Positions 1 to 64,000 of a stretch of 64,000 bases of DNA are shown here, piece after piece (position 1 is the first letter of the stretch; each line of letters starts with the position of its first letter). The DNA lies in IMG/VR virus record IMGVR_UViG_3300034072_000647; one strand, written 5' to 3'. The position numbers were made by a program, and so were the translations under genes. The notes under the pieces are model-generated. The model did not search any database. It was not told the origin of the DNA and saw nothing but the letters and a program-made list of their open reading frames with translations. The DNA is from a virus (lineage: Duplodnaviria > Heunggongvirae > Uroviricota > Caudoviricetes).

Positions 1-352
1 TCAGTCCACATAGTGCCGCCGATAATACGATAACCATTGAAGTCAACCCAATCGTTGTCCAGATAAATAAAATTATCTGGGATTACATTACGAAGTAGGT
101 CTGAGGTCTCTTCCCACTTTCCAGAGTAATGCTCATGATTACCCGGAACATAGAAAACGGTATCGAACTCACGCCCTACCTGATGGAAAAAAGCATGAGC
201 ATTCTCTGCCTTAACATAGTAAGGAGAGGCCTCAGACTTCTTGAAATAAGCAGCGCAACAAATGTCGCCGCTTAGAACTAGTGCGTCGGCACCAGCATTA
301 GTGATCTCCAGAGGATAAAACTCCAAATGAAGATCCGAAACAATCTGTAGCT

Positions 353-919
353 TCATCGTTTAATCCTTTTCGTCAAATCTTCTAGAGAAATAGGTGTGTA
401 GTCGTCAAGCTGTTCCATACAAACACAAAAGTAACGAGGATCAGGCTTATCGCTGTACAGGATATCTCCCGTTTTAGCGTCTACACCTCGTGGCAATCTC
501 ACTTTATCAGCGTGTAGATGGCCATGAACATTTGTGCCCCAGCGTCCGAGGCTGTCAGAGTGCACAGGTATATGAGTGCAAACAAAGCTATCAAACTTAC
601 GAAAAGCATGAAGATCTTCAAAGCCTGCATTGATATAATCCTTGTTCTTGAAAATGTCATGGTTGCCCTGAATTAGGCGCTTGCGTCCGTTAAATCTGGC
701 AATTTGACTAAGGAAGCGACGATTAATAACAACATCGCCAAGAAACCAAATAGTATCCTTAGGGCCTACAACTTTATTGTGTTGTGAGATGATATGCTCG
801 TCCATTTCCTGAACGGTATCAAAGTCACGCAGCTTAGTAACTCCGTCACGACGAAGAAACTCAACCATCCCTTGATGACCTAGATGATGGTCAGAAGCGA
901 AAAAAGTATTATGAGTCAT
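353..919 (-). CDS. Calcineurin-like metallophosphoesterase (Ser/Thr phosphatase-like)
   Basis: Motifs GDxHG-like (ASDHHLGH), GNHD and GHLH are present. An AGGAG SD sits 6 nt upstream of the ATG at 919. The TAATG overlap with the upstream gene suggests translational coupling. Confidence 0.8.
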   Translation of the reverse strand: MTHNTFFASDHHLGHQGMVEFLRRDGVTKLRDFDTVQEMDEHIISQHNKVVGPKDTIWFLGDVVINRRFLSQIARFNGRKRLIQGNHDIFKNKDYINAGFEDLHAFRKFDSFVCTHIPVHSDSLGRWGTNVHGHLHADKVRLPRGVDAKTGDILYSDKPDPRYFCVCMEQLDDYTPISLEDLTKRIKR

Positions 920-1113
920 TACCAACTCCTAGTAATAATATTCTGCCCACAACCTGGACAACTGAAACCGTCTGCTCCGGCAGGGCCTCCACCATAATCA
1001 GTGCCACTGTAAAGATTGCGAACTTCATTTGGAGTGTACTCTACAATGGCAGCACACTTACGACAAGTAATCCGCTTTACAACGCTCTCGTCTCGCCCAA
1101 CTACCTTAGCCAT
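919..1113 (-). CDS. Small zinc-ribbon protein (CxxC...CxxC)
   Basis: The ORF has an internal Met after a GAGGAGA SD and a consensus early promoter immediately upstream. It contains two Cys pairs. Confidence 0.55.
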   Translation of the reverse strand: MAKVVGRDESVVKRITCRKCAAIVEYTPNEVRNLYSGTDYGGGPAGADGFSCPGCGQNIITRSW

Positions 1114-1135
1114 TTCAATCTCCTCATTAGGCCTC

Positions 1136-1164
1136 ATTATAACGCGAACAAGCACACGAGTCAA
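1136..1164 (-). promoter_or_regulatory. Consensus early promoter (TTGACT-N17-TATAAT) plus conserved leader
   Basis: Read on the minus strand: TTGACTcgtgtgcttgttcgcgtTATAATgaggcc...gaggagattgaaATG. Confidence 0.6.
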
Positions 1165-1206
1165 CACGTAACTTTGGGAATGTTAAAAACGTGATGGTCG
1201 GCGCAC

Positions 1207-1240
1207 AGCAAAAAGCCCGCCAAAAATTGACGGGCTTCTC
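1207..1240 (-). terminator. Intrinsic terminator (minus strand)
   Basis: GCCCG-tcaatttttgg-CGGGC followed by TTTTTG in minus sense. Confidence 0.55.
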
Positions 1241-1318
1241 TAACATAGAGCAGTTGCGCTAGCCGTACTTATATCAGGTCTTGCCTGAAACACCTGAAAG
1301 GGTCAGCTCTACGTATAC

Positions 1319-1393
1319 TGGAGCGGGTAGCGGGAATCGAACCCGCGACTTCTCGTTGGCAACGAGGAGTTTTACCAATTAAACTATACCGGC
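1319..1393 (-). tRNA. tRNA-Gly(GCC)
   Basis: CCA end, T-arm GGGTTCGATTCCC, anticodon loop TTGCCAA. Confidence 0.6.
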
Positions 1394-1394
1394 G

Positions 1395-1643
1395 TTAAAT
1401 CAAGTTTCGAATATCGTACTGCGTACCGTTAACCAATACCGCAGGAGGAAGAAGTTTGCTAATCTCTTCGTTAGACAAAGTATCCACTGCTAGCAGTTCT
1501 CCTTCTCGGGCTGAGAGTTTCTCTAATCGATCGGCCATGATCTTTCTCTCAGAGCGAAGATCAATAACTATATTAGCTACAGCATTTAGGAGAATTAGCC
1601 GATTAGACTCCATACGCTCTTGTAGAATATGATCTAAAGTCAA
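1395..1643 (-). CDS. Hypothetical protein (82 aa)
   Basis: ORF on the minus strand between tRNA genes. Confidence 0.45.
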   Translation of the reverse strand: MTLDHILQERMESNRLILLNAVANIVIDLRSERKIMADRLEKLSAREGELLAVDTLSNEEISKLLPPAVLVNGTQYDIRNLI

Positions 1644-1661
1644 TGTTATGTCCTTTAAAAT

Positions 1662-1754
1662 TGGAGGTGAGAGTCGGTCTCGATCCGAAGACGGGTATTA
1701 GCCGCCCGAACTCCTTAGCAGGGAGACCCAGCACGCCTGTCTGGTTCACTCACC
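1662..1754 (-). tRNA. tRNA-Ser(GCT), long variable arm
   Basis: Anticodon stem CTCC/GGAG with loop CTGCTAA and a long variable arm. T-loop ATCGAGA has A54. CCA end. Confidence 0.6.
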
Positions 1755-2000
1755 AAGTGGTTTGTAGTTAGCCTCGAAGAAAGCGCTATCAACTGAATAA
1801 CGGCTGCCATCGGGGTTAGTAATAACATATTCGCCCGGCTTCATGTATTTAGTTCCGTGAATACTATCTACTAGAATCCAGGAAGATCGAGGATCTACCT
1901 TAGGGCTTCGTGGTCCATCGGACTGTACGCCGGCTGGAATTTTGTCTTCATCCGGTAGAAACTGCTCAGCTTCAACTTCGATGGTCATTGCGTACTTCAA
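1746..2000 (-). CDS. Hypothetical protein (84 aa)
   Basis: ORF whose stop overlaps the start of the downstream macro-domain gene. Confidence 0.5.
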   Translation of the reverse strand: MKYAMTIEVEAEQFLPDEDKIPAGVQSDGPRSPKVDPRSSWILVDSIHGTKYMKPGEYVITNPDGSRYSVDSAFFEANYKPLGE

Positions 2001-2455
2001 TAGGGAACCTCATCGTCTAGAGTATAAACAATTGGCTGAAAGTTGGTGGACTCCTCTTCGATAATAGAGGACATAATTCGCCAATCGCCGCCTGCTAATC
2101 CGCATCCAATTAGAGGAAAGCTAACAGGCTCTGAAATGTGTTGATTTATAGAACGTAAAGCCCTACGAATAGCCAGGTAATCAACATATACATGCTTGTC
2201 ATAACCGTAGTTCTTCTGGCCGATTATGTTAAGAATAACATGATCGCCACAGTCAGCGCCTATAACGAAACCAAGCGGCAATCCGCTCTTTTCATAGCGC
2301 TCTCTATAGACTGTAAAGGCTTTAGGGTATTTATTTCGGATAGCCTTAGCTACACCGGAGTTCATGACACCTTGAGCATTACAACAGTGTGCAATGTACA
2401 AACTATCAGTAGTTAGGATATCACCATAACGGTATTCAATTTTCATATAATCCAC
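1997..2455 (-). CDS. Macro domain protein (ADP-ribose binding or processing)
   Basis: Contains the motifs NAQGVMNSGVAKAI and IGCGLAGGDW typical of macro/Appr-1-p domains. Confidence 0.8.
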   Translation of the reverse strand: MDYMKIEYRYGDILTTDSLYIAHCCNAQGVMNSGVAKAIRNKYPKAFTVYRERYEKSGLPLGFVIGADCGDHVILNIIGQKNYGYDKHVYVDYLAIRRALRSINQHISEPVSFPLIGCGLAGGDWRIMSSIIEEESTNFQPIVYTLDDEVPY

Positions 2456-2547
2456 GCAAGAATAAAGGCAAAAGACATTCCCAGCGTAAATATAATTACC
2501 GCTGCCGCACCTAAACCTGGTTCTGAATAATTACTAAAGTCCATAAG

Positions 2548-2623
2548 TGGTACTCCTGGAGGGATTCGAACCCCCGACCCGGCCGTTATGAGCGGCTGGC
2601 ACTGACCGCCGTGCTACAGGAGC
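2548..2623 (-). tRNA. tRNA-Met or Ile2 (CAT)
   Basis: 76 nt. Anticodon loop CTCATAA, T-arm GGGGTTCGAATCCC, CCA end. Confidence 0.7.
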
Positions 2624-2626
2624 GTG

Positions 2627-2815
2627 TTACTTATTCCACCATTCTTTCGCAAGAATGTATAGATACCAAGGCCCCCAAAGGAACCAAAAGACTGCAACTA
2701 GAACCTGCAGAATATTGAATTGCGCGCCTTGCTTAGCAGCCTCAACGCGGATTAGACCAAAGAAGAGAATTGCTACAACTGCCCAAATTCCAAAGATAAT
2801 CCAAAGATAATCCAT
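2627..2815 (-). CDS. Small membrane protein (2 TM helices)
   Basis: Hydrophobic ORF. The start was placed at an internal Met that follows a GGAGAAG SD. Confidence 0.5.
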   Translation of the reverse strand: MDYLWIIFGIWAVVAILFFGLIRVEAAKQGAQFNILQVLVAVFWFLWGPWYLYILAKEWWNK

Positions 2816-2830
2816 AACTTCTCCGTAAAG

Positions 2831-2910
2831 TGGTGCCCCGGGAGGGACTCGAACCCCCATGTGTCCAATTAGCTTTCTCCTGATTAGAAGTCAGGCGGCA
2901 TACCGAGGCA
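2831..2910 (-). tRNA. Atypical tRNA-like (anticodon hairpin CCTGA-CTTCTAA-TCAGG gives UCU, Arg?)
   Basis: Clear T-arm and CCA end. The D-arm is aberrant or short and there is a 20-nt variable region. Confidence 0.4.
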
Positions 2911-2983
2911 TGGTAGTCTAGGCGGGAGTCGAACCCGCAGAACGCAGATTAGGAGTCCGCATCTCGGTCCAGTCGACTAGACC
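2911..2983 (-). tRNA. tRNA-Arg(CCT)
   Basis: T-arm GCGGGTTCGACTCCCGC, anticodon loop CTCCTAA, CCA end. Confidence 0.55.
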
Positions 2984-3435
2984 ACTGATTCAATCTCGCT
3001 ATAAAACAGCATATACTTAGCCATTCGTTTGAAGTCCTTTTCCGTTACGCCCTTCAAACGACGAATATCGCTGTTATGCTTGAGGTCAGCCTTTTTAACT
3101 TCCCTAGCATCCTTGCTAGCGAGAACCTTAGTCTTATAGCTGTTATAAGACTCGCCCGGCATCTTAGTGAGATTGGTAATACCAAGAATTACGCGAGGCG
3201 TCATTCCAATATCAACCAAATCCTCTACCGTAGCATCAGTATCCTCAAAAAGGTCGTGACCGACAGCAATACACTGAAGCTCTTCATCGTCAGAGTTCAG
3301 AATATGCAATACTGCAAGACAGTGTAGAATATAAGGCTTACCGCCTTTATCGAATTGACCATTATGCTTATCGACCGCAAAGTGGATCATTTTACCAAGC
3401 ATTTCACCCTTTTTCATATCTGTCTCCTTATTCAA
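2977..3435 (-). CDS. HD-domain phosphohydrolase
   Basis: Contains the H...HD metal-binding motifs HCLAVLHIL and GHDLFEDT. Confidence 0.8.
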   Translation of the reverse strand: MNKETDMKKGEMLGKMIHFAVDKHNGQFDKGGKPYILHCLAVLHILNSDDEELQCIAVGHDLFEDTDATVEDLVDIGMTPRVILGITNLTKMPGESYNSYKTKVLASKDAREVKKADLKHNSDIRRLKGVTEKDFKRMAKYMLFYSEIESVV

Positions 3436-3535
3436 CTAATATACGAAAAACGGGGATTAAAGTCAAGAAATAAATTCACAGATTGCCATTGGGTTTGGAC
3501 AGTCGCGTTTACCAATTTCGCCACCCCAGCATAAG

Positions 3536-3812
3536 TGGTGCAAGGGGCAGGACTCGAACCTGCAAGTCTTTCGACAACCGTTTGATTATTCCAATAAAAA
3601 AGTGCTGTTAGCAATCTTAGTATAAGAACAGCGTATTAAAGGCCTCTTGCAGAGGATGTCTACCGTTTCAACACTGGATTGCATTTACATCGCACCAGGT
3701 AGGATTCGAACCTACACCTTTAACACGCCGAACATCTGGAGCTCCTGACAGGACTCGAACCTGCATGTGATCCAATTAACCTTTCAACTCGTTCGTAGCG
3801 AGAGGGTTTACA
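3536..3812 (-). tRNA. Three atypical tRNA-like elements (T-arms at 3548, 3700, 3752; third has ACG anticodon-like hairpin)
   Basis: GGTTCGAGTCC / GGTTCGAATCC T-arm motifs with acceptor-like ends. The D/anticodon regions are irregular. These may be degenerate genes or need a covariance-model fold. Confidence 0.3.
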
Positions 3813-3818
3813 GAAGCA

Positions 3819-4283
3819 TTAACCTGTAGCGAAGGACTTGAACCTAACACAGTGGTCAGCAGCATGAGAGGCTGCCCAGCCGTGGGGCTTGATAACGGGC
3901 TTGAAGCCCATTCCTAGGACCCAGCCAACGGCTTCGCTTACCGCGACGTTGGACTTGTGCTTAGGGTCGTTATTAAGATCCAAGTGAATCTCAAGTGGAC
4001 GATCTCCAAGAACTTCGGTAATTTGTGTAGCTGCTTCAAGAGCGTAATTCGTCTCCATTAGCAACCTATTTTTAAGACCTTGAGCACCTTGCCCGTAGTC
4101 ACGCAAAATCTGAATGTCGTAGAAAATACGGCAGCCATGACGACTATCGCGGTGAACTACAACTACAGTAGCGTAACGAGCGTACCACTCGTCGTTCTTC
4201 TTAAACCTGATGGAGTCACAGCCAATGTAGACGCTAGAGTCTTTGCTGGAATTCCGTACTTCCTCTTTAGCCTCTTCCCACAT
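3819..4283 (-). CDS. RNase H-like fold protein (tentative)
   Basis: The start was placed at an internal Met (MWEEAKEE) after a GGAGAA SD. A DSx and ETNYALEAA pattern resembles the RNase H catalytic core. The ORF-track start would overlap tRNAs. Confidence 0.45.
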   Translation of the reverse strand: MWEEAKEEVRNSSKDSSVYIGCDSIRFKKNDEWYARYATVVVVHRDSRHGCRIFYDIQILRDYGQGAQGLKNRLLMETNYALEAATQITEVLGDRPLEIHLDLNNDPKHKSNVAVSEAVGWVLGMGFKPVIKPHGWAASHAADHCVRFKSFATG

Positions 4284-4306
4284 TGGGATTCTCCTTGTTG
4301 TTAAAA

Positions 4307-4377
4307 TGGTAGCGGGGCAGGAGTCGAACCTGACTGAAGGGTTATGAGCCCGACATGCTACCGTTACAATACCCCGC
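4307..4377 (-). tRNA. tRNA-like, CAT anticodon loop (Met/Ile-like), weak anticodon stem
   Basis: T-arm CAGGTTCGACTCCTG, loop CTCATAA, acceptor GCGGGG/CCCCGC. Confidence 0.4.
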
Positions 4378-4391
4378 AAACTGTGAAATTC

Positions 4392-4469
4392 TGGCGAAGG
4401 TTCAGAGAGTCGAACTCTGTCCTCAAGGTTTTGGAGACCCGCGGCTTAACCGTTTGCCCTAACCAACGC
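4392..4469 (-). tRNA. tRNA (anticodon unresolved)
   Basis: T-arm CAGAGTTCGACTCTCTG and a CCA end. The acceptor pairing is partial. Confidence 0.4.
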
Positions 4470-4546
4470 TGGTACTAGAAGAGGGACTCGAACCCTCATA
4501 CGAACCGTTTTGAGCGGCCCAGGTCTACCATTCCCGTCATTCTAGC
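4470..4546 (-). tRNA. tRNA (anticodon unresolved; loop CTCAAAA candidate)
   Basis: T-arm GAGGGTTCGAGTCCCTC, acceptor GCTAGAA/TTCTAGT, CCA end. Confidence 0.5.
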
Positions 4547-4646
4547 ATGAAACTTGGTCCTGATTGCCCATCACTAGCTCAGGACAAGCTAGTTGCAAGA
4601 GGTTTTCTGCATCACCTTCCGTGGTATCGGGGTCTGAGCCCGAATC

Positions 4647-4721
4647 TGGTAGTTCCAGAAGGAATCGAACCTCCATCTAGCGATTATCAGTCGCTTGCAC
4701 TAGCCGTTATGCTATGGAACC
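4647..4721 (-). tRNA. tRNA-Ile(GAT)
   Basis: Perfect anticodon stem AGCGA/TCGCT with loop CTGATAA. D-arm GCAT...GTGC, T-arm GGAGGTTCGATTCCTTC, CCA end. Confidence 0.75.
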
Positions 4722-4728
4722 ATTTAAC

Positions 4729-4801
4729 TGGTGGAGAAGATGGGTAACGATCCCACACGTTCCTGATTGCAAGTCAAGACGCTGTCCCATACAGCTTCCC
4801 C
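4729..4801 (-). tRNA. tRNA-Ala(TGC), non-canonical T-loop ATCGTTA
   Basis: Acceptor GGGGAAG/CTTCTCC and CCA end. Anticodon hairpin CTTGA-CTTGCAA-TCAGG. T-arm TGGG-ATCGTTA-CCCA. Confidence 0.5.
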
Positions 4802-4975
4802 ATTAATGTGATAGGCTTACTCGATCTCAGATCGGTCGGGGATTGAACCCGTTACATCACATGGCCAACTGCCGTAAAAATCTGTGAGGTCTTTGATACA
4901 TTCACGTTAGCTGGCACTTAACGCTTTCCCAACCTGCCAGGGTCAGCGGCTATTGCCGTCAAAGATACCTCGAAC

Positions 4976-5049
4976 TGGTGGAGAGCCGGGGTGACGATCC
5001 CCGCTCATCAACTCTGCCAGAGTTAAGTGAGCACCAACGCTCGCTCCCC
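4976..5049 (-). tRNA. tRNA-Ala(GGC)-like, non-canonical T-loop ATCGTCA
   Basis: Acceptor GGGGAGC/GCTCTCC and CCA end. D-arm GAGC-GTTGGT-GCTC. Anticodon loop CTGGCAG. Confidence 0.45.
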
Positions 5050-5210
5050 GTTAAACTGCGTAACCTAGCTGACCTAGAAGTGCTGCTAGAGCAATGACTC
5101 CAACGATCAACTTGGCGATCCAATTAAAAGGATTTGGAACCGGAATACGGTCAATAATCCAAAAGGCAAAATAAACCACAACTGCAATAATTAGCAGTGC
5201 AATTAGAACA

Positions 5211-5417
5211 CTAATCATTTTCTTCCCCACCTATCAGGTACTGATAGGCTTGAGGGAGCTTACCGCCCTCGCGCACATAGTTATGTGCAATCATAGAATA
5301 AATATCAATATCAGCTGGTCCCATCCCGCAGGATGCTTCATTAAAGAAGTGTCTCAGCCAATTGAGTTCTTCATTCATAAGTTGAAACTTTCTTAGAACT
5401 ATATCCTTTGGGGTCAT
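5211..5417 (-). CDS. Hypothetical protein (68 aa)
   Basis: ORF tightly coupled to the upstream gene. Confidence 0.5.
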   Translation of the reverse strand: MTPKDIVLRKFQLMNEELNWLRHFFNEASCGMGPADIDIYSMIAHNYVREGGKLPQAYQYLIGGEEND

Positions 5418-5419
5418 GG

Positions 5420-5674
5420 TCAGTCACCATATTCAAACTCCTTAACAGAGTCTACCTTGAAGGCACGCCAAGCGGATTTCCCGAGATCCCAAACCGTGAT
5501 CGTAGTATCGCTAGCAGGGCTCTTCGCCGGACTAGCAGTTGTATCTTCCTGCAACTTAGGCAGGAACTCGGGCATCAGTGTGCAGACCATTTTGCGGTCT
5601 TCACCGTTTTTCTTTGTAAAAGTGACGACAACCACATCTTTATGTAGAATTTCGCGCATCTTAGCAGCGTTCAT
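5420..5674 (-). CDS. Phage-conserved SH3-like/DUF2693-like small protein
   Basis: The pattern VVVTFTKKNGEDRKMVCTL...VWDL is typical of DUF2693. The start was placed at an internal Met after a GAGGAGA SD. Confidence 0.5.
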   Translation of the reverse strand: MNAAKMREILHKDVVVVTFTKKNGEDRKMVCTLMPEFLPKLQEDTTASPAKSPASDTTITVWDLGKSAWRAFKVDSVKEFEYGD

Positions 5675-5738
5675 GCTTCGTCTCCTCTTGATAAAGCCAT
5701 TATACATAATTCAGTAGTTAAAGTCAACACTTGATTTA

Positions 5739-5812
5739 ACTGGAGCCGCGAAAGGTATTCGAAACCTTATTCCATGGCTTTGCAGGCCAGGCAGCAACCT
5801 ATGCGCCGCGGC
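5739..5812 (-). tRNA. tRNA-Cys(GCA)
   Basis: Acceptor GCCGCGG/TCGCGGC. Anticodon stem TGGC/GCCA with loop CTGCAAA. T-arm AAGGTTTCGAATACCTT. CCA end. Confidence 0.65.
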
Positions 5813-5813
5813 G

Positions 5814-5888
5814 TGGTGCTGACGAAAGGACTTGAACCCTCAACCTTCTCCTTACAAGGGAGTTGCACTACCATTGTGCTACGTCAGC
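5814..5888 (-). tRNA. tRNA-Thr(TGT)
   Basis: Acceptor GCTGACG/CGTCAGC, D-arm GCAC..GTGC, anticodon CTCC-CTTGTAA-GGAG, CCA end. Confidence 0.7.
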
Positions 5889-5896
5889 ATTTTTAA

Positions 5897-5972
5897 TGGC
5901 GAGCCTGACGGGTAACGATCCCGCTTTGTGTGATTGACAATCACATGTGTTTACCATAATCACCACAGGCCC
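5897..5972 (-). tRNA. tRNA-Asp(GTC), non-canonical T-loop ATCGTTA
   Basis: Acceptor GGGCCTG/CAGGCTC. Anticodon TGTGA-TTGTCAA-TCACA. T-arm GCGGG-ATCGTTA-CCCGT. CCA end. Confidence 0.55.
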
Positions 5973-6121
5973 AAACAAGATTACTCGTTATTAATAAACG
6001 CGCGAGTAGTCTTATAAATCTCGTTCAGCTCAGCAACTAGCTCAGCTCGCTCGTCTTCATCTTCCGAGTCGTTATAAATATTAATCAGATTTTCTACATA
6101 TTCCATGATTTTATCCTTTAA

Positions 6122-6197
6122 TGGTGGTTCCCCAGAGAATCGAACTCTGACCTCTAGTTCTTCAGACTAGCGCGCCGACCACGTACGCGAGAGAACC
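6122..6197 (-). tRNA. tRNA-Phe(GAA)
   Basis: Anticodon CTAGT-CTGAAGA-ACTAG. T-arm CAGAGTTCGATTCTCTG. CCA end. Confidence 0.75.
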
Positions 6198-6198
6198 A

Positions 6199-6387
6199 TT
6201 ATTTGAACTGACAACCGTAATCGCCACTTACCCGAGACCAATTACCGCCCTTCTGGATGCAGGCCATTCGTATCTCTTTTCCGTTTTTATTGCTTTCAGC
6301 TACGCATTGAGTTAGCATAAAGAATGCCGCGCAAGCCGCAATCAGAGATACAATTAGCATAAAGACGTTAGTTGTGTTGTTACTCAT
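6199..6387 (-). CDS. Small membrane protein
   Basis: ORF with one TM helix. Confidence 0.4.
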   Translation of the reverse strand: MSNNTTNVFMLIVSLIAACAAFFMLTQCVAESNKNGKEIRMACIQKGGNWSRVSGDYGCQFK

Positions 6388-6406
6388 TAACTAATCCCAG
6401 TATGTG

Positions 6407-6483
6407 TGGTGCTTCGTAAGAGGATCGAACTCTTCATCTCGCCCTTACCAAGGGCTTGCCCCGCCAACTGGGCCTACGAAGCA
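6407..6483 (-). tRNA. tRNA-Thr(GGT)
   Basis: Acceptor GCTTCGT/ACGAAGC. Anticodon GCCC-TTGGTAA-GGGC. T-arm AAGAGTTCGATCCTCTT. CCA end. Confidence 0.7.
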
Positions 6484-6572
6484 TGGAGGAGAGAGTCGGT
6501 CTCGATCCGAAGGGACTTTCGCCACCCGATGCGCTTTCCAGGCGGTCCCCGTACCTAACGGGTTCACTCTCC
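6484..6572 (-). tRNA. tRNA-Ser (long arm; anticodon GGA tentative)
   Basis: Paralog of the 1662-1754 gene with the same acceptor/T-arm (T-loop ATCGAGA). Anticodon loop CTGGAAA on a short stem. Confidence 0.5.
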
Positions 6573-7067
6573 AAGATCAATTATATTAGGTGGGATAGAC
6601 TTCTTAATAGTACCACCGCCACCCCATTGCCAAAATCCGGGCAAATCTACCGCCACCTCTACAACTTCTTGGAGGCTGCCTCGATAAAACCCTAGAGAAG
6701 GTCGGTGATGAAAACCACCCAGATCACAGTTAGGGTCTTCGCCTAGAACTTCCCAAACGCCGGTCTCCGTTAAGCCGTGCTTTTTGAGCAGTTCACGTCC
6801 AGAATAACTTTCATTCAAATATCGATGTAGGTTCTTCTTGTGGTTAGCTTTCCTGTCTAGCGAATACTGAAGTGCTTCGGACTTGGTATCAAATTCCTTG
6901 CCGTCGACTTCGTACTTGATTACTTCCTTAATCATTGTCGTCTCCGCTCTTGATGCCTCATTATAGCGTCGTTGAGCATCCGAGTCAAGAAGTTTTTTAT
7001 ATTCCGCTTCCGTACAATGACAAATTCCGCCCCATGGCAATTCAAAGGTTTGTATCTGCTGAACCAT
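6564..7067 (-). CDS. Hypothetical protein (167 aa)
   Basis: ORF with an ATGA-type junction to the upstream HNH gene. Confidence 0.55.
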   Translation of the reverse strand: MVQQIQTFELPWGGICHCTEAEYKKLLDSDAQRRYNEASRAETTMIKEVIKYEVDGKEFDTKSEALQYSLDRKANHKKNLHRYLNESYSGRELLKKHGLTETGVWEVLGEDPNCDLGGFHHRPSLGFYRGSLQEVVEVAVDLPGFWQWGGGGTIKKSIPPNIIDLGE

Positions 7068-7381
7068 TATTCACCGAGATATTCCCATAAATAACCGTTG
7101 CAATAAGCATGAACCGCACCAATCGTCAAGCCAGTATTATGGTCATGATGTAGGTGGATTGGGTTATCTAGAAACCCTTTGGGGAATAGACGCATATTTA
7201 GTTTTTTGCTACGAATGCCCGCGTTAGCAGGGCCGTCTAGCTTATCCTTACAGAACCAGCAAAAACCATTCTGTAGCTTAATATATTGTTGCCTTACTTG
7301 AGCACGTTCTCGTTGGGAGAGAAGCTTATAGTGTGCTGGAAGAGAATGCTCCGTCTTAAGATTAGCAAAGTTCAAAGCCAT
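7067..7381 (-). CDS. HNH / recombination endonuclease VII-like nuclease
   Basis: Contains the CWFC...HLHHDHNTGLTIGAVHAYCN motif. Confidence 0.7.
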   Translation of the reverse strand: MALNFANLKTEHSLPAHYKLLSQRERAQVRQQYIKLQNGFCWFCKDKLDGPANAGIRSKKLNMRLFPKGFLDNPIHLHHDHNTGLTIGAVHAYCNGYLWEYLGE

Positions 7382-7395
7382 TATACTTCCTTAAT

Positions 7396-7470
7396 TGGTA
7401 GCCCGAAAGGGTTTCGATCCCTCTTCTCTTGCTTGAGAAGCAAGCGTCCTAGCCACTAGACGACCGGGCC
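7396..7470 (-). tRNA. tRNA-Glu(CTC), T-loop ATCGAAA
   Basis: Perfect anticodon hairpin CTTGC-TTCTCAA-GCAAG. Acceptor GGCCCGG/TCGGGCT. CCA end. Confidence 0.6.
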
Positions 7471-7474
7471 ATAT

Positions 7475-7636
7475 TTATAGTAATTTAGACCAATCTGTAT
7501 AAGAATCATCCTTTAGAAAATCAGGATCTTCTCTAGCATGTTTCTCACAAAGATAGTGGTCTCCAGCAAACTGAGTATGTCTTATATACTTAGCGGGTTC
7601 ATCACAATCTTCGTAAGCATTACCTATACAAATCAT
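7475..7636 (-). CDS. Small zinc-finger protein (53 aa)
   Basis: Unlisted short ORF (MICIGNAYEDCDEP...CEKH) with CxxC/CxxH pairs. Confidence 0.35.
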   Translation of the reverse strand: MICIGNAYEDCDEPAKYIRHTQFAGDHYLCEKHAREDPDFLKDDSYTDWSKLL

Positions 7637-7640
7637 AAAC

Positions 7641-7715
7641 TGGTACTCCTAAGGAATTCTGAGATCCTAACCTTCTGCGTGTCGAGCAGATGCTCTACCT
7701 TTGAGCTATAGGAGC
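7641..7715 (-). tRNA. tRNA-Val(GAC)-like with unusual T-loop
   Basis: Acceptor GCTCCTA/TAGGAGT. D-arm AGCTC...GAGCA. Anticodon TCTGC-TCGACAC-GCAGA (C33). CCA end. Confidence 0.45.
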
Positions 7716-7895
7716 ATGAAACTGGCGGGTTCTACGCACTCCCGAAAACGTCTAAAGCCGCGCTAGTAAAACTACTTTAGAAACCCCCGTTAGGCTCATT
7801 TCCACGCCTTCTCCAATCTGTGCACATCAGGAGGACTAGTCGTTCGGGGGATTAGTGCCCAGCTGTCCCTGCAGAGAGTTCGGGCTACCTAATAT

Positions 7896-7972
7896 TGGTA
7901 GAGCAGACGGGGTTCGAACCCGCTTACACAAGATTGAAAGTCTTGCCGCCGTGCCACTTAGCGTCCTGCTCC
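7896..7972 (-). tRNA. tRNA-Glu(TTC)
   Basis: Anticodon CAAGA-CTTTCAA-TCTTG. T-arm GCGGGTTCGAACCCCGT. CCA end. Confidence 0.7.
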
Positions 7973-8233
7973 ATATTGTTTCTTCTGTTTAGTGAAGTCT
8001 TTCCAACTGCGTTTCCAATCACGACTGACACGACGATCGTCCCAGCTGTGTGGAATGTACTTGCGCTTGCCTCGAACCCTATGCCCGTCAGCTTCTGCGC
8101 CGCAGTTCTGTCTGCGCTCGTTCTGTGTTGCTACGCTGCGATAATAACGATGCTTCAAAGAGTATCGGCCAATACCACGCCAGTTCCAACACCAGTCGGA
8201 GTCTTCAGTGATTTTTTCGTATTGCTGTTTCAT
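7958..8233 (-). CDS. Hypothetical basic Trp-rich protein (91 aa)
   Basis: Strong AGGAGGT SD upstream. The 3' end abuts a tRNA. Confidence 0.55.
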   Translation of the reverse strand: MKQQYEKITEDSDWCWNWRGIGRYSLKHRYYRSVATQNERRQNCGAEADGHRVRGKRKYIPHSWDDRRVSRDWKRSWKDFTKQKKQYGAGR

Positions 8234-8276
8234 ATGTTACCTCCTAAATAGTTAACATATGTCACCTCCTTATATC

Positions 8277-8350
8277 TGGATGCCCTTTAAGGATTCGAAC
8301 CTTAATTAACGGAGTCAGAGTCCGCTTTCTTGCCATTAGAAGAAAGGGCA
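8277..8350 (-). tRNA. tRNA-Gln(CTG)
   Basis: Acceptor GCCCTTT/AAAGGGC. Anticodon CGGA-CTCTGAC-TCCG. T-arm AAGGTTCGAATCCTT. CCA end. Confidence 0.65.
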
Positions 8351-8535
8351 ATGGTTGTCTCAACCCTGTATTCTACACACTCCACTATTTTCAGTTCATG
8401 TGTATCTCTAAATTGAGACGAATTAAATTCATTGATAATGTTATTGTAATCTAATGCTACCTCGTAGCGTTTACAAAAACCGTCTGTAGATCCAATTGGC
8501 CTTCTATAGCCGAAATACCGTCTACTAACAATCAT
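8302..8535 (-). CDS. Hypothetical protein (77 aa)
   Basis: ORF between tRNA genes. Confidence 0.45.
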   Translation of the reverse strand: MIVSRRYFGYRRPIGSTDGFCKRYEVALDYNNIINEFNSSQFRDTHELKIVECVEYRVETTIALSSNGKKADSDSVN

Positions 8536-8551
8536 ATTAACCTTTCTGTGA

Positions 8552-8624
8552 TGGTCAGGAGCCGGAGTAACGATCTCCGCCTTTCAAAGGTCCAAGCCTC
8601 GACTGCGTGCCCAGCGCGCCCCTG
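8552..8624 (-). tRNA. tRNA-like element without convincing anticodon stem (T-loop ATCGTTA; internal palindrome CCTTTCAAAGG)
   Basis: Acceptor CAGGGGC/GCTCCTG and a CCA end, but the central region does not fold as a standard anticodon arm. It could be a pseudo-tRNA or a tRNA-mimic RNA. Confidence 0.35.
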
Positions 8625-8641
8625 ATTAAATCATAACTAAG

Positions 8642-8717
8642 TTCGCATCAGTGGATTCGAACCACTCTCCGTCCTGGTTAACAGCCAGGTGCCCTCGCCT
8701 AGATGACTCGATGCGAA
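8642..8717 (-). tRNA. tRNA-Asn(GTT)
   Basis: Acceptor TCGCATC/GATGCGA. Anticodon CCTGG-CTGTTAA-CCAGG. T-arm AGTGGTTCGAATCCACT. Confidence 0.7.
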
Positions 8718-8966
8718 CTTAATTATGAAAAAGTATCAAGAGCGACTAGGGCCTGTAAGTACCCTAGCTTTTCGGGCCGCTCCTGATGTAATCATTATAT
8801 TTGAAAATAGCCTCTAAGTCAAGACTTATTTTCTGGAAGCTTCGGAAATTGTTCTAGAAGGAGCAAGAAAAGAGCTTTGCGACTTAATGGTCCGTCTAAA
8901 GCGTTTAACTTGTTCATAAGCTGGTCAATAGCGAACCATTGACCAGCAATGAAACCTTCTAGGTAG

Positions 8967-10436
8967 TTACTGCCAGTCGTATCGTTCAATTTCGACTGCC
9001 TTACGCATGATAGCGTCAGGGGTGATCTTATCAAGGTCAACTGCAAGAATGGACTTCATGATAGCTGGCGAGAAACCAGAAACCAGAGCCACACCAGCCT
9101 CGTTGAACTTAACCGGCTTGTTACCGCGATCAGCGATGTTCCAGTAAACGATGACAGGAGTCTCGTAACCGGCATCCTGGTACATGCGAGCAATCATTGC
9201 CTGAGCACGGTCGTCGTAACGACCAGGATTGAACTGCATGTCAGACATGATAAGAATAATCTTAGGCATGTCCTCTGCGGGAACTCGATTGCTCATTGCG
9301 TGTGCAAGGATAAGATCGAAAACCGAGCGAAGGTTAGTGCTACCCCAAGCAGCAGAGCAAACAGCCGTAAGGCTTTCAGCAAGGCTGTTAGGGTTGTGAA
9401 CTACGAACTTGGCCTGATCGTTGAAGGAGATAGAGAGATTCTTGAAAGCTCCCTTTGACTTGCTTGCAACATACATACCCAGCGAAGCTGCGACGTCTGC
9501 GCAAGTAATCGTACCGGAGCCACCAGCTGGAGCGCCCATGGAACCGGAGTTATCAACGACAGCGATGACGTTCTGATCGTTCATGTAGTCAGGCAGAGCC
9601 TTCCACATGGCGGTAGCAACTTCATCGTCCTTGTAGTGCTGCGAGCGTCCATAACCATAACGGTTATAGCTAAGATCCTGCGCACCACCAATCATCTTGG
9701 TGATATCGTAAGGATAAACAGCCGAAGCGTTAACCTTCGCGACCTTAGGATCCCCCTTCTTCAGAGCTTCCTTGAAGGCACCGAACGCTTCTGGAGCATT
9801 ACGATGGAATGCGGTCATGTAGCGAGACATTGCGACCGAAGGAACGTGGGAGAAATTAATTCCATTCCACTCCTTCTTACACATGTCAGTCTCAACGACG
9901 TTCGTAAGGCCAACAAGCAGCTTACGGTACTCCTTAGGAGAAAGACCGAAAGTGTTGCGAAGCTCTACAGCCTTCGGACCCTTACGAGGCATCCACTTAG
10001 CCGCAAGACCATTTCCTTCGGAAAGAGCCTTAGCGATAAGATAGAAAGCCTTACGCTTAACAGCAGGGTTAGTGAAGATAAGCAGGTCGTCAAAACGGCC
10101 AATCTCTACCGTGTTGTCAAGAAGTTTGGACTCTGCAAGGATTGCAGGGTCATTCTTCTCAAGCCAAAGCAGGATATCTCGAAAGATCTTACGCTCACCA
10201 GCACCGCCGCGAATGTCACGAGCGTACTGAGCAATACGAATTGCGAGGTCTGCGTCCTGAGCGTAAGCTGCCTCAAAAGCAGGAATTACGTTCTGTCCGC
10301 GCATTGCGCCAACCGAACCGAAGAAGTCGACCAGAGCGCTAGAGGTAGTTGCAAAAGCACGCATACCGTTCTGCGTACGTGCAATTACAGGAGAGTGGCC
10401 GGCGGAGCGGCCGAGAGTGTTAACAAAAGTATTCAT
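8967..10436 (-). CDS. Ro60/TROVE-like protein with C-terminal vWA domain (Rsr-like)
   Basis: The C-terminal half has a vWA MIDAS motif (VVDNSGSM). The N-terminal half resembles the TROVE domain: FFGSVGAMRGQ...LAIRIAQYARDIRGG matches the Ro60 FGSEGGTYY...ALIRLIEDGRG region. Confidence 0.7.
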   Translation of the reverse strand: MNTFVNTLGRSAGHSPVIARTQNGMRAFATTSSALVDFFGSVGAMRGQNVIPAFEAAYAQDADLAIRIAQYARDIRGGAGERKIFRDILLWLEKNDPAILAESKLLDNTVEIGRFDDLLIFTNPAVKRKAFYLIAKALSEGNGLAAKWMPRKGPKAVELRNTFGLSPKEYRKLLVGLTNVVETDMCKKEWNGINFSHVPSVAMSRYMTAFHRNAPEAFGAFKEALKKGDPKVAKVNASAVYPYDITKMIGGAQDLSYNRYGYGRSQHYKDDEVATAMWKALPDYMNDQNVIAVVDNSGSMGAPAGGSGTITCADVAASLGMYVASKSKGAFKNLSISFNDQAKFVVHNPNSLAESLTAVCSAAWGSTNLRSVFDLILAHAMSNRVPAEDMPKIILIMSDMQFNPGRYDDRAQAMIARMYQDAGYETPVIVYWNIADRGNKPVKFNEAGVALVSGFSPAIMKSILAVDLDKITPDAIMRKAVEIERYDWQ

Positions 10437-10731
10437 CTGTATTCATTTCCTTTTTCTAAAAGTATGGTTAGAAAGTGGTTAAGGGTTGCTGTTAGAATAC
10501 ATATAATCTAACCAGGCTGCGTTTGATCGCTAGATCATCCAAAGATAGCGGTTTGTGTTGCTGTACACAGCCTAAAAATATGTAAAACGGGATCGCCTAC
10601 TTCTTTATGTTTAAGGCACAAAAAGAAATCGAAGAAGAAGCCTTGGCCGAAGCCGCAAAACTAGGCAAGCTAGTTTTCGATCATGGAGTATCCGAAGATA
10701 CGCTGGTTTCCCAGTTATTGGTTTGCTGCAA

Positions 10732-10941
10732 TTATCCCTTTTGCTTTTTAGCTAGCTCATCGTCTAGCTTTTTCCATTCCTTGTCGAAGTCTTTCTTTTT
10801 ATTACCAGACAAGGTAGTAGTGTAGGCCTCAGTCCACTCGATTGCATCCCGCAAATACGGAGTAGGCTTGCCCAAAATCTTATTAGTCTCATCCATCATG
10901 ATCGCTCGTTGCATACGATCCCAGAAGAACTGTGCACTCAT
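10732..10941 (-). CDS. Hypothetical protein (69 aa)
   Basis: ORF. Confidence 0.45.
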   Translation of the reverse strand: MSAQFFWDRMQRAIMMDETNKILGKPTPYLRDAIEWTEAYTTTLSGNKKKDFDKEWKKLDDELAKKQKG

Positions 10942-11084
10942 TTCAGTATACCTTTCGACAGAGTTGAAGTCTGTTGCCTTACCATTAGGCTAATTTTCCT
11001 AGAGCGGAAAATATTGGAATTGAACCAATATAATTGTTTTGCTGCTAGTATACTTTATATACTTTAACAGGTTTCATAAAAGAC

Positions 11085-11154
11085 GGATTTGAACCGTACA
11101 GTCTCATTAAAAGTGAGATGCTCTACCCATTGAGCTACTATAATGTTTTGCTGT
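11085..11154 (-). tRNA. tRNA-Lys(TTT)
   Basis: D-arm TAGCTCAATGGGTAGAGCA. Anticodon TCTCA-CTTTTAA-TGAGA. T-arm ACGGTTCAAATCCGT. AT-rich acceptor. Confidence 0.6.
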
Positions 11155-11212
11155 GTGAAACCTAAAATTGTTGCTTTTATTATATCAGAATTGTTGAGGA
11201 TCCGCTCGCGCG

Positions 11213-11290
11213 GGGCCGCCAGGCCAGCTCCTCATAATATGGAGAGGAGCGAAGGAATCGAACCTTCTAGTTTTGTTTGCTGTTACAATT
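11213..11290 (-). tRNA. tRNA-like element (T-arm GAAGGTTCGATTCCTTC plus adjacent hairpins; unresolved)
   Basis: Has a T-arm and a CCA-like end, but the upstream part is AT-rich without a clear cloverleaf. Confidence 0.3.
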
Positions 11291-11292
11291 CT

Positions 11293-11505
11293 TTAAATGG
11301 GAGAGAATTTTATCTTCCCAGCTTTCCACAATTGAAGTTGAGTATTAAAATTCGTATTTAATTGTTCTGATCTAGACTTAAGATGCGCTATAATTATTAT
11401 GTCATCATAACTAGCATCTTCCGGATCTTTACCTAGTATCTCCGCGCACTTACGCTTTAACCTGAATATGTCATCTAATTCAGAACGTGTATAGTGAAAA
11501 TACAT
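11293..11505 (-). CDS. Hypothetical protein
   Basis: ORF trimmed to an internal Met to avoid overlap with tRNA-His. Confidence 0.4.
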   Translation of the reverse strand: MYFHYTRSELDDIFRLKRKCAEILGKDPEDASYDDIIIIAHLKSRSEQLNTNFNTQLQLWKAGKIKFSPI

Positions 11506-11517
11506 ATAATAACCTTT

Positions 11518-11590
11518 TGGTCGTGACGGAGGGATTCGAACCCTCAACTGCGGAATCACAATCCGCCATGTTCACCGTTTACACTACGCC
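11518..11590 (-). tRNA. tRNA-His(GTG)
   Basis: Perfect anticodon hairpin GCGGA-TTGTGAT-TCCGC. T-arm GAGGGTTCGAATCCCTC. CCA end. Confidence 0.6.
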
Positions 11591-11598
11591 ATCGAAAC

Positions 11599-11685
11599 TG
11601 GTGGGAGGGTGTGAGATCGAATCACTCCGGGGTTAACCGAGCGGTTTTACAGACCGCGTGCTAGAACCACTAGCTTTACCCGCCC
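11599..11685 (-). tRNA. tRNA-Tyr(GTA), long variable arm
   Basis: Anticodon GCGGT-CTGTAAA-ACCGC, a variable arm, T-arm GTGATTCGATCTCAC, CCA end. Confidence 0.7.
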
Positions 11686-12254
11686 ATATGCGCTAGCTTA
11701 CCACAGACACGAGCACTAGCGAAGCTGCTCCCGCGAACTCCATTACCCATATCTCCTGATACAACAAAATCGGCCCTATTTCGAGCAGCGTGACTTACCT
11801 TAGTCGTCTGCTCCGTTCCCAATACAGCTACCACACCGGGCAAGGCTGCTGGATAGATACCTTCACTCTTGTCGTTACCAAGCGAGGCCACAATCGTTAG
11901 GCCAAGCTGGTCAGCTACAAACTTGAAATCTTTTGCGCCCTTCTCATCATTAGTAGAGAAAGAAGTACAAACATACTTTACTCCGGCCTTTTTCATTTCG
12001 ATCATTGCTTTATAGGCTATCTGCCAGTCAATAATCACTTCATTGGGTCGAGTAGCGTCTGGGTCACGCTCGAAAGGTGACGCATAATAAACTTTAACGT
12101 TAGGAGCATTTTCCTTGATGGCCTTTAGCACCAAGTCTCCATGCTTATAATCAGTGGATTTGGCACTAACCTGAGTCACTGTCACGGAAGCGTCCGAAGG
12201 CATTCCGTTATCAATAACACCTACAGCGGCTAGAGCCAGTGCAAAAATAAGCAT
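11676..12254 (-). CDS. Secreted compact subtilisin-like serine protease (tentative)
   Basis: Has a signal peptide. Candidate catalytic residues are D in VIDNG, H in KHGDLV and S in GSSFASARVCG (compare GTSMAAPHVAG). Confidence 0.55.
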   Translation of the reverse strand: MLIFALALAAVGVIDNGMPSDASVTVTQVSAKSTDYKHGDLVLKAIKENAPNVKVYYASPFERDPDATRPNEVIIDWQIAYKAMIEMKKAGVKYVCTSFSTNDEKGAKDFKFVADQLGLTIVASLGNDKSEGIYPAALPGVVAVLGTEQTTKVSHAARNRADFVVSGDMGNGVRGSSFASARVCGKLAHMGG

Positions 12255-12274
12255 TTGATGTTCCTTTTTAATCT

Positions 12275-12356
12275 GGTATCCACGGTGGGACTCGAACCCA
12301 CAAGGATTAACCGGGAGATTTTAAGTCTCCTGCGTTTACCATTTCGCCACGTGGAC
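12275..12356 (-). tRNA. tRNA-Leu(TAA)
   Basis: Anticodon GGAGA-CTTAAAA-TCTCC, a long variable arm, T-arm TGGGTTCGAGTCCCA, CCA end. Confidence 0.75.
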
Positions 12357-12415
12357 ATGTCTCTCTTTGTTGAAGCCATTATATCCGTTTTAGCTTCTCA
12401 AGTCAACAATTAAAA

Positions 12416-12601
12416 TCACCAATGCGGTACAGCTATATACTCTTGATATAATTTCTCTAATTCCGTACCATCAACTTCTTCCCAAGACATACCCATTAAC
12501 AATTGCCAATTATCCGCGCTATAACGTTGATACTCGCCCCAAGGCTTCTCGGTGGTTCGTACAATCACTGAGCTAATAGGATGGATGCTTTTAATACGCA
12601 T
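12416..12601 (-). CDS. Hypothetical protein (61 aa)
   Basis: Started at an internal Met to avoid tRNA-Leu. Confidence 0.4.
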   Translation of the reverse strand: MRIKSIHPISSVIVRTTEKPWGEYQRYSADNWQLLMGMSWEEVDGTELEKLYQEYIAVPHW

Positions 12602-12617
12602 AATAACCTTTCTAAAC

Positions 12618-12703
12618 TGGTGGGGAAGGTGGGACTCGAACCCACACGGACTTTCATCCACTGCGTTCTAAGCGCAGCGCGGCTACCATTACACCACAAC
12701 CCC
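12618..12703 (-). tRNA. tRNA-Leu(TAG)
   Basis: Anticodon CTGCG-CTTAGAA-CGCAG, a long variable arm, T-arm GTGGGTTCGAGTCCCAC, CCA end. Confidence 0.7.
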
Positions 12704-12912
12704 GAAACTCTCCCAGTACCGGCTAAGCCGGCTCGCTACACATAGCTGGGATCTACGGATCTATACATATAAGGGCGTAGTTAACGTCTCTTCTCCAGAC
12801 TGTTGCCAGACAAGCTGTAGATTTGCAGCTCCCGCGTGTAACCTTACATGTTTACTAGGTCGGCTCCTGTAACCTCAGGGAACACTTTATACGGGACTGT
12901 GCCCAACCAAAC

Positions 12913-12988
12913 TGGTACTCCAGGTGAGACTTGAACTCACAAATTTACGGTTCTTAGCCGATTGCCTCTGCCGTTTGGCTACTGGAGC
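12913..12988 (-). tRNA. tRNA (anticodon unresolved; loop CTAAGAA on 3-bp stem)
   Basis: Acceptor GCTCCAG/CTGGAGT, D-arm GCC..GGC, T-arm GTGAGTTCAAGTCTCAC, CCA end. Confidence 0.5.
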
Positions 12989-13046
12989 ATGTATATCCGG
13001 CCGCCCCCAAGCATGGATCTTTATACCCCGAAAGGAGCCCATCAAA

Positions 13047-13529
13047 TTAGAAGCGGAAACCTACGCCTGCAAGCAGGGCATGGCTACCGGTATTACGGTC
13101 AAACTCAGAGTAATTGTACTGAGCCTTGATATAGGTAACGTCGCTAATCTTGCGCTCAACACCGGCACCTACCTTGAAGCCATCAAGCTTACGACTGAAA
13201 ACGTCGCGATAGTTATCGTAACCAGCATGGACATAGCCAAGAGTGCGTGGAGTGAAAGCGTAACCAAGACGTGCGCTAGCACCAATCATGCGCTCCTTTT
13301 CGAAGAAATTCGAGCTATTGGCTTCGACACCGATAGTCACTCGGTCGCCGAGCGGAGCATCGACACCGACTGCGGCTCCGTAAACCACGTCGTTAGCGTC
13401 TGGGCTGTTCTGAATGTCATTATATCCGGCAGTTACTTCGGCACGAACACCAGTGAAGGCAGCATTGGTCTGCGCAATGGCAGGGGTAGTGGCGAGGGCA
13501 GCAGCCGCTGCAAGTGCAATAAACTTCAT
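13047..13529 (-). CDS. Outer-membrane beta-barrel protein (OmpA/Omp25/opacity family-like) with signal peptide
   Basis: Starts MKFIALAAAAALATTPAIA after an AGGAGA SD. It has alternating amphipathic strands and ends in GVGFRF with a C-terminal Phe. Confidence 0.75.
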   Translation of the reverse strand: MKFIALAAAAALATTPAIAQTNAAFTGVRAEVTAGYNDIQNSPDANDVVYGAAVGVDAPLGDRVTIGVEANSSNFFEKERMIGASARLGYAFTPRTLGYVHAGYDNYRDVFSRKLDGFKVGAGVERKISDVTYIKAQYNYSEFDRNTGSHALLAGVGFRF

Positions 13530-13567
13530 TTTGTCTCCTAATGTGATGAGGAAGTACTCCTCGGAAC

Positions 13568-13642
13568 TGGAGCGGGCGACGGGAATCGAACCCGCTCTAT
13601 GTACGGTTTGGAAGACCGACCGCATACCTTATGCTCGCCTGC
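13568..13642 (-). tRNA. tRNA-Gly(TCC)
   Basis: Anticodon GCGGT-CTTCCAA-ACCGT. T-arm AGCGGGTTCGATTCCCGT. CCA end. Confidence 0.6.
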
Positions 13643-13742
13643 ATTAAACTTGTCCCTCTTTAACTCGTTTCCTCGACTGATTGCTAGCATCAGTATCGCT
13701 TATCGAGCGAGCGGGGAGGCTCAGCAGCCGTAGCTGTAAAAC

Positions 13743-13818
13743 TGGTCTAGGAGACAGGACTTGAACCTGCAACCCCCTGCTCCCAAAGCAGGTGCGCTAC
13801 CACTTGCGCTACTCCCAG
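13743..13818 (-). tRNA. tRNA-Pro(TGG)
   Basis: D-arm GCGCAAGTGGTAGCGC. Anticodon CCTGC-TTTGGGA-GCAGG. T-arm GCAGGTTCAAGTCCTGT. CCA end. Confidence 0.75.
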
Positions 13819-14273
13819 ATGAAAAAACTGGACCAGTTCACCTATAACACCTCACTGAGTGATGCGTGCTCTGTGTTTCCTGCTGCACTGGTAAGCAGCT
13901 CCCCCGAGAAGGCGGCACATTAGGTTCTCATCCTAATGGCTGGGGCGGTCCGGATGCCTCGCCGCTCTACCGAGTAGTAGCACAGCTTTATTGGCAGAGC
14001 AGGATACCGGCTCAATTTAGTCCCGAATACAATCAGTCCGGGCAGATGAATAGCGCTTTTAGGACCATCACCCAATCTCAAGTGGCTAGAGTGCCGTCCA
14101 CTCTCTAGCCCGCTAGTCCCATGTCAACGGAATGACTAGCCCCGCATCTATTCGTAGAGCGACCGGATGAACCTAACGCATGTTCATCACAACGTTATCA
14201 AGAGTTGCAATAAGCTCGTAAACTTCTGCATTGGGGCGGGTCTTCAAGTCCCGACTCCTCTCTTGATAAACTC

Positions 14274-14302
14274 ATTATAATTCAAGTCAGTTTCAATGTC
14301 AA
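14274..14302 (-). promoter_or_regulatory. Consensus promoter TTGACA-N17-TATAAT driving an ORF-free 430-nt segment and downstream tRNAs
   Basis: Minus sense: TTGACAttgaaactgacttgaatTATAATgag. Confidence 0.55.
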
Positions 14303-14318
14303 GAACTATTTTTCTAAC

Positions 14319-14395
14319 TGGTAGACCGGGTGGGGTTCGAACCCACATACGCGCGGATTAAAAGTCCGCCGTTCCGCCTATTGAACTACCGGTCC
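14319..14395 (-). tRNA. tRNA-Lys(TTT) second copy
   Basis: Anticodon GCGGA-CTTTTAA-TCCGC. T-arm GTGGGTTCGAACCCCAC. CCA end. Confidence 0.7.
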
Positions 14396-14601
14396 ATGAT
14401 GACTGTTCAACCTCGGCTATAGCTGGAACTTAATCCAGCTTATTAATTACAATCTTACTGTATTCAGGATTTTTATAGTCGACCGCCATTTCAAATATCA
14501 CCTCCCCTAGTGAGTTGAATAGTTTGAAATTTGAAATTTTCAGCGGCTCAAACTCAGGGCTGAACCAGCTTTTCAACCTTTGCCACATAAAGCACCTAAA
14601 A

Positions 14602-14677
14602 TGGTAGACGAGGTGGGGTTCGAACCCACGACCTAAGGATTAAGAGTCCCGCGCTCTGCCAACTGAGCTACACGTCC
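14602..14677 (-). tRNA. tRNA-Lys(CTT)
   Basis: D-arm TAGCTCAGTTGGCAGAGCG. Anticodon loop CTCTTAA. T-arm GTGGGTTCGAACCCCAC. CCA end. Confidence 0.6.
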
Positions 14678-14862
14678 GTGAAATATTCCTTTTGAAGCTG
14701 CCAATAGGTCAGCTCATTTTCTGCGTCACAAAGTTCATAATGAACCGAATACCACTCTTCGGACTCTTCTTCATAAGTGCTAAGTTCATTAGACAACTCA
14801 TGAACAAGACGTTCAGCTAAGTCTTCATTAGCTTCAATCTCTTCCCAAGTATGATCGTTCAT
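14668..14862 (-). CDS. Small acidic protein (64 aa)
   Basis: ORF downstream of a consensus early promoter. Confidence 0.5.
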   Translation of the reverse strand: MNDHTWEEIEANEDLAERLVHELSNELSTYEEESEEWYSVHYELCDAENELTYWQLQKEYFTDV

Positions 14863-14914
14863 TGCTATCTCCGCTCTTGATGCCTCATTATAACAAAGGC
14901 AGTAGTGAAAGTCA
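14862..14914 (-). promoter_or_regulatory. Consensus early promoter plus conserved leader GAGGCATCAAGAGCGGAGA (representative of 20 or more copies)
   Basis: Minus sense: TTGACTttcactactgcctttgtTATAATgaggcatcaagagcggagatagcaATG. Confidence 0.65.
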
Positions 14915-14931
14915 AGAACTATTTCAGTAAT

Positions 14932-15009
14932 TGGTGAACCGACGAGGATTTGAACCTCGATCCCAAGGATTAAGAGTCCCGGTATTAGCCTATTATTAAG
15001 ATCGGTCCA
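14932..15009 (-). tRNA. tRNA with CTCTTAA anticodon loop (Lys-CTT-like)
   Basis: T-arm CGAGGTTCAAATCCTCG, CCA end, AT-rich D-arm. Confidence 0.5.
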
Positions 15010-15169
15010 TTATCTCTCGTTGCTGTTTAACCGCCACAACGATGGCGTGATCTGCTTTTAGATTACCTGTTCCGTGACAGGCACAGCAGATGCGAAATTT
15101 GTCTTTGAATTTCGAGCCACGCTTAGGCTTGAATAAGTTACCACTTCCGCCGCATTTGTGACACAACAT
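14996..15169 (-). CDS. Small zinc-ribbon protein (57 aa)
   Basis: Unlisted ORF MLCHKCGGSGN...CCACHGTGN with a GGAGAC SD and a promoter upstream. Confidence 0.45.
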   Translation of the reverse strand: MLCHKCGGSGNLFKPKRGSKFKDKFRICCACHGTGNLKADHAIVVAVKQQREIMDRS

Positions 15170-15280
15170 GGTAGTCTCCGCTCTTGATGCCCAATTATAA
15201 CAAGGTTGGCGGTCAAAGTCAAGAACTAAATTTTAAGAGGTTGAATCCGTTTTAATTACAGAGATTCATCCCCGAAAGCT

Positions 15281-15316
15281 ATAAAAATAGCCGAGGCTCC
15301 GTCGAGAACCTCGGCT
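15281..15316 (-). terminator. Intrinsic terminator (minus strand)
   Basis: AGCCGAGG...CCTCGGCT hairpin followed by ATTTTTAT in minus sense. Confidence 0.55.
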
Positions 15317-15324
15317 ATAATAGA

Positions 15325-15395
15325 TGGTAGCAGACCTAGGTAACGATCCTAGCTAGTCCAGGATATGAGCCCGAACCCCTCCCTGAGGGACTGCC
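15325..15395 (-). tRNA. tRNA-like (T-loop ATCGTTA; anticodon unresolved)
   Basis: Acceptor GGCAGTC/GTCTGCT with a CCA end. The internal fold is unclear. Confidence 0.4.
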
Positions 15396-15398
15396 ACA

Positions 15399-15644
15399 TT
15401 AGCCTTCAGACTTTTCGTAGGTCGCTCGATCTACGCAGATCATGCGATTCAACTTCTTGTCTTTAATTAGAAAAGGCTTATCACTATTACAGTTTGGTTC
15501 ACTGTTATACACAGTTTTATGATATTCACTATCTAGTATTACTGCATTAGGCCCTGCGGTAACAATTACGCGCGGGTCTGCATTGGCGGGACTGCCAGCA
15601 GCCAACCCTAGTAAAAACAGTCCTGTGAGTAACTTATTAAACAT
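15399..15644 (-). CDS. Small secreted protein (signal peptide)
   Basis: Starts MFNKLLTGLFLLGLAAGSPANA. Confidence 0.5.
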   Translation of the reverse strand: MFNKLLTGLFLLGLAAGSPANADPRVIVTAGPNAVILDSEYHKTVYNSEPNCNSDKPFLIKDKKLNRMICVDRATYEKSEG

Positions 15645-15659
15645 ATGATAATCCTTATA

Positions 15660-15730
15660 TGGAGCCGACATTGGGGTTCGAGCCCAACTAAACGACGTAC
15701 GAAGCCGTTGTCCTCGCCAGAGGTGTCGGC
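15660..15730 (-). tRNA. tRNA-Thr(CGT)
   Basis: Perfect acceptor GCCGACA/TGTCGGC. Anticodon ACGGC-TTCGTAC-GTCGT. T-arm TTGGGCTCGAACCCCAA. CCA end. Confidence 0.55.
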
Positions 15731-15736
15731 ATGAAA

Positions 15737-15829
15737 TGGAGGAAGGCTGGTGGTGTCGATCCCCAACCGTATCGCTACGAGTCCACTAGTTTTCAAGACT
15801 AGGCCTGGGGCCGCCCAGGATAACCTTCC
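15737..15829 (-). tRNA. tRNA-Ser(TGA)-like, long variable arm
   Basis: Acceptor GGAAGGT/GCCTTCC and a CCA end. Perfect anticodon hairpin CTAGT-CTTGAAA-ACTAG. Atypical T-arm with an ATCGACA loop. Confidence 0.5.
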
Positions 15830-15830
15830 G

Positions 15831-16034
15831 TTAAGCTGTAATTGCGATGACCTTATCGCGAACGCGGGCAGCGCGCTCAATCTCGCTAGCGCGGGCATCT
15901 ACACCAGCACTGAGCTTGACAATGGTTTCTTGGTCTTTCACGTTCTTGGCATTCTCAGCGTCGATATAAGTTTCGAGATCACGCTGAACCTTGCTGAAGG
16001 CTCCAAGAATATTATCAAGACTACGATTGAACAT
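15831..16034 (-). CDS. Small coiled-coil protein
   Basis: Started at an internal Met. Confidence 0.45.
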   Translation of the reverse strand: MFNRSLDNILGAFSKVQRDLETYIDAENAKNVKDQETIVKLSAGVDARASEIERAARVRDKVIAITA

Positions 16035-16060
16035 TAACTTACCTTTCCGTTGTTGAAAAA

Positions 16061-16137
16061 TGGATCCCCGCGTAGGACTCGAACCCACACTCACTAGGGC
16101 CAAAACCTAGCCGCCTTACCCGATAGCGCAACGGGGA
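16061..16137 (-). tRNA. tRNA-Gln(TTG)
   Basis: Anticodon CTAGG-TTTTGGC-CCTAG. T-arm GTGGGTTCGAGTCCTAC. CCA end. Confidence 0.65.
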
Positions 16138-16143
16138 ATGGTG

Positions 16144-16320
16144 TTAGCGACTTACGAAAGCACTAACACCTGCGATGCTCACCCCGAAAACGAGGAAAAT
16201 CAACGCTAGAATTAGGAATAGAATAATAGGCCAGAAGATGAGCAACAGCCAACTGGTGGCAATGACGCCTACGATCTTGAGAATAATCAAAACAAGCCAA
16301 ATAACGCCAACAATACTCAT
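16144..16320 (-). CDS. Small hydrophobic membrane protein (58 aa)
   Basis: Unlisted ORF MSIVGVIWLVLIIL... Confidence 0.4.
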   Translation of the reverse strand: MSIVGVIWLVLIILKIVGVIATSWLLLIFWPIILFLILALIFLVFGVSIAGVSAFVSR

Positions 16321-16338
16321 ATTTATCCCCCTATAAAC

Positions 16339-16413
16339 TGGTACTCACGCAGGGACTCGAACCCCGATAGGCCGCTAATCAGGCGGCAGCCTTAGCCATT
16401 AGACGACGTGAGC
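16339..16413 (-). tRNA. tRNA-Ile(GAT)-like second copy
   Basis: Acceptor GCTCACG/CGTGAGT. Anticodon GCCGC-CTGATTA-GCGGC. T-arm CGGGGTTCGAGTCCCTG. CCA end. Confidence 0.55.
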
Positions 16414-16766
16414 ATGTGTGCATTCGCACGAAACTAGCCGGTTTGAAGTACATGCACCGGAAACTTAACCATCCGCGGGCGATAACTCCCGTTCCATATT
16501 TATACAGCCAAGGAGGTACTTTGGCTGTTGAGGCCGTCCGGAGACGGTTCCACCATCTGGGCCGTGTGTCGCTCCCAGAATAGATCAAATATTTTACAAG
16601 CACGATCATCCTATGCTTGGGGCCGGTAGGGTGGAGCGCACCCTGGCTTTTGCTAGACGTATTGCAAAGTACGATCTCTTCACTCATCAGGTAACGACCC
16701 ATGTTAGTTACTTTACCAAGCCCGTACTTGGTGTGTGGGGAAGCTGTTCCCACCTTCTAGCAAAAC

Positions 16767-16843
16767 TGGTACACGACATAGGATTCGAACCTATCATTTC
16801 CCACTTGTAAGGAGGGCGATTTCACCAAGCTATCTCGTCGTGC
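16767..16843 (-). tRNA. tRNA-Val(TAC)
   Basis: Acceptor GCACGAC/GTCGTGT. Anticodon loop CTTACAA. T-arm ATAGGTTCGAATCCTAT. CCA end. Confidence 0.6.
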
Positions 16844-16962
16844 ATGAAACTATGTAATAGCGGCGTTGATTTAACAACCCTTGGGAGGCTAATCCCGTTA
16901 TCGCCGTTTCCGCTCTTGATGACTCATTATATCTAAATTAGCAAGTAAAGTCAAGAACTATT

Positions 16963-17331
16963 TTATAGCATCTCAATGAACTTGCTCTTTCTATCCAGAA
17001 ACTTATAGTCCACGTGTACTGGTTTGAACTCTTCAATTGCTTCGAATACAATACCAGGAACTACATCAGAGCAGCTGTATACGTCGACCTGCAACATATA
17101 AGGGTACTCTTCATCCCAGCTGTGTAATACCACATGGCTAGTTTCTATAATGGCACCAATGGTCAGACCACGATTACCCTCAATAGGAGAATAACCGCCA
17201 AAAGGTCCGGCCATTATCTTCATGCCAAGACGATCAATAAGAGCTGAAAGCCAGCCCTTCATATATTCCATATCAAGCGGAGGCTTTTCTACCTCCGCTC
17301 TGATAATAAGATGCTTATGCTCTAACAACAA
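16963..17331 (-). CDS. S-adenosylmethionine decarboxylase proenzyme (SpeH/class 1a-like)
   Basis: ETSHVVLHSWDEEYPYMLQVDVYSC matches the [24 protein letters not shown] self-cleavage region. Confidence 0.7.
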   Translation of the reverse strand: MLLEHKHLIIRAEVEKPPLDMEYMKGWLSALIDRLGMKIMAGPFGGYSPIEGNRGLTIGAIIETSHVVLHSWDEEYPYMLQVDVYSCSDVVPGIVFEAIEEFKPVHVDYKFLDRKSKFIEML

Positions 17332-18024
17332 CTACCTCCCAGCAAGCCACTTAGGGAAAGTATTCCGGTATGGCTTGTAAATGTCAATACCATACTCCTT
17401 AAGGTGTTCCAGGTTGCCGAGGTCAAAAGCCGCTGTGTTAGCGTGATACCCGCCGTAATCTTGGACCGACCGGAAATAAGGAGATTCTTCTTCAATAACT
17501 TCAAGATTATAGACCTTATAGACCTTATAATCTTGACGGGATGGAGCTTCTCCTAGCACAATAGCCATGCCATTATGACGAGTATTCCAAACGATCTGAC
17601 CCGTTTCGAACGTATCGCTCATACACTTCTCAGGAAGGACAGGCGGCTTGAAGTAGTCATGGCCTACCGTCTTGGACGGAATACCAATATCCTCAATAAT
17701 GCGCTTTACGAAAGCTACCGAGCGATAAAGGTTTTTAGCAATATCGCTGAGAGAGTCACCATCTAGATAACTAGAGATAACGCTCTGAATCTCGTGAGGT
17801 TGTACCGGCTTGCCTCGATTAGCAGCCCGACGCCTCTCGTCACGAAGTTTCTCTTCTTTATATTCCTCGATGATCTTAGTGAGTCGAGTAGTGTTATAAG
17901 AGATATTCAGGATTTCACAAGCCTGCTTCTTAGTGATAGGCTTTTCCTGTTCAAGAAGCCCGATGACCTTCTCGATGTTCGTTTCAGTCAGGTTTTCACC
18001 TTCCTTCTTCTTAATCTTGGCCAC
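17332..18024 (-). CDS. Putative DNA-binding protein with two HTH-like segments
   Basis: 230 aa. Contains the HTH-like segments ITKKQACEILNISYNTTRL and DSLSDIAKNLYRSVAFVKRII. Confidence 0.5.
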   Translation of the reverse strand: MAKIKKKEGENLTETNIEKVIGLLEQEKPITKKQACEILNISYNTTRLTKIIEEYKEEKLRDERRRAANRGKPVQPHEIQSVISSYLDGDSLSDIAKNLYRSVAFVKRIIEDIGIPSKTVGHDYFKPPVLPEKCMSDTFETGQIVWNTRHNGMAIVLGEAPSRQDYKVYKVYNLEVIEEESPYFRSVQDYGGYHANTAAFDLGNLEHLKEYGIDIYKPYRNTFPKWLAGR

Positions 18025-18231
18025 GCATGTCTCCTATCAATCAATGAAGCCTCAATATACACATATTGAGGCTTCAAGTCAAGAACTAAATTTTAAATCC
18101 TTCGCACGACTAGAACATTATCACCGTTGCGAGTGGACTGAACCTCTAGGGTTACTTTATCTCCCTCTTCCCAATATTCTAGTTCTTCTACGATATCATC
18201 TGTCAGGGCAATTACGAAATTGCCACTGATC

Positions 18232-18441
18232 TCATCTATTTCCAAAACCGATTTTTCTTGCATGATCTAATCTAAACTCCAGTAGTCCTGTAATAGCTCC
18301 ACTCATTTTACCTTCACTGACCATTTCAAAGTCGTCAAAGCCTACTAGAGTGAAACCTTCATGTTCTGATTCTTGGGGGATAATCACTGGGTACTCGAAA
18401 TTACCTTCGTGACCTTCAGCTGTTCTGTAATATGCCTTCAT
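18232..18441 (-). CDS. Hypothetical protein (69 aa)
   Basis: ORF. Confidence 0.45.
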   Translation of the reverse strand: MKAYYRTAEGHEGNFEYPVIIPQESEHEGFTLVGFDDFEMVSEGKMSGAITGLLEFRLDHARKIGFGNR

Positions 18442-18576
18442 ATTTAAAGTTCAGTCCCGGAATGTTTAATAAGCTCTTGAATATATCAAGAGCTACCTCG
18501 TTGGAACGCTCGGCTGGGGCGGAGATATACTTCTCTACCTTACGGCCTGGTCTTACTGGATAACTATATTGAATTT

Positions 18577-18798
18577 TCATAGCTCTAAAAGTTCTGTGAG
18601 AAACTTAGTTTTCTCACGCCTTTGTTTGTCGTTAAAGTCCCACACCTTCTCACGCTGTTCTTCGCTGAGTTCGATGCAAAATTCTTTATCTTCAATACAT
18701 CCTGACGCAAAAATTCTGCGCCCGAAATGTACATACTCTAAGTCAATCCACTGACTTTCCATTATATCTTCCATCCGTGGTAATGAGCAAAAGCACAA
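18577..18798 (-). CDS. Hypothetical protein (73 aa)
   Basis: ORF. It overlaps the thyX 3' end slightly. Confidence 0.4.
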   Translation of the reverse strand: MCFCSLPRMEDIMESQWIDLEYVHFGRRIFASGCIEDKEFCIELSEEQREKVWDFNDKQRREKTKFLTELLEL

Positions 18799-19628
18799 TA
18801 AGCCGCAACGTCTAGCGGATCGCCTTTGCTTACATGTTTACGAAGTTCTGTACGAAGTGACTCCTCCCAATGAGGATTCTGAAACCCATCGTTCCATTCG
18901 TATTTATCTTCACTAGCGCGCAGCTTGGCCTCTAGTGCTTCCGAGAACTTTTCAATCAGAAGGTCAATAGGATCCTTCTGGAAAATACCGGAGATAGCTG
19001 GGAAGTGCTCAGAGATAATAGCCCAGCAAAGGTTAGCTATTTCAGCGTGCTCTTTCTGAGTGCCATTAGCCATACGAAGTTGACAATAGTGGATCCAGCT
19101 ACGCAGAGTACCGGCCATGTATAGAGTGGAGTTAGTAAGCCCCTCAGGAAGAACAGCACGAGCCTGCTCCTTAGCAATGCCCTCCGCTAGCGCGGCTTTA
19201 TAAGTTCCTGCAGCTAGGTCCATAGTTACTTGCTGAGAGTTATTCCACCACTCAGTTAGGTCGTCATTGTCATGCTCAATAGAGTTCTGTCTGTTCTTCT
19301 TGTCCTGTAGACGTGCTTCTCGCGGGGACGAGAAGTCTACTACTTCGGCGTAACGCTGACTAAACTCCTGGAAACTAAAGCTACGGTGGCGAAGAATCTG
19401 CCTAGCAATATCTCTAGTTGTATTGATCTCAATGGTCATTGACACCATTTCTAGTGGAGACCAGTGCTCATTTTCAATGAGGTATTTAATCAGCTTAGCA
19501 GCTGTTTTCTTGTTGTTTTGGTTTGCAGGATTGCTGACGCGGGCACAGTAAGCAATAAGCTCCTCTGCTGTGTCCACGTCAACGGTATCATAAGGTTTGC
19601 TTAGTGCAACTAATCGGCAATGTGCCAA
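18762..19628 (-). CDS. thyX: Flavin-dependent thymidylate synthase ThyX
   Basis: Contains the ThyX signature RHRSFSFQEFSQRY (RHRxxSxxExSxRY). Confidence 0.85.
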   Translation of the reverse strand: MAHCRLVALSKPYDTVDVDTAEELIAYCARVSNPANQNNKKTAAKLIKYLIENEHWSPLEMVSMTIEINTTRDIARQILRHRSFSFQEFSQRYAEVVDFSSPREARLQDKKNRQNSIEHDNDDLTEWWNNSQQVTMDLAAGTYKAALAEGIAKEQARAVLPEGLTNSTLYMAGTLRSWIHYCQLRMANGTQKEHAEIANLCWAIISEHFPAISGIFQKDPIDLLIEKFSEALEAKLRASEDKYEWNDGFQNPHWEESLRTELRKHVSKGDPLDVAAYCAFAHYHGWKI

Positions 19629-19732
19629 GAGGTTTCTCTCCGTAAATGGTTGTATCTATATACCAGTCATCATAAAACTCAAACTCTTCGTCCTCGTCTT
19701 CATCGTCATAGACTGGATCATAATCATTGAGT

Positions 19733-20059
19733 TTAACGAATAGGTTTCTTTTCTGAAAAAATGCCATCTAGGGATTCTCCTAGCAGATCAGCGATCTTCT
19801 TGAGGATAATCGTCTTGGAATCCATTTCACAATCTGGATTGCCTTCTTCGATATCCTGCTTTTTAGCGGCTTCCAATTGAGCTTTCATTTCAGCGAAAGC
19901 TTTTTTAAGCTCGGCCAATTCTTTTTCTAGCTGTCCCAACCTGAAACTGGTTCCACTTTCAGGAACAGTAGCCCTATCAGGAAATGGAATGCTATCTGGC
20001 CACTGCGGCCATCTATCTCTACGAGACCAATCGTCTCCAACCATGCTTACTACGCACAT
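19733..20059 (-). CDS. Hypothetical coiled-coil protein
   Basis: ORF. Confidence 0.5.
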   Translation of the reverse strand: MCVVSMVGDDWSRRDRWPQWPDSIPFPDRATVPESGTSFRLGQLEKELAELKKAFAEMKAQLEAAKKQDIEEGNPDCEMDSKTIILKKIADLLGESLDGIFSEKKPIR

Positions 20060-20274
20060 TATGTGCCTCCTAGTTCATAAAGTTCTGATTTAATATTTCG
20101 CTCTAGCTGATTCAACAATCTATCTCCGTCATAGATATGTGACACAGCCCACTGTTTTCCAGCCTTGTGGTATCGAAACTCCCTAAGGTCTGCTAAGGCG
20201 GCTATTAACGCCGCTCTCTTAGCAGTACGACTCTTTTCGTACTCGTACTCTCGCAGATCGTCATAGTGGCCCAT
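20059..20274 (-). CDS. Hypothetical protein (71 aa)
   Basis: ORF. Confidence 0.5.
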   Translation of the reverse strand: MGHYDDLREYEYEKSRTAKRAALIAALADLREFRYHKAGKQWAVSHIYDGDRLLNQLERNIKSELYELGGT

Positions 20275-20430
20275 AAAGATCTTCCTTAGTAAGATCCTTA
20301 GGGTTATTGAGCGAGATCAGGTAAGCTTCTATAGCTATTGCTTCTCGAATTAAATCCTCTGCTTTGTATATATTAGGCAATCCACTAGCATATAGTAGAG
20401 CCCTCGATCTAGTATCTTCTATTGTGCGCA

Positions 20431-21096
20431 TTAATATCCTTTCGACCAGGCTTTGGTCTTATTTACGGCTGCTTTAACTGTTTTAAGGTAGTTCTCGTGC
20501 GGATCGTCTCCCGCACGCATAACAAGATTCTCATCCCACCAGTCGGGCTTACCACGCCTTTTCCATACAGCTATATCTGCCTTCTCGCCCATGTAATAAT
20601 GGCGATAAGCATCTACAGCGTCTCCGAATTTATATTCATCCGGCATTGCTAGAGCAAATGGACTCAAGGGGTCGCACGGCAAACTTTTAGGGTCTGGTAA
20701 GCTAAACGCTTCGGCGCAACTGGCGTGGGGTTTATTTCCACGCCACTGATTTTCACAGTCTAATGCGCCTACATAAGACAGGGTCCACTCGTAATTAGAT
20801 AAATTAGTCCGAACCCAAATAGCACAAGGATGATTAGGGTGGGTAGGCAAATAGCGTGCCGGATAACCCTTTGCCTTTCTTTCATCAATCGGTTCATTTC
20901 TTGCAGGCGCGACTCGTTTCTTAAGCTCATCAAGTTCTTCCTTATGCAAAGCACGAGGTAAATAGCCGAATACACTATCAATCCATACAGTGGTAGAGAG
21001 CAATTGCGCAGCTTCTAACTGCATTTTGCCTACGTGCAAGTCAATGTGTGCTTGCGCACATTTGTCTAGATCAGTATCTAATACGAATAAGTTCAT
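20431..21096 (-). CDS. Hypothetical protein (221 aa)
   Basis: Started at MNLFVLDTD. The upstream part of the listed ORF is leader. No family could be assigned with confidence. Confidence 0.55.
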   Translation of the reverse strand: MNLFVLDTDLDKCAQAHIDLHVGKMQLEAAQLLSTTVWIDSVFGYLPRALHKEELDELKKRVAPARNEPIDERKAKGYPARYLPTHPNHPCAIWVRTNLSNYEWTLSYVGALDCENQWRGNKPHASCAEAFSLPDPKSLPCDPLSPFALAMPDEYKFGDAVDAYRHYYMGEKADIAVWKRRGKPDWWDENLVMRAGDDPHENYLKTVKAAVNKTKAWSKGY

Positions 21097-21098
21097 GG

Positions 21099-21401
21099 TT
21101 AGTCTCGATGGTGTATCGTAGTCTCGCCGAGCAGAACATAAGGAGGAATAGCGAAGTCGCTGTCCACTAAGTCTGCCCACTTATCAGCCCCCAGGTACGC
21201 TCGTACCTGATCCGTATTACCTAGTTTCCTAATGGAGTCGAAGAGTTCTTTGTCCTCCGTAAAGATGTCCCAATGGTCGTACCCATAAGGCTTTACTATA
21301 ATACGATATACTTCTTGCATGGATTTCCTTTCGTAATAGCTCAATATACCAAAACCCGACCTATTTGTCAAGAAATGTTTTTTGCAAAGTAAAAGGGCCA
21401 C
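21099..21401 (-). CDS. Hypothetical protein (100 aa)
   Basis: ORF. Confidence 0.5.
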   Translation of the reverse strand: MALLLCKKHFLTNRSGFGILSYYERKSMQEVYRIIVKPYGYDHWDIFTEDKELFDSIRKLGNTDQVRAYLGADKWADLVDSDFAIPPYVLLGETTIHHRD

Positions 21402-21422
21402 GCTTACGCGCAGCCCTTTATT

Positions 21423-21689
21423 TTATCTAGTAGGTCTAGCTGGTGGCAGAGGCATGTGCTCTTTTTCTGATAGCCAATACTTACCTTCGGGTCCGCATTT
21501 ATCTCTACCGAACCAGCTTTTCATGCGCTCCCAGTGGGCTGATACAGGGTTACTCTGCCAGCCTTGAACATTAGACCATACCTTCTTACGTCTGCATTGC
21601 CCACTCCAATAATGGAAGCAGGTCTTACAGATAGGTGGAAAGCCTTTCTCGGATGGTTCCGAAAGTTTCCATGTTGGAGACCTTGCCAT
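21423..21689 (-). CDS. Small Cys-rich protein
   Basis: ORF whose 5' end would overlap the nadV 3' end by about 65 nt. The true start may be internal. Confidence 0.3.
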   Translation of the reverse strand: MARSPTWKLSEPSEKGFPPICKTCFHYWSGQCRRKKVWSNVQGWQSNPVSAHWERMKSWFGRDKCGPEGKYWLSEKEHMPLPPARPTR

Positions 21690-23004
21690 TTTCGTATACA
21701 GTCCTCAATTGATCATGATACGACATAGCTGCCGTAGCGCTAGTGGTATTGAATTCGCCCCATTCAGTCTTAATGAGCTTCATACGGCCTTTCTTGCTCA
21801 TCTTACCAGGATCGGTGATAGGGTTCTTGGCAATGCCAATATCCTTACCGTCAATCGTGATATTGCTCGCCTTGAAGGCAAACTTGCAGGTATCTCTGTC
21901 AATGTTAGCCTGCATCAGGCCACCACCCGAACCAGTCATAATGCTATCAGCACTGATGCCCAGCTCCTCAGCAATCTGAAACGGAGTAACTACAGTGTCC
22001 TCATTTATACCGTCACCCTGGAGAATTTTGACATTCTTCAGAACCTTGAAGCCTTTACTGTTGATATCGTAGCCGAAACCTTCTGCGAGGATCGGCAGGA
22101 TCTTAGCAAACACTTCGCGCATGTCACCGCTATCCGGACGAACAACGAGAGTACCGTTCTTGGCACGGATCTTGTCCGCCAGCTTAACCCAATATTCGCA
22201 AGCACGATAAACGTTCCAGGTATCACTAACGACACTCAGGATACAGTTTTCAGGCATCATGTTGTCAATCAGATATTCGAACGAAGCGAACTCGTTCTCT
22301 TCACCGAAGCCGGTCATGACACTGTGTTCCGTGGCTGCTACAGAGTAAGCTGCCATCGGCTCATCATAATAGCGACGTGCGGCAAGCACAGCTGGAATAT
22401 TGTCAGAGCCAACAAAGCTAAGAAGGTGAGCCATGCCACCGACCTCGGAAGTTTCACGGCTAGAGACGCCGCGAGCACTGAAATCGAGAAGAGCGAAAGC
22501 CATATCACCTCGATCACTGGTACGGTCATAGTAAGGCTTGATCTTCTTCTTCATTTCGTGGACGCGAGTGGCAACAGTTACCGGATACCACACAGCACGA
22601 AGCAGAGCGGTTTCGATGTAGCTGGTCAGCCACGGCATACGTGGATCAGTGTTCTCAACCGTTACGAGAACATTGCGGGTAGGCACAACCGTACCTTCCG
22701 GTACCGCCTTGATGCGCACGGGGATGCGCCCATTGTGTTCAAAGACGATAATCAGCCAATCTTCCTCGTTGAAAGGTTCGCCATGAGCAGCAGCAAAAGC
22801 AGCCGCTTCAATGACATCCGCACGAGTTACACGAACTTCGGCCAGCTCCTGGACGAACTTCTGAATACCAGTGAAAACAGTTGCGGGGTATTTACCACCA
22901 CGGCTCTCAGCGTAACTGTATACGTGAGTAGCGCCCTGGGGATAGCCCAGAAAGTGGCTCAATTTATATGAATCGGTATTTAGTACGAAATTAAACTTGT
23001 TCAT
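21625..23004 (-). CDS. nadV: Nicotinamide phosphoribosyltransferase
   Basis: 459 aa with NAMPT-like sequence along its full length (NTDSYKLSHF..., GDG...). Confidence 0.85.
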   Translation of the reverse strand: MNKFNFVLNTDSYKLSHFLGYPQGATHVYSYAESRGGKYPATVFTGIQKFVQELAEVRVTRADVIEAAAFAAAHGEPFNEEDWLIIVFEHNGRIPVRIKAVPEGTVVPTRNVLVTVENTDPRMPWLTSYIETALLRAVWYPVTVATRVHEMKKKIKPYYDRTSDRGDMAFALLDFSARGVSSRETSEVGGMAHLLSFVGSDNIPAVLAARRYYDEPMAAYSVAATEHSVMTGFGEENEFASFEYLIDNMMPENCILSVVSDTWNVYRACEYWVKLADKIRAKNGTLVVRPDSGDMREVFAKILPILAEGFGYDINSKGFKVLKNVKILQGDGINEDTVVTPFQIAEELGISADSIMTGSGGGLMQANIDRDTCKFAFKASNITIDGKDIGIAKNPITDPGKMSKKGRMKLIKTEWGEFNTTSATAAMSYHDQLRTVYENGKVSNMETFGTIRERLSTYL

Positions 23005-23053
23005 TAGAGTCTCCCTCTTTGTTGTCTCATTATATGAAACTTTAGCAGCTGTG

Positions 23054-23782
23054 TCAACAACTAAATTCAGGTAACAATTTATTACCTTTTGATTTATTTT
23101 CTGATTCGGTTAGATATTGAAGATTATTCTCTACATGTAATCCACATACACAATCTCCTTGTAGTGGGATTATATGATCCACGTTATAACCTTTAGGTTT
23201 ATTTAAATAAATTTCTTCAATTTTATTTAAATCAGCCCAAAGAGGTATAGCCTGTAGTTGAGCAGCTCTTCTTTTGGCTGAATTAGCAAAGTACTTATCT
23301 TTATTTCTTTGATAATAATCTCTTCGCCATTTTCTATTATATTCTAAGTTTTCTTGATATCTTATTTTATTGTACTCGGACCAGCGCTCTGCATATTCAG
23401 GTTTAAGTGTTGTGTTGTTTCTCACACAATTTTTACACTCATGTTTTAGCCCGTCTGGAGTGTACTTATCTTTAGAGAATAATTCTCTATTTACAAGCTC
23501 TCTACATCTAGAACATCTTTTAACATTTGTAAAGGTTAAAAATAAACTCTCCCAGGATCTATTAGCCATAGACCTTAGATCAATGTCTGGGAATAGTTCC
23601 TTTACATAACGTCTTAAAGTTTGAGACGACATACCTAAAAAATTTGCTGCATCTTTATCAAATAGATATAATGCATCAATTACGTCTTCTTGAGTAGCCT
23701 CTTGTCTGCTACCAAACTTTGTTACAAGTATTTTACTAGGCTGTATGCCGTAAGTTTCATATAATTTATCTTTGTCGAACAT
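23054..23782 (-). CDS. HNH homing endonuclease
   Basis: The gene is AT-rich. The C-terminal HNH motif is YNVDHIIPLQGDCVCGLHVENNLQYLTESENKSKGNK. It is inserted between nadV and the downstream genes. Confidence 0.8.
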   Translation of the reverse strand: MFDKDKLYETYGIQPSKILVTKFGSRQEATQEDVIDALYLFDKDAANFLGMSSQTLRRYVKELFPDIDLRSMANRSWESLFLTFTNVKRCSRCRELVNRELFSKDKYTPDGLKHECKNCVRNNTTLKPEYAERWSEYNKIRYQENLEYNRKWRRDYYQRNKDKYFANSAKRRAAQLQAIPLWADLNKIEEIYLNKPKGYNVDHIIPLQGDCVCGLHVENNLQYLTESENKSKGNKLLPEFSC

Positions 23783-23836
23783 AAATTATAATAACAAATT
23801 TACACCTCATCGTCAAGGTGTAAATTTTATCTGGGT

Positions 23837-24025
23837 CTACGATACTTTTTCAAAGCGTCCGTCGAAGAATTCATCAGCGGGACGAACCCAGATCGTTCCC
23901 AAAATATCCGTGCCCGCGAACTTACGAGCATAGACTACCATAGGACTAACGTCATCAGTATGTTGTGCAATACCAATATATTGGTAAAGCGTTCTTGTTT
24001 TCTTATGTAGAAAAATCCCAGACAT
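23837..24025 (-). CDS. Hypothetical small protein
   Basis: Started at an internal Met (MSGIFLHKK). Confidence 0.35.
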   Translation of the reverse strand: MSGIFLHKKTRTLYQYIGIAQHTDDVSPMVVYARKFAGTDILGTIWVRPADEFFDGRFEKVS

Positions 24026-24155
24026 AAACCCTCTTAAAAGAAATTCTGATAAACAATAACACCTAGGAGAACTAGGATAATTATGGCCATTACAATAGCT
24101 GCATAGAAGAGAAATTCTATAGCTTCTCCTATGCCTCTGAAAGCACTTCCGTCCA

Positions 24156-24656
24156 TTAAAGCCCCCTAATATGAATGATTTCATTCAAGCGTTCCAGAGA
24201 GTCCTTCGCGCTAGTGTGGACGATGAAAGTACCGCCCGCCTCTTCCCACGCAGCCTTATGCTGTGTCCAGTCGTCGATAAGCACATTATGCTTACCCTCG
24301 ATCATATGCAGCAGCTTGTCTTTAGATTTACAGGTGATAACCGGCAAATCCGGATAATGATCCTGATACCAGCGAATTTTCTGGCCAATGGCCCAGTCGC
24401 TCCCATCCTTGCTAGGGATGCCGGTGAGAACAATAGGATCAAAACCTAGCTCTATCACACCGTTGACTAGATCATCTGCGTCGTGCATCTTAGGGATCTT
24501 ATAGAAGAAATCATCGTGAGCATACAGTCGCGCCCACATTTCTCCTGGACCATGATGCTTTACCTTCTCGAACTCACGAGAAGGCATACCGAGGATTTCC
24601 CCAGCTAGTTTGTCAAAATCGGCTAGTACGCCGTCTGAATCTAAAAATATTTGCAT
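24156..24656 (-). CDS. HAD-superfamily 5'(3')-deoxyribonucleotidase-like phosphatase
   Basis: HAD motif I at the N terminus (FLDSDGVLADF). Confidence 0.7.
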   Translation of the reverse strand: MQIFLDSDGVLADFDKLAGEILGMPSREFEKVKHHGPGEMWARLYAHDDFFYKIPKMHDADDLVNGVIELGFDPIVLTGIPSKDGSDWAIGQKIRWYQDHYPDLPVITCKSKDKLLHMIEGKHNVLIDDWTQHKAAWEEAGGTFIVHTSAKDSLERLNEIIHIRGL

Positions 24657-24904
24657 TAGTCAATAGGCCTTGTATGTCGTTTGAGAATTTCTGCACCTTC
24701 TTCCGCTGTTTTACGAGGTTTTAGAACTTCCTCTTCTTCAACATTTTTATCCACTCTGTTAACCTCATTAATTACGTAAAAGCACCAATAGCGCTCATCA
24801 CTGTTCAATATCTTACGGAAGAAATGTCTCAAAGGCGGAGATCCTGCTTCGAGATATTTATCCATATAAATAAGAAAAGCTAGTTTCTCCGCCTTAGTAA
24901 ACAT
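24656..24904 (-). CDS. Hypothetical protein (82 aa)
   Basis: ORF coupled to natV. Confidence 0.5.
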   Translation of the reverse strand: MFTKAEKLAFLIYMDKYLEAGSPPLRHFFRKILNSDERYWCFYVINEVNRVDKNVEEEEVLKPRKTAEEGAEILKRHTRPID

Positions 24905-25920
24905 TACAGTCCCAACATATTCTTAATGATGTGATAGTGGTCCTCGAAGAACAGCTCTTCACGCAGATCAGAGATCGGGTACCAATCAGCATGATCGGCA
25001 TCATCCGAACCTCGAACTTCTGGCAGGCTAGTCTCATTGCGCAGCTTGATATGCTGCACCAGAGACGCGATACGGCCGCGCTCCGAGCGATTAGGATGAT
25101 CCGCGAAGAAGTTACCATGCACGCTGCCCTTAAGTACTGGCAGGGGCACCTTCAGTCGAGTCTCTTCCTTCAGCTCACGGAAAGCAGCATCAAAGCAAGT
25201 CTCGTCAGGGTTTACGAAACCGCCAGGCAGTGCCAGCAAGCCCTGACCATACTCCTTACCACGAGTAATAAGCAGGATGTTACCACCCACCTGGACCAGC
25301 GCATCAGCCGTCAAAAAGACACCATTACCCCACAGTTTCTTGTAGTTCTTGATGTATTCAAACTCGCTACGAAGGCGATCAGCTTCAGGAGTTCCCATGA
25401 ACTCGTTCTTAATCCAACGAACAGTATCACGATGCATAATCGTGGACAGTTCAAAGGCCTGGTGATCTTCCGCGAAGAACATTTCACGGATTGCAGTCGC
25501 ATTAAGCGGACTAGCAACAGGAACGTCCTCGCTGAGGAGCTCGGGGAACAGTTTCAGGTAGTAGCTAGTGTTGTCCTTGGCGTGACCTATCAGACCTACC
25601 TTGAGATCCTTCATCCCAAGACCAGTCCACTTGTCTCCAAGTGCAACTTCCTTGATATTCTTCTGGACTTCCTCAATCCAAGCGGTATCGTTGTAAGTGT
25701 GGTCCTTGACCCCACGAACGATAACATTCGGGTAGATCGTCTTAATCATATTCCGACGTTCGAGATAAGTGAACGGATTGCGCGTGGAACGCGCCTTCCC
25801 CTCTCCGCCTACCAGAACCAGAACTCGTTCGGACAAAGAAAGAGCGCGTTCAATCACTTCCTGGTGGCCCAAGTGAAGTGGCTGAAAGCGCCCGATAAAA
25901 ACTAGCAGATCATATTTCAT
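24904..25920 (-). CDS. natV: Bifunctional NMN adenylyltransferase / Nudix hydrolase
   Basis: N-terminal GRFQPLHLGH (HxGH cytidylyltransferase motif). C-terminal Nudix box GGFVNPDETCFDAAFRELKEETRL. Confidence 0.85.
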   Translation of the reverse strand: MKYDLLVFIGRFQPLHLGHQEVIERALSLSERVLVLVGGEGKARSTRNPFTYLERRNMIKTIYPNVIVRGVKDHTYNDTAWIEEVQKNIKEVALGDKWTGLGMKDLKVGLIGHAKDNTSYYLKLFPELLSEDVPVASPLNATAIREMFFAEDHQAFELSTIMHRDTVRWIKNEFMGTPEADRLRSEFEYIKNYKKLWGNGVFLTADALVQVGGNILLITRGKEYGQGLLALPGGFVNPDETCFDAAFRELKEETRLKVPLPVLKGSVHGNFFADHPNRSERGRIASLVQHIKLRNETSLPEVRGSDDADHADWYPISDLREELFFEDHYHIIKNMLGL

Positions 25921-25961
25921 TAGAAGACTCCCTTCTTGATATGACTCATTGTATGAAATTT

Positions 25962-26603
25962 TCAGTTCCGAGTCAAGAACTGATTTAACTTACTCTTAGC
26001 TGATACTTCGGCGGTTTCCAAACCATCCCAGTTACCGACCCTACCTACAACCTGACCTTTATCATTAGTCCAAGCAATAGCATTGTCTCTAATAATCATA
26101 CGTGGCGGTTGCCAATCATAATTATCATAGCCAGTTACATTATAGCTACCGACTTCATTCATTCTAGGAAGATGATCTAGTACATCATCCTTTAGAGTTT
26201 GTTTCTGAACTACAGATTCTCTAGCCTTCTGATTCCTTTGAATCATTCCCTGAATAAGCTCTTTCAGTTGCTCACTATTATCTGTGGTTGTTCCAGTGAC
26301 ATAGTTAGTAACTGTAATCACCGGAGTAGTATCATTTGATACCTCAAGCTTCTTTAGTCGATCTTCGACTAATTTAGCATAGCCTTGGATATCATGGTAA
26401 TTATCAGTGTAGTAAGGATCTCCGTTGAGAATCCTTGCAATCTTATCAGAGATAACAACTAGACACTGACGAATGTCATAATCTAAAGTATCCCAGTTAC
26501 GTCCCTTACGGTAAACTTCCTGAATACCCTGTGCAATCTCTGCGTGGTCAATAAATTGGCCGTAACGTGCTCCACGCTCGGCCAGAGTGTTTTCTACTGT
26601 CAA
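25962..26603 (-). CDS. Hypothetical protein (213 aa)
   Basis: ORF. Confidence 0.55.
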   Translation of the reverse strand: MTVENTLAERGARYGQFIDHAEIAQGIQEVYRKGRNWDTLDYDIRQCLVVISDKIARILNGDPYYTDNYHDIQGYAKLVEDRLKKLEVSNDTTPVITVTNYVTGTTTDNSEQLKELIQGMIQRNQKARESVVQKQTLKDDVLDHLPRMNEVGSYNVTGYDNYDWQPPRMIIRDNAIAWTNDKGQVVGRVGNWDGLETAEVSAKSKLNQFLTRN

Positions 26604-26717
26604 GTTATAGGCTCCATCTTTCTAGGTGGTGTCATTAATTCTGCCGGTATCGGCTGTATCTTAACTGTTGGGTCTGGTAGCGTGACTTTCGGTCCGCACG
26701 CAGCTAGAGCCAACAGA

Positions 26718-27248
26718 CTACTTATTACCAGTAATCTTAGCAATTTCGGCCTCCCTCTCAGTTATGAGACTCTGCAAAGCTTCTAATTGGTTAGCATTTG
26801 CTAAACACTGAGCGTTATTCTTTGCGATTCTTTCAAGTGCATACCTGTCACTAAACGCGGAAGGATTTGAGTTACCTGCATCCTGAGGTTCGGCGCCAAC
26901 AACGGAAGCGTTATAAGTATTAATCCATCCCTGACTCAATTTATATTGCTCAGGAACGACCGTCTTAATAACCTCAACCGTTTTAGTCTGCACTCTATCT
27001 ATATATTCTACATCTTTCACATATTTGGTGATATACTTAATATCTACCTTCGATGTGGCAGCGTCTAATTTAGATTTTAATTCTGTTTTTTCTTTCTCGT
27101 ATTGTATAATAGCAAAACGAGACTCATTAAATCCCTTATTGTACGACACGAAAGCCGTAGCCGCTAACAATGCAGCTAGCGTGACCAGGATAGTTCCTAG
27201 CCACGCTATCTTTAGCTTGTTAGGTAGCAGTTTAAATGCTGCCCACAT
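26718..27248 (-). CDS. Membrane-anchored coiled-coil protein
   Basis: N-terminal TM segment followed by a coiled coil. Confidence 0.5.
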   Translation of the reverse strand: MWAAFKLLPNKLKIAWLGTILVTLAALLAATAFVSYNKGFNESRFAIIQYEKEKTELKSKLDAATSKVDIKYITKYVKDVEYIDRVQTKTVEVIKTVVPEQYKLSQGWINTYNASVVGAEPQDAGNSNPSAFSDRYALERIAKNNAQCLANANQLEALQSLITEREAEIAKITGNK

Positions 27249-27257
27249 CTGTGCTCC

Positions 27258-27599
27258 TTATTTGTGGTCCTCACACGTAGTCCTGAACCATCCTTGCTTG
27301 TTGCCCATACTGGCAAGCTTACCGCAGTCCTCGCAATAGTAGCCAGATAGATCCTCTATAAAAGCTTCTAGAATAGAGCTAAGTTCGTTTCCGCCTTGGG
27401 TATATATACGTAGAGTACCGAACTTCTCTTTTACCTGAGAGATAGAAACCGGAGGCATATCACCTTTGGAAACCTGATAGTCAATATTCCTAGCGTATCG
27501 CTCTAGAAGAGGACGCCAGCCGGGACCCACACTATCTACCCACTGCTCCATTTCTTCGGAAAGAGTAGGAACAATTACAACTTTGGGATCAACCCACAT
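27258..27599 (-). CDS. Hypothetical protein with C-terminal CxxC pair
   Basis: ORF. Confidence 0.5.
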   Translation of the reverse strand: MWVDPKVVIVPTLSEEMEQWVDSVGPGWRPLLERYARNIDYQVSKGDMPPVSISQVKEKFGTLRIYTQGGNELSSILEAFIEDLSGYYCEDCGKLASMGNKQGWFRTTCEDHK

Positions 27600-27697
27600 A
27601 TGAACCTCTTACTTAAAAAATCAACCAACAAAGCGCCAATCCTAGACAGATCAGTGCGAGGAATACCCATGGATCTGGCTCTATAGGCCATTCGTTT

Positions 27698-27901
27698 TCA
27701 TACACGATTAGCTCTCCTTTGTGCCAGAAATTCATCTAGCTTACATGCGGCCAGAAACTCAATCCTATTAGCAGCCTCTCGCAGCATTCGTGCATTAGCA
27801 GCGCCCATATATACCGCTCGCGGATCTGGATCGCTCTTATACATAGACTCCTCTACATCTGCCAAAACTCGCAATTCAAATATAAGATTAGCGTCATCCA
27901 T
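27698..27901 (-). CDS. Hypothetical protein (67 aa)
   Basis: ORF. Confidence 0.45.
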   Translation of the reverse strand: MDDANLIFELRVLADVEESMYKSDPDPRAVYMGAANARMLREAANRIEFLAACKLDEFLAQRRANRV

Positions 27902-28429
27902 AGAGTATCTCCTAAATTCTGTGGCCCGTTGGGTAACAAGGTGGGCCAGACCCCGGTCACTTATGCGGCGAGACGAATCTCGTCGAAAGCGACAACGTCA
28001 TTGTCGTTTGCGTTTACTTTTTGTGGCCAGTTTAAGTTTAGCCAGACTATAGCCTAACGTGCTTTTTTCACGCCGAATCGATCTCAGTTCTGCCCCATCA
28101 ATATTCTAGTAAAACTTCTAAGCTACACTGACCCATGCCAACGTCCTTAGACCATAGGAATCTCTCGTTTTGCAATCGAGCGCTTTGTTTTTCTGTTACC
28201 GCAGAATGGTCATTCGTCTTGTCGGGAGAGTAGTGCCTCGGTAAAAGCAGGGAGTCCCTATACTAGAATAATGGTGGAGCAGGTGGGAGTCAAACCCACG
28301 TCTTCAGCTGCTATTAAGTCGCTTCAAGCGGCTATTTAGTTAGATAAGTATAATGTTACCACGCAGGGTAGAGAACAATATACTTATCAATCTCGTTATG
28401 TCTCAATATACTAAATTTGAGCCGTCAAG

Positions 28430-28693
28430 TCAAGAACTTTTTTCCGAACGCTTCCGCTTTTCGTCTTCTTGAGGCGTATCCCCGAAATTGGGATGATTCA
28501 CTGACAGATTAGCCATGATATACTCATTAGTACGATAAAGGTCTCGATTATGAGCGTTAAGAATCTTCTTAGCCTCCATCTTCACCTTATGAGCATCGCG
28601 CAGCATTTCTTTCGTTACGCCCTTACCAGGACGCTTACAGGGCTTCTTATCGATCATTCTTTTCTCCAAAGGTTTCTTCACCCCGCTCCGCAC
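28430..28693 (-). CDS. Hypothetical basic protein (87 aa)
   Basis: ORF. Confidence 0.45.
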   Translation of the reverse strand: MRSGVKKPLEKRMIDKKPCKRPGKGVTKEMLRDAHKVKMEAKKILNAHNRDLYRTNEYIMANLSVNHPNFGDTPQEDEKRKRSEKSS

Positions 28694-29225
28694 GAGTGAA
28701 CTTTTCCATGCTAGCCAGTGCGTCCGCGAAGCTACTGGTATCTCCGTTGTTGTAGGCGTCTACCAGATCAGCGATCAGCCCACGAGTACCGCCATTTTCA
28801 GCAGTCTTGCGAGAAAACTGCGTTCGCAGATTAATCACGTTATCGCTGGTCTCGATTGCCTTTTCGCGCTCTTCCTCGCCCATATCGCGCATCACCTTAG
28901 CCGCATTTTTCAGCTTGGTAGGCGGCGAAATCTTCTTAGCACGAAGAACAAGCTCATGAACGCCGGAAGACGTCTCCATTCGATTAGTTTGACGGTTCAG
29001 CTTATCTTCAATGCCATATTCGTCGTAATAATTGCGGAAGTCAACTACAAACTTCATGAGATCGTCATACGTGGGTTCAGACATCAATAAAATCCTTGAA
29101 CTGTTGAATATATTCTTCCTTGGAAAACCGCAGCGGGAATCGCTTAGGGTCTTCTCGACTACACTCGCGATTGAACTTATCAAACAAACGAATTTGCTCT
29201 CTAATCCATGTTGTAAACTCTTCAA
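28647..29225 (-). CDS. Hypothetical protein (192 aa)
   Basis: ORF. Confidence 0.5.
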   Translation of the reverse strand: MKSLQHGLESKFVCLISSIASVVEKTLSDSRCGFPRKNIFNSSRILLMSEPTYDDLMKFVVDFRNYYDEYGIEDKLNRQTNRMETSSGVHELVLRAKKISPPTKLKNAAKVMRDMGEEEREKAIETSDNVINLRTQFSRKTAENGGTRGLIADLVDAYNNGDTSSFADALASMEKFTRAERGEETFGEKNDR

Positions 29226-29341
29226 GCCTCACGCTTTGTCTCCCTTTGTTGCACCCATTATATCCAAGATAAGGACCAGAGTCAACTCTGGATTAAGCAA
29301 CTGGTTAATAATATACCACCGACTAACTTATAAAATAGTTC

Positions 29342-29370
29342 TTGACTTGAAAGCTAAATATTGTTATACT
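29342..29370 (+). promoter_or_regulatory. Plus-strand consensus promoter TTGACT-N17-TATACT; leaderless start 7 nt downstream
   Basis: TTGACTtgaaagctaaatattgtTATACTtgcagcATG. Confidence 0.55.
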
Positions 29371-29376
29371 TGCAGC

Positions 29377-29544
29377 ATGAAGTATAAAAAGGCCCCTTGG
29401 AGTAGGGAAGAAAGATTTATACTAAAGAAGCATTATGGACGAGTCCCTAACTCAGAACTTCTTATACTTCTACCAAATAGAAGCTTATCCAGCATCTATT
29501 CACAGGTTAATTATTTAAGAAAACGAGGATGGACTTTTGGATGA
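29377..29544 (+). CDS. Small Myb/SANT-like protein (55 aa), leaderless
   Basis: The sequence WSREERFILKKHYGRVPNSELLILLP resembles the N-terminal repeats of the 301 aa protein at 60004-60909. Its ATG lies 7 nt after the -10 of a consensus plus-strand promoter. Confidence 0.5.
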   Translation: MKYKKAPWSREERFILKKHYGRVPNSELLILLPNRSLSSIYSQVNYLRKRGWTFG

Positions 29545-29732
29545 GTAATGTTATTCCACTCTTTAAAGATAAATACGAGCCGGTTGTCGGCACAGGTAAG
29601 CTCCAAGACATTATGAGGGCTTATACTGAATTTGCCGAAAGGCAGGGGGTGGATATTCAAAGCCCTAAATTTTTGTACCATTGCTCCACAATCATGACAC
29701 TTATGCAAATAGAGGTAGCTAATGGAGCTTAA
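29541..29732 (+). CDS. Hypothetical protein (63 aa)
   Basis: ATGA overlap with the upstream gene. Its stop lies inside the dut start region. Confidence 0.45.
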
Positions 29733-30177
29733 ATTTAAGAGGTTAGAAAACGGTGAGGGATTGCCCTTACCTAGATATGCTACGGCTGGTGCGGCTGCCA
29801 TGGATATTTGTGCAGCGGAAGATGCAGATATCTGGCCGGGTACTACAAAAATGATTAAGACGGGATTCGCCGTAGCTATTCCCGAGGGTTATGAGGTACA
29901 GGTCAGACCTAGGTCTGGTTTGGCTGCGAAGAATAATATTACCGTAGCTAATACGCCTGGGACTATTGACAGCGATTACCGCGGAGAGATTTGCGTGTTG
30001 CTGCATAACCTTAGCAATACGGGAGCTGCCGCTCCTAGAGCCTTTGAAGTAAACAGAGGCGATAGAATTGCTCAGCTAGTGCTGGCACCTGTGACGCAGG
30101 CCAATGTCATTGAGGTCGATGAACTCGACGAAACGGAACGAGGAGCCGGCGGTTTCGGCTCTACTGGAAGGAATTAA
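29722..30177 (+). CDS. dut: dUTP diphosphatase
   Basis: Contains the dUTPase motifs AGAAAMD, RSGLA and [10 protein letters not shown]. Confidence 0.9.
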
Positions 30178-30179
30178 GT

Positions 30180-30377
30180 TTGAAAGTTGAAGTAAGGAAT
30201 AACAATGTCGATCGCGCTATTCGAGTGCTCAAGCGAAAGCTGACAGACGAGGGTCTGTTTCAGGAGCTACAGAAGAGGCGATTCTACGAGAAGCCTAGCG
30301 ATCGTAAGCGCCGTCTGAAGCGCGCTGCCGTAGCGAGGTCTCGTAAGGCACAGCGACTTCAGCAAGAGGTTCAGTAA
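30180..30377 (+). CDS. rpsU: Ribosomal protein S21 homolog
   Basis: MKVEVRNNNVDRAIRVLKRK...RFYEKPSDRKRRLKRAAVARSRKAQR aligns with bacterial S21 (FYEKP...R.K... pattern). Followed by an intrinsic terminator. Confidence 0.75.
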   Translation: MKVEVRNNNVDRAIRVLKRKLTDEGLFQELQKRRFYEKPSDRKRRLKRAAVARSRKAQRLQQEVQ

Positions 30378-30380
30378 GAT

Positions 30381-30408
30381 AAAGCCCCTTCGGGGGCTTT
30401 ATTTTTGT
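30381..30408 (+). terminator. Intrinsic terminator after the rpsU homolog
   Basis: AAAGCCCC-ttcg-GGGGCTTT followed by ATTTTTGT. Confidence 0.7.
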
Positions 30409-30463
30409 GCCTATGAAATAAGGAGTAAATTTTGGGTTAAGTCAGAGTACACCCCATTAAGTT

Positions 30464-30805
30464 ATGATAGATCTACCACCGCAGCAAGTAGTGTGTGTTG
30501 CTCAAGCTATATGGCATGAGGCCAGAGGCGAGAGCGAACTAGGACAGAGAGCGGTTGGCCACGTTATTATCAATAGAAGCAAAAAGCAGAAGAAACCACC
30601 TTGCTCGATAATTAGACAACCTGGTCAATTTAGTTTCAAGTTTAAAACCAGGTACTCTGGTAAGGCTTGGAACAAAGCTTGGCAGATAGCTAACTATTTA
30701 GGAAGGGATCCTACTGGAGGAGCCCTTTACTTTAAGTCTAATAACAATATTAGATGGAAGTATAAGCTAACAACAGTAATCGGTAATCATGCCTTTTACA
30801 AATAA
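30464..30805 (+). CDS. SleB/CwlJ-like cell wall hydrolase (candidate endolysin)
   Basis: AIWHEARGESELGQRAVGHVIINR is typical of the Hydrolase_2 (SleB) domain. Confidence 0.7.
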   Translation: MIDLPPQQVVCVAQAIWHEARGESELGQRAVGHVIINRSKKQKKPPCSIIRQPGQFSFKFKTRYSGKAWNKAWQIANYLGRDPTGGALYFKSNNNIRWKYKLTTVIGNHAFYK

Positions 30806-30846
30806 AATAAGCCCGCCGGAGTATTTCCAGCGGGCTTTTATTTTAT
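30806..30846. terminator. Bidirectional intrinsic terminator between convergent genes
   Basis: AAGCCCGC...GCGGGCTT flanked by an A-run and a T-run. Confidence 0.65.
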
Positions 30847-31076
30847 CTATCATACCAGTTACTGGTATTTGGTCGTATTTCATAGCAATTGATAGTTGCA
30901 CTGCATACAGGGCAAGTTACCATTAAGGATTCTCTATCGCGCTGATCGTAAGCGGGCTTGATCCTGCCATCTGACTGCTTGCACTTGATTTTAGTTTTGC
31001 ACGTATAACAAGTGCCTTCATAATCCGTATCTTTGGGGTGTTTACCCCTATGTACTATTTCAATCGCCATCATCAA
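30843..31076 (-). CDS. Small zinc-ribbon protein
   Basis: Contains CYTCKTKIKC...CPVCSATINC. Confidence 0.5.
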   Translation of the reverse strand: MMMAIEIVHRGKHPKDTDYEGTCYTCKTKIKCKQSDGRIKPAYDQRDRESLMVTCPVCSATINCYEIRPNTSNWYDR

Positions 31077-31298
31077 TCTCCGGTAACTCTAATGTGATAC
31101 CTCCGACTCCTTCAATACGCATAACGTCTCCTTTCATAACATGAAAAATATCTACCCACGCCTTGAGCTGACAGTATTCCTCGAACTCGAAGACGGAACC
31201 GTCTGAAAGATACATCTTTATCATAGAGACGCAGTATACACGAAAATAGGGTCCGTGTCAAGAACGAAAAAAGGCGAGTCCGAAGACTCGCCTTTCTT

Positions 31299-31598
31299 TT
31301 ACATGAACTGATGAACAATCCAAGCGATACCGAGAATGATAAACGGCCCAATATAAGCCAGAACAACCTTGTCCCAATCAGTAGGACGATCGTCTTGCTT
31401 GTAGTCTGTCTGTCGGGCCATGACTCCGACGACCATAGCTACACCAACACTCCAGGCAATGCCAATAGCTGGAAGCCCAAAAGGCACCATAAACCACAGC
31501 CACATTACCGAAAGTACCCAGCCCTTAATCAGGAACTCAAGGAACGCTAGAGCAATAAGCCCTAGCACTCCTGCGACACCTAGCGTAAAGGTCTTCAT
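31299..31598 (-). CDS. Membrane protein (3 TM)
   Basis: Hydrophobic ORF. Confidence 0.5.
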   Translation of the reverse strand: MKTFTLGVAGVLGLIALAFLEFLIKGWVLSVMWLWFMVPFGLPAIGIAWSVGVAMVVGVMARQTDYKQDDRPTDWDKVVLAYIGPFIILGIAWIVHQFM

Positions 31599-32401
31599 TA
31601 CTTGCTACCGTTCAGAGGTACATTGATGAAGGGAACACCTGCACCGTTTCCGCCCATCACAGTGCTAGGAACATCACCATTCCAGGTCTTGATGGCCAGC
31701 TCCTGAACTTCAAGTTCACGAAGACGCATCGCCAAAGGATTGCTCGCCGCCGCAGCCTTAGCCTGCATAGCCTTAGCCTCACCTTCTGCACTGATAACAG
31801 CCTGGTTAGCCTCTTCCTGGATCTTCACAGTGTTGTTCTTAGCCGCAATACCCTTCTGGACGGCAATTTCCTTCGCCTCAACCGCATCCATGAACGCTTC
31901 GGAGAACGAAGTTCCCGTAAGGCTGTATTCATCCAGCCGGATACCCTTAGCAAGCAGCTGCTTGGTCAGTTCGTTCTGAATGTTGGCTTCAACGATGGAA
32001 CGCTTTGCGATGATATCTACAGCGCGCCAACGACCGATTTCGTTCTTTTGCACGCTATAAAGCAGCTGAGGAACTACGCGGTCCTTCCATTCCGTATTGT
32101 AGGCACGGTATACCTTGGCGGCCTGTCCTGGGATCAGACTAACCGTAGCTACGGACTCCACGGTGATCTGCTGAATGTCAGCAGTTGGAGTAGTCAGCTT
32201 ACTGTCCATCTTCTGACCGGTGGTATCCATAACGAGAATATCCGTCGACCACGGCTCATACCACTGGAAGCCCTTGATCGGGGTATCTTCGACTTCACCG
32301 TAAACCTTACGGAGGCCAACAGTGCCGTCGTCAATCTGAGTACAGGCACCCAGCGACATGGCCGAGGCAGCGAGGAGGGCGGCGGCAAAAATCTTCTTCA
32401 C
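31598..32401 (-). CDS. SPFH/band-7 (prohibitin/HflC-like) lipoprotein
   Basis: Has a signal peptide with an LGAC lipobox. The core is SPFH-like and the C-terminal half is a coiled coil (EANQAVISAEGEAKAMQAKAAAA). Confidence 0.65.
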   Translation of the reverse strand: MKKIFAAALLAASAMSLGACTQIDDGTVGLRKVYGEVEDTPIKGFQWYEPWSTDILVMDTTGQKMDSKLTTPTADIQQITVESVATVSLIPGQAAKVYRAYNTEWKDRVVPQLLYSVQKNEIGRWRAVDIIAKRSIVEANIQNELTKQLLAKGIRLDEYSLTGTSFSEAFMDAVEAKEIAVQKGIAAKNNTVKIQEEANQAVISAEGEAKAMQAKAAAASNPLAMRLRELEVQELAIKTWNGDVPSTVMGGNGAGVPFINVPLNGSK

Positions 32402-32592
32402 TTATTCAATTCCTTCAAAGTTTCAGTAAGTTCACGGAGGTCTGCAATCTTCGCGTCAAGTTCCCGTTTTTCCTTGGCACGAGTCGTAAGGATGTGATCG
32501 TATCCCCACTTCAAAATTAAATATAATGCGTACAGCACGATAGCTACCGCTAGACATGCAAACGTCAGAAGAATTAGCGTTTTAACAAACAC
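32398..32592 (-). CDS. Small membrane protein with coiled-coil tail
   Basis: ORF. Confidence 0.5.
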   Translation of the reverse strand: MFVKTLILLTFACLAVAIVLYALYLILKWGYDHILTTRAKEKRELDAKIADLRELTETLKELNK

Positions 32593-32998
32593 TACTTAGC
32601 CTCCAATTGAGATTGTTAAGCTGGGCGGCAAAATACTCTGCCTTAGCTGCGTCCTTTGGGTTAAGCCTAATCTTGAAAAAGATTTCTTTCTCCTCTTCAG
32701 AGAGCTTATCTAGCTTTAACCACTCTAGAGCAAGCCTGGCTGTCTTTTTACTAAACCCGGCGTCTATGATTAGAAAAGAAATAAGTGCTTTATCACTTAA
32801 AGAAGTTTCGGAGAATGTCGACAACCACGCCTCCCAGCATTTGCTGTTCCATCTTGTATTCGCAGAAGTCTGCGTATAGCCGATCAATATCCTGATCGGT
32901 AAGATGTGTAAAGTCTGCGTAGACTTCGACAATGGCATCCTTATAGTCGTCAGGAGTTGCCCGAAGGCCTTGGCAAGCCTTGAAAACTTCTGCCTCAA
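32582..32998 (-). CDS. Hypothetical protein (frame overlaps 32793-33003; C-terminal half protein-like, no internal ATG)
   Basis: Long ORF in an alternative frame. Only the part downstream of 32793 looks like genuine protein sequence. Confidence 0.3.
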   Translation of the reverse strand: MRQKFSRLAKAFGQLLTTIRMPLSKSTQTLHILPIRILIGYTQTSANTRWNSKCWEAWLSTFSETSLSDKALISFLIIDAGFSKKTARLALEWLKLDKLSEEEKEIFFKIRLNPKDAAKAEYFAAQLNNLNWRLSSVC

Positions 32999-33003
32999 TC
33001 TGC
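32793..33003 (-). CDS. Hypothetical acidic protein
   Basis: ORF downstream of a conserved promoter/leader. The start is uncertain: a TTG sits 6 nt after GGAGA, and an ATG (MQIEAEV) follows. Confidence 0.4.
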
Positions 33004-33080
33004 ATGAATGTGATGGGGTCCAATGTCGTTCTCCGTTCTTGATGACTCATTATAATAAAAATCGGCAAGCAAGTCAACAC

Positions 33081-33362
33081 TCAATGCAAGGTAGGCTCAT
33101 AATTCACAGCTTCTGACAAGAAGTTAATAGGAGCCCAATAATCTCCATACTCATGTACCCAATCCGCAAGCCAGTCGGATACTCTAACCATTTTAGGGCT
33201 AGAAGATTTCAGCTCACTATTAGAGTTGTTACTAATGTACTTCTTGGCATCTGCGTAAGAACGATGGAAGCTAGCTCCGAATTTGGTTCCGGATTTAGTC
33301 CACGGCACTCCGTAGAGCCAATGAGTATTGGGCACAGTATAAGTATGTTCAGATAATTGCAC
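33081..33362 (-). CDS. Hypothetical protein (93 aa)
   Basis: ORF. Confidence 0.5.
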   Translation of the reverse strand: MQLSEHTYTVPNTHWLYGVPWTKSGTKFGASFHRSYADAKKYISNNSNSELKSSSPKMVRVSDWLADWVHEYGDYWAPINFLSEAVNYEPTLH

Positions 33363-33467
33363 TGATAAGTTCCTTTATTCCTATAATAGCCGTGGCTAGA
33401 AGGAGAAAGATGTACATCATCGTTACAAGTGGGAAGGTCGGCTTCCCTGCGTCACGGATAAGTCTAG

Positions 33468-33638
33468 TTACCCTCCGCGCAATCTGGATATTTTCGTACT
33501 CTTCCATGTGACTGTTCGCTTATCTTTCTTCTTTTTACCACATCTGAGACAGACTTTCTGGACGGAGTAGTCAAAACCTTCTAAATATGTATACTCGTCT
33601 CTAAAGTCGTGCCCTTTGATTAAACATTTAAGATTCAT
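33468..33638 (-). CDS. Small zinc-ribbon protein
   Basis: Started at an internal Met. Contains CLRCGKKKK. Confidence 0.4.
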   Translation of the reverse strand: MNLKCLIKGHDFRDEYTYLEGFDYSVQKVCLRCGKKKKDKRTVTWKSTKISRLRGG

Positions 33639-33921
33639 TCGGCACCTTGACCCTATAAAGTGGGTCATCCTTACTTATAAATTCAGAAATAACTACTTCA
33701 ACGCCGGCTTTTTCAAGGAAGATTTGCTCTTCGGCTTCTTCCTGACTGAAGTAGACCTCTAGTGGTTGATCGGCATCCAAACACATCCAACCCAGCAGCG
33801 TTACCTTTCGCTGGGGGATGAATACTACCGCTTTTTCTGAAATATTATACTTGCGACCCCTGGGGAGATTGTCCCACTCGGCTTTAGTAATCCTACGCCT
33901 AATAACTCTGTATCTGGCCAT
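33628..33921 (-). CDS. Hypothetical protein
   Basis: Started at an internal Met after the conserved leader. Confidence 0.5.
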   Translation of the reverse strand: MARYRVIRRRITKAEWDNLPRGRKYNISEKAVVFIPQRKVTLLGWMCLDADQPLEVYFSQEEAEEQIFLEKAGVEVVISEFISKDDPLYRVKVPNES

Positions 33922-34801
33922 AAAATCTCCTATTGATGACTCATTATACGCCAACTAAACATGTGAGTCAACACGTAACTTTGGAAGTGCTTGAAATGCG
34001 GTGGTCGGCGCACAGCAAAATGGGCAGCAACCCGAAAGTTGCTGCCCATGCCCCGGCAAATTCGTATTACGGGTTGATCCGGCCTGAACTTCTGCGCTTC
34101 AGGTCTTTAGGTGGGTTAATTACTCCGCTTGTTACCTCCTCAGATATTTCCCGCGAGGACGGGCCGGTTCTCCGGTATAAGGCAGTTTTAACTTCTGCCA
34201 AAGTAGACACATTTTGAGGACCAAGGAGACTTATGACGTAATCTCAGCTATCTCAAGGCTGCACCATGCCTAAACTGAACGTGAGGTCGCTCACCACCTG
34301 CTCCTCACCAACCGCATAGCCGGCCTTGACCCGCGGTTCCCGTCTAATTGTCGTCTGCGGCCGCGAACCGGACCACAAAATCCTACTAAGCCGCTAAGCC
34401 TAGATTTACCGTTAGTCTCTTACATGAACTTGTTCGGCAATCCTTAATGGTACGTGAAGTGTCTCGACCACGCACATCCGCTTTGTTCTACACAACAAAG
34501 ACCGTCTCTCTTTAGGCTAGAGCCGCCTATCAGGGTTAACTACCCCAATATGAATCAGGAGTTGAGGTCGTCTTCGATTACACCGCGTACGTCGGAAACC
34601 TCTTTCATCGTCGGGTCGTTGATCTCCTGAACTGTTAAACCGAGCCGGAGGTTAGTCCGGGGAATTCTTTGACTGGTCACAGGCAATTTTTCCTAGGATG
34701 CCAGCAATCGCAGTAGTAACAAGTTTGCTCCACGATTTAGCCCAGCTTGTAGCGGAGATCAACCCGCGTCTGGATTAAGGAGCCTCTATCTTACTTTCCA
34801 C

Positions 34802-34871
34802 TTCTCGGAACTCTGGTGGTGCGTTAGGGAATCGAACCCGACATGATATGAAGCCTATAGAACTTCCATGC
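34802..34871 (-). tRNA. Degenerate tRNA-like element (T-arm GGGTTCGATTCCC, CCA end, truncated anticodon region)
   Basis: Lies inside a 1.9 kb ORF-free island. Confidence 0.3.
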
Positions 34872-35083
34872 TATCTACAAACCTTTTACTCTCCTAACAT
34901 CACTTCTAGACAGAAAGGCCTTCCCGTTCTAGGTTACTGATAGTCAAGCGATAGTCGCACCAAAATCATATTATATAGAGTCAGGCTGGTCAGCATTGCC
35001 AGCGAAATACTCTAATTCTCGGAGCTGTTCGAGGAGTCGTTTTTAACGCCCGGTTAAACTACTGAATCTATATAATATGCGCG

Positions 35084-35152
35084 TTTGCAGGCTGGGACTC
35101 GAACCCAGACTCCCGATCATAGGCCGGGGTGCTGCCGTTACACTACCTGCGT
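35084..35152 (-). tRNA. tRNA-like element (anticodon hairpin CCCGG-CCTATGA-TCGGG; no CCA)
   Basis: T-arm CTGGGTTCGAGTCCCAG and a D-arm-like GTG..CAC. Confidence 0.3.
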
Positions 35153-35484
35153 CCCTCGCGAAGGGTTGACCGAGCATTTAAGCGCTACTACTCGATCGAA
35201 CAGATACAGACGCTTAGCGACTGTGCTGCATGTACGGGTTCTTCGCAAGAGTCCCGTTCTCTTGACAGATTGCGTTTAACGTGCCATCTGCAAACCACAT
35301 TGCTAGCTTAACGGGGACTCGAACCCTCTTACTTAACGTAACCAACCCTGGCAGCTAGACTTCCTCATTCTATATCCGAGAGGCACAGACCCTGGGTTTC
35401 ATCCCATTAATATCAGTCTTCGGGAGAGTTAATTACCACTCACAACTAAGCAACACCAAATGTTAAGTGCCTGTTGCCACACTT

Positions 35485-35557
35485 TTCTTGATGTAGGAAT
35501 CCAACCTACCTTTATTCCGGTTTAAATCCGGATTGACTCGCAGAATCATAATCAAGA
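35485..35557 (-). tRNA. tRNA-like element with anticodon loop ATTTAAA (UUA, ochre-suppressor-like); T-loop TTGGATT
   Basis: Perfect hairpin TCCGG-ATTTAAA-CCGGA. Acceptor TCTTGAT/ATCAAGA. D-stem GATT/AATC. The T-loop deviates (G56). Confidence 0.3.
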
Positions 35558-35918
35558 CACTGGTTTATCACGTACGCCTCCTTGGAGGTTTCTCTTGCAA
35601 TCCGCTTCTAGCCAGCATGTCGCCATCAGCCCGATAAGCTAACCCTCAATTACTAAGACATATGAGCCAGTGCAGGGTCTGGTGGTTAATAACTCATATG
35701 AATATCGGCTGTTTCGCGTCCCACGACATTAACACCTTCTCAGTGCCACCAATTGATGTAGGCTCCGATGCACATAACTTTCTCGGATTTAATAGCGTAT
35801 AATATTGTGCTAACCTATAAGACGCTCGGCAAGGCACCCTGTGGATACCGGCCTAACTTCGTATTCGCGTCTTGATGTCTCATTATATCAACTTTAGGGT
35901 CTCAAGTCAAGAATTATT

Positions 35919-36128
35919 TTAGAAACCCATCAACTTCGCAACTTCGATCCGGTAATTTGCGGGATCAAACACTCCCGACATAGGCTCTTCATCACCTTCT
36001 AGGAAAGAGAAGCCATCATACTTACCGTCTTCACTGACTTCACACGTGGCTACGAACACTTGCTGTCCGTAATTGTCCTTTGCACCGAAACCGAAAGGAC
36101 TCTCTGAAAACTCAATAATTCGAACCAT
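35919..36128 (-). CDS. Hypothetical protein (69 aa)
   Basis: Started after the conserved leader. The N-terminal extension in the ORF track is a translation of the promoter region. Confidence 0.5.
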   Translation of the reverse strand: MVRIIEFSESPFGFGAKDNYGQQVFVATCEVSEDGKYDGFSFLEGDEEPMSGVFDPANYRIEVAKLMGF

Positions 36129-36177
36129 GTCTTTCTCCGTTCTTGATGACTCATTATAACGTGGCGGGCAGCTAAAG

Positions 36178-36597
36178 TCAACACTCATTTGAGTTAATGA
36201 TGAAAACTTCTCTAACATAGCAGCGACGCGGACCAAACTCGTCAATATGAGCAATTTCATACTGATCCATGGCGTAGGCATTTTGCACAGTTACCACATG
36301 ACCCGAAGTCCAGACCATATAGTGAACATTTGGCATAGCATAGAGCGAGTGCCACTTATGCAGTGTCATGCGCTCTGGCTGAGGAAGCTGAGTGTAGTTA
36401 ACACCCAACTTATTCATGGCCTCAGCAACCTGCTCAGGGTATGTCTTACCTCCATGCCGCTTTTGCCAAGGCATAAGACTACGCTTGATAGCATCAGTAG
36501 CCTTCTCAAAAGTTACGCTCGCAGCCACAGCTGTAGCCAGAACACCGCAAATAGGCTTCTTAGAAAGTTCTTCTTTCCAATCCGAAGGATACTTCAT
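36178..36597 (-). CDS. Hypothetical protein (139 aa)
   Basis: Started at MKYPSDW after the conserved leader. Confidence 0.5.
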   Translation of the reverse strand: MKYPSDWKEELSKKPICGVLATAVAASVTFEKATDAIKRSLMPWQKRHGGKTYPEQVAEAMNKLGVNYTQLPQPERMTLHKWHSLYAMPNVHYMVWTSGHVVTVQNAYAMDQYEIAHIDEFGPRRCYVREVFIINSNEC

Positions 36598-36654
36598 GCT
36601 CTGTCTCCGCTCTTGATGCCTCATTATACTGAGACGGACAGAGAAAGTCAACAA

Positions 36655-36798
36655 TCAATCTAAGCGATGCCAAGCTTCAAAGTATTTATAAAAACAGTCA
36701 ATGAAAGCTTGATCTTCCTCGTCATCTAGCCATTTCGGCTCGTCCATGAAACCTTGAATGGTCTCAGGCGTCAGATGGGGCCACTTCTCCTTGCGCAT
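36655..36798 (-). CDS. Hypothetical small protein
   Basis: The start is uncertain. Confidence 0.3.
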   Translation of the reverse strand: MRKEKWPHLTPETIQGFMDEPKWLDDEEDQAFIDCFYKYFEAWHRLD

Positions 36799-36976
36799 CC
36801 CCAAGTAGACGTACACCGCTAAGCTCAACCCACTCATAGTGTAAATCCCATACCAAGTCTACTAGCCAGTCCTCGAAACTATGAGGCTTGCCTTCCAGAA
36901 TCTTTTTGATACCCTCTACAGAAGGGTGAGTTTCGTCTTGTGCCAGTTCTTTCTGGATGTATTCATATTCAGTCAT
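36764..36976 (-). CDS. Hypothetical protein
   Basis: Started at MTEYEY. ATGA overlap with the upstream gene. Confidence 0.45.
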   Translation of the reverse strand: MTEYEYIQKELAQDETHPSVEGIKKILEGKPHSFEDWLVDLVWDLHYEWVELSGVRLLGDAQGEVAPSDA

Positions 36977-37163
36977 TGTAATATCTCTGTAGCTTGCCAG
37001 TGTGCTTATCGAAATCAGTATCGTATTCATCTGCAAGCATTTGCACTTGAGCGACAAATTCGCTCGGATTAGTAATATTTCCTAGCAGTACGTCCAGCAC
37101 GTCTTCTGGATCAGTGCCCTTAGGCATCTGTGCTGCTATCCAATTCGCCTTCTTGAAGTTCAT
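36969..37163 (-). CDS. Hypothetical protein (64 aa)
   Basis: GGAGAT SD 8 nt upstream. Confidence 0.5.
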   Translation of the reverse strand: MNFKKANWIAAQMPKGTDPEDVLDVLLGNITNPSEFVAQVQMLADEYDTDFDKHTGKLQRYYND

Positions 37164-37470
37164 CCTGGAATATCTCCGCTAAGGCTGTATGGAGTCGTTT
37201 CAACTCCAGTTTACCCGTTTTAGCCAGGCTAGGAGCCTCGATTTCGAGCCAGCGCTCGATATCAGCTACAAGCTCTTCTTTCTTGACGATGGCCTCGCCA
37301 GTTTTAGTAAGTCGCTGAGGAGTCTGATACACATGCGCCGCCGCTAGTTTTGCGATTACGGAACGCGCACTTTTACCGATACGAGCAGCAATAGCATCTA
37401 CTGTTTCTCGCGTCGGGTTAGCTTCATACTCAGCTATAATCTGTTTTGTTAGTTCTTCTGTATAGCTCAT
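37120..37470 (-). CDS. Hypothetical protein; paralog of 38030-38359
   Basis: Shares an N-terminal R/K-SVIAK motif region with the 38030-38359 product. Confidence 0.5.
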   Translation of the reverse strand: MSYTEELTKQIIAEYEANPTRETVDAIAARIGKSARSVIAKLAAAHVYQTPQRLTKTGEAIVKKEELVADIERWLEIEAPSLAKTGKLELKRLHTALAEIFQDELQEGELDSSTDA

Positions 37471-37865
37471 TTCCTACTCGTCCACCGATAACTTAGGTAC
37501 GCCTCTAGCGCACGTGCTTCCATTTCCCAAGGACACAGGAAATAATCGTCCATAAGCTTGCCGCAAACATAGGGCTTTTCCTCCCAGTGATATAGATACC
37601 CTTCCGGGATTGGTCCCCCATCAATAAGCCTACCCTCTAGGTATTGCTTGAGGTGAACCATTTCGTGCCCAAGAAGCTCGATATCCGTTGATACAGCATT
37701 CTTTGACAGATTAATCTCGAACTCGGAATCATCAATGCGAAGACATTCAGCGCTAACATCGCTCAGCTTTTTACGCTTGATTTCCAGAGTGAAATCTTTC
37801 TCAATGTTTAGAACATTAGTCAGAAAGACTGCCATCTTCACTAGCTTCTTTGGTCCGGTTATCAT
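37467..37865 (-). CDS. Zinc metallopeptidase (HExxH; SprT/ImmA-like)
   Basis: Contains LGHEMVHLKQY. Confidence 0.55.
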   Translation of the reverse strand: MITGPKKLVKMAVFLTNVLNIEKDFTLEIKRKKLSDVSAECLRIDDSEFEINLSKNAVSTDIELLGHEMVHLKQYLEGRLIDGGPIPEGYLYHWEEKPYVCGKLMDDYFLCPWEMEARALEAYLSYRWTSRK

Positions 37866-38001
37866 CCCATTTATCCAGCTCTATAAGATATTTCAGAAAT
37901 TCCGCGTCGTCCATATCACTAGGGAACAGCCGGGTTGCCAGTTGCTTAAAGTAATCTAACCTGTGCATGGACCCTCCGTTTATTGAGGGTCCATTATACA
38001 A
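37816..38001 (-). CDS. Hypothetical protein (61 aa)
   Basis: ORF. Confidence 0.4.
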   Translation of the reverse strand: MYNGPSINGGSMHRLDYFKQLATRLFPSDMDDAEFLKYLIELDKWDDNRTKEASEDGSLSD

Positions 38002-38029
38002 CAGTCAACAGTAGAAGTCAATAGCTAAG

Positions 38030-38359
38030 TTAGGCATCGGTAGCATTGACCGCAATGAGATAATTGGTCAGCTTTTCGAGGTCGGTAACAGTCATGCTAG
38101 GCAGCGAGGGCAGTTCCGGGCCATAGTAAGCACCGTAGAACTCCTTGATAATGTCAGCCTTGGTCTTCTTCTTGACAGCCGACTTCTTCTTATCGCCAGG
38201 GGCCTTCGTCTCGTAAGGAATTTCGAGCGACTTCGCCTTCGCGATAACACTTCGGACACCAATATTGTGCTTTTCTGCAAATACGGTAGCAATCTCATAG
38301 TTCATCTTCGGCACAGACTTGAGTTCTTCAATCTGAGCGTCGGTATAAGTCTGTGCCAT
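38030..38359 (-). CDS. Hypothetical protein; paralog of 37120-37470
   Basis: Shares the GVRSVIAKAKSL motif with the 37120-37470 product. Confidence 0.5.
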   Translation of the reverse strand: MAQTYTDAQIEELKSVPKMNYEIATVFAEKHNIGVRSVIAKAKSLEIPYETKAPGDKKKSAVKKKTKADIIKEFYGAYYGPELPSLPSMTVTDLEKLTNYLIAVNATDA

Positions 38360-38417
38360 AGTTATTTCTCCGTTCTTGATGACTCATTATATCGCGATAA
38401 GCGGGTCAAGTCAATAC

Positions 38418-38609
38418 TTAGTTAAAGCATTCCTCGATACGAGTCAAGCCCGCTTCTAGCCCCTTGAGAGCATCTTCTAGAGCATTAACCCAAATGTCTA
38501 AGTCCTCTGTACGTACCTTGGTAAAATCCTCTCCAAAACGCTTAGCATCTGCTAGCGCCTTCAAGATACGGGCTTCTGCATCATCTTCAATCAAGGTCAA
38601 GTCCTCCAT
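38418..38609 (-). CDS. Hypothetical protein (63 aa)
   Basis: ORF. Confidence 0.45.
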   Translation of the reverse strand: MEDLTLIEDDAEARILKALADAKRFGEDFTKVRTEDLDIWVNALEDALKGLEAGLTRIEECFN

Positions 38610-38868
38610 AATCCCATTCCATAATTAGAAAGTCAATAGCGCTTACCTCTTTTGGAGTAAGGCTCGCTCTATTTACTGGCATCTTCCACAGCCAATCACG
38701 AGTGAGCTTAAAGCCTCTACCCTCTAAGTAAGTGATAGCTTGGCTTTCATCAGTTCCCCACTCGTCTCTGAGGTAATCAGGCGCTGTTGGCATTTCGGTG
38801 AATCTCGTTTCTAAGAGTGTAAAGGCTTTTAAGTAGCTGAGGGTGGCCGTCCTCTCTAAACCACTCAT
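38587..38868 (-). CDS. Hypothetical protein (93 aa)
   Basis: ORF. Confidence 0.45.
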   Translation of the reverse strand: MSGLERTATLSYLKAFTLLETRFTEMPTAPDYLRDEWGTDESQAITYLEGRGFKLTRDWLWKMPVNRASLTPKEVSAIDFLIMEWDYGGLDLD

Positions 38869-39229
38869 CGTTAACAGGACCTAGACCAACGGCGGTGGTA
38901 GTGGTACACTCAAACACAGTATAGCCACAATCATCCACAATAGTAGCACCCATGTACGGCTTATAAAGTTCATATAAGTGTTCCAGGTCCTGTACAGTAT
39001 CTACTACTAGAGCGATCTTACGGGCATCGTCACCGTTACGGTAGTCATCCATAGTATCGCAATAATCATACCCTAGAAATCCTGGGGCTTCTTCATGTTC
39101 TGAATTAGTGCGATCCTCTGCATCCCACCAAGCATGTAGGTAAGCGTGTCCTGCCTGAGCGGCTAGCTTACCTTCAAATTTCATCTGCGAGAGAGTTTCT
39201 CGGCAGAAAATGGCATACATCTTAATCAT
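38777..39229 (-). CDS. Peptidyl-tRNA hydrolase, PTH2 family-like
   Basis: KMYAIFCRETLSQMKFEGKLAAQAGHA and KIALVVD...GYTVFE...TTTAVGLGP follow the PTH2 pattern (KMVLVVRTDL.MGKGKIAAQCSHA ... DAGYT ... GIGP). Confidence 0.6.
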   Translation of the reverse strand: MIKMYAIFCRETLSQMKFEGKLAAQAGHAYLHAWWDAEDRTNSEHEEAPGFLGYDYCDTMDDYRNGDDARKIALVVDTVQDLEHLYELYKPYMGATIVDDCGYTVFECTTTTAVGLGPVNDEWFREDGHPQLLKSLYTLRNEIHRNANSA

Positions 39230-39576
39230 ACAGTTACAACCACCGCTAGCTTTCGGGCCTCAATGTCATCACCGCAGAGACGGTCAAGAGCCTCTTCCTC
39301 CGTATTAGCGACAACCGTAGTAGTCACTCGGAAAGACCTCTTCCAGCTAGTGATAATTTCTGCGCCTGCCCGCTTGAAAGGTTCCACGAAACCTAGAGCT
39401 TCTGACTCCTTGGTAAATTCGGCTATCTTATTTTTAAGTTTAGTCTCCTCTACATATACCATAAACTTATGAGTAGGCTGCACCCATTCGTTATAGTCAT
39501 TGTGGGAATATGGAAAAGGTTCGGTTCGTTTAATTATAATCTTCAAAGCAATGCTCCAATAATAAGTCCAGCCCAA
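39226..39576 (-). CDS. Hypothetical protein (116 aa)
   Basis: ORF. Confidence 0.5.
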   Translation of the reverse strand: MGWTYYWSIALKIIIKRTEPFPYSHNDYNEWVQPTHKFMVYVEETKLKNKIAEFTKESEALGFVEPFKRAGAEIITSWKRSFRVTTTVVANTEEEALDRLCGDDIEARKLAVVVTV

Positions 39577-39679
39577 GCGAGGCAGAAAATAAGTCCGCCA
39601 GCTTTATAGCCCCAGTGAATGGGCTTCAGCTCCGGGCTAGGCCAATGGTCAATAATATAGTCTACGGGATGAATATCGG

Positions 39680-39871
39680 TCAAGCGCCCCATTTCGTGTC
39701 CTTCCAGAGTAGATTTGAAAGATCGGCATTGAGTTGTGCATTACGCTTCTCAAGATACTCGATGTAGCTTACGATGATTTCAGCACGAGTCTTCTCTTTG
39801 CCGGGATACCAACTTTTAGCATCTTCTGCGGCAATACGACGAAGATCATCAATTACTTCATTAATCGTCAT
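39680..39871 (-). CDS. Hypothetical protein
   Basis: Started at MTINEV after a GAGGAG SD. Confidence 0.45.
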   Translation of the reverse strand: MTINEVIDDLRRIAAEDAKSWYPGKEKTRAEIIVSYIEYLEKRNAQLNADLSNLLWKDTKWGA

Positions 39872-40145
39872 ATCCGTGCTCCTCGTCCATACACTGCTTG
39901 CAGTGCCAATCACCGCGCTCATCTTGCTCTTCGATAGGCATAGTCCAACCACAGCCTTGACAGGTAAACCACAAAGAGTCTACCAGAGTGCAAATATTTC
40001 CCTCATGAGCATCGAAAAACTCCTGCTCAAGTACACCTTCGTCAATCATCTTGTCAAAAAGACTGAAGACGTCTTCACAAGTTCCGCCCTGAACTTCAAG
40101 GTGGAACCAGTCTATAATCTTCTGTCGAATATCGTCCGAAAGCAT
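39861..40145 (-). CDS. Hypothetical zinc-finger protein (94 aa)
   Basis: Contains CQGCG...CKQC. Confidence 0.5.
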   Translation of the reverse strand: MLSDDIRQKIIDWFHLEVQGGTCEDVFSLFDKMIDEGVLEQEFFDAHEGNICTLVDSLWFTCQGCGWTMPIEEQDERGDWHCKQCMDEEHGYDD

Positions 40146-40206
40146 AAAAAATCTCCGTGTCTTGATGCCTCATTATATAAGACATAAGACACGGAGTCAA
40201 GAGCTT

Positions 40207-40461
40207 TTATAGGCGTTGCTGCCTCTTTTCCCGCGCCTCTTTCTCTAGCTTTTCATGCTCGATAGCGGTAAGAGCTGCACAAGTAACTACAAGTCCCCCA
40301 ATCAGTGCGAAGATAAATAGAAAACCCCACCAACCCAGAGAAATCGCGAAAGCGATGACAGCAATTACTAGAGTTAGTACAATAGCGGTTGCTAGTGTAC
40401 CGAGAGTGAAATAGGCCGGAATACGAAGGTATAAAGGCCCATCTGAAAGAAATTTAAACAA
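40207..40461 (-). CDS. Small membrane protein
   Basis: ORF. Confidence 0.5.
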   Translation of the reverse strand: MFKFLSDGPLYLRIPAYFTLGTLATAIVLTLVIAVIAFAISLGWWGFLFIFALIGGLVVTCAALTAIEHEKLEKEAREKRQQRL

Positions 40462-40789
40462 GAGTGACCTCCACAGTGGTAGTAGCTTTAAGTTCCTGGA
40501 ATTTAATAATACGCTTGATGTTACATTTAGTATACGTCTTGACGCTTTCTTGGACTAGAAACTCTTTTAGTTGCTGCTCCGTATCAAAATATTTCAGGGT
40601 TTCGTACCTGACAGTGGAGGTGTCATATCCAGTGCCTTCTGTGTAGCTATTTTCATAAACTACTGCGTATTGATCTTTCAACTTAATTTTCCCGTAATCG
40701 TGGCCTCTAGGGCACGGACCGAATTTACATATTGGACAAGACCTAGGGTAAGGCTTGCCAGATAGACGAATGTCCTCTCTACAAGTCAT
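40454..40789 (-). CDS. Hypothetical Cys-rich protein (111 aa)
   Basis: ORF. Confidence 0.5.
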   Translation of the reverse strand: MTCREDIRLSGKPYPRSCPICKFGPCPRGHDYGKIKLKDQYAVVYENSYTEGTGYDTSTVRYETLKYFDTEQQLKEFLVQESVKTYTKCNIKRIIKFQELKATTTVEVTLV

Positions 40790-40950
40790 TTGCGAGCCAT
40801 ATTGTAGAGATTATCCAGAGCACCTTCCAACTTAGTAAGATGGACGATAAATTCAGGGTCCAGATTGTCCAGACGAACTACTTCATCCAGAGCCTTAGTG
40901 GCGATATTGCGGTACGTGCGAGCCTGGAGTTCGTTATTGAGAAAAGCCAT
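40786..40950 (-). CDS. Hypothetical small protein (54 aa)
   Basis: Unlisted ORF MAFLNNELQART... ATGA overlap with the downstream gene. Confidence 0.4.
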   Translation of the reverse strand: MAFLNNELQARTYRNIATKALDEVVRLDNLDPEFIVHLTKLEGALDNLYNMARK

Positions 40951-41195
40951 TAAGGAATCCTTTTAAAGAGATTGAAAATAAAAGAAATACAGAAGGCAAT
41001 AAGAGCAATGACACCTACTTCCTGTCCGAAGAAGCGCATAATAACCGATACTACCCCTAGAGATACCATAGCCAGTATAGCTAAGCCTAACCCCAACATA
41101 AAGGTATCGAAAAAGAAATTACCTTTAAAGCGACTTAAAAACGGTGGTAGATAGGCAAACACGTCGTTCGAACTCCTCTTCTGTAATTTCTTCAT
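40950..41195 (-). CDS. Small membrane protein
   Basis: Started at MKKLQKR. Confidence 0.45.
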   Translation of the reverse strand: MKKLQKRSSNDVFAYLPPFLSRFKGNFFFDTFMLGLGLAILAMVSLGVVSVIMRFFGQEVGVIALIAFCISFIFNLFKRIP

Positions 41196-41294
41196 TCCAG
41201 GAACGCTCAAAGTTCCTGCGATCCCAACCATCCGGGTCAAAGATCACTAGCGAGCGATATTTCTCAGTCTTCATCCATTCAGCCGAGGTTTTCT

Positions 41295-41966
41295 TCATAG
41301 TGGCTCCATAATAATAACTTCTACACCCGCGACTTTCTTGACTACGCGCTTGTGTGTAGGCTTTGGCGGTTCGGGTACAGGATCTGGCTTAGGCTCAACA
41401 TTATCGAACATCCAAAAAGGCTGAGCACCGTCCTTTAGATTACCAGATTTATCCCAGTCAGGATAGTTCCAGAAGTCTAAGCGTAGCTTTATATCTACTA
41501 CAGGCTGCTTTGGGGTAGCGGAAACTACCTCTTTAATAGAGGCTTTCTGTATAGCATTATCACGAAATTTTTCGTTTATTCGCTCTACAATTTCACGCTT
41601 TTTTGCCACTTCTCGTCTAGTAGCCGGACTTGTACGACTACTGGGTCTAACCAGTCGTGTGCTTCTAGGTAGCTGGCACTCAGGAACACGCATATTATAT
41701 AGAGTACCTAGGAACTGGTAAGCCTTATCATAGCAATCAATATCAACTTTGCCGGACCCGAAAAGCAACTTCTCTTCGTACCAAACTCCTCGGTAACCAA
41801 TCACTGGACGGCCATATATGCTAGCCATAGCGCCGGTAGGACCTGAGGGCAGTAAATCAGTGTTTAACAATTGCCGTGAGGATAACGCAGTGGCTCTCTG
41901 TGGATTGGAAGAATTCGACATCGGCTGTCGTGAGCTTTTTGTCTCGTAAGTATCGTCCCAAATCAT
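41295..41966 (-). CDS. Hypothetical protein (223 aa)
   Basis: ORF. Confidence 0.55.
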   Translation of the reverse strand: MIWDDTYETKSSRQPMSNSSNPQRATALSSRQLLNTDLLPSGPTGAMASIYGRPVIGYRGVWYEEKLLFGSGKVDIDCYDKAYQFLGTLYNMRVPECQLPRSTRLVRPSSRTSPATRREVAKKREIVERINEKFRDNAIQKASIKEVVSATPKQPVVDIKLRLDFWNYPDWDKSGNLKDGAQPFWMFDNVEPKPDPVPEPPKPTHKRVVKKVAGVEVIIMEPL

Positions 41967-42029
41967 CTAACATCCTCTGCCCTCTAGCTTCGAGATTGTG
42001 GGCGTATATACCGCCCGTAGTGAAAATCT

Positions 42030-42239
42030 TCACAGGTCCCTCCAAATAAGCCAAAGAAAGAAAATAAATCCACCAATTCCTGTCGCCCACTGGGCAGCTA
42101 CAGGTCCCAGCAGCCATGCTAGCGGATAATAAATGACTACGAGTAAAACTATTACTACTAAGTAGTAAACAACGGCAAGAATACCCATCACTAGGAGGAA
42201 TATTCCTAGTAACTTTAGTTTACGAACAGACTCGCTCAT
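42030..42239 (-). CDS. Small membrane protein
   Basis: Started at MSESVRKL. Confidence 0.45.
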   Translation of the reverse strand: MSESVRKLKLLGIFLLVMGILAVVYYLVVIVLLVVIYYPLAWLLGPVAAQWATGIGGFIFFLWLIWRDL

Positions 42240-42418
42240 GCGCTCTCCCACAGCCACTGGATAACATCCTCGGCTTCCAATTCGTGCCAATCTTCCCTAT
42301 TACCTGATGCAATATCCTCCAGATACTTATCCGCTGCAATATTTATGTCACGAATAAAGGCATCACGGCCTGCCTCAACTGCTGCGATCGCCTTAATCTG
42401 CCACTGTTCCAACTTCAA
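42236..42418 (-). CDS. Hypothetical protein (60 aa)
   Basis: ORF. Confidence 0.4.
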   Translation of the reverse strand: MKLEQWQIKAIAAVEAGRDAFIRDINIAADKYLEDIASGNREDWHELEAEDVIQWLWESA

Positions 42419-42605
42419 TCTCCTTAAAAAGCTTCACGTTCTTTTCACCGAAAAGTTCTTTGAACGTATCGCAGGCTCTGGTAGCTGCTGGTTTCTGGTC
42501 ATAAAACGGATGGGTAACCCCCTGCTCCGCTAGCACCCAACCTTTACGATCCAGCTTATTTATCATAATCGCGTAACTCATGGGAACAAAACTACTCCTG
42601 CACAA
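42393..42605 (-). CDS. Hypothetical protein (70 aa)
   Basis: ORF. Confidence 0.45.
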   Translation of the reverse strand: MCRSSFVPMSYAIMINKLDRKGWVLAEQGVTHPFYDQKPAATRACDTFKELFGEKNVKLFKEIEVGTVAD

Positions 42606-42799
42606 GATACTCGTTTTGGGCTAATGGGCTTAGACCCGCTGAAAGTTTCCTTACCATTAACTACCTTCCAGATAGAGTAGTTAGGTACAGCAGGTTGAGG
42701 GGTATCCAGCCCTTGGCTTAGCCAGGTCCAGCACCTTTTTGCGAACTGCCATTCTACATCGAACTTATTAGTTCGGATGCGAGTTTCATTTTCAGCCAT
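42578..42799 (-). CDS. Hypothetical protein (73 aa)
   Basis: ORF. Confidence 0.45.
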   Translation of the reverse strand: MAENETRIRTNKFDVEWQFAKRCWTWLSQGLDTPQPAVPNYSIWKVVNGKETFSGSKPISPKRVSCAGVVLFP

Positions 42800-42847
42800 G
42801 TAATCTCCTGTCTTGATCGCTCATTATACCGCGTTCAGCAGCTAGAG

Positions 42848-43081
42848 TCAAGACCGATTTTGAGCATTGAACAATTCAATTAAGTAAGAGTTAAATTGAC
42901 GGCTAATATGTGCGTCTGCTTCTCGCTTCTTCCGCCATCGTTCACGCTCAGCCAGTTCTTTAGCCGAGGGGAAGGTTCTGAAGTTCTGCGATGTATCAGG
43001 ACCGTAGTCTCCGTCATCGCCTTCGTCCGATTCAAAGTTCATAATCCTCCGGTATTTGTCCGTTCTTCTTAAGTTCTTCAA
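42848..43081 (-). CDS. Hypothetical protein (77 aa)
   Basis: ORF. Confidence 0.45.
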   Translation of the reverse strand: MKNLRRTDKYRRIMNFESDEGDDGDYGPDTSQNFRTFPSAKELAERERWRKKREADAHISRQFNSYLIELFNAQNRS

Positions 43082-43421
43082 TAGCCCATTGGCGAGCCAT
43101 AGCTTCTGTAGGGGGCATACCTACTTCAATACGATCCATAATTTCACGAGTCCTCAGCATGACGAGGGCGGCGTAAGCTCGTTCTGGTGTAAATACTGGC
43201 TTCTTAGGAAATTTACCCATTCGACAGGCATGTCGAATCCATTCTCCATCATTATACTCAGCAAGATACCAGCCGGAGCTGTCCTCAAGCCATTTAACCG
43301 TACATCCGCAAGTATCACACTTAACTCTGGTAGGTTTGTGTCCTCCACGAGATTTACCTCCCCAAGGATTTAGTCCACCGAACATAAGGTTGTCAGTAAA
43401 AAGGTCTGCATATTCACCCAT
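43032..43421 (-). CDS. Hypothetical zinc-binding protein (129 aa)
   Basis: Contains CDTCGC...HAC. Confidence 0.5.
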   Translation of the reverse strand: MGEYADLFTDNLMFGGLNPWGGKSRGGHKPTRVKCDTCGCTVKWLEDSSGWYLAEYNDGEWIRHACRMGKFPKKPVFTPERAYAALVMLRTREIMDRIEVGMPPTEAMARQWAIEELKKNGQIPEDYEL

Positions 43422-43629
43422 TTTTCACCCAAAATGATCTAGTGAAACAATCCCAGATAGCACGATTAGCTGGACCGATATAGGTTCCTGCAGGCCATCC
43501 GTACCTGACTATAATCGTGACCCCATCTTCTAGCCAGTCGGGACGTTTACCACCATCCGTCTTATGTTCAGTCCAACCTTCCGCCATATAGCTTTCCAAT
43601 ATTTTACTCATGTATAATATCCCATACAC
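43414..43629 (-). CDS. Hypothetical protein (71 aa)
   Basis: ORF. Confidence 0.45.
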   Translation of the reverse strand: MYGILYMSKILESYMAEGWTEHKTDGGKRPDWLEDGVTIIVRYGWPAGTYIGPANRAIWDCFTRSFWVKNG

Positions 43630-43831
43630 TATGATAGATGGTTTCGAAATCGCGTGTAGTTTCGTACAGTTGTTTAATACGCTCGATATTAGCCCAGTAA
43701 TTAAGCTCTATGGACATTTTGGTATCCATTTCAGCATAACGTTCTAGGGCTGAACGTTCTCGTTCAGATTTAGTATAGTCATCGTAGCCTTCGTTATTGT
43801 GCATACGACACCAATCAGCCCACTCACCCAC
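43604..43831 (-). CDS. Hypothetical protein (75 aa)
   Basis: ORF. Confidence 0.45.
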   Translation of the reverse strand: MGEWADWCRMHNNEGYDDYTKSERERSALERYAEMDTKMSIELNYWANIERIKQLYETTRDFETIYHSVWDIIHE

Positions 43832-43980
43832 TAACCTTCTCCCAAAATTTTAGCTCTTCAATCTCAGCGTCTGGAGGAATATGATCTTTTACAGCATCAT
43901 AGACGTTATCCCTCTCGCAAAGACTAGGGTCAAAGTCTTCGTCACTTACGTAAAAAGCCAGCTCAACAATTGCTACATAT

Positions 43981-44433
43981 TTAGCCATTCAAAATTACCT
44001 CCGCTTCTAGAATATCTAGCTCGGTCAATCCAACCATAAAATCCGTATATACTACCGGCTGATCTGGTATAAAATCATCATCGTCATCGAGACACACGAA
44101 CTTCGTGACCTCTGGATGTTTATTTAGCCATAGTTGAACCTGATAACCACGTCCCTGATGAGCCTCCGTAAATTCTGGTGTCCAGCTATGACAAGTGCGC
44201 CAATCCTCATGCAACGGCACCCCAAGATCGCGGAGACGATCTCTCGTGTTCTCATCACTTCGCCAGGTACTAGACACCACGACTTTAGCATCTGTAGAGT
44301 CACACAACTTTTTAAGAAGCTCGATCTTATCCTGAGGGATTGTACGGTTGCGTGGAATATAGGAACTGTTCCAAAGATCAGGCCCAGATAATATCACTCC
44401 GTCCATGTCTAAAAAGATAATCTTCACGTACAT
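43981..44433 (-). CDS. HAD-superfamily phosphatase-like protein
   Basis: Started at MYVKIIFLDMDGVILS (HAD motif I). Confidence 0.6.
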   Translation of the reverse strand: MYVKIIFLDMDGVILSGPDLWNSSYIPRNRTIPQDKIELLKKLCDSTDAKVVVSSTWRSDENTRDRLRDLGVPLHEDWRTCHSWTPEFTEAHQGRGYQVQLWLNKHPEVTKFVCLDDDDDFIPDQPVVYTDFMVGLTELDILEAEVILNG

Positions 44434-44692
44434 AACCCCATTCATCATATGGATCTGTTGGAATGATCCTGTTATCAAACTCAGGCAAAATCATAGGAAT
44501 AATACCTACTAGAGTTCTGCCATTTTCATCGTGCAATCGTCGATAGCCAAAAGCTTGCCTAAGTCTACTAGCACATCGGTATCCGTCAGTGGTTGAAGGT
44601 CTGTGCTTACATCTACAAGCTAAAGAGTCTACAAAGTCTGAGCCATACATAATGACTTCGTTGGGATATGGAAATCCACATAAAAGCTTCAC
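44378..44692 (-). CDS. Hypothetical protein (104 aa)
   Basis: ORF. Confidence 0.45.
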   Translation of the reverse strand: MKLLCGFPYPNEVIMYGSDFVDSLACRCKHRPSTTDGYRCASRLRQAFGYRRLHDENGRTLVGIIPMILPEFDNRIIPTDPYDEWGYVREDYLFRHGRSDIIWA

Positions 44693-44756
44693 GGCTGTCT
44701 CCTTTACAGCCCATTATACGAAAAAAGACGGCCCCAGTCAAGAGCCGTCTTCATCG

Positions 44757-45032
44757 TTACCTAATTTGTTTCAATTCGTATACGGGTTGATATTCATACA
44801 CCTCTACGATTAAATCTTGCGGGTTTAAGTCTAAAGATTCCATAATAAGTCGTGCTTTAATAATCACAGGATCATAGATATTAAAAGCCTGAGCCTTATT
44901 AGTAAGGGTTTCTCGTTCGTACGTGACTGCTATACCACCTATTGAGAATATGACGGTAACATCTGGCTTAGGTCCGTTAAACCCAGACACAGAGCCATGA
45001 GTGATTTTTACAAGAAACTCAGCTGACATCAT
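44757..45032 (-). CDS. Hypothetical protein (91 aa)
   Basis: ORF. Confidence 0.45.
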   Translation of the reverse strand: MMSAEFLVKITHGSVSGFNGPKPDVTVIFSIGGIAVTYERETLTNKAQAFNIYDPVIIKARLIMESLDLNPQDLIVEVYEYQPVYELKQIR

Positions 45033-45243
45033 TCAAGCCTTTCATAGTTAAAACTGCACGAATCTTTTCCACGTCAAATCCACCTCGATCAGGCACATCA
45101 AACCACCAAAGGTCCGAGTCTTCAATTCTTTCCAGAACTGAATTTAACACATGCCATAGAGAATCCCTCTCTTTTTTCGTCTGAGAAAGAGACTTCTGTA
45201 GAGATACAATAGCAGCTGAGAATTCTTCAGGTGATTGCGACAT
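45019..45243 (-). CDS. Hypothetical protein (74 aa)
   Basis: ORF. Confidence 0.45.
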   Translation of the reverse strand: MSQSPEEFSAAIVSLQKSLSQTKKERDSLWHVLNSVLERIEDSDLWWFDVPDRGGFDVEKIRAVLTMKGLNDVS

Positions 45244-45592
45244 AGGTCATTCCTATATAAGTAAGAGAGTGAACAAATTGATCGAAACCGGTCAGAATCC
45301 AGAACTCATTATGAGTCGTTGCAGTCCAGCCTTTGCGCTTGTTTAGGTTCATCTTGAACCAATCCATATGATAATGGATAATGAATTCACCCAACGCTAT
45401 TAGCGCCGCCCATGGCACGCTAACAAAGAAGAGCAGGATCACAAAACTAGCAAGCATATGCTGGCCGGAATGAACAAGTCCACCCCAGTGTCCGTACGTT
45501 CCCTTATTCTGCCACTGATAAGGTGGTTGATAAAGGAAGTCGAAGACGAAATGCTTAAGCGTTAGAAGTGTCAGCAGGAAGAGCATATGCAA
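45227..45592 (-). CDS. Membrane protein (121 aa)
   Basis: ORF. Confidence 0.5.
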   Translation of the reverse strand: MHMLFLLTLLTLKHFVFDFLYQPPYQWQNKGTYGHWGGLVHSGQHMLASFVILLFFVSVPWAALIALGEFIIHYHMDWFKMNLNKRKGWTATTHNEFWILTGFDQFVHSLTYIGMTYVAIT

Positions 45593-45785
45593 GTTCCTTA
45601 TAAATATCTACCCAGTAACCGGCTTTCTGACGCCTTGCAGCATAAATCAGAGCTGCTTCGAAGCTACCCGCATTTTCCGCTAGTGTATGGCGATTAAATT
45701 CTGGCATACCGTTATAGGTGGTTCTGGACAGAACAACATACTGATAGGCACCATCAGAGGGTCTAAACGGCTCAGGTAACATCAA
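45555..45785 (-). CDS. Hypothetical protein (76 aa)
   Basis: ORF. Confidence 0.45.
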   Translation of the reverse strand: MMLPEPFRPSDGAYQYVVLSRTTYNGMPEFNRHTLAENAGSFEAALIYAARRQKAGYWVDIYKELAYALPADTSNA

Positions 45786-45960
45786 TAGTCACCATAGTAT
45801 AAGAGGACCAAGCATCGCCAACTCTGCGATAGACCTGATCACCATAAATGATATCAGCAGCGTTGGTTGCATCGCCAATAGCAATAGCTTCCACCAAACT
45901 ATTCGCACTTTCGTAGTCCCATAGGCCGTTGCCTAAGTCGATCCAGATGGTATATGTCAT
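45772..45960 (-). CDS. Hypothetical protein (62 aa)
   Basis: ORF. Confidence 0.4.
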   Translation of the reverse strand: MTYTIWIDLGNGLWDYESANSLVEAIAIGDATNAADIIYGDQVYRRVGDAWSSYTMVTIDVT

Positions 45961-46165
45961 GAAAATCCATGTTCCTTATGATATTGTCTAGAATTGGGAC
46001 AAGATTGCGAGGGTTCTCAGTTAGGGCTTCTTGGAGTTCGGCTTTAATCAGGAGATTTTTAGCCTGATGTAGTGATTTACCCTCAGCGCGAAGTTGCTTG
46101 ATGTTTTGTGAATTATACCAACTACTTCCGCTCATAGGGGTCTCCACAGAATATACACTCATCAT
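45899..46165 (-). CDS. Hypothetical protein (88 aa)
   Basis: ORF. Confidence 0.45.
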   Translation of the reverse strand: MMSVYSVETPMSGSSWYNSQNIKQLRAEGKSLHQAKNLLIKAELQEALTENPRNLVPILDNIIRNMDFHDIYHLDRLRQRPMGLRKCE

Positions 46166-46487
46166 GACACCAATCTAATTCGTCATTATACACACACTTT
46201 TTAGTGGGTGAAGTGGGGCAATCCCAGGCCCAGTAGTCAGTATCTACACTGAGCTCGGAACTGTTGATGTCTCCTAGATGCGAAGCGACGAGTTTCTGCT
46301 TGGCTTCTTTAGCTGCGCGGCGAAGCCCGCGAGCCTGTGCTTCCAGCCTCTCAGCATCTTGCTCCCAGCCGATAATAGTTCCCATGCTAGTCATATATTC
46401 CTCCACTACTTCTTCGATAGCTTTTATCATTTCATGCGTAAGAAGTACCATCGAAATACTCCATCTTACTATAGTGGCCGAAAGCAT
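46122..46487 (-). CDS. Hypothetical protein with C-terminal zinc finger
   Basis: ORF. Confidence 0.5.
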   Translation of the reverse strand: MLSATIVRWSISMVLLTHEMIKAIEEVVEEYMTSMGTIIGWEQDAERLEAQARGLRRAAKEAKQKLVASHLGDINSSELSVDTDYWAWDCPTSPTKKCVYNDELDWCHDECIFCGDPYERK

Positions 46488-46623
46488 CCATAGTGTAGAT
46501 AGCCACTGCTAGTGGTGCGTTATCTCCTTGCATGATGCTATCTCCATATTCCTGAATGTCATCATCTTTGATGCGCTTAGAAACACTATAGCCATCTTCA
46601 CGGATTTCTACAATATGGATCAT
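46432..46623 (-). CDS. Hypothetical protein (63 aa)
   Basis: ORF. Confidence 0.4.
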   Translation of the reverse strand: MIHIVEIREDGYSVSKRIKDDDIQEYGDSIMQGDNAPLAVAIYTMDAFGHYSKMEYFDGTSYA

Positions 46624-46726
46624 AACCCACGCTTTCTTTTATACCAGGGAATAAACTCTTCGTAATCCTCAGGATTACGACTTACGGGCGGATTGCCGTA
46701 AAATGACACCATAAAAAGCTCAAGAC

Positions 46727-46972
46727 TTACGACCTCAGCGACACCCCACGAGCCTTTTTCAGACCGCGTGACTTTGGTCCCGATTTCCATAGTTGAATAA
46801 CCTTCCCCATACTATAGCACATAACCAGAAAAGATAGAATTCCTCCGATGAAAAATCCCATCGCTACAATAAATTTATCGAAGCCTAGCTGGTTTATGAT
46901 AGCTGCTGACCCGCATAGCAGGATAAAAGCCCACAGTGCCGGCAAAAAGCCGTCTTCTAGAGTGTCTCTCAT
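46727..46972 (-). CDS. Small membrane protein
   Basis: ORF. Confidence 0.45.
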   Translation of the reverse strand: MRDTLEDGFLPALWAFILLCGSAAIINQLGFDKFIVAMGFFIGGILSFLVMCYSMGKVIQLWKSGPKSRGLKKARGVSLRS

Positions 46973-47160
46973 GGTGAGGTAATCCTTCCAATAACATAAG
47001 CCAAAGACAGTAGTGCTAGAACGGCGGCGAACATAATAGCCAAATAACCGATTACTGTGAAGAAAATGCCCATATAAAGCATACAGATCGATAGTACGAT
47101 CATAAATGCAGGTAGCAGCCCTCGATAGATATAATCACTCATGAAAAGCCCTCGTTGCAA
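46969..47160 (-). CDS. Small membrane protein
   Basis: ORF. Confidence 0.45.
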   Translation of the reverse strand: MQRGLFMSDYIYRGLLPAFMIVLSICMLYMGIFFTVIGYLAIMFAAVLALLSLAYVIGRITSP

Positions 47161-47332
47161 GATTGATGATGCTAGTCTCGTGGCCTTTAGGGTTATTCAG
47201 AATAGCTGCAGCAAGATTCTTTCGATCTTGGTCCATCTTCAATGCCAAATCTTTCATAGAATTCACTAGAGCACTGAGAGCGATAAGACATACTATTATA
47301 ACGAGCGAAAGTCCTACTATAACTAGTAACAT
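47135..47332 (-). CDS. Small membrane protein
   Basis: ORF. Confidence 0.45.
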   Translation of the reverse strand: MLLVIVGLSLVIIVCLIALSALVNSMKDLALKMDQDRKNLAAAILNNPKGHETSIINLATRAFHE

Positions 47333-47538
47333 TATTCAGTACTCCCGCTAAGGGCTTTTCCAACCCAATAACACACCCAAATAAACACACCAAGAAGAAT
47401 TCCGGCAACTGCTGTCAAGGGTGAAAGAATAAAAATATGTATAACGGATATAACCGCTATAGCGCAACCGACTGTCAGAACCACCACAATGAAGAGTAGT
47501 ACTAGCGTCGGGATGACACCTTTAAGAAAGTATCTCAC
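47332..47538 (-). CDS. Small membrane protein
   Basis: ORF. Confidence 0.45.
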   Translation of the reverse strand: MRYFLKGVIPTLVLLFIVVVLTVGCAIAVISVIHIFILSPLTAVAGILLGVFIWVCYWVGKALSGSTE

Positions 47539-47834
47539 ATCGCACCTTCAAACATTTCGTCCAGGAACTCGTTCAGACCATTGAAGCCATACAGATCAGC
47601 GAACTCGCTGTCATAAACCTTCATTTCGTCCTCAGTGCCGCAAGCCAGCTGCACCATTTCACTGTGATCCAGCGTCGACAGATAAGACTCGACACACGCC
47701 AGGAAATCATCGTCGTAATCCGTCAGAAACAGATACAGCTTGTCGATAATCTTCTCAAGCGACTGGTCCGCACTCACGCAACCGTTGTCGTAAGCGATCT
47801 CTTCGGCAATCTTTTCAATCATCACGTAACGCAT
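47535..47834 (-). CDS. Acidic hypothetical protein (99 aa)
   Basis: ORF. Confidence 0.5.
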   Translation of the reverse strand: MRYVMIEKIAEEIAYDNGCVSADQSLEKIIDKLYLFLTDYDDDFLACVESYLSTLDHSEMVQLACGTEDEMKVYDSEFADLYGFNGLNEFLDEMFEGAM

Positions 47835-47837
47835 AAG

Positions 47838-48149
47838 TTATCCTTTAACGAGAGTTCGGTAAGTGGGAACATGATCGGAAGTGGTAGAGGCCAGACGTTG
47901 CTTGCAGATCTTTACCAACTTACTGTCGGCTGAATAAACATCCACAATTCTCTCTAGAACGAACCTAAACGGACAGAACCGAGCATGAAACTTGTCCAGC
48001 CATGTGGGTGTGTTAATTACAACCACCTCGTCCTGATCCGTGATCCAATCTAGACCATAATGGTAACGTAGCGTCCCGCATCGCTTCATCCAGTAGTACA
48101 TTTGAGCACTCTGTTGAGGCGTGCCATAGGTTTTATCAATTGCCGCCAT
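47838..48149 (-). CDS. Hypothetical protein (103 aa)
   Basis: ORF downstream of the conserved promoter/leader. Confidence 0.5.
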   Translation of the reverse strand: MAAIDKTYGTPQQSAQMYYWMKRCGTLRYHYGLDWITDQDEVVVINTPTWLDKFHARFCPFRFVLERIVDVYSADSKLVKICKQRLASTTSDHVPTYRTLVKG

Positions 48150-48239
48150 GTGGTCTCCTGTCTTGATGCCTCATTATAACAAAAAGGGCGGAGTGAGTCA
48201 ACAGCTAGATTTAGTAGTCGTACTCTCTCCGCCCTTTTA

Positions 48240-48443
48240 TTAGTTGCCCGGAAGCAAAAGATATTTCCTCGTAGGCATATCCGGCCTAGCATTCTGAATC
48301 CAACCATCGGACCTAGGGTAGCATAGGTCTACTACTGCTATTTCGTCAATGTTCAGCTCACACTGTTCACTAAACATCCGGTGGGCCACTATCATGTCTT
48401 GGTCCAGGGTAAGTAGATACTTAATGAGCTCACGTACGGTCAT
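48240..48443 (-). CDS. Hypothetical protein (67 aa)
   Basis: ORF downstream of the conserved promoter/leader. Confidence 0.45.
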   Translation of the reverse strand: MTVRELIKYLLTLDQDMIVAHRMFSEQCELNIDEIAVVDLCYPRSDGWIQNARPDMPTRKYLLLPGN

Positions 48444-48504
48444 TATCGGCCTCCTCTTGAAGGCCCATTATAGCAAGATAGGCACCCAGAGTCAACAATC
48501 CAAA

Positions 48505-48999
48505 TCAATAATCCAGATAATAAGTCTTATAAGTCTCTATAGCCGTCTTTCTATAGTCCTCGCACCAATCCAAGTCCAACTCTATTCCCAGACTTTCATA
48601 GTACAACATGTCCCTCAAAGTCTTTCTAAACGTCGCACCGTTAAAGCCCATGGTATAAAGATGACAACCTACCACGACTTTCATAGGAGCTACTCTACAC
48701 TTCAGTACTTCGGAACCTCTACCACTGTTAAAGTCATAGGGTATAATCTCTGTAGACCACTCTCTGACCTTCCTATTAACACTATTATCTCTAATGTCAA
48801 TATCTAGAGTAACCCCATTCTGGGACATAATTCTGCGTGTAGGAGTCTTAATTAAAGGGCCTTTTAAGTGTTCGTGTAGCCAGTCTACTTGTTCTTCGGA
48901 AGCTATTAGATCAATATCTTTTGTGAAGCCGTTTCTCCACGGAGGTAAATATCCCCAATACTCTGCGGCCTTAGAACCTACTAAAATCGGTAATTGCAT
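48505..48999 (-). CDS. Hypothetical protein (164 aa)
   Basis: ORF. Confidence 0.5.
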   Translation of the reverse strand: MQLPILVGSKAAEYWGYLPPWRNGFTKDIDLIASEEQVDWLHEHLKGPLIKTPTRRIMSQNGVTLDIDIRDNSVNRKVREWSTEIIPYDFNSGRGSEVLKCRVAPMKVVVGCHLYTMGFNGATFRKTLRDMLYYESLGIELDLDWCEDYRKTAIETYKTYYLDY

Positions 49000-49000
49000 T

Positions 49001-49726
49001 TCACATCCCCGTTACATCTACTAGAAGGAAATTCGCTGAACCTTCTGCGAAGTCTCCATACATTTCATAATCACTATAGGCTGGAGCAAATCCATCGCCA
49101 CCATTAGTCGAGATAAGATCGATTCGGTATCCGCCCAAAACATTAGTACCCATTGTTAGATTCTGCTCCCAAGTCCAATAATAAGTAGGAGGCCCAGAAG
49201 GGTTAGAAATTTCGTGCTCTTGCTCACGATAGCCATAGCCTGAACAAAGTGCCAAAGCATAAGTTCTAGAATCATCTACGACCCAGCCCTGCCTGCTGGA
49301 ATTATATGTAGGGCTGCGGGTTTCTACTAGCATAGCTTGCTGAGCGGAGCTGTAGGTGAGATTTCCCGAAGCATCATATATTGCTAGTCCCCAGGAATCT
49401 CTAGTGTTGGGCCTGTCGAAAATATAATAGTCTACAATGTAGGTACCCTGAAGTCCTGACCAGTTTTCCATGGCTATCTTAAAGGTCCAGGTTCCTCCAC
49501 TTAGTTTGGCACCGGTCATGGTTGCGTAGGCTTGTCGTTCTGGCGGCACTCTGAGGGCTACTAGAGGAGTAGAGCCTCCCGAGTAGGTGAGATTTGCTGT
49601 AATATGGGCGGTATTAGTACCTGAGGCAACTGTTAGCTGGCCCTTTTGTCTAAGCTGAAGACATGGGGTTGTTTCGTCTATCTGAAGGGTTCCATCTTCT
49701 GTGAAAGATTGAAAGCCAAAAGCCAT
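49001..49726 (-). CDS. Hypothetical beta-rich protein (241 aa)
   Basis: ORF. Confidence 0.5.
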   Translation of the reverse strand: MAFGFQSFTEDGTLQIDETTPCLQLRQKGQLTVASGTNTAHITANLTYSGGSTPLVALRVPPERQAYATMTGAKLSGGTWTFKIAMENWSGLQGTYIVDYYIFDRPNTRDSWGLAIYDASGNLTYSSAQQAMLVETRSPTYNSSRQGWVVDDSRTYALALCSGYGYREQEHEISNPSGPPTYYWTWEQNLTMGTNVLGGYRIDLISTNGGDGFAPAYSDYEMYGDFAEGSANFLLVDVTGM

Positions 49727-50049
49727 TATGCAGTCCCCCAGAATACGTAGGCCACGGCACCTGCTGGCCAGGGATCACGACCTGGGCCATAAGTCACTGT
49801 GGAATTTGCCTCATTTATGCCTAGAATAGCGACTCCTCCGTTACTTCCGTAGGTGAAGGCCCAGATTGTGGCGGAGCCAGTTTTTGGCACACTTACTGTA
49901 GTAGTGCCGCCTCCTGCAGTGATAGTGACTGTACCCATTTGTCTAGTTGTCTTTCTGGTCGTATCTAACCAGGTGGCCCCGTTGGGGCCAAATATCTGTA
50001 GTCCATATGCCATAGCTTGTAGCATAACAAAAAAGGACCAAAAAGTCAA
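49726..50049 (-). CDS. Hypothetical protein (107 aa)
   Basis: ORF with an ATGA junction to the downstream gene. Confidence 0.5.
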   Translation of the reverse strand: MTFWSFFVMLQAMAYGLQIFGPNGATWLDTTRKTTRQMGTVTITAGGGTTTVSVPKTGSATIWAFTYGSNGGVAILGINEANSTVTYGPGRDPWPAGAVAYVFWGTA

Positions 50050-50090
50050 GTAAAATTTTAGCCACCTAACCGAAGCTAGGTGGCTATCAT

Positions 50091-50528
50091 TTAAGCTAGT
50101 TTATATTCCTCTTTGGAGGTGGGAGTAATGGCATCTACTTCTAAAATTAGCATATCCCCAAAAGTAGTGCTTAACGCCCCTTTTACAGCTTGGTTAGCAT
50201 CGCTATAGCTATGGAAACTAATACCAGTGTAGTACCAGTCATTGTCTTCATCTTGCAAGTACAGTAAGAATCTACCGGCCTCTTTTCCGTCCATTCTAGA
50301 GTGGAATACGGTTCTTACAGTACCAATATCTTTCAAATCTTCGTCAAATTCTACAATTTGTGCAGTGAATCCGTCATCCATAAGGTGAAGATCTTGTTTC
50401 ACAGGTTCACCACCATAGCGGCGTGCCTGCTTCTCAGTTACATAACTAGAGGTGATGGTATATTTTTCAGTTTCGGTTTTTACATAGTACATATGAGATT
50501 TTCCTTTTGTGTACGATCTAAACTTCAT
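50091..50528 (-). CDS. Hypothetical protein (145 aa)
   Basis: ORF. Confidence 0.5.
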   Translation of the reverse strand: MKFRSYTKGKSHMYYVKTETEKYTITSSYVTEKQARRYGGEPVKQDLHLMDDGFTAQIVEFDEDLKDIGTVRTVFHSRMDGKEAGRFLLYLQDEDNDWYYTGISFHSYSDANQAVKGALSTTFGDMLILEVDAITPTSKEEYKLA

Positions 50529-50566
50529 TGTTTAGAAGTATACTATAGTATAGTTTGACCTCAAAG

Positions 50567-50896
50567 TCAAGAAATATAATTTTCGACGGTTTCACTATCT
50601 ACTACTAGCACTTCGGGAAATAAAAATCTTAGCCCATTCATACAAGACAAAGCGTGCGCTTTGTTCTTAAAACCTCTAGGTAGCTTTTTCCATACTCCGT
50701 CTAAATACCAGACTTTATATTTCCCTTTCATATAATAATCATCTAAAAGCTTATCACTACTAAAAGAAGCTTCTATTCTGTTGCTACCGTTAAAAGGAAT
50801 AATTTCATTATCTACAAAGGATAGTAGTTCCTCGGTTCCATTAACTTTAGCGAAAACTTTATAAATTCCGCCGTGTTTTTCTTCTACTCTATACAT
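50567..50896 (-). CDS. Hypothetical protein (109 aa)
   Basis: ORF. Confidence 0.5.
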   Translation of the reverse strand: MYRVEEKHGGIYKVFAKVNGTEELLSFVDNEIIPFNGSNRIEASFSSDKLLDDYYMKGKYKVWYLDGVWKKLPRGFKNKAHALSCMNGLRFLFPEVLVVDSETVENYIS

Positions 50897-51124
50897 GTTA
50901 TCATATTAGCACTTAACAATTAGTGGGTCAACTACTATTTTCAGAAAAACAGACTATTATAACTTGAAAATATACCCATTCCCCCTCGTTTTAGTCTGGT
51001 TATATTATTCGACTAAGCGCTTGTGCTAGATAGTTACGACCCTGGGAAAAATAATTCTTGACTTTTGGCAAAAGTCATGATACTATAGTAACGTAGTTAC
51101 AGATTGGTAGTATGCAAAAATTGA

Positions 51125-51262
51125 TTTATCAGACTGCGGAGGATGTCCCTAATTACATTAGGTAAGGTACTTTGAAGAGAAGGAAGAGGCCTCTGGACGG
51201 AGGGAATTCTCGGGTACCTTAACTGAATGTCTATTAGGGACATATCCTCCGCAGGTAATTTA
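51125..51262. repeat. Large imperfect inverted repeat (about 40-bp arms, about 50-bp spacer)
   Basis: CTGCGGAGGATGTCCCTAATTACATTAGGTAAGGTAC ... GGTACCTTAACTGAATGTCTATTAGGGACATATCCTCCGCAG. Confidence 0.6.
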
Positions 51263-52104
51263 ATCTTACCAAAGCGGTAAGATCATTTTACAATAAGTCA
51301 AAGGTCCTCATCGTATTGCGTCTTCACTACGTGAAGACCAATGCAACGTGCTAAAGTGATTTAATTCACTATGGAATACTAAGGCAACTTGATGGGTTGC
51401 ATACCAATTTTCATCTATTTCATAAAATTGGAACGAACTCCGCTACCGGCCGCCCCACCTCCTAGCTTCGTGAACATGCTCTAGCTTATTATGACCTTTA
51501 AAGGGTTGTAGCAGGCTTTTATTTTGTCCTAAGCATACGCACTTCATTCCCATCACCCTAGATTGAGTAAATACTGTAGTGTGCGTTGGTCTGCTACACC
51601 CGTTGAAAGGCCCGTAGTCGGTTGCAACCTGCCACAGGTCCGCAGCAAATTTTTCTGAATCCGCTCGAATTTGCACTAAATTCGGCGCAACTTTTCCCGC
51701 AAACCACCCGTTGCATCCCGTTATCATCGAGCAAAGTGGCAGAAAATAAAAATATGTGGTTAAATCAGCACTTTGTCAAATAAATCTTGACTTTACGCAA
51801 AATAAGGCTTATAATCGTGGCGTTTACCGAATATGGTAGATTTTGCACTGATATTGAATTTGCACTGCCGCCGGCGCAGGTGAGTTTCGGCGCTAGAGAA
51901 ATTTTGGTCGAAATCTGTCTTTGGCACGAAGATGCCTAGCTGGGTAGCTTTAGCACTGGTCGAATTAGCACTTTATTGGCCACACGTAAAAATAGTTGTT
52001 GAACTACTACTGCCGCCGGCGCAATAGCAGCGCTATTGCGAATCATTAGCAATAAAAAATCCTTTGTTTTCAATGACTTAGCTGGAACCGACCGGCCGCC
52101 AAAT

Positions 52105-52190
52105 GTTACGTTATATCATATCCCTATGTGATGATATATCATATCCTGATGTTACGTTATATCATATCGTCATGTTATAACATATCCTAG
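52105..52190. repeat. Four direct repeats of TTATATCATATCC-like 13-mers at about 21-bp spacing
   Basis: ttatatcatatcc / atatatcatatcc / ttatatcatatcg / ttataacatatcc. Confidence 0.55.
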
Positions 52191-52259
52191 CCGGTCTCAG
52201 GGGGCACGATTATAGCAGCGTTCGCGGTCGTGTCAAGCCCAAGAAAAATAAATTTTTGC

Positions 52260-52320
52260 TTGACGCGGGCTTGCTAGTCTGCCAAAATCGGCGCAAGTTA
52301 TTGAGAATGATTCTCAGTAG
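52260..52320 (+). promoter_or_regulatory. Promoter-hairpin unit: TTGACG-N17-CAAAAT-CGGCGCAA plus palindrome TTGAGAATGATTCTCA
   Basis: Plus-strand sigma70 consensus with a GC-rich discriminator. No downstream plus-strand ORF. Confidence 0.5.
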
Positions 52321-52354
52321 AGGACAAAAGAAAAGGGCCTTGCGGCCCAAGTCT

Positions 52355-52600
52355 TTATTCGTTCTCCACCTCGACCCGTCCGATTAGGTCCGCGTTCCTA
52401 TAGTAAAACATTTTTTCGGTTCCGTCAACGTGCATTTGATGGACCCAGAAAATATCCTGCCGCCCCCCTTCCCAGCCGCAGCGAAGGGATGCCACCACCT
52501 TGCCGCAAGGGCCACGCCCTAGCTTAAATTCAGCAACGGTAAAAATATTGCCGCCGCCATTGTCATAGCGCGCTGGAACGCGAATTTTAACAATCGCCAT
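52355..52600 (-). CDS. Hypothetical protein (81 aa), GC-rich module
   Basis: ORF followed by the GGGCCGCAAGGCCC+T-run terminator at 52322-52350. Confidence 0.5.
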   Translation of the reverse strand: MAIVKIRVPARYDNGGGNIFTVAEFKLGRGPCGKVVASLRCGWEGGRQDIFWVHQMHVDGTEKMFYYRNADLIGRVEVENE

Positions 52601-52736
52601 TTTCCAATTCCCTAATTTCGCGCAAGAGCCTTATGCGCTCATTATCCTTAGCAGGGGTGAAAGGCTCGCGCAAGCATTTTTCCATTTTCTTGCGCAGTTT
52701 TTTCATCTTCGCATAATAGGTAGCGTTGCGTTCCAT
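52587..52736 (-). CDS. Hypothetical basic small protein (49 aa)
   Basis: Unlisted ORF MERNATYYAKMKK... that overlaps the start of the next gene. Confidence 0.35.
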   Translation of the reverse strand: MERNATYYAKMKKLRKKMEKCLREPFTPAKDNERIRLLREIRELENGDC

Positions 52737-52738
52737 AG

Positions 52739-52909
52739 CTAATCCTCCAGCCATGTTTTGCCGCTATTAAGGTCGCGACATTCCACCACCTTAACGCTAT
52801 TTCCAGCGTTAATCAAGTCATTAAATATCTTTTTTGCTTCCAGTTTGTCGGAGCCGCTCCAGTAGTCAAACCAGTCGAGGCCGTGAAGCGTGAAAATCTC
52901 ATAATACAT
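52739..52909 (-). CDS. Hypothetical protein
   Basis: Started at MYYEIF after an AAAGGA SD. Minus-strand TTGACA promoters lie upstream. Confidence 0.45.
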   Translation of the reverse strand: MYYEIFTLHGLDWFDYWSGSDKLEAKKIFNDLINAGNSVKVVECRDLNSGKTWLED

Positions 52910-53074
52910 ATTCAATCCTTTCCAGTGCCAGCTTAGGCGGAACAAACGCCCATGTCAACATGTAATTTATGAGAACAAACCGTGACCAAATTTTCGGCGC
53001 TCCCTATGGATAAACATAACGCCGTTTTGGCGGTCTGTCAAGCGAAAAATTTGCTTTTTTGCATAATTTTTCGG

Positions 53075-53105
53075 TTGACAGGTATGTCTATAAAAATGCT
53101 ATAAT
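53075..53105 (+). promoter_or_regulatory. Plus-strand promoter TTGACA ... TATAAT (19-bp spacer) divergent from minus-strand TTGACA promoters
   Basis: Drives a roughly 90-nt ORF-free transcript that ends at the 53161-53195 terminator. Confidence 0.45.
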
Positions 53106-53160
53106 CGCCCCGTTTCGGTCGCCCCATGATATGATATATCATCACATTGCTAGAACGTCA

Positions 53161-53195
53161 AAAAACCGGAGATGGCCATCTCCGGTTTTTCTATC
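53161..53195. terminator. Bidirectional intrinsic terminator
   Basis: AAAAACCGGAGATggccATCTCCGGTTTTT. Confidence 0.7.
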
Positions 53196-53522
53196 TAGCC
53201 GTATCGGTTGACTAGCAAAACGCCGTTTTAACTATTCAGCAGACGATACTGTTATAGGGTGACAATTCCGGTTTAATGAGAATTACGGAAAGCCCCTTGC
53301 TAAGTCTGACCTATCTCCATTTCAACCAAACCTAACTAATGATCGCTTTTCGTTTGTCACGCTTCCCGTTCGCCCCGTCTTTAATTGCTATTTTTCAAGC
53401 CGCGAGTGAAAGGGGAAATGGAAGCTATGACAAATCAGGCTAATCGAATCCAAACCTTATGCGATGATTATAGACGTTTTGGGCGGGCCGGTCAAGAATT
53501 ATTTTGACCGGCCCTAATCCCG

Positions 53523-53930
53523 TTAGTCGTCCGTGCCGGTCTTTTCCAGCGAAACGCGGCTGGCCGCTGCCTCAACATAGGCGGCGATAGCGACCAGTGC
53601 GGCCTTTGGCGACTTTTCCAGACCGTCCAGATTGCCCGTCACGATAGCGCCGATGCGTTCGACAAGGTCGGTTTTCTTGACGATGGGGCTGCCGTCCTTG
53701 GAGGTCGGTTCCTTGCCCGCGTAGGGCAGGCCCATCCGGCCAATCTTGGCGACCAGCGAACGATAGGAACGTTCCTTGCCGTCGCTATCGCGCATGTCGG
53801 GGCGTTCCGCCAGCGCCTTGGCGATTTCCAGATTGCCCTTTCCGTTGGGGCCGGCTTCGCAAGCCGCACGAATGATTGCTTCCTGAGCGGCGGTATAGTT
53901 GGTCGGCTTGGCGTTTGCGGTGTTGTCCAT
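53523..53930 (-). CDS. Hypothetical protein (135 aa)
   Basis: Started at MDNTANAK after an AAAGGA SD. Confidence 0.5.
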   Translation of the reverse strand: MDNTANAKPTNYTAAQEAIIRAACEAGPNGKGNLEIAKALAERPDMRDSDGKERSYRSLVAKIGRMGLPYAGKEPTSKDGSPIVKKTDLVERIGAIVTGNLDGLEKSPKAALVAIAAYVEAAASRVSLEKTGTDD

Positions 53931-54058
53931 TTTTAAGAGTCCTTTTGACTTTAGTGTTTCTCTATCAAGCTGCCTCATCGCCTCTTGATGTAATCCTTAT
54001 ATATCGGGCGAAGCATCCCGTCAACAAAAATCGACAAAAAATCTGAAAATCTTTTCTC

Positions 54059-54116
54059 TTGACATGGGCTGAAAAACCTGCTAAAATTTCGGCGCAAAAT
54101 CGGGATCGATTTTTGG
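54059..54116 (+). promoter_or_regulatory. Promoter-hairpin unit: TTGACA-N17-TAAAAT-ttCGGCGCAAAATCGggatCGATTTT
   Basis: Same module family. Confidence 0.5.
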
Positions 54117-54170
54117 CGGCACGATGATAAAGCAATCGCGAGAATTTGTCAAGCCCCTAAAATAAATAAA

Positions 54171-54200
54171 AGAAAAGGGGCTTTTCAGCCCCTTTTCCCT
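54171..54200. terminator. Bidirectional intrinsic terminator downstream of the A1-like gene
   Basis: AAAAGGGGCttttcAGCCCCTTTTC. Confidence 0.7.
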
Positions 54201-54205
54201 TGACA

Positions 54206-55870
54206 TTAGGCAAAAATGATTTGCCGCTGCCCGTTGGCATATGTGATAGTATCCGCGATTGCCCATGACGATGCGCCGATATTATATCCCATTTCCAGCG
54301 ATGCCGTTACGCCAGCCGTAAAGCAAGGATAGAAAATGCTAGGGCTGTGTGTGTGCCCGGTGTTCATCGGAACGCCAAGCGCCGCAAATTGTTTTGGCGA
54401 CCCGCGCGACCCGTTGACACCATTGTGCCCATGATTGCCCATTTCGACACCGGCGATAACTAGGCTTTCATCGGTTTCATGAAAATTGATTTGATCCGAA
54501 TAACCGCCTTCGCCAATTTCTTCATATGCATATTGCAGCATATTGAAATAATCGCCGTTTCCTTCCTCTTTATGGCGGTAAAGCGCCGTCATGCAATCCA
54601 GATAGACAAGTGCGTTTATCGGATCAATCTTAAAGTCAGCATTTTTCAGCCAAGTATTTATGGCCAAATCGTGGTTGCTTTCCACAATGTGAATCTGCCC
54701 GTCATGGCGGAAAGTCGTTTCCGCAATGGCGTCCAGAACGTCGGCCAGCTTTTGCAGGTCGCCGCGCACCGTATTGCCCTTGACGAATTGTTCATGCAGG
54801 AAAGTCGGATCCTTGATATTATGATGGTTCCGGCTGGAAAAATCCAAAACGTCATGCAGGATCACATTTGACGGCTTGAAATTCAGGATCATTTCGCAAG
54901 CGCGATCGAGATTGGCTTGCTCCATCTTTTCCGCATGAATGTCACCGAATTGCAAAGCCGCAACGTCGCCACGCGACAAGGGAACGAAAGCCGATGCGGA
55001 ATAGAAACCGTCCACATCATAGAAGCCGCTTTCGCCGTCCAGCTTGTGCAAATGCCGCATTTCGTTCGTGACAGTATCGACAAACACCGCGCCGATGCAA
55101 TGCGCCGCGCTTGCCTTAGCGCCGCGACCGCGAACGATATAGTTACGCTTGGTAACTGCGCCAGTGCCGACGATGGTTTTCGTTTTCGCGCCCTTCAGTG
55201 CCGCGCCTACGCGAAGCTCAATTTTGGACGTTGGCACGATAGCATGAACGCCGGGAGGCGTATTGCCATCGAATCCTTGCGTCGGCCATTGTGCCGTCAC
55301 GATGACATTTGCGTCGGCCAGAAAATGCGCGCCGTGCAAGTCGATTGTGCCGCGAACAATATAGCGCTTGATCGCCGGATCAAACCAGATATTTGCCTCG
55401 GGATCACCGCTGCCCATATCGTCAAGCGACACTTGACGAAACGCCTTTTTATTATAGACCGTCTGCGCGACCAGAATTTTCGCGCCGTGCATTTCCGCGT
55501 AGCGTTCCAGTGCCGCGAGAAAATCGCGGTCAACATCAGTGTTATTCTGCGCGACGGTCAGGATATAGCGGCCAGCCGGGAAAGCGTCAATATGGTCGCC
55601 AGCTTCCTGAGAAGCCGAAACCGGCATGGCTTCCAGCTTCGCCAGCTTCGCGGCGTCACGCGCCAGCTTCGCGGCTTCGCGCTTGCGCTTGGCGTCTGCC
55701 TTTTCCGCCTGATAGTTGACCAGCATCTGCCAATCATCGTCGGTAGGATCGCGATCAAATTCCGCCGCGAAGTCACCCGACAAGTCATCCCATGCCTTGC
55801 GCTGATTTTCCGGCGTTTTCTTGCGAAATACGCCAGCCGCGCTTGCAAATGCGATGATTTCTGTATTCAT
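54206..55870 (-). CDS. Large metallophosphoesterase, T5 A1-like (554 aa)
   Basis: Motifs GDIHA, HDVLDF, SNHD, GNHGHNG and GHTHSP are present. The start was placed at MNTEIIAF after an AAAGGAG SD. Size and context match the T5 pre-early protein A1 (by inference). Confidence 0.75.
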   Translation of the reverse strand: MNTEIIAFASAAGVFRKKTPENQRKAWDDLSGDFAAEFDRDPTDDDWQMLVNYQAEKADAKRKREAAKLARDAAKLAKLEAMPVSASQEAGDHIDAFPAGRYILTVAQNNTDVDRDFLAALERYAEMHGAKILVAQTVYNKKAFRQVSLDDMGSGDPEANIWFDPAIKRYIVRGTIDLHGAHFLADANVIVTAQWPTQGFDGNTPPGVHAIVPTSKIELRVGAALKGAKTKTIVGTGAVTKRNYIVRGRGAKASAAHCIGAVFVDTVTNEMRHLHKLDGESGFYDVDGFYSASAFVPLSRGDVAALQFGDIHAEKMEQANLDRACEMILNFKPSNVILHDVLDFSSRNHHNIKDPTFLHEQFVKGNTVRGDLQKLADVLDAIAETTFRHDGQIHIVESNHDLAINTWLKNADFKIDPINALVYLDCMTALYRHKEEGNGDYFNMLQYAYEEIGEGGYSDQINFHETDESLVIAGVEMGNHGHNGVNGSRGSPKQFAALGVPMNTGHTHSPSIFYPCFTAGVTASLEMGYNIGASSWAIADTITYANGQRQIIFA

Positions 55871-56002
55871 TTCATAGGCTCCTTTGCCACTAAGAATTTG
55901 CAAGTCCGTTTCCCGTCCTTGCCCTCCCCTTATACAGACGCCAGCGGATAACACAATAGGGAAAATTCGATTAGTGCGATTTTATTTAGAAAATTTTTTC
56001 GC

Positions 56003-56080
56003 TTGACAAGTCGCGGCGAACCTGCCAAAATCGGCGCAAAATTAAGGCTCTTGAGAATCATTCTCAAGAGCCTCATTTTT
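56003..56080 (+). promoter_or_regulatory. Promoter-hairpin-T-tract unit: TTGACA-N17-CAAAAT-CGGCGCAAAA plus GGCTCTTGAGAATCATTCTCAAGAGCC plus TCATTTTT
   Basis: Perfect 27-bp palindrome followed by a T-run. Genes on both sides are on the minus strand. Confidence 0.55.
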
Positions 56081-56084
56081 AGCT

Positions 56085-56255
56085 TAGCGGCGTTTTGACC
56101 GGCAAGTCATTGTCAAGCGCAAATTTCAGCCGCCCCAACGGCCCTAGCGCCTTTTCCGCGTTGGGTGGAACGTCCATATTTGACTTTAGCAACGTCCAGT
56201 AAATGAAAACGCAAAGCAATATGCCAAAAATAGACAGGATAGTTTCAGTCCACAT
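56085..56255 (-). CDS. Small membrane protein (56 aa)
   Basis: Unlisted ORF MWTETILSIFGILLCVFIYW... ATGTGGACTGA overlap with the upstream ORF. Confidence 0.4.
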
Positions 56256-56421
56256 TTGCTAAATCCTCCAACGCGATCATATCGCGCATTTGCAGTTGCA
56301 TTTCGCGCCAAAAAGCGCGGCGATACTCTAACGGCCGGTCGCGAATTTTCGTTACCATTTCCGCGAGGAATGAAGCTAAAGCGCCTTGCGCCCTAGCTTC
56401 ACCCTTTTCCGTTTCGTTCAT
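56245..56421 (-). CDS. Hypothetical small protein (58 aa)
   Basis: Unlisted ORF MNETEKGEARAQ... ATGA overlap with the stop of the HAD gene. Confidence 0.4.
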   Translation of the reverse strand: MNETEKGEARAQGALASFLAEMVTKIRDRPLEYRRAFWREMQLQMRDMIALEDLANVD

Positions 56422-56930
56422 GCGGCCAGCCGCAGGCGGGCATTTTCCCGCGTCGCGTCAATCATCATGACATCATCAGCCAGTGCCCGAATGACGCCTA
56501 GATTGTCATCGAACATGATCGCGCCCATTTCGCGGATAGTGTCGAAACCTTGCGAAAACGCATAGTCTGACAGTAGCTTGATTTTCAGCGCGCCGTCGCC
56601 CATCGTTTCGTGATCCGGGCCAGCCATCAGCCGATGCAGGCAAGCATGATGATGCAAACCATTATCGGCCAAGAATTGCGTATAAATTGCGCCCAAGTCA
56701 ACGCCATTCAGCGGCGAAAAATCACGCGCCGTGCAAATGACGATTGTATGACCGGCGGCAAACATAGTCCGCATGGAAGCCGCCAGCGGCAAGAGCGTAT
56801 CGCGAGCGATCATTTCCGGCGTGCTATTAGCAAACCAAAAATCGAGGTCGCAATGGCCATCTGCATTGTTACGGTAGCGATGCGACGTGTCGATGACAGT
56901 GCCATCCAAGTCAAAAATCACATAAGCCAT
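56418..56930 (-). CDS. HAD-superfamily phosphatase, T5 Dmp (5'-deoxyribonucleotidase)-like
   Basis: Contains HAD motif I (FDLDGTV). Its position next to the A1-like gene matches the T5 layout. Confidence 0.65.
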   Translation of the reverse strand: MAYVIFDLDGTVIDTSHRYRNNADGHCDLDFWFANSTPEMIARDTLLPLAASMRTMFAAGHTIVICTARDFSPLNGVDLGAIYTQFLADNGLHHHACLHRLMAGPDHETMGDGALKIKLLSDYAFSQGFDTIREMGAIMFDDNLGVIRALADDVMMIDATRENARLRLAA

Positions 56931-57047
56931 TTTGGTTTCCTTTTTTAAGCGATGTTTCCCTATCGCTGAAATTGTTATGCCTTAACCCAGCGATGATTGC
57001 AAGCCTAAAAATACGATTAAAAAGATTTATTTATTGAAAATTTTCGC

Positions 57048-57125
57048 TTGACAAATGCCTGCGCCGGCCCTAAAATCGGCGCAAATTGGGGTTATTGAGA
57101 ATCAATCTCAATAACCCCTTTGCTT
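57048..57125 (+). promoter_or_regulatory. Promoter-hairpin-T-tract unit: TTGACA-N17-TAAAAT-CGGCGCAAATT plus GGGGTTATTGAGAATCAATCTCAATAACCCC plus TTTGCTT
   Basis: Same module family. The hairpin core TTGAGAAT..ATTCTCAA is shared with the units at 52260 and 56003. Confidence 0.55.
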
Positions 57126-57387
57126 ATGTCGGAAATACAATCAAAGCCAGCAAAATGGATTGCAAGAAAATTCCGACGCTTTCCGAAACAATGTAAAGCA
57201 TCTGGCGATTGTATATGGAGCGCAGCAGGAACAAAAAGAGTCCAGCCCAGACCATAAGGACCATTGAAAGCGGCGGCAATTCATGGGACCAGCCCATAAT
57301 CACGCCGACCAGACTAGGGATTGCCGCGCCTTGAATAAGGCAAATTCCGACATATCCGCCAGCCTCAAATGCCTTTGCTTTGCTCAT
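57124..57387 (-). CDS. Small membrane protein (3 TM)
   Basis: ORF. Confidence 0.5.
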   Translation of the reverse strand: MSKAKAFEAGGYVGICLIQGAAIPSLVGVIMGWSHELPPLSMVLMVWAGLFLFLLRSIYNRQMLYIVSESVGIFLQSILLALIVFPT

Positions 57388-57494
57388 TATTCTGTCTCCA
57401 GACCGAAAGCTGAATTTTATATTGCCATTCCTTCCTTATCTTAGCAGCGGCCTTGCCGCTGTCAAGCGTTCCGATGAAAGGTGGATCGAATTTT

Positions 57495-57746
57495 CTAGTT
57501 GACGACATGCAAGTCAATCCCTTTAAGCCGCTTGACGCGAAGCAAGAGCGACTGAATTTCGGGAATGTCTGCGCCATACATGACGATTTCATCTTCCAGC
57601 AATTCATGCAAATAATCGACTTCGCTTTCCGTTAGCGTCAAGGTGAAAGTCGGAGGAACGTCGCCGTTATCATATCCGGCGGCCAGACGTTCCAGTTGAA
57701 TTAGGGCTTGTGTTACCATTTTTTCGGCCTTCCCTTTGCTTTCCAA
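57495..57746 (-). CDS. Hypothetical protein (83 aa)
   Basis: ORF. Confidence 0.45.
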   Translation of the reverse strand: MESKGKAEKMVTQALIQLERLAAGYDNGDVPPTFTLTLTESEVDYLHELLEDEIVMYGADIPEIQSLLLRVKRLKGIDLHVVN

Positions 57747-58458
57747 TATCCGTCGCTATATCCGCGCTTATATTCACTAGACCATTCCCGCGAGCCTGTC
57801 AAGTCGCCATTGATAAAGGCGGCCTTGCCGTCGCGAAGACCGGCGATGTATTGTGCAGCTTGCTTGTTCGTTTTCATGCCCCGATTATATCAAATTCGCC
57901 AACCCATGCAACAGAAAAAACGTGTCAAGTAAAAATAAAAATCTTTGCTCTTGACACATTTTTCGCTTGACGCCACCTTCACGCTAGTATATATGTAATG
58001 TATGGCTGGGAAATCGGCCAAAATTTTCGGCGCAAAATGGGGTCGTCATCCCATTATAGCAAGTCTGCATATGGCAGTCAAATAAAAAATGAGGCCGAAG
58101 CCTCATTCTTTGAGTTTTCTTTCTATGTCATATGGGTTGGCATAACCACAATAGCGAAGGCTCTTGAATGTCCTCTCCTCCGCCCTTGTCATCTTGCGAC
58201 CGAGAAGGCTTTCCACCTCTTTGCGAATGTTGATAATCATATCAGCGCGCCCCCTTCCAATCTGCCCGCATCTTGACACCGGCCGTGCCGCGCCATGCCG
58301 GAATACGGTCGATCATTTCCTGCCCACCCTTGCGGGTCGCGGCAGTTGCGAGAAGCGCGTTGCTCTTGATATCAACGATAACGAAGGGCGATGCATTCAT
58401 GTCCGTGTCTCCTCAGTTGGTAGGGCCATCTTAGCAGCCCTACCAATCGAGTCAACAT

Positions 58459-58722
58459 TTATTTTTCCATCGCCTCAAATTCTTCCGCGAAGGAATTGCC
58501 ACCAACGCGCAGCATGTCGTGCTTATAGGGATCGTATTCCTCGACCCAATAATCCGGCCCCTCGTCCTCGAGCCCACTTTCCTCCTCGGGCGCTTCCCAG
58601 CGTTCCCACGCATAGCAGTGGGCGTCGGTTTCCGCAGCCTCTAGGCTGTCATATATGCCCAGCGCATCGCAATAGTCCGTGCCGACATAGGGCGCCCAAT
58701 TACCCTGAATGATAACGCGCAT
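58459..58722 (-). CDS. Acidic hypothetical protein (87 aa)
   Basis: ORF with a TAATG overlap to the upstream ORF. Confidence 0.5.
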   Translation of the reverse strand: MRVIIQGNWAPYVGTDYCDALGIYDSLEAAETDAHCYAWERWEAPEEESGLEDEGPDYWVEEYDPYKHDMLRVGGNSFAEEFEAMEK

Positions 58723-58895
58723 TACAATTCTCCATTAAGGAACAATTCGACGGTTTCGCTGGCGACTTCCTCCGGCGAATCCCCCTGCTCATACATATCC
58801 CAATACATCTGATCGGGCAAGTCATCGGTGGTCAAGCAGCTAAGCTGTTCCGCGACAAGATTGTCCACCTTTGCCTTCCAAGCCTCGAACGACAT
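58722..58895 (-). CDS. Hypothetical acidic small protein (57 aa)
   Basis: Unlisted ORF MSFEAWKAKVDN... after an AGGAGA SD. Confidence 0.45.
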   Translation of the reverse strand: MSFEAWKAKVDNLVAEQLSCLTTDDLPDQMYWDMYEQGDSPEEVASETVELFLNGEL

Positions 58896-58963
58896 TGCCT
58901 TATCTCCTGAAATTGAGCCTTATAATAAAACGAAAAAAGCACCTTGTCAACAAATCTTTTCAG

Positions 58964-59036
58964 TTGACATTGAATTGAATCTGTGCTAAAATCGGCGCCA
59001 ATTTGAGCGCATTGAAAATGCGCTCATTGAATATTG
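58964..59036 (+). promoter_or_regulatory. Promoter-hairpin unit: TTGACA-N17-TAAAAT-CGGCGCCAATT plus TGAGCGCATTgaaaAATGCGCTCA
   Basis: Same module family. Confidence 0.5.
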
Positions 59037-59050
59037 ACTTATAACTTAGA

Positions 59051-59191
59051 TCAATTTTCGTCCTGTTCCCGGTCTGTTCTCGTTCCGTTCCCGTTCCGTT
59101 CCGCCAGCGCCGCCTGCCCGGATATGAAATACCATATCACCGCTCCGTATACGATTGCGATGACACCGATGGATGCGATAACGTCCGACAT
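59051..59191 (-). CDS. Small membrane protein with NG-rich repeat tail (46 aa)
   Basis: Unlisted ORF MSDVIASIGVIAIVYGAVIWYF...ERNGNGTRT. It overlaps a GTTCC tandem repeat. Confidence 0.35.
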   Translation of the reverse strand: MSDVIASIGVIAIVYGAVIWYFISGQAALAERNGNGTRTDREQDEN

Positions 59192-59295
59192 GCTGCTAAG
59201 TCCTTGATATTGCTGGATTTCGGCGCCTCCTGCGAGGCGTTCTCATTTAGCCTAAAGCTAATGCTATCCCGCCGCGAGGCGGGATAGTGAGAGCC

Positions 59296-59481
59296 TTAGT
59301 CTTCAAAGACTTCGCAATGTTCTATCATGCGATTGTCGTTAGCTTCGCTAACGAAGTCGATTGCCTCCTCCTTCGTCATGCAGCCATTTTCCCACGACAC
59401 ATAGACTTCCTCGGGAAGCATGAAGGTAGCGACGCCCCAATCGTCATGCGCCCAGATGATGTTGGTTACGATGAAATTCAT
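59296..59481 (-). CDS. Hypothetical protein (61 aa)
   Basis: Started at MNFIVTN. Confidence 0.4.
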   Translation of the reverse strand: MNFIVTNIIWAHDDWGVATFMLPEEVYVSWENGCMTKEEAIDFVSEANDNRMIEHCEVFED

Positions 59482-59494
59482 AGTCAGGGTTCCT

Positions 59495-59755
59495 TTACAG
59501 ATAGACGATAACGGCATAGCGCTCGGGATCATCTATAACGTCAATGCGAAGATCCGCTATTTCCGCCTTTAGCTGTTCATAGCTGCGCGTTAGAACATGG
59601 TTACGTATCGCTTCCCATGCATCCACACCTTCCAGCGAGAGCAAGGGCGTTTCAGTATCGCCATTAACGATAGTGAAGTAGCAGGCCAGGCAGGCGGGCA
59701 GCTCGTTGGTCATGGCTTCGTTTCCTTCGTTGTCAACACCTCCGATTATACACAT
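59495..59755 (-). CDS. Hypothetical protein (86 aa)
   Basis: ORF. Confidence 0.4.
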   Translation of the reverse strand: MCIIGGVDNEGNEAMTNELPACLACYFTIVNGDTETPLLSLEGVDAWEAIRNHVLTRSYEQLKAEIADLRIDVIDDPERYAVIVYL

Positions 59756-59832
59756 ATTTTGCCCCTTGTGTGAAAAAAGAATCGTGTGTTTTCAATGGCT
59801 TATAAGATTTTTCTGGACCAAGTATAGATTCA

Positions 59833-59935
59833 AGTATCTGCCAAGTAATACATTGCTATTGACAAGTATTGCCTAAATTAAGCGAAGTAAAAGAAATCGC
59901 TTGACAAGTATAGGGGCGGTTACGAGACAAGTAAA
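59833..59935. repeat. Four copies of (T)GACAAGTA(T/A) upstream of the Myb/T5orf172 gene
   Basis: ctgccaagtaat, attgacaagtattg, cttgacaagtatag, gagacaagtaaaaa. Confidence 0.45.
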
Positions 59936-60003
59936 AATACCCATTCCCAGGTCCCACCCACATGCGGTAAATTGGATTTTTCTGATTTCAAAAAAGGGTG
60001 CTG

Positions 60004-60909
60004 TTAAATCAAATCCTCGATACAATTACATTCAGATATGAAACATTCCGTATTGCCATTGGGCAACCCCGGATTTACCCTACTTTCCCTCAATTTCCAC
60101 AAAATTTCCCGCTCTGTTTCAATTGCCTCATCTAAATCTGGAAACTTCACGAAGTCTAATAACTTATACGCTGGGAACCCCCTAAAACGACTTTCTGTGT
60201 CTCTCTGAGTTATACCTATTTTTTTAAATTTACCAAAATCTACTAAATATAAATAAGTTTCTTTATTCTTCTTAAGAACACTATGATTTATATCTAATCC
60301 GGCTAACTCCAAGGCTTTTACCCAACTACCAAAACGCCCCACGACCGCCATAGAGCTAGGTTCTTCATCCTCTCGGAAGTAATCTAATCTTTCTTTGACT
60401 ACATATTTTCTAACCAAATCCAGCAGATACTCATCTGTATATTCTTTCTTAACTCCCAAACCTCTAGTACGTACCACGTTAGTTATAGCAGCTTCACTAC
60501 GCCCTAGAACCTCTGCAATGTACTTGTACTGATGACCCTTCTCTATTAGTTCTTTGACTTTACTAATATCAGCCTCGATCCAAGAACCTTCTCTATGCTT
60601 TTTACCTCTACGAACCTTTTCGAGCCCCTCCAGCTTAGACAATCTTCTAGATATAGAAGCCTCCGTACGGCCCAATTGTTTAGCTATAGCTTTATAAGTT
60701 TCTTTCGATTCATATAACTCTATAAGTAATTCATCCTCATAGTCTTTCCAGGATTCTCTAATTACGTTAGATTCTAGTACCCCGTATTGTATTAATTTAG
60801 ATATTCTACATTGTATCGCCTTTGTAGTTCTTCCCTCTATTTCCGGAAATTCATCCCTCTCTCTGGCGTTAATTATAATTTGATCTTCTTCTTTTGTCCA
60901 TCGTTTCAT
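60004..60909 (-). CDS. Myb/SANT-like repeat protein with C-terminal T5orf172 (GIY-YIG superfamily) domain
   Basis: The N-terminal half has three W..EED..I / HTH-like repeats. The C-terminal region LYLVDFGKFKKIGITQRDTESRF has a GIY...YIG...R arrangement like the T5orf172 domain. The AT content is atypical, which suggests a homing-endonuclease-like mobile gene. Confidence 0.65.
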   Translation of the reverse strand: MKRWTKEEDQIIINARERDEFPEIEGRTTKAIQCRISKLIQYGVLESNVIRESWKDYEDELLIELYESKETYKAIAKQLGRTEASISRRLSKLEGLEKVRRGKKHREGSWIEADISKVKELIEKGHQYKYIAEVLGRSEAAITNVVRTRGLGVKKEYTDEYLLDLVRKYVVKERLDYFREDEEPSSMAVVGRFGSWVKALELAGLDINHSVLKKNKETYLYLVDFGKFKKIGITQRDTESRFRGFPAYKLLDFVKFPDLDEAIETEREILWKLRESRVNPGLPNGNTECFISECNCIEDLI

Positions 60910-61024
60910 GTTTAGAGTATAGATTAATTTTGATCAAATGTCAAGAATTTTTATAACATTTGAAAATTTACCTTGACTCTCTTTAGGTGAATTTGATATA
61001 CTACTCAAAATAAGGAGAATTTTA

Positions 61025-61453
61025 ATGACCGCACTAACCATTTCACCGGAGGGGCTAGAAGTTGCAAACGCATACCTACAATATGGTGATGTTAAAACTG
61101 TAGCTTATGAATTGGAAATACCACAGCATGAGGTCGTAAGACAACTACAACTGACTCATGTTAAAAAATACCTAGATGGAGTCTATTTAGACTTAGGCTA
61201 CCGTAATAGAACTAAACTAGCTTCTGTTCTGGATAAAGTGATCGATGCCAAGCTAGAAGAAGCTGAAGAGACAGGCATATACTCAAGTAAAGACTTGATA
61301 GATATATTACAACTAGCTCATAAGCTTCGCATGGACGAAATAAAGTTACAAAAAGAAGAGAAAACTATTGACTCCCAGACCAACATTCAGGTCAACCAAT
61401 ACGGAGACTCTAGTTACGGGAAGCTTATGGAAAGGCTTCTGGAGAAAAAGTAA
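61025..61453 (+). CDS. Putative terminase small subunit (DNA-binding, HTH N-terminus)
   Basis: Position immediately upstream of the large terminase. Helical, with an HTH-like N terminus. Assigned by position only. Confidence 0.45.
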   Translation: MTALTISPEGLEVANAYLQYGDVKTVAYELEIPQHEVVRQLQLTHVKKYLDGVYLDLGYRNRTKLASVLDKVIDAKLEEAEETGIYSSKDLIDILQLAHKLRMDEIKLQKEEKTIDSQTNIQVNQYGDSSYGKLMERLLEKK

Positions 61454-61872
61454 TGAAGACTATTAAGAGAGGATACGTGAAGTGGGAAGAGAACGGTGTT
61501 TTCCACAAGGAGCCCCTTTACAAGCACCCCGATCTGCTAGCTTCCGCATCCGTTGAAGACCAGATCGCCGCAGAGGAAGTTCGTCGACTTAATGAAGCTG
61601 CAGAAGAATTTCTATTGGAGCGTGAACTGGAAGGTCAGGAGGACGCTGAAGCCGTTCTAGAGGCTTTGAAGGCTGCACCAGATGATGTTCTTACTGCTGA
61701 ACAGCTTGCTGTAGATGACGAGGGGAATCCTGTCCCAGAAGCCGTGGAGCCGATTGACTCGGAGGATCTTCAGACTGTAGAAGCTACCAAGATCCCTGCA
61801 GGATCTATCACAGCAGATATGCTAGCCGCAGACGTTAATGACGACAGTAACAACGACGGAGACAGCGACTAA
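61453..61872 (+). CDS. Acidic hypothetical protein (139 aa)
   Basis: ORF whose stop overlaps the start of the upstream gene. Confidence 0.5.
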   Translation: MKTIKRGYVKWEENGVFHKEPLYKHPDLLASASVEDQIAAEEVRRLNEAAEEFLLERELEGQEDAEAVLEALKAAPDDVLTAEQLAVDDEGNPVPEAVEPIDSEDLQTVEATKIPAGSITADMLAADVNDDSNNDGDSD

Positions 61873-62203
61873 TACATCGGCGGTAGCACCTGCCGTAGTA
61901 GCTGTTCAGCCCGCGTCGGTCGTCGTCCCTAGCACATATCTCGCCGCCTCGGATCGCAGAAAGGGCTTCGCCCTATTTTTCCTAGCCGGCGGTGGTGCAA
62001 TGATGACAATCTACGCATCTATAGTTCTGTATCTAGTTCAGGAGTATCCGCGCTACGCATACTATCTCGGACTATTTGCAATGTTAAACATATTTATGAT
62101 ATTCACCGGCCTGGTAGGCATGTTCGTTAAGAGATCGATCAATGTTACTAGAAATGGTGTAATTATTGAGGATCAAAATGGCAGTCAAGATCAGCAGAGC
62201 TGA
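61838..62203 (+). CDS. Small membrane protein
   Basis: ORF with 2 TM helices. The start may be the internal MMTIYAS. Confidence 0.4.
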   Translation: MTTVTTTETATNTSAVAPAVVAVQPASVVVPSTYLAASDRRKGFALFFLAGGGAMMTIYASIVLYLVQEYPRYAYYLGLFAMLNIFMIFTGLVGMFVKRSINVTRNGVIIEDQNGSQDQQS

Positions 62204-63614
62204 CGTAGTAGACACACATATTGTTGAAGACTTGCCGGGGCGTTTTCTCAAGGTACCGATTTCACGGTACCTTGAGACCCTGGCCGAGGGTCGTTATCAG
62301 GGATTTGAGGAGGCGTTGCCTTCTCAGATGGCTTTGATTAATGCGATAAATAAGTATCGCTTTGTTGTTGCGGCATTGTCTCGACGACAGGGGAAGACGT
62401 TTATTGCGAATATCATTGGGCAGTGCGTGACACTGGTTCCTGGTTCGAACGTGTTGATTATGTCACCGAATTACCAGCTGAGCTCGATTTCGTGGGACGA
62501 GCAGCATAAGCTGTTGAAGTTTCATGATATTGAGACGGAGCGCGATAATGCTAAGGACCGAGTGGTTGAGCTGTCGAACGGATCTACGATCCGTATGGGT
62601 TCGATCAATCAGGTTGACTCTAGCGTTGGACGTAGCTACGATTTGATTATTTTCGACGAGGCGGCACTGACTGACGGAATGGAGGCATTCTCGCAGGCTT
62701 TGAGACCTACGTTGGATAAACCGAATTCGAAGGCTATCTTTATTTCGACGCCTCGTGGTAAGTCGAACTGGTTTAGCGTGCTTTATAACCGCGGTTACGA
62801 CATTGGTGAAGATGGCCAGATGCAGAAGTTTCCTGACTGGTGTTCGATTCACGCAACCTGGGCCGATAATCCTAGAATGACTGAGGATGACGTCGCTGAG
62901 GCACGTCGTACAATGTCTAAGGCTCTATTTGAGCAGGAATATGAGGCATCGTTCAACAACTACGAAGGTCAGATTTGGAACTTAACGGACGACTGTATAG
63001 TTGAGGAAGGAGAGACGCATGAAGTATTTCTTGAAGACGATCGCGGGAATCCTGTTACAGCTCCAGACGGCTCGTTTGTTAGCGAGATCAGGCTCAAGCA
63101 TCCCTATCTTCGCGGCAACGATCGCCATAAGTTGGATATCGTCGCGGGTCTAGACCTTGGTTTCAAGGATCCAACGGCAATGTGTGTCATTGGATATGAT
63201 TATGCGGCTGATATTTACTACGTTCTAGACGAGTATTTTGACAACGAGAAGACCACTTCGGGTCACGCGCAGGAAATAGAGCGCTTGATCAAAAAGTGGG
63301 AAATTGACTACGTATTTATCGACTCGGCAGCGCAACAGACTAAGTTCGACCTTGCTAAAGATTACGACATTCCGACAATTAACGCGACTAAATCCGTTAA
63401 TGACGGTATCGGTTTCGTAGCTTCCCTAGTTGATAATAAGAAAGTAATTGTACCAAAGCACTGTCGTGAGGTACTGAGAGCATTTGACGCTTATAAGTGG
63501 GATCCTAATCCTAACCTCGTCAAGGAGAAGCCGAAGCACGATATTGCATCTCACATGGCTGACGCTATTAGATATGCTCTGTACAGCTTCGAATCCTCTG
63601 TAGGAAAGATGTAA
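62178..63614 (+). CDS. Terminase large subunit
   Basis: Walker A-like SRRQGKTF, Walker B LIIFDEAAL, and a C-terminal nuclease-like region. About 480 aa. Confidence 0.9.
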   Translation: MAVKISRADVVDTHIVEDLPGRFLKVPISRYLETLAEGRYQGFEEALPSQMALINAINKYRFVVAALSRRQGKTFIANIIGQCVTLVPGSNVLIMSPNYQLSSISWDEQHKLLKFHDIETERDNAKDRVVELSNGSTIRMGSINQVDSSVGRSYDLIIFDEAALTDGMEAFSQALRPTLDKPNSKAIFISTPRGKSNWFSVLYNRGYDIGEDGQMQKFPDWCSIHATWADNPRMTEDDVAEARRTMSKALFEQEYEASFNNYEGQIWNLTDDCIVEEGETHEVFLEDDRGNPVTAPDGSFVSEIRLKHPYLRGNDRHKLDIVAGLDLGFKDPTAMCVIGYDYAADIYYVLDEYFDNEKTTSGHAQEIERLIKKWEIDYVFIDSAAQQTKFDLAKDYDIPTINATKSVNDGIGFVASLVDNKKVIVPKHCREVLRAFDAYKWDPNPNLVKEKPKHDIASHMADAIRYALYSFESSVGKM

Positions 63615-64000
63615 TGGCAATGACGAATGCCTCTAGATGGTACTGGCTTAAACGCCGTGCCTATAGAGAGAATAAGGAGAATACCGCAGTAGGGAGTAGT
63701 ACTATACTAACCCCTACTAGTACGGCTACAGGAGTGGCGGCGGCCTCCGCCGCGGTGCTAGCGACTAAAGCATATCCCGCGGCTCATCCTTCTGGAGCAA
63801 CTTCGGGTCTATCTATCAAATCGCTGGCAGCCGATACATTCGTAGCAGCTAGATGGCCCGCAGCTCAGATTCCCGCCAATTTCAAGCTGCAGAATGCCCT
63901 AATTGTAGGAATGTGGGTATATTGGGGCGCAAATCAAGGTTCAGTGGCTTTAAGGTTCACTTCGGACAACTTCAGTACTAAAAACAAAACTTTTAGTTGG
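63614..64000 (+). CDS. Hypothetical protein (partial; continues past the window end)
   Basis: ORF with an ATG overlapping the terminase stop. Confidence 0.4.
   Translation, partial: MAMTNASRWYWLKRRAYRENKENTAVGSSTILTPTSTATGVAAASAAVLATKAYPAAHPSGATSGLSIKSLAADTFVAARWPAAQIPANFKLQNALIVGMWVYWGANQGSVALRFTSDNFSTKNKTFSW

Follow-up and report, generated by a model that had tools for sequence, protein, structure and literature searches.

The left terminal repeat of phage T5 (NC_005859, 1-10219) carries A1, A2, and dmp together with many tiny ORFs, some of them coding for membrane proteins, strong host-type promoters, and large untranslated regions rich in repeats and palindromes. A conserved end element, GTCTnnTAACCGCC, lies beside the first genes, and in the collapsed map, the repeat is located a few kilobases from terS and terL. 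T5 A1 has been identified as the driver of host DNA degradation (bioRxiv 10.64898/2026.04.02.716235), paired DnaA boxes were described as a feature of the T5 iss region (Davison 2020, bioRxiv 10.1101/866236), and the published consensus of the T5 nicks is R/GCGCRGG (PMC3517423). The closest cultured relatives of the phage studied here, judged by TerL (47% identity) and Dmp (~33% over the full length), are T5-like phages of Vibrio and Aeromonas, such as Vibrio phage phi 3 (NC_028895, repeat 1-7769; hereafter phi3), in which the repeat contains dmp, A1, and A2 and, after them, an untranslated region. A1 and dmp were located inside the terminal repeat in all the records with annotated repeats that were checked (T5, phi3, Slocum, SIA3lw, and Kenya-K20).

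The window, which is the whole 64-kb stretch of DNA analyzed here, is derived from a divergent, uncultured T5-like virus present on at least 14 metagenome contigs. In addition to a TerL 47% identical to those of the Vibrio T5-likes, this phage carries a TerS and a nickase of the T5 type, and the remainder of the phage (TerL, T5_Terminase_small, T5 nicking endonuclease, portal, and a large tRNA array) is T5-like. A 9-kb stretch of the window is the host-takeover or pre-early (first-step-transfer type) module of the phage, and probably a long direct terminal repeat that was collapsed to one copy in the assembly. Its features are listed in Table 1.

Table 1. Features of the module and its surroundings (positions in the window)
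Feature	Position	Strand	Basis or remark
Distal untranslated region, 1.4 kb	50970-52354	.	No called ORF; positional counterpart of T5 Repeat Region 3/iss
12-mer ATACCCATTCCC, candidate marker of the inner border of the repeat	50972-50983	+	
Hyper-structured segment of the distal untranslated region	51093-51420		Fold z-score -10.6 (+ strand), -8.4 (- strand)
Bipartite site CACGTAAA-N28-CCG|GCGCA	51986-52023	+	Resembles T5 major nick sites
Similar bipartite sites in the module	52962-53001, 57995-58034		
Similar bipartite sites outside the module	1168-1205, 33975-34012		
Tandem array, 23-bp x3.7	52103-52186		In the distal untranslated region
Consensus promoter of the distal untranslated region	52236-52209	-	
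Three small overlapping ORFs	52355-52909	-	Gene calls
Second untranslated region, with promoters	52910-53522	.	
135-aa helical protein (p135), downstream of A1	53523-53930	-	AF2 model, pLDDT 80
A1 homologue, metallophosphoesterase, 554 aa	54206-55870	-	Sequence similarity and motifs
Outward-facing promoter/terminator unit (representative of five)	55981-56073	+	
Other outward-facing units	52238-52348, 54037-54105, 57025-57118, 58940-59027		
Long-form copy of the outward-facing unit	57959-58042		
Two overlapping 58-aa ORFs between dmp and A1	56079-56421	-	Gene calls, hydropathy; one with a membrane segment
dmp homologue, HAD dNMP phosphatase, 170 aa	56418-56930	-	PF26880 and similarity
Ten small pre-early-type ORFs, 45-87 aa, read inward from the end	57124-59755	-	Gene calls on identical metagenome contigs
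T5-type left-terminus element	59913-59966	-	Motif and profile match
Box B of the terminus element, GTCTCGTAACCGCC	59915-59928	-	
G-rich box A of the terminus element, GTGGGTGGG	~59951-59961	-	
301-aa gene, 37% GC, just outside the module	60004-60909	-	Myb/HTH repeats, D5-like regulator family, endonuclease-like C-terminal part
Packaging genes: terS, two ORFs, terL	61025-63614	+	PF26823 T5_Terminase_small; Terminase_6N/6C
terS	61025-61453	+	
terL	62166-63614	+	

The two enzymes that an earlier note had compared with T5 proteins proved to be homologues of them. The 554-aa ORF, described there as a metallophosphoesterase of the same size as T5 A1 (556 aa), was 40% identical to it over 473 aa (E=4e-96) and matched phrog_1745 'DNA transfer protein' (E=8e-145, profile positions 39-532 of 542), with a weak match to phrog_221 metallo-phosphoesterase. 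All motifs of a calcineurin-type metallophosphoesterase (GDIH, HDVxDF as HDVLDF, SNHD, GNHGHNG, and GHTH) were present, each in alignment with its counterpart in T5 A1. A1-like genes were also found in Caulobacter, Flavobacterium, and Rhizobium phages outside the T5 family, and A1 alone is thus no proof of two-step transfer. The dmp homologue lies 548 bp away, in agreement with the reported HAD phosphatase like T5 Dmp at a distance of 0.5 kb. The 170-aa protein was assigned to PF26880 Phage_T5_dNMPase (precomputed Pfam), was 39% identical to T5 Dmp over the N-terminal 70 aa (pairwise E=4e-11), and was 31-34% identical, along 95-97% of its length, to proteins annotated as dNMPases in Vibrio/Aeromonas T5-likes. 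Its translation contains the HAD motifs, namely FDLDGTV (DxDxT) at residues 6-12 and the downstream acidic pair, MFDDN, near residue 140.

A further seventeen small ORFs are present in the module, and many of their products are acidic or membrane proteins. The tiny acidic or membrane ORFs chained by overlaps that had been noted earlier were recovered as six acidic proteins (pI 4.1-4.3) and three with a membrane segment, with start/stop overlaps of -1, -4, -7, -11, -14, and -16 nt. Within the group of ten at 57124-59755, pI and hydropathy indicated six acidic proteins and two with a membrane segment; only one ORF had a PHROG match (phrog_519, of unknown function), and the 87-aa proteins had homologues in a related phage (L001, see below). 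The 81-aa product of the last of the three ORFs at 52355-52909 is a member of the T3 gene 1.05 family (PF25755, E=1.5e-17). p135 had 12 unnamed metagenomic homologues.

A2 is essential in T5; in the module, no homologue of it was found by BLASTP, PHROGs, hhalign, or fold search. The comparison of p135 with T5 A2 gave a BLASTP E>4 and an hhalign probability of 1.3%, and its fold search against BFVD yielded no match below E=0.1. The A2 profile phrog_1725, which T5 A2 itself matched at 4e-52, had no match among the 15 module proteins scanned, which comprised all but the 61-, 46-, 74-, and 55-aa ORFs. The missing A2 and the gene orientation opposite to that of T5 are two points that had been overlooked previously.

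The module shares with the T5 repeat the A1 and dmp homologues, the many tiny ORFs including membrane ones, the strong host-type promoters, the untranslated regions rich in repeats and palindromes, the end element beside the first genes, the short distance to terS/terL, a size of ~9 kb, a GC3 above that of the late genes, and TGAGAATNATTCTCA-type palindromes. In contrast, its genes read away from the end and lie, relative to the end element, on the opposite strand from those of T5, where dmp, A1, and A2 read toward the end, and the order of transcription is dmp then A1 rather than A2, A1, dmp. Unlike the T5 repeat, the module lacks DnaA-box pairs as well as homologues of A2 and of T5.002-017; its Dmp is 170 instead of 244 aa, and outward-facing promoter/terminator units occupy nearly every intergenic gap. 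Box B of phi3 recurs in the window; however, the genes of phi3 are oriented as in T5 and include A2, and no similarity to the window was detected at the nucleotide level. The order of small ORFs, dmp, A1, and a p135-like gene on one strand was found again in three uncultured relatives, L001 (IMGVR_UViG_3300037882_002350), L002 (3300046321_000130), and L003 (3300037460_000197), with divergent terS/terL on the other side of the module in L002 and L003 and tail-fibre genes in L001. CGGCGC units also occur in L001, together with a conserved block of untranslated sequence, but the repeated unit is present there in the long form only. The A1 identity to these relatives is only 47-58%, their modules are shorter, and their hairpin-rich distal segments could not be aligned.

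The earlier description of the module as dense in repeats, palindromes, and strong promoters was confirmed, with numerous direct and inverted repeats and 42 promoter-like sites compared to 17.8 +/- 4.1 expected. The distal untranslated region contains three copies of TTGAATTTGCACTGCCGCCGGCGCA-like repeats (25-nt) and is conserved in colinear patches in the untranslated region of L001. The second untranslated region has an inverted copy of the 23-bp repeat (53125-53147) and a perfect palindrome (53161-53190), and the segment 53000-53200 has a fold z of ~-9. As in the T5 iss region, a large untranslated region with direct repeats, inverted repeats, and palindromes lies at the inner end of the probable repeat, here with long hairpins. 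The palindrome TGAGAATNATTCTCA also occurs in the T5 iss region (3 vs 0.03 expected here; 7 vs 0.78 in the T5 repeat). The DnaA box TTATCCACA, allowing one mismatch or fewer, had 18 matches in the window compared to 14.9 expected, and the module contained no cluster of them.

Every copy of the outward-facing unit lies in a gap between genes of the opposite strand and consists of an A/T-rich tract, TTGACA, 17 nt, TGnYAAAAT, CGGCGCAAA, and then a hairpin (-14 to -22 kcal/mol, z -3.5 to -6.7). The five units scored nhmmer E-values of 1e-15 to 4e-18 against a profile built from these same copies, and the independent long-form copy scored 2e-5. Their core resembles the T5 nick sites. As a tentative reading, these units may be recognition sites of the T5-type nicking endonuclease of the phage (strand-specific nicks at CG|GCGC), instead of or besides promoters for tiny terminated transcripts. 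Consistent with it, besides the published consensus, all four annotated T5 nick sites have R|GCGC preceded by YGTAAY at -34 to -36, although this upstream box is our own reading of four sites and not a published rule. CGGCGC was accompanied by GTAA at -33 or -35 in 5 of 16 cases on the + strand (binomial 7e-6) and in 1 of 20 on the - strand, the enriched strand being the terL-coding strand, as in T5, and the bipartite layout occurs five times on one strand of the L001 module. A nickase homologue, 42% identical to T5.153, is encoded just beyond the window, and the distal untranslated region, where T5 has its 7.9% nick, contains one conserved site (block 51979-51998, 20/20 identical in L001). 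The five best-conserved units, however, have no GTAA box; what they match is a complete sigma-70 promoter that has an extended -10 and, upstream, an A/T-rich tract. Moreover, GCGC is followed by AAA here and by RGG in T5, and no such sites were found in phi3.

The motif GTCTNNTWACCSCC was built from three physical left ends alone (T5, phi3, and Slocum), and in the reference phages it is confined to a distance of 28-54 nt from that end. It had a single match in the 64 kb (box B, 0.00 expected), exactly at the terminase-side border of the module, which gives the genome-end reading direct sequence support. The best window match of a profile from four reference termini was also at this element (E=0.057; runner-up 1.3). 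L002 and L003 have the same end element at the same place, just beyond terS, and L003 matches the opening bases of the phi3 record at 14/14 nt. We infer a physical end of the phage at ~59,956-59,968, and given the end motif at this border, the terminal repeat would probably run from a T5-type left end at ~59,965 toward lower coordinates, over about 9 kb, to ~50,970. The inner border is tentatively placed by the GC drop and one repeated 12-mer (p ~0.007, picked after seeing the data). ATACCCATTCCC has two copies in the window, the second at 59937-59948, inside the terminus element, and a shared 12-mer was reached in 2 of 300 shuffles of the two intergenic zones; T5 has no such motif at its own repeat borders.

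Beyond the terminus element, the claim that the module ends about 2 kb before the small and large terminase genes holds for terL (~2.2 kb, start at 62166), but terS (61025) is only ~1.1 kb away, with the low-GC 301-aa gene in between. A homologue of the latter gene occupies the same position in L001. The neighbourhood is the same in T5, where the right terminal repeat starts 3.1 kb past terS. By map comparison, the module separates the early region from the terminase end of the late region, as in T5, and it was single-copy on contigs of up to 115 kb, with terminase genes on one side and early genes and tRNAs on the other. Merging of the terminal repeats to one copy is expected in assemblies of T5-type phages; a collapsed repeat leaves the assembly graph unbranched, and contig ends are hence uninformative on duplication.

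A T5-like early host-takeover operon in a phage without a long terminal repeat (with short repeat, cos, or headful ends), in which the end-like element is a relic or a regulatory or packaging-recognition site, is an unlikely alternative, yet one with some points in its favor. The sequence itself shows no duplication, gene order and strand differ from T5, A2 is missing, and non-Demerecviridae phages have A1-like genes outside any repeat. Against this, TerL and TerS are of the T5 type, the end element matches real physical ends and is found at the same spot in two relatives, and A1 and dmp are in the repeat in every annotated relative checked. The earlier proposal of a collapsed terminal repeat or genome-end region is supported, as the probable reading, by the A1/Dmp homology, the T5-like remainder of the phage, the terminase neighbourhood, and the left-end element.

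For a collapsed terminal repeat, we infer physical duplication and entry in two steps, along with the functions given below for the small ORFs and for the untranslated region. The end at ~59,965 would enter the cell first, by homology with T5, and the host sigma-70 RNA polymerase would transcribe the block from promoters at 59774, 58950, 58455, 58081, 57465, and 54152 (- strand). A1 would break down host DNA, Dmp would dephosphorylate the dNMPs set free, and the small acidic and membrane proteins may switch off host functions. The T5 injection-stop region may have its counterpart in the distal 1.4 kb of untranslated sequence, which contains repeats, long hairpins, and a conserved nick-like site.

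In base composition, the window as a whole is not AT-rich, as had been stated, but has 45.5% GC. The 8.8 kb at 51000-59800 is indeed the GC-richest of all 8.8-kb windows in the 64 kb, and its core (53520-56930) reaches 52.1%; the shift is nevertheless modest (48.6% vs 45.1%) rather than clear. GC3 was 0.46-0.69 in the module genes compared to 0.26-0.40 in the genes just below the module. It is highly improbable that the block came in recently as a foreign island or marks a junction of host and prophage: although GC and GC3 change sharply where the module meets its low-GC neighbour genes on both sides, and a 12-mer direct repeat flanks it, the same module occupies the same position in relatives with only 47-58% A1 identity, the pre-early blocks of T5, phi3, and L001 are likewise GC-richer, no integrase or transposase was found, and phage genes lie on both flanks, which excludes a prophage-host junction as the source of the GC shift. 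The raised GC and GC3 fit genes whose translation has to precede the availability of the phage's own tRNA genes, and these tRNA genes (~32 or more) are located far from the 59,965 end.

The two proteins that the earlier note had likened to the pre-early proteins A1 and Dmp of phage T5 were homologous to them. The 554-aa metallophosphoesterase shared 40% identity with T5 A1 over 473 residues (E = 4e-96), with the motifs GDIH, HDVxDF, SNHD, GNHGHNG, and GHTH in register, and matched PHROG 1745 ("DNA transfer protein", A1 family; E = 8e-145). For T5 A1, chromosome loss has been seen on expression in a bacterium. With tblastn, homologues were detected in 1,134 phage records, with Demerecviridae at the top; a sequence search of the PDB with this A1 as the query gave no match. 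The highest A1 identity in the phage collection came from OR849099.1 ("Listeria phage LM 4-14-1", 2.5 kb), which encodes a fragment with 60% identity to the last 58 residues and is probably a misattributed piece of a related phage. The 170-aa protein carried the HAD motifs, aligned with T5 Dmp over the first 70 residues of the latter, had a precomputed match to PF26880 (Phage_T5_dNMPase), and was approximately 33% identical over its full length to proteins annotated as deoxynucleoside-5'-monophosphatases in T5-like phages of Vibrio and Aeromonas, several of them encoded inside an annotated terminal repeat. The large terminase shared 47% identity with its counterparts in Vibrio T5-like phages, the small terminase belonged to PF26823 (T5_Terminase_small), the gene for a nicking endonuclease homologous to that of T5 (42% identical to T5.153) adjoined the portal gene just beyond the window, and the window held at least 32 tRNA genes. 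At least 14 metagenome contigs, including one with a length of 115,207 bp, encoded exactly the same A1 protein; megablast of the module (51000–59800) against 50,697 phage records found no nucleotide-level match. The source is an uncultured, divergent T5-like phage.

ORF calls placed 20 genes in the module, every one on the minus strand, and these were confirmed on identical metagenome contigs. The tiny acidic or membrane ORFs, their chaining, and the density of repeats and strong promoters described from the sequence were all borne out: six small proteins had a pI of 4.1–4.3, a hydrophobic segment occurred in three, neighboring genes overlapped by 1–16 nt, repeats were plentiful, and 42 promoter-like sites were counted versus 17.8 ± 4.1 in shuffles. 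Rfam gave no match in the module at the gathering threshold or at E ≤ 1. The product of the last module gene (81 aa) falls in the T3 gene 1.05 family (PF25755, 1.5e-17), which comes from T7-like early regions.

Features of the module and of other parts of the window (window coordinates)
Feature	Position	Strand	Basis or remark
Ten small ORFs	59755–57124	−	ORF calls
170-aa gene (dmp homologue), then two 58-aa ORFs	56930–56418 (170-aa gene)	−	ORF calls
554-aa gene (A1 homologue)	55870–54206	−	ORF calls
135-aa gene (p135)	53930–53523	−	ORF calls
Three small ORFs	52909–52355	−	ORF calls; 0.6-kb gap separates them from the p135 gene
T3 gene 1.05 family gene	52355–52600	−	
Stretch without a called gene, 1.46 kb	down to 50896		ORF calls
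Best match of the four-end profile	59950–59913	−	E = 0.057; next match E = 1.3
GTCTNNTWACCSCC pattern	59915–59928	−	0.00 expected (100 shuffles)
12-mer ATACCCATTCCC, two copies	59937–59948; 50972–50983		
(C)AAGTA motifs, seven	59820–59935	+	
30-nt direct repeats, two	59840–59869; 59882–59911		
301-aa gene	60004–60909	−	37% GC
Repeated 60–70-nt units, five	52238; 54037; 55981; 57025; 58940	+	Profile search
Sixth copy of the unit	57959–58042		Profile search
Bipartite site; its GTAA-box half	51986–52023; 51979–51998		
23-bp array; inverted copy	52103–52186; 53125–53147		1 kb apart
Folded segment, 330 nt	51093–51420		
Long imperfect inverted repeat	51105–51256		
TGn-extended promoter	51058–51086		
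Distant bipartite units, two	1168–1205; 33975–34012	+	
Permuted tmRNA gene	27961–28335	−	RF04321, 85.6 bits, E = 6e-15
tRNA array	1300–16900	−	At least 30 genes
Two further tRNA genes	35083–35557	−	18 kb from the array

The GC shift reported in the earlier note was real but modest (48.6% in the module versus 45.1% in the remainder), and the description of the window as AT-rich did not hold (mean GC, 45.5%). The module had the highest GC of all 8.8-kb windows, approximately 2.5 SD over their mean, and its core (53520–56930) reached 52.1%. GC3 was 0.46–0.69 in the module genes (at least 0.50 in all except one), 0.26–0.40 in the four genes just below, and 0.32 in the gene just above. The same rise was observed in T5 (GC3 of 0.43–0.45 for A1 and A2 versus 0.26–0.35 for late genes), in phi3 (44.9% GC in the repeat versus 40.9% beside it), and in L001, the uncultured relative IMGVR_UViG_3300037882_002350 (43–46% in the module versus 32–41% in the surroundings). 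Higher GC is thus a trait of the module rather than the mark of a recent import or of a prophage–host junction, the other cause that had been considered. We infer, as a plausible reason, that pre-early genes need to be translated before the phage tRNA genes, located tens of kb away from the putative genome end, become available.

The proposal that the block is a T5-like pre-early region or genome end was supported and could be sharpened to a pre-early module with a recognizable T5-type genome end. The T5 map runs through terL, terS, oad, llp, and four small genes to the right terminal repeat, which begins with dmp at 3.1 kb from terS, and the annotated repeats of T5, phi3, Slocum, SIA3lw, and Kenya-K20 contain both dmp and A1. 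The module is single-copy, with terS and terL to one side and the early genes and tRNA array to the other, and therefore has the appearance of a collapsed repeat. At 28–54 nt from their left physical ends, T5, SIA3lw, phi3, and Slocum have the element TTAGTCTnnTAACCGCCnCCC in common, with a G-rich run before it. A profile of these four ends, run on both strands, had its best window match within the end element at 59913–59966, and the pattern GTCTNNTWACCSCC, derived from the T5, phi3, and Slocum ends only, matched once in 64 kb. The pattern was confined to the repeat ends in the fetched T5, phi3, Slocum, and SIA3lw loci, and its remaining matches were the same site on contigs of the source phage. 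In a second uncultured relative (L003, 3300037460_000197), ACGTGAGGGTGGGT, a perfect match to the opening 14 nt of the phi3 record, was followed by AAGTCTCGAAACCGCCCCC approximately 250 nt beyond terS; the equivalent place read TACCGCATGCGGGTGGG ... CACTTGTGTCATAACCCCC in a third (L002, 3300046321_000130) and TACCGCATGTGGGTGGG ... TACTTGTCTCGTAACCGCCCC in the window.

Aligning the end element with those of T5, phi3, and Slocum would put the physical end at ~59,956–59,968, which coincides with the GC step and falls slightly short of the stop (60004) of the low-GC 301-aa gene. Virion molecules would start with CATGTGGGTGGG and carry the same ~9 kb at the other end. A short Demerecviridae-wide end motif thus located the putative genome end of this uncultured T5-like phage from sequence alone, and it could help orient and trim further T5-like genomes from metagenomes. 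Just inside the putative left end, seven (C)AAGTA motifs sit within two 30-nt direct repeats and may be protein-binding iterons, e.g., for packaging or regulation. The 301-aa gene between the putative end and terS encodes Myb/HTH repeats, a match to the D5-like regulator phrog_323 (8.5e-28), HNH_repeat, and an endonuclease-like C-terminus. As L001 has a shorter homologue at the same place, the gene may encode a conserved regulator instead of being a stray homing endonuclease gene. In L002, a 486-aa HNH/homing endonuclease gene (3583–5043, plus strand; phrog_559, 6e-110) is inserted beside terL; the window lacks it.

The inner border of the repeat, at ~50,970, is less certain. Below this point, GC drops to 33%, and the 12-mer ATACCCATTCCC of the end element has its sole other copy there; a shared 12-mer was reached in 2 of 300 shuffles of the two intergenic zones. 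The repeat borders of T5 itself showed nothing comparable to this shared 12-mer. A general motif at both repeat borders was rejected: T5 and L001 lacked one, and that of L002 was weak. Contig ends were scattered and were rejected on principle as border markers, because a collapsed repeat leaves no branch in the assembly graph. The ~9-kb block, whose size falls in the range of annotated relatives (7.8–12.5 kb), very likely forms a terminal repeat, judging from its sequence.

The module differs from T5 in orientation and content. Its genes read inward from the end element, whereas A2, A1, and dmp of T5 read outward. As in T5, dmp is nearer to the end than A1, so a simple inversion of the T5 block does not account for the arrangement, and L001–L003 have the same layout as the module. 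No A2 homologue was found by pairwise BLAST, PHROGs on 15 module proteins, hhalign, or Foldseek against BFVD; T5 A2 itself was assigned to phrog_1725 at 4e-52. The 135-aa protein encoded downstream of A1 (p135) had relatives solely among unnamed metagenomic proteins, and its confident helical AF2 model (pLDDT 80) had no viral structural match in BFVD by Foldseek and its profile no similarity to A2. It was also considered as a GcrA-like helix-turn-helix protein, and this was rejected (PF07750 in 1 of 13 homologues, E = 0.08; hhalign probability of 1% against a GcrA peptide). No DnaA-box cluster, which Davison (bioRxiv 10.1101/866236) proposed as the core of the T5 stop signal, was found in the module. 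Gene orientation, the lack of A2 and DnaA boxes, and the outward promoter- or nick-like units described below are lineage-specific relative to T5; these variations bear on current models of T5 injection stop and resumption and would be of interest to T5 specialists, but they overturn nothing.

The distal untranslated region has a T5-like complexity, with a 23-bp array and its inverted copy, three 25-nt repeats, and blocks conserved in L001. A 330-nt segment containing a long imperfect inverted repeat and preceded by a TGn-extended promoter folded 10.6 SD better than shuffles (MFE, −122 kcal/mol; z = −10.6 on the plus and −8.4 on the minus strand) and matched nothing in Rfam. At the inner end of the repeat, this segment could form a structured RNA or a DNA cruciform. 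Long hairpins also stand at the corresponding position in relatives; their sequences could not be aligned with the segment, and homology was rejected. The module has three copies of the palindrome TGAGAATNATTCTCA versus 0.03 expected, and the palindrome recurs in the injection stop signal (iss) region of T5, whose repeat has 7 copies versus 0.78 expected. The A1/dmp block, higher GC, and repeat-rich untranslated tail are thus conserved far beyond the enterobacterial T5 phages.

Five intergenic gaps contain a unit of 60–70 nt running against the genes, with an A/T-rich tract, TTGACA, 17 nt, TGnYAAAAT, CGGCGCAAA, and a strong hairpin predicted to permit termination both ways. As promoters, these units would fire toward the genome end and give transcripts of only ~40 nt. 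A sixth copy and all L001 copies keep the core AAAATTTTCGGCGC and the hairpin, and their promoter-like sequence (TTGACR-17-TATATR) lies ~23 nt further upstream, so conservation of the core does not depend on a function as a −10 element. For T5 nicks, the published consensus reads R/GCGCRGG (PMC3517423). By our own reading of the four annotated T5 major nick sites (T5 9748, 22336, 39746, and 78573; loci L004, L012, L013, and L014), all four have YGTAAY on the 5' side of the nick, 34–36 nt away and frequently extended to GTAAYnnTCG. The same form recurs in a fifth site at T5 ~111,480–111,521 (13522 in locus L005), 10–50 nt outside the left border of the right repeat.

In the window, GTAA stood at −33/−35 in 5 of 16 plus-strand CGGCGC sites (binomial 7e-6) versus 1 of 20 on the minus strand, and L001 had five such bipartite sites on the corresponding strand, which is the terL-coding strand, as for the T5 nicks. 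One site in the distal untranslated region, whose GTAA-box half is identical in L001 (20 of 20 nt), parallels the 7.9% nick of T5 inside the iss. Further candidate CG|GCGC sites in the module are those of 52962 and 57995. The repeated CGGCGC units can tentatively be proposed as nick sites on these sequence grounds, and the five short units can be read at least equally well as promoters. The units offer concrete candidates for nick sites or small transcripts in first-step DNA. It seems improbable, though conceivable, that the DNA entering first carries an array of strand-specific T5-type nick sites joined to strong outward promoters and bidirectional terminators, one per intergenic gap, and that this array, with the conserved distal site, sets the entry pause and insulates or shuts off pre-early expression in place of A2 and DnaA boxes; if true, this would be a different solution to two-step transfer. 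Far outside the module and opposite to the gene strand, two units that hardly differ from each other (GAGTCAACACGTAACTTTGG-N-GGTCGGCGCACAGCAAAA with a hairpin) have the bipartite layout of the T5 nick sites.

The early region also contains a permuted tmRNA gene, unusual in a T5-like phage, which hints at a host group with two-piece tmRNA (alpha- or betaproteobacteria or cyanobacteria). Apart from the tRNA array, a tRNA-Ile(tat) gene lies together with a tRNA gene of anticodon tta, which resembles an ochre suppressor.

Follow-up and report, generated by a model that had tools for sequence, protein, structure and literature searches.

What function does a kilobase of dense repeats serve in a phage genome when it encodes no recognizable protein? 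The question arises at positions ~50,900-52,350 of the 64,000-nt stretch of viral DNA analysed here (IMG/VR record IMGVR_UViG_3300034072_000647, hereafter the window), for which an earlier note, made from the sequence alone, had offered three functions: a replication origin, an injection-stop signal like that of phage T5, or a packaging site. How T5 halts injection after 8% of its genome has been a question for decades, and the element responsible for the stop has escaped exact mapping in T5 itself.

Judged by its encoded proteins, the window is from a distant, uncultured T5-like phage, with an A1 protein ~40% identical to that of T5. The ORF at 54206-55954(-) matched phrog_1745 (DNA transfer protein A1) at 8e-145 (38-42% identity to A1 of T5-like phages, ~40% to T5 A1), the ORF at 56418-56930(-) was matched by T5 dmp at 2e-8, and the window carries 32 tRNAs. 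Searches of 50,697 phage records gave no DNA match to deposited phages for either the region or the surrounding 24 kb, so that homology is shown via proteins and motifs.

The untranslated stretch (~1.4 kb) separates the dmp/A1 block of pre-early genes from the early/tRNA genes and is bounded by ORFs 50567-50896(-) and 52355-52600(-). Only short ORFs occur in between, none with a PHROG match, and tblastx detected no protein-level conservation of 50,900-52,350 with any relative, in keeping with the non-coding character first proposed. The suggested position at the edge of a GC-rich module also held, with GC at 0.31-0.39 up to ~51.0 kb and at 0.42-0.52 from ~51.5 kb onwards. At the early-side edge stands the first early-side promoter (50903-50931, minus strand; TTGACC-17-TAATAT), ahead of ORF 50567-50896, while the FST-side edge is marked by a bidirectional intrinsic terminator (52335-52348; GGGCCGCAAGGCCC followed by a T-run) at the close of the last pre-early operon, that of the gp1.05-like ORF 52355-52600.

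The gene order (TerL block, dmp, A1, untranslated region, early/tRNA genes) is that of the collapsed maps of T5 and of the Vibrio phage AG74 (MT460514.1; Demerecviridae, Ermolyevavirinae), and the adjacency of A1/dmp, untranslated region and early genes recurs in the metagenomic relative L002 and in L003 and L011. The window shares colinear sequence islands with L001, L007, L008 and L013 (58-67% identity to it in A1), and the neighbouring ORFs vary. Scanning IMG/VR with exact patterns of the region recovered L001 again and one further match, L005, which was discarded as a chance hit within a coding gene.

Repeat classes of the untranslated region

The four repeat features originally described proved genuine and far beyond chance, with small corrections to their coordinates. 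The repeats said to recur at least five times between 51660 and 51990 are five copies of TTWGCACT in 51670-51972, all on the plus strand; a sixth copy in the region lies at 50906, and the 64-kb window contains 11 matches against 5.0 expected. Counted as AGTGCWAA, 6 of the 11 window matches fall inside the region (P ~3e-7). These TTTGCACT/TTAGCACT repeats are reverse complements of the T5 DRD 15-mers, and they make up a DRD-type array of six 15-mers (AGTGCWAATTCGACC-like; 51663-51972, minus strand) with minus-strand starts at 51972, 51957, 51866, 51849, 51774 and 51677. A seventh DRD-type copy (50899-50913) overlaps the first early promoter.

When a matrix derived solely from the six repeats of the window was scanned over 12.5 kb of T5, the top six matches were DRDs, as were seven of the top nine, with the DRD matches all on one strand. 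In the reverse scan, three of the 10 top matches of the T5 DRD matrix in the window lay inside 51677-51972, all on the minus strand. No single match of the T5 matrix in the window rose above the shuffled maxima, and the DRD homology therefore rests on clustering and the reciprocal scan, both of which are significant. One DRD variant, GTGCAAATTCGA, is identical in AG74 and the window.

The direct repeat reported earlier does occur twice: CTGCCGCCGGCGCA has exactly two copies in the window (51866-51879 and 52010-52023). The second thus starts at 52010 rather than 52005, and the exact repeat is 15 nt (ACTGCCGCCGGCGCA) rather than 18. It forms part of a 25-nt family whose three members lie at 51665, 51854 and 51999. 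The last of these (51999-52023, plus strand) ends in CTGCCGCCGGCGCA and overlaps block AGTAGTnnTCAACAACTATTTTTACG (51985-52009), a block conserved in L001, L007 and L008 and having an inverted partner at 50921-50941. The composite GAATTTGCAC-N9-GGCGCAGG (51854-51881, plus strand) is a candidate nick site, equivalent to GGATTTGCACAAAAGCGCAGGG of T5 and GGATTTGCACCCAGGCGCAGGA of AG74. CTGCGC abuts a DRD here (51873-51879), likewise in T5, AG74 and L002, and in T5 this CTGCGC-DRD site, GGATTTGCACAAAAGCGCAGGG, is annotated as the 7.9% major nick.

A palindrome, TTATTGCTAATGATTCGCAATAG, at 52033-52055 contains the 7-1-7-like TGCGAATCATTAGCA (52037-52051), is conserved in L007 and L013 and represents the DRC-type element of T5; another, TGAGAATGATTCTCA, lies at 52302-52316. 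Further copies of the DRC-type palindrome (AATGAGAATCATTATCATT) were found at 56052 and 57096, the 15-mer TGAGATTGATTCTCA being identical at window position 57096 and at position 9614 of T5, within Repeat Region 3. Palindromes of the TGAGAATCATTCTCA type are confined to the pre-early block and the gene-free region. Fur-family operators are 7-1-7 palindromes of the form TGATAATnATTATCA. The perfect 7-1-7 palindrome TGAGAATCATTCTCA, a putative binding site for Fur or a phage protein, agrees with this consensus at 13/15 positions, and T5 TGAGAATCATTATCA agrees at 14/15. The symmetric T-to-G change sits at positions that separate Fur, PerR and Zur boxes, and the Fur, CRP and other host-factor readings are to be taken as leads from consensus sequences only.

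Four iterated 13-mers were likewise found as claimed between 52105 and 52190: ATATCATATC at 52113, 52136 and 52159 and the variant ATAACATATC at 52177. They belong to an array of four GGATATGWTATAWC units (52090-52196, minus strand) bracketed by a GACCGGC.../...GCCGGTC inverted repeat. Their spacing of 23, 23 and 18 bp is plasmid-iteron-like and no multiple of the 10.5-bp helical repeat, contrary to the helical-repeat spacing proposed for them. The window has no more than five copies of GATATGWTATAWC, namely the four in the array and one at 53128 in an inverted partner (53125-53147, plus strand), which is 96% complementary to 52126-52148 and lies ~1 kb upstream, inside the pre-early block. Related motifs take the place of the iterons in L001 (one palindrome) and L008 (a 43-nt inverted pair). 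As the iterons differ between phages, a phage-specific binder is likely, for example ORF151, a possible A2 counterpart that is similar to A2 in size, position and C-terminal pattern (hhalign E 0.015, probability 3%; no match by tblastn).

Comparison with T5 Repeat Region 3

Repeat Region 3 of T5 (AY587007, 9194-10409) is the untranslated injection-stop (iss) region that spans the left terminal-repeat end. The pre-early A1/dmp block adjoins the untranslated region of the window, and the comparison suggested in the earlier note showed the same motif families in the same order as in T5: iterons or inverted repeats, then 7-1-7 palindromes (TGAGAATnATTCTCA), then CTGCGC, then the DRD array, an order also seen in L002. 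We found no 7-1-7 palindrome in the AG74 region, where the order was otherwise the same. Both the T5 region and that of the window are an untranslated kilobase between pre-early and early genes, with same-strand DRD 15-mers (TGTGCAAATCCGACA in T5, AGTGCAAATTCGAGC in the window), CTGCGC immediately ahead of a DRD, TGAGAATnATT(A/C)TCA palindromes including one identical 15-mer, and a repeat element with an inverted partner, 3.2 kb away in T5 and 1 kb in the window. This distant inverted partner of the iterons parallels the T5 pair IRD'spacerIRC' and IRCspacerIRD.

The two regions also differ. Alignment at the DNA level was not detectable, the 131-bp IRD'-52 bp-IRC' unit is absent from the window, where four 23-bp iterons of unrelated sequence occupy its position, and the ~8 paired DnaA/DnaA* boxes of T5, 3 bp apart, were not found. 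Consensus DnaA boxes number zero in 50,900-52,350, and a single perfect box is present in each of L007 and L013. For T5, Davison regarded the DnaA box pairs together with the 131-bp unit as the likely iss core. Furthermore, dmp and A1 are transcribed towards the region in the window but away from it in T5 and AG74, A2, A1 and dmp of AG74 being transcribed towards the terminus.

AG74 resembles the window in its DRD array (TCGGATTTGCAC and TCGAATTTGCAC, of which the second matches that of the window exactly), in the composite GGATTTGCACCCAGGCGCAGG, in adjoining phage-specific iterons (CTATATTAGTGATCC in AG74) and in a TerL block that adjoins the dmp side of the repeat. Unlike the window, it retains perfect DnaA boxes and palindromes, and its 7.1-kb repeat has a known boundary, that of the window being predicted only.

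These likenesses in motif and gene order argue that this very divergent T5-like phage probably has its homologue of T5 Repeat Region 3 here, and the homology in turn suggests an injection-stop function. Among the three functions first offered, the T5-type signal is thus supported, with packaging still likely as a second function and an origin unsupported. The repeats conserved between the window and T5 probably matter, and the conservation of DRD, CTGCGC and 7-1-7 elements across subfamilies suggests conserved partners.

Packaging, transcription and replication as possible other functions

The T5 left terminal repeat ends at 10139, between DRD6 (9881) and DRD7 (10225), and the exact 7130-bp repeat of AG74 ends inside its DRD array, with ~five copies on each side (boundary as deposited). 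Since the repeat boundary falls inside the DRD array in both phages, a role in terminase cutting or at the repeat end is also likely, as a second function of the array. In the window, block AAATTTGCTGCGGACCTG (51635-51654, minus strand), identical in L001 and near-identical in L007 and L013, is similar to what AG74 has at its repeat boundary; on this similarity, we predict that the repeat has its inner end near 51,635. We infer both the boundary and the direction of entry, as the window holds a single collapsed repeat copy. The contig ends of L007 (11.2 kb) and L013, considered as a physical genome end, were counted as uninformative: the two diverge ~100 bp before their ends and the L007 start does not match L011, so that the breaks look like effects of strain variation or assembly.

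The same observations would fit an array that is mainly a packaging signal, recognized by the terminase small subunit around the inner-end cut, with the stop lying elsewhere or not existing at all. Known pac sites, such as pacL and pacR of SPP1, are built as direct-repeat arrays flanking the cut. This possibility, compatible with homology to Repeat Region 3, deserves to be kept in mind but appears doubtful to us, as the AG74 boundary is that of the deposited record, as packaging would leave iterons, 7-1-7 palindromes and promoters to be explained in some other way, and as T5 genetics places a cis-acting stop in the same region.

Promoter-like sites are abundant (17 versus 5.8 expected). A perfect sigma-70 consensus promoter (12/12; 52209-52236, minus strand; TTGACA-16-TGcTATAAT) points into the iterons and the gene-free region and faces 11/12 and 9/12 sites on the plus strand. 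Back-to-back promoters occupy 51751-51815, comprising TTGACT-17-TATAAT on the plus strand (51787-51815, 11/12), convergent with the promoter at 52236, and TTGACA-17-CATATT on the minus strand (51779-51751). An antisense promoter cassette (52238-52320, plus strand) consists of a UP-like A/T run, TTGACG-17-TGcCAAAAT, CGGCGCAAG and then the 7-1-7 palindrome TGAGAATGATTCTCA at ~+10; the pre-early block has five such cassettes, this one included, all nearly identical, and across them the palindromes lie at +10 to +35.

The large imperfect hairpin reported at this locus was also recovered, with perfect arms at 51134-51153/51233-51254 extended by 51160-51170/51214-51224, and folds as DNA with -41.2 kcal/mol (z = -10.1). 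It may form part of an antisense hairpin RNA unit (51058-51295, plus strand) made up of a promoter (TTGACT-17-TGaTACTAT, 51058-51086), the 121-nt imperfect hairpin (51134-51254) and a terminator-like stem (TCTTACC/GGTAAGA plus TCATTTT, 51264-51289), which as plus-strand RNA folds with -76.2 kcal/mol (z = -7.9). At the equivalent relative position, L001 also forms a long hairpin (15765-15845). A small hairpin, GTCTTCAC/GTGAAGAC (51320-51338), is retained in L007 (GTCTTC/GAAGAC) and in L001, where two compensatory changes preserve the pairing (GTGTTTT/AAAACAC).

Such features could indicate a locus for transcription control or small RNAs, yielding regulatory or decoy RNAs and insulating pre-early from early genes, with the repeats as operators, a reading that is again compatible with homology to Repeat Region 3. 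We consider it rather unlikely. The promoters are consensus matches only, the long-hairpin sequence is not conserved and is absent from the short L008 version, and Rfam 15 gave no match in the region at the gathering score, the best hit of a relaxed scan being a plant miRNA model (E = 0.27). RNAalifold on four relatives found no covarying structure in 51,285-51,665, and the idea of one long structured RNA was dropped on that result.

A replication origin, with an initiator brought in by iterons and DnaA-like boxes and an AT-rich stretch opened close by, is very improbable. Iteron-type plasmid and phage origins (e.g. P1, F and R6K oriγ) do share with the window tandem binding sites of ~22-23 bp, here the four 23-bp-spaced iterons, nearby promoters, here divergent, and DnaA-box-like 9-mers, the DRD 9-mers matching the DnaA box TTWTNCACA at 7/9 positions in the window and 8/9 in T5. 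Unlike those origins, however, the region has no adjacent initiator or Rep gene, no consensus DnaA box (nor any enrichment when one mismatch is allowed, 4 versus 2.5 expected), no AT-rich unwinding stretch (GC 0.38-0.48) and no skew switch, cumulative GC skew continuing straight across it. Moreover, T5 origins map close to the middle of the genome, and first-step DNA does not express replication genes. The idea of a functionless spacer that is repeat-rich by chance is effectively refuted by conservation, every repeat class being strongly over-represented and the repeat order being kept across phages whose A1 proteins are 40-67% identical to that of the window.

A proposed model of the transfer stop and repeat end

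With the region read as a homologue of T5 Repeat Region 3, the TerL-proximal end of a ~10-kb terminal repeat would enter the cell first, and host RNA polymerase would transcribe dmp, A1 and their neighbours from the consensus promoters. DNA transfer would stall once the array reaches the envelope or the tail exit, owing to a proposed large protein-DNA complex assembled on the array. Its parts may include the four iterons with their inverted partner 1 kb upstream (possibly as a DNA loop), the 7-1-7 palindromes that resemble Fur boxes, one GC box that ends in GCGCAGG and another in GCGCAAT, and the six same-strand DRD 15-mers. Release of the stall would be brought about by A1 with an A2-like partner, and the convergent promoters and hairpins may insulate pre-early from early transcription. 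Late in infection, the DRD array probably guides the cut for the inner end of the repeat, near 51,635.

We tentatively propose that the ancestral and functional core of the T5-family stop and repeat-end machinery may be a grammar of 7-1-7 palindrome, CTGCGC (nick) and same-strand DRDs, rather than the inverted repeats with DnaA boxes. Conserved phage or host proteins would read this grammar, the iterons would be lineage-specific sites for a co-evolving A2-like protein, and the DRD array would mark the terminase cut, here at ~51,635 inside the most conserved 18-mer.

In a lineage beyond DNA alignment with T5, three classes of short motif still follow one another as they do there, and the DnaA boxes on which the most recent T5 model is based are lost at the window locus. 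More than 1 kb of nested repeats is thereby narrowed to a few conserved candidates, namely DRD, CTGCGC and the 7-1-7 palindrome. The stop region would also be linked to the terminal-repeat cut, and the repeat boundaries of metagenomic T5-like genomes may become predictable.

Phage identity and map position

Among the genes of the window are a permuted tmRNA and 32 tRNA genes, this set lying at 27961-28335, 35485-35557 and 1319-16843, all on the minus strand, together with a T4-type large terminase (TerL, 62166-63614). A homologue of the T5 A1 DNA-transfer family (582 amino acids; 8e-145) lies 2 kb from the repeat region and shares 38-42% identity with its counterparts in T5-like phages, while the next ORF upstream (56418-56930) is matched by T5 dmp (2e-8). 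No deposited phage matched the region or the surrounding 24 kb at the DNA level, and the best terminase identity was 47.6%, to Vibrio T5-like phages. We therefore regard this as a deep-branching, uncultured T5-like phage. The tmRNA scored 85.6 bits, and one tRNA, with anticodon TTA, was suppressor-like (tRNA-Stop according to ARAGORN).

The map runs from the TerL block through dmp, A1, a 151-amino-acid ORF (ORF151) and small ORFs to the untranslated region, followed by early genes and tRNAs. T5 and Vibrio phage AG74 show the same topology once their two terminal repeats are collapsed (7130 bp in AG74, verified as exact), and TerL also adjoins A1 in metagenomic relatives. At the equivalent junction T5 carries Repeat Region 3, in which repeats are nested over 1.2 kb. 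The injection-stop signal, shear point and 7.9% nick of T5 all fall within it, and it extends past the end of the left terminal repeat. Transcription of dmp and A1 is directed towards the region in the window, but away from it in T5 and AG74. Counted from the terminase side, the pre-early genes (53523-56930) come in the same order as in T5 (dmp, A1, A2-sized ORF), with every strand flipped; the operon reads dmp, A1, ORF151 towards the repeats, whereas that of T5 and AG74 reads A2, A1, dmp away from them. The ORF bordering the untranslated region on the pre-early side (52355-52600, -) is a member of the phage T3 gene 1.05 family (Pfam PF25755, 1.5e-17), a T7-group early protein within a T5-like pre-early block. 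At the terminase-block junction, an AT-rich gene (60004-60909, -; GC 0.36) encodes HTH/Myb and homing-endonuclease-associated repeat domains and probably represents a mobile insertion of the endonuclease type, adjoining the presumed left repeat end.

Repeats of the untranslated region and their T5 counterparts

We found no credible gene between ~50,900 and 52,350, the short ORFs there having no phage protein family match, and tblastx of 50.5-52.7 kb against every related locus gave no match. The long hairpin described in the earlier note is real (51134-51254), folding far beyond shuffles (z = -10.1 as DNA, -7.9 as RNA), as are the TTWGCACT repeats (11 matches in the 64 kb, five within 300 bp on the same strand). 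The direct repeat CTGCCGCCGGCGCA does have just two copies in the window: one at 51866 and a second at 52010, which had been misplaced at 52005. Likewise, the iteron core is present four times, but at 23, 23 and 18 bp, no multiple of the helical repeat that had been claimed as its spacing. Across the entire window GATATGWTATAWC occurs five times, four in the array and one inverted at 53128; this lone partner, 1 kb upstream of the array, echoes the inverted pair of T5. The region's most conserved block, TCAACAACTATTTT (51989-52009), has an 86%-complementary inverted copy at 50921-50941 that overlaps the first early promoter, the two bracketing the central kilobase.

Read on the pre-early-to-early strand, the TTWGCACT repeats (AGTGCAAATTCGAGC, AGTGCTAATTCGACC and similar forms) correspond to the nine 15-mer direct repeats (DRDs) of T5, TGTGCAAATCCGACA. 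A weight matrix built from the six window copies alone and run against T5 (first 12.5 kb, both strands) returned DRD copies as its top six matches and as seven of its best nine; its best matches in two metagenomic relatives (L001 and L002) fell inside untranslated regions. In the reverse scan, three of the ten best matches of the T5 matrix in the window lay within 51677-51972, all on the minus strand, with single scores not above shuffled maxima. In T5, the DRC repeats and palindromes E to I have 7-nt palindromic arms around a 1-nt centre (7-1-7) and are of the TGAGAATCATTATCA type. The window carries TGAGAATCATTCTCA at 52302-52316 and 56052-56066, TGAGATTGATTCTCA at 57096-57110 (identical in every letter to T5 9614), plus a weaker copy at 52037; none of the four falls outside the pre-early block and the untranslated region. 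The element common to T5 (9475-9628) and the window agrees at 13-14 of 15 positions with the Fur-box consensus TGATAATnATTATCA, and may be bound by host Fur or by a phage protein.

The order of these motifs, read from the pre-early to the early side, is also shared. T5 has DnaA-box inverted repeats, four 7-1-7 palindromes, CTGCGCT, six DRDs, the repeat end and three DRDs. AG74 has DnaA boxes and palindromes (a scan of the equivalent region found no 7-1-7 palindrome), CTATATTAGTGATCC iterons, CTGCGCC, DRDs, the repeat end and ~5 further DRDs. L002, whose A1 is 50% identical, has GGGGATTATGACATTT iterons, two 7-1-7 palindromes, CTGCGCC and three DRD-like repeats, and the window has iterons, a 7-1-7-like palindrome, TGCGCC, two DRDs, CTGCGCC and four DRDs. 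A DRD-GCGCAGG composite is found in T5 (GGATTTGCACAAAAGCGCAGGG, the annotated nick), AG74 (GGATTTGCACCCAGGCGCAGGA) and the window (GAATTTGCACTGCCGCCGGCGCAGGT), and the supposed 18-bp direct repeat therefore belongs to a conserved composite.

Four closer relatives (L001, L007, L008 and L013; A1 58-67% identical) align with the window as a colinear series of islands between variable small flanking ORFs. These comprise the iteron motif (one palindrome in L001, a 43-nt inverted pair in L008), the blocks AGTAGTnnTCAACAACTATTTTTACG, AAATTTGCTGCGGACCTG and ATAAGCTAGRG, and a small hairpin whose pairing is preserved by two compensatory changes. L001 has a long hairpin at the place of the 121-nt hairpin of the window, while L008, with a short version of the region, has none.

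Promoters and short transcription units

Promoter-like sites, called by consensus match alone, occur at three times the expected frequency. A perfect-consensus promoter (52236-52209, -) is aimed into the iterons and opposes two plus-strand promoters (51787 and 51058), whose -35 regions are of the same family as those of sense promoters in the pre-early block. An antisense RNA unit of 200 nt could be formed by the 51058 promoter together with the long hairpin and the terminator-like stem behind it, and promoters and hairpin unit fit an insulator separating pre-early from early genes; neither an RNA family match nor a covarying structure speaks for a structured RNA.

Five near-identical plus-strand cassettes (52238-52297, 54037-54096, 55981-56040, 57026-57085 and 58952-58992) combine an A/T-rich upstream run, CTTGACA-17-TGCYAAAAT and CGGCGCAAA, and are antisense to dmp and A1. 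Three have the TGAGAATCATTCTCA palindrome within the next 35 nt, in two cases as a 29-31-nt palindromic hairpin followed by a T-run, which would yield ~45-nt RNAs or serve as operators. L007 has six copies of the module, which is found in L006, L011 and L013 too. A candidate non-coding RNA of the pre-early block (53160-53495, -) has a TTGACC-17-TATAAT promoter (53495-53467), ~300 nt without an ORF and a strong terminator (53190-53160). L001 contains two promoter-to-terminator units of ~190 nt (14345-14565 and 14596-14820), both beginning TATCAAGA.

Possible functions: packaging, replication origin and injection stop

The earlier note offered a packaging site, an origin or a T5-type injection stop. 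Packaging is plausible as a joint function: the inner terminal-repeat end falls within the DRD array in both T5 and AG74, so by analogy a packaging role alongside the stop is likely. Since the AG74 boundary (GA/GTCCAGCTGCGTGCAGCAAGG...AATTTTT...TCGGATTTGCAC) resembles the most conserved window block, CAGGTCCGCAGCAAATTTTT...TCGAATTTGCAC (51632-51677), the terminal repeat of the window is predicted to end near 51,635. The nearby ends of the L007 and L013 contigs proved uninformative. A replication origin is unlikely, as we found no initiator gene, no AT-rich unwinding stretch, no skew change and, in the region, neither a consensus DnaA box nor enrichment at one mismatch, and T5 origins lie centrally.

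The injection-stop option is supported by homology in both motifs and map position. Davison considered paired DnaA boxes and a 131-bp IRD'-spacer-IRC' unit the probable injection-stop signal of T5; both are absent from the window region, where iterons, different in sequence in each lineage, fill their position. The iterons would be bound by a rapidly evolving phage protein, for which the A2-like ORF151 is the obvious candidate, while the partners of the DRD, CTGCGC and 7-1-7 elements would be conserved. In T5, DRD1 to DRD9 span 737 bp (9672-10409), approximately the DNA length fitting the 250-nm tail, and the shear point lies just ahead of DRD1; at the pause, the tail may thus be occupied by the DRD-bearing DNA. 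The region is a structurally divergent variant of the known, mechanistically unsolved T5 injection-stop element, and its comparative value is that it reveals which components of that element have persisted across deep divergence.

Follow-up and report, generated by a model that had tools for sequence, protein, structure and literature searches.

Within the 64,000-nt stretch of DNA analysed here (the window), which derives from a T5-like phage represented solely in metagenomes, the gaps between the pre-early genes hold a composite cassette built from an antisense host-sigma70-type promoter, an oriented GGCGC site and a hairpin. Judging from the sequence evidence, we consider that these cassettes may be antisense promoters through which pre-early transcription is controlled or insulated, each joined to a distinct cis-site, probably a nick site (probability about 0.5).

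Antisense promoter units in the pre-early region

The pre-early (first-step-transfer) region spans 51.6-59.3 kb of the window and contains homologues of A1 and Dmp: ORF 54206-55873(-) (555 aa) is ~41% identical to T5 A1 across ~81-85% of its length, and ORF 56418-56930(-) is the counterpart of a gene called Phage_T5_dNMPase in relatives. All pre-early genes lie on the minus strand, and the plus-strand ORFs were revealed by cross-genome tblastn to be shadows of them. A first-pass annotation had described nine plus-strand promoter-hairpin-T-tract units that point against these genes and serve no plus-strand gene; in line with this, their near-consensus elements are conserved in relatives, and we regard the units as very probably real host-sigma70-type promoters aimed against the genes, and as likely to be functional. 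As there are no plus-strand genes, only short RNAs would be expected from them.

The pattern TTGACA-N16-18-YAAAAT occurs four times in the window (54059, 56003, 57048 and 58964; 0.07 expected) and AAAAT-N0-3-YGGCGC six times (52284 to 58998; 0.56 expected), in every case on the plus strand. Five of the nine proposed units (52260, 54059, 56003, 57048 and 58964) have the described TTGACA-17-YAAAAT-plus-box layout, with the deviations that the -35 at 52260 reads TTGACG and that the box at 54059 lies 2 nt past the -10. The first of them (52260..52348, -35 at 52260-65, -10 CAAAAT at 52283-88, core CGGCGCA at 52289-95) has orthologues in two related loci (L008 and L011), and continues into the palindrome TTATTGAGAATGATTCTCAG (52298-52317) and a separate GC hairpin (52335-48) situated directly past the stop of the minus-strand ORF 52355-52600. 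The second (54059..54116, -35 TTGACA at 54059-64, -10 TAAAAT at 54082-87, then TT and core CGGCGCA at 54090-96) ends in a weak A/U hairpin with a T run (54096-54114) and opposes a minus-strand promoter (54152-54124), with the A1 terminator (54168-54201) farther on. In the third (56003..56081, -35 at 56003-08, -10 CAAAAT at 56026-31, core at 56032-38) a 13-bp hairpin that includes TTGAGAATCATTCTCAA (56045-73) and a T run (56076-80) bring the unit to within 6 nt of the stop of the minus-strand ORF 56079-56255, while the hairpin of the fourth (57048..57127, -35 at 57048-53, -10 TAAAAT at 57071-76, core at 57077-83, hairpin at 57088-57118) includes the 15-mer TGAGAATCAATCTCA. The unit at 58964..59027 (-35 at 58964-69, -10 TAAAAT at 58987-92, core CGGCGCC at 58993-99, hairpin at 59005-27) stands back to back with a minus-strand promoter (58950-58922).

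The remaining four proposed units depart from this layout. At 57960 promoter and box are both present, but arranged differently (class ii, 57967..58107): the box CAAAATTTT-CGGCGCA (58019-34, at ~+17 to +33) follows ~25 nt past the -10 of a separate promoter (TTGACG at 57967-72, 17-nt spacer, TATATG at 57990-95) and is succeeded by a hairpin (58039-56), an opposing minus-strand promoter (58081-58053) and a terminator (58088-58107), a layout also found in two relatives (L001 and L013). The proposed cassette at 51786 is an ordinary TTGACT-17-TATAAT promoter devoid of a box, that at 53075 combines a 19-nt spacer with a strong terminator of its own (53161-53190) and likewise lacks the box, and the 'partial unit' at 51690 retains a core but lacks a good promoter.

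The common palindrome core reported earlier is indeed present at 52298-52316, 56048-56070 and 57092-57114, with a fourth variant at 52033-52049, and GMGAATSAWT has six matches (1.5 expected), all inside 52038-57106. Four short units have significant hairpins (z -3.7 at 52260, -5.7 at 56003, -6.6 at 57048 and -4.1 at 58964; the 56003 hairpin reaches -7.0 on the minus strand); the signal is weaker for the long transcript from 57960 (z -2.8), and at 54059 (z -1.1) it falls short of significance. As a feature the hairpins are conserved. Their median energy is -19.1 kcal/mol after box promoters versus -9.4 kcal/mol after sense promoters (p = 2e-6), and their sequences vary both between units and between genomes, in the latter case with compensatory changes. 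The T-runs claimed for the units are good only at 56003, 57048 and the weak 54059 hairpin, and are not kept in relatives (on average 2.2 T among the 8 nt past the stem); since T-tracts are weak on both strands, the efficiency of termination at these hairpins is uncertain.

Conservation and strand rule

Thirteen related metagenomic loci carry the same cassette, so the elements are conserved in related phages. Across these loci 52 boxes run against A1/dmp and in the direction of TerS/TerL, versus two palindromic mirror reads. Promoter information in six genomes peaks at CTTGACA, TGC, the -10 and the box, and falls to zero in the spacer: the -35, the 17-nt spacing, the TGC extended -10, the -10 and an upstream A/T-rich tract are conserved, the spacer sequence is not. 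In the same genomes, YAAAAT plus box characterizes 24 of 42 antisense-strand promoters versus none of 32 sense promoters, and a convergent sense promoter accompanies 17 of the 53 boxes counted in seven genomes. Since the core is invariant and the strand rule strict across ~14 genomes, these patterns indicate selection on function, beyond homology for recombination. Gene content varies among relatives at the cassette points (e.g. an additional kinase-like gene in L011, other small ORFs elsewhere).

The GGCGC core and the T5 nick site

The interpretation of CGGCGCAA as a 'stringent-type discriminator' finds no support in the form given, as the distance of the core from the -10 varies (0, 2 or 3 nt, or 21-27 nt where the promoter is a separate one) and the core is also found away from promoters, namely in the leader of sense promoters without an antisense -35 and beside non-promoter repeats. 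The units share with rrnB P1 a GC-rich stretch from the -10 to the start (probably at A), and differ from it by features of stable complexes (near-consensus -35, 17-nt spacer, TGn extended -10), by the variable offset and, in zero-offset units (where the core abuts the -10), by a G in place of C at -5. A G at -5 stabilises open complexes through discriminator contacts, the opposite of rrnB P1.

Six further plus-strand cores have no antisense promoter (51690, 51872, 51888, 52017, 52995 and 59221), all except 51690 being absent from the first-pass annotation. The core CCAAATTTT-CGGCGCT (52995..53001; class iii, no antisense -35) corresponds to ~+5 to +25 of a minus-strand promoter (TTGACA-17-TATGTT, 53041-53013), on its template strand, and keeps this position in six genomes; GGATTT-CGGCGCC (59221..59227) lies in the 5' leader region of the minus-strand ORF 59051-59191. 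Since there are cores that adjoin no -10 element, a discriminator function does not account for them all, and we hold the core to be most likely a cis-site of its own.

In sequence the core agrees with R|GCGC, the nick core of T5: the major-nick consensus is R|GCGCRGG (PMC3517423), T5 nicks lie on the minus strand (PMC10644984), and the three annotated major nicks conform to both. In T5 the nicks share a strand with the terminase gene, and the boxes hold the same relation here, reproducing the one-strand exclusivity of T5/BF23 interruptions on the strand coding for terminase. Motifs common to T5 and the window comprise the 15-mer TGAGAATCAATCTCA (identical, beside the T5 boundary nick), AATGAGAATCATT and TCGRATTTGCAC; on account of these common repeat motifs and of the terminase orientation, the predicted nick core sits on the strand equivalent to that nicked in T5. 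Moreover, the boundary-type modules at 51665..52056(+) consist of a 25-nt repeat ending in CGGCGCA (51665-89, 51854-78 and 51999-52023), with an extra CGGCGCT core at 51888 and, after the last repeat, a hairpin CGCAATAGC-AGC-GCTATTGCG and then GCGAATCATTAGCAA. By its element order (TCGRATTTGCAC repeat, core, hairpin, GAGAATCA-type palindromes), shared with the T5 boundary nick, this stretch is the putative counterpart of the T5 layout TCGGATTTGCAC-AAAA|GCGC-hairpin...GAGAATCA. Boundary modules of the forms TTTGCACT-N6-8-GGCGCW and AAAATAGTTGTTGAnnTACTACT-N6-8-GGCGCW recur in the window and in relatives, their linkers being mostly not A/T-rich.

Unlike the T5 nicks, which are dispersed, flanked 3' by RGG and not fused to promoters (two of the three major ones lie in coding DNA, without an A-run or promoter), the boxes are clustered in the pre-early region only, are followed by MAA and are mostly fused to a promoter -10. 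The T5 similarity consists of short motifs, 11-mers common with T5 not being enriched overall (17 vs ~8 expected), and outside the region GGCGC is no more strand-asymmetric (7 vs 29) than other 5-mers. As for a candidate nickase, relatives encode, next to their portal and terminase genes, a homologue of the HNH protein T5p149 (41% identity, E 6e-33), labelled PF26848 Phage_T5_Nicking_endo. Its candidacy derives from this Pfam family name; our Pfam search did not return PF26848, and the T5 record lists another gene, sciB, as nickase candidate. That the core is nicked is a tentative proposal, to which we give slightly less than even odds.

Alternative readings and proposed role

The YAAAAT hexamer accompanies the core throughout the pre-early gaps, classes ii and iii included, a pattern no less expected of an element bound by RNA polymerase/sigma than of a nickase site. 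The box could hence be a class-specific -10/discriminator/initial-transcribed element of a temporal promoter class that switches off the pre-early genes without any nick, read by RNA polymerase with A1-like or gpT5.026-like proteins, or through supercoiling, ppGpp or DksA. T5 offers a precedent, one that serves the main reading too, in its discriminator-defined promoter classes and RNA-polymerase-binding pre-early proteins (PMC7472727; bioRxiv 10.64898/2026.04.02.716235), and A1 dampens pre-early promoters (bioRxiv 10.64898/2026.04.02.716235). The T5 temporal classes (early class ATATT; Klimuk et al. 2020) are likewise strong sigma70 promoters with similar -35/-10 elements and a class-specific sequence right past the -10, and the box is likewise restricted to one promoter set; that set, however, is antisense, gene-less, GC-rich and confined to the first-step-transfer region, and its core recurs away from promoters. 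We consider this reading rather unlikely, as it leaves unexplained the cores without antisense promoter, those on non-A/T linkers by boundary repeats and the 0-3 nt offset variation (which alters the bases at -6 to -1), and would require the likeness to the T5 nick layout to be coincidental.

An improbable alternative is a design like lambda PR', in which a strong constitutive promoter, a sigma70-dependent promoter-proximal pause (-10-like hexamer plus GC) and a terminator would await late antiterminator read-through that silences the pre-early genes in antisense and feeds the co-oriented terminase/late module. PR'-tR' (6S RNA) similarly combines a strong promoter with an almost immediate hairpin, units are co-oriented with TerS/TerL at every locus, class ii carries a -10-like-plus-GGCGC element in the early transcribed region (~+8 to +35), and several class i units have a second CAAAAT at ~-1 to +5. 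Yet this hexamer lacks conservation (with CCAATT and CAAATA as variants), the analysis identified neither a Q-like nor any other antiterminator, TerS is served by a promoter of its own (60973-61002), the poor T-tracts possibly leave little termination to overcome, and class iii sites are at odds with such a design. Promoters that oppose each other at a distance of a few tens of bp are also known from lambda oop and coliphage 186 pR-pL interference; all these systems differ from ours in its many copies, poor T-tracts and promoterless cores. It is still more improbable that the short RNAs themselves are functional, as oop-like antisense to pre-early 3' hairpins or as decoy hairpins for a host factor: a strong promoter with a stable hairpin would yield them abundantly (25-120 nt), and T5 host-takeover functions reside in the pre-early region (bioRxiv 10.64898/2026.04.02.716235), but the hairpin sequences are not conserved across genomes or units, predicted 5' ends shift with the box offset, comparison with Rfam gave no match and promoterless cores would give no RNA of this kind. 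We give the least credence to a mainly evolutionary role as recombination points that shuffle small pre-early genes, with incidental antisense orientation, after the manner of the PeSLs of T4-type phages (PMC4122927). Both are repeated intergenic cassettes (~45 bp here) of an early plastic region, with an A/T-rich tract, near-consensus sigma70 promoter and stem-loop, and border small variable ORFs where the gene content of relatives differs. In PeSLs, however, the stem-loop precedes a gene-co-oriented promoter that ends in a Shine-Dalgarno sequence and ATG, whereas the cassette promoter is antisense and gene-less, leads directly into the stem-loop and bears the GGCGC core, and the invariant core and strict strand rule across ~14 genomes point to selection on function.

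Returning to the antisense promoter with a fused cis-site, the cassette promoter is co-directional with the terminase/late module and its hairpin directly follows the point at which the pre-early gene upstream reaches its stop codon. The GGCGC core would most likely be this clade's version of the strand-specific T5 nick site (R|GCGC), with the T5-type HNH protein cutting the non-template strand at ~-5/-4 of the antisense promoter; the nicked strand would also be the template of the pre-early genes, right past their 3' hairpins. The cassettes may serve as RNA polymerase sinks, insulators or binding sites, as had been suggested. RNA polymerase would load at the cassette promoters facing oncoming sense transcription, in about one third of cases against a sense promoter that starts no more than ~20-40 bp away, and the RNA products (~25-120 nt) would be by-products. 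Given this opposition, the cassettes would act through occlusion, roadblock or collision, and may thereby keep one pre-early transcription unit apart from the next and damp pre-early expression or shut it off.

Antisense promoter cassettes in a T5-like pre-early region

By its gene layout, in which a homologue of T5 protein A1 (54206-55873, minus strand; ~41% identity to many T5-group phages) and a HAD phosphatase (56418-56930, minus strand; its counterpart in relatives is labelled Phage_T5_dNMPase) are followed by TerS- and TerL-like genes (plus strand, from 61025), the phage is T5-like, and the 51.6-59.3 kb segment of the window is its pre-early, first-step-transfer (FST) region. No close cultured or deposited relative was recovered at the DNA level by megablast, by blastn or with the N-terminal part of A1, and the contigs closest to it are metagenomic, some of them recovered from human skin samples, with A1 identities of 97% down to ~50%; the Caulobacter and Rhizobium A1 matches were rejected as close relatives, being phiCbK-type or small podophages. 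Cross-genome tblastn identified the minus-strand ORFs as the real genes and the plus-strand ORFs as their shadows, and plus-strand genes (including a 165-aa call in the relative L008 and ORF 58164-58712) were discarded on that account. A 135-aa ORF (53523-53930) is kept downstream of A1 in relatives; its candidacy as 'A2' was dropped, since it has no BLASTP match to T5 A2. The gap separating the pre-early region from TerS encodes a 301-aa Myb/HTH protein with an HNH repeat (60004-60909, minus strand); the otherwise near-identical relative L009 has another Myb protein, of 230 aa, in its place (6568-7260), so that the gene is probably mobile and homing-endonuclease-like. The window as a whole (G+C 45.5%) carries an unusual cargo of ~29-30 tRNA genes and a permuted (two-piece type) tmRNA, all on the minus strand (1322-16413 and 27961-28335), which hints at the host lineage.

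On the plus strand, antisense to the pre-early genes, this region holds units in which a promoter is joined to a CGGCGC-type (YGGCGC) box, or core, and a hairpin. The pattern TTGACA-N16-18-YAAAAT was found four times (0.07 expected) and AAAAT-N0-3-YGGCGC six times (0.56 expected; 52284-58998), in both cases on the plus strand only; six further plus-strand cores have no antisense promoter. The first-pass annotation had proposed nine plus-strand promoter-hairpin-T-tract mini-units: five (named by their -35 start 52260, 54059, 56003, 57048 and 58964) fit this description, the unit called 57960 (promoter at 57967) is laid out differently, and those at 51786 and 53075 are promoter-like but lack the box. 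The palindrome core described as common to several units was confirmed, with a fourth copy at 52033-52049. The TTGACA-17-YAAAAT hexamers agree with the sigma70 pattern (TTGACA and a TATAAT-like -10 separated by 17 +/- 1 nt) at 10-11 of 12 positions in four units (9 of 12 at 52260) and are accompanied by conserved auxiliary elements, i.e. a consensus tgcTAAAAT (TGn extended -10) and an A/T-rich, UP-like ttttcgCTTGACA. The same geometry recurs in 24 box promoters from six genomes, whose position profiles show conservation of the A/T-rich tract, CTTGACA, TGC, the -10 and the box, the spacer being unconserved; YAAAAT followed by the box occurs in 24 of 42 antisense-strand promoters versus none of 32 sense promoters. 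Functional sigma70 promoters that form a class of their own would be expected to show such profiles, and we put the probability that the antisense promoters are functional at roughly 0.75.

Three units (54095-54100, 56037-56042 and 58033-58038, plus strand) carry a -10-like direct repeat around the core (CAAAAT-CGGCG-CAAAAT, 11 bp apart), the second hexamer of which falls at ~ -1 to +5, a position taken up in lambdoid late promoters by sigma-dependent pause elements; this second hexamer is not kept in all units. The boxless site at 53075-53190 (plus strand; TTGACA, 19-nt spacer, TATAAT) is promoter-like, resembles the plus-strand promoter at 51787-51815 in its -10 and the next 10 nt, and leads, ~55 nt further on, into a perfect bidirectional terminator of 15 bp (53161-53190); its predicted RNA of ~80 nt would hold an inverted copy of a 23-nt repeat located at 52126-52148.

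A search of related phages, which the first-pass annotation had called for, recovered the cassette in all the relatives examined that were close enough (L008-L010, L011, L013, L014, L016 and L001, all related metagenomic loci), and exact motif scans added seven further loci (L004-L006, L019-L022). Among the latter, T5-like TerS and TerL homologues are present in L004, L006 and L019-L021 (most of which also have a Dmp homologue), L022 has Dmp-, p135- and p87-like genes, and L005 a p135-like gene only. Counted over 13 loci, 52 boxes are oriented against A1 and dmp, on the coding strand of TerS/TerL, and two lie on the opposite strand, both being mirror readings of a palindromic GGCGCC box. In L002 and L003 (A1 ~50% and ~47% identical), which have the same A1/terminase layout, the regular expression used found no boxes; L002 retains one TGGCGCT followed by ...AATCATTCGC near 12717. 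On these grounds a boundary-type site may be ancestral, the promoter-fused copies representing a later expansion within the clade. On the sense (A1) strand of L016, the promoter TTGACAcgacttgcgcaaactgcTATAATcggcgcg, which faces a box unit at L016 4775, is the only one of 32 sense promoters with a CGGCGC-type sequence right after the -10.

The hairpins start 2-11 nt past the core and vary in sequence between genomes and units. Across genomes, their median stability is -19.1 kcal/mol after box promoters versus -9.4 kcal/mol after sense promoters (p = 2e-6); in the window the folds are significant in four short units (z -3.7 to -6.6), weaker for the long transcript of unit 57960, and weak and not significant at 54059. 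Of the features of an intrinsic terminator, a stable, GC-containing hairpin is present in four units, and good plus-strand U-tracts are found at 56003 and 57048; T-runs are not conserved on either strand across genomes (mean across genomes only 2.2/8 T on the plus strand, 2.8/8 on the sense strand). Since the window hairpins, or a second hairpin just beyond, lie within a few nt of the stop codon of the upstream minus-strand gene, they are best read as stem-loops closing the 3' ends of the pre-early transcripts, or as partial terminators of these, with the antisense promoters directed into them.

The YGGCGC core and the nick sites of T5

The core occurs in three settings. In the most frequent (~30 cases) it lies 0, 2 or 3 nt from the -10; in ~8 cases (e.g. 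window 57967-58034, L001 and L013) a complete TTGACA-17-TAYAAT or TATAYG promoter is placed 21-27 nt upstream, so that the box itself would be transcribed; in the third, at a position conserved in six genomes (window 52995), it has no antisense -35 at all and falls at ~+5 to +25 relative to the start of a sense promoter, on the template strand of the latter. A sense promoter faces the box in 17 of 53 cases, with its -10 7-32 nt off (bar one boundary site). Furthermore, a 25-nt repeat ending in GGCGCA is present in three copies near 51.6-52.1 kb, and the modules TTTGCACT-N6-8-GGCGCW and AAAATAGTTGTTGAnnTACTACT-N6-8-GGCGCW, whose linkers are mostly not A/T-rich, recur over the window and its relatives. 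Taken together, the variable offsets, promoterless cores and non-A/T linkers leave YGGCGC as the invariant part; it behaves as an oriented cis-site, and is very probably a site separate from the promoter. The box does not keep one distance from the start site across these settings and is therefore no shared part of the predicted RNAs, for which reason an RNA-level role for it was rejected.

Such an oriented site recalls the single-strand interruptions of T5, which lie in the minus strand (PMC10644984). The three major interruptions annotated in the T5 record (AY692264, minus strand) read, with a slash marking the nick, CACAAAA/GCGCAGGG, AGGAGA/GCGCAGGG and GGTGG/GCGCGGGC, and match the published consensus R/GCGCRGG; additional nick determinants must exist, and minor nicks tolerate substitutions (PMC3517423). 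The R/GCGC part has its counterpart in YG-GCGC, invariant in all boxes; the RGG 3' flank is missing, the boxes carrying A/C/T followed by AA or AT. The confinement to one strand (52 vs 2, the latter palindromic mirror reads) is likewise shared, terminase gene and nicks lying on one strand in T5 and terminase gene and boxes on one strand here, which provides an independent check of orientation. The orientation of the boundary motifs agrees with the box strand being equivalent to the nicked strand of T5. The T5 nick 9748/9749, annotated in AY692264 at the inner end of the terminal repeat, reads along the nicked strand as TCGGATTTGCAC-AAAA/GCGC, hairpin, ...GCGAATGATAATGAGAATCAATCTCATT; in the window, the same order is followed on the plus strand by TCGAATTTGCAC-TAAATTCG-GCGCA at 51665 and by G-GCGC, hairpin, GCGAATCATTAGCAA at 52017-52049. 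The 15-mer TGAGAATCAATCTCA of the unit at 57048 is identical to the T5 palindrome (~0.02 chance matches estimated between the two regions), and AATGAGAATCATT, of which T5 has three copies, is found again in L008, in the orthologue of the unit at 52260. The likeness consists of short specific motifs only: an overall DNA homology to the iss region of T5 was rejected, since shared 11-mers are not enriched (17 vs ~8 expected).

Several other candidate lines of evidence were discarded: the strand asymmetry of GGCGC outside the region (7 vs 29), since other 5-mers are equally asymmetric through coding bias; contig ends as physical termini or nicks, since the end of L009 is what remains of a Nextera adapter and that of L010 falls inside tandem repeats; and the DnaA boxes stressed by Davison for T5, of which four one-mismatch matches fall in 51-60 kb out of 18 window-wide (no enrichment). 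As to a possible enzyme, relatives with 97% and 67% A1 identity encode, between portal and terminase (a position beyond the end of the window), a 129-aa HNH-type protein 41% identical to T5p149 (E 6e-33), located in L008 at 514-903 on the minus strand; the collection labels it PF26848 Phage_T5_Nicking_endo, and this family name makes it a candidate nickase. The T5 record names another gene, sciB, as nickase candidate, and its homology to this HNH protein was rejected for want of similarity. On sequence grounds the core is a candidate nick site, and that it is in fact nicked we consider a little short of an even chance. On the assumption that it is, the only plus-strand YGGCGCA sites outside the pre-early region (two copies of TGGTCGGCGCACAGCAAAA at 1192-1218 and 33999-34025, together with 20713 and 63926) would be candidates for dispersed nicks.

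Further repeats were noted in this part of the window. About six copies of (GA)ATTTGCACT / TTAGCACT, also found in L005, L013 and L014, occupy 51650-51980 and resemble the reverse complement of the nine-copy T5 DRD repeat GTGCAAATCCGAC by the terminal-repeat boundary. Three to four tandem 23-bp repeats (ATGTTACGTTATATCATATCC...) follow at 52093-52192, inside which the L010 contig breaks; with an inverted 23-nt copy 1 kb away (53125-53147, 96% complementary) they bracket three small genes, recalling the right-arm pre-early inverted repeats of T5. The adjoining ~330 nt (53190-53520), ending at the 53161-53190 terminator, have no convincing ORF and might yield a ~300-nt RNA (fold z-score only -2.0, no Rfam match) from a minus-strand promoter (TTGACC-17-TATAAT, 53495-53467) that lies within the 135-aa gene's terminator hairpin.

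Possible roles of the cassettes

Very strong antisense promoters that either back onto the sense promoters or face them, just behind 3' hairpins, would load RNA polymerase against pre-early transcription and act through occlusion, roadblock and collision. Such loading fits what is known of T5, whose promoter classes differ in their discriminators (PMC7472727) and whose pre-early proteins, A1 included, bind RNA polymerase and damp the pre-early promoters (bioRxiv 10.64898/2026.04.02.716235). Were the core nicked, the break would come at ~-5/-4 of the antisense promoter, in its non-template strand; for the pre-early genes this same strand serves as template. A bolder version, which we hold to be unlikely, is that of nick-gated promoters: a packaging-associated HNH nickase would cut the GC-rich discriminator of each antisense promoter, so that injected, relaxed linear FST DNA would be transcribed unlike ligated or replicated DNA. 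Under the same proposal the cut strand would at once be the pre-early template, interrupted just behind the 3' hairpins and in some sense-promoter leaders.

Four other explanations were weighed against these. The box may simply define a discriminator class. As to the stringent type suggested in the first-pass annotation, CGGCGC does follow the -10 directly in four window units, as in the GC-rich discriminators of stringent promoters, but sequence proxies (17-nt spacer, consensus -35, TGn, G at -5) speak against the short-lived open complex of such promoters, and the 0-3 nt variation in the -10-to-box offset counts against it as well. The cassettes might alternatively encode functional small RNAs; the predicted antisense RNAs measure ~25-120 nt, and with the Rfam 15 covariance models no match in the region reached the gathering score, the only ones at E < 1 being two of chance level. 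A pause and antitermination system resembling that of lambda PR' would be directed toward co-oriented late genes, and the strand shared by boxes and terminase genes would suit it. The units might, lastly, be shuffling cassettes like PeSLs. The PeSLs of T4-type phages have the cassette idea in common with the box units, and differ in orientation and core: a PeSL is a stem-loop upstream of a co-oriented early promoter, followed by a Shine-Dalgarno sequence and start codon (PMC4122927), whereas the box promoters are antisense and gene-less.

The cassette combines elements of known kinds (sigma70 promoter classes, T5 nick/iss elements and promoter/stem-loop cassettes), and the literature searched contained no account of a nick-like core joined to antisense promoters. 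Davison's account of T5 FST DNA describes conserved repeats and, by a term search of its text, mentions neither nicks nor promoters, and no antisense promoter is annotated in AY692264 between the genes dmp, A1 and A2. As the parts are short and near the E. coli consensus, they can be synthesized and tested in vitro without phage culture. The T5 family is a classic model for promoter strength, and the questions posed for its members include the purpose of the nicks, the shut-off of the pre-early genes and the role of the conserved non-coding FST repeats; this clade puts candidate answers to all three in one 60-90-bp cassette, some copies of which carry the palindrome flanking the T5 boundary nick. 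Were the core nicked, this would be the first case found of nick sites mapping systematically to a defined promoter position; were it not, the units would still represent a new, conserved antisense promoter class with a fixed downstream element. Should the nick-gated view be true, the cassettes would constitute a one-shot timer marking incoming virion DNA, giving T5-type nicks a role in pre-early control.
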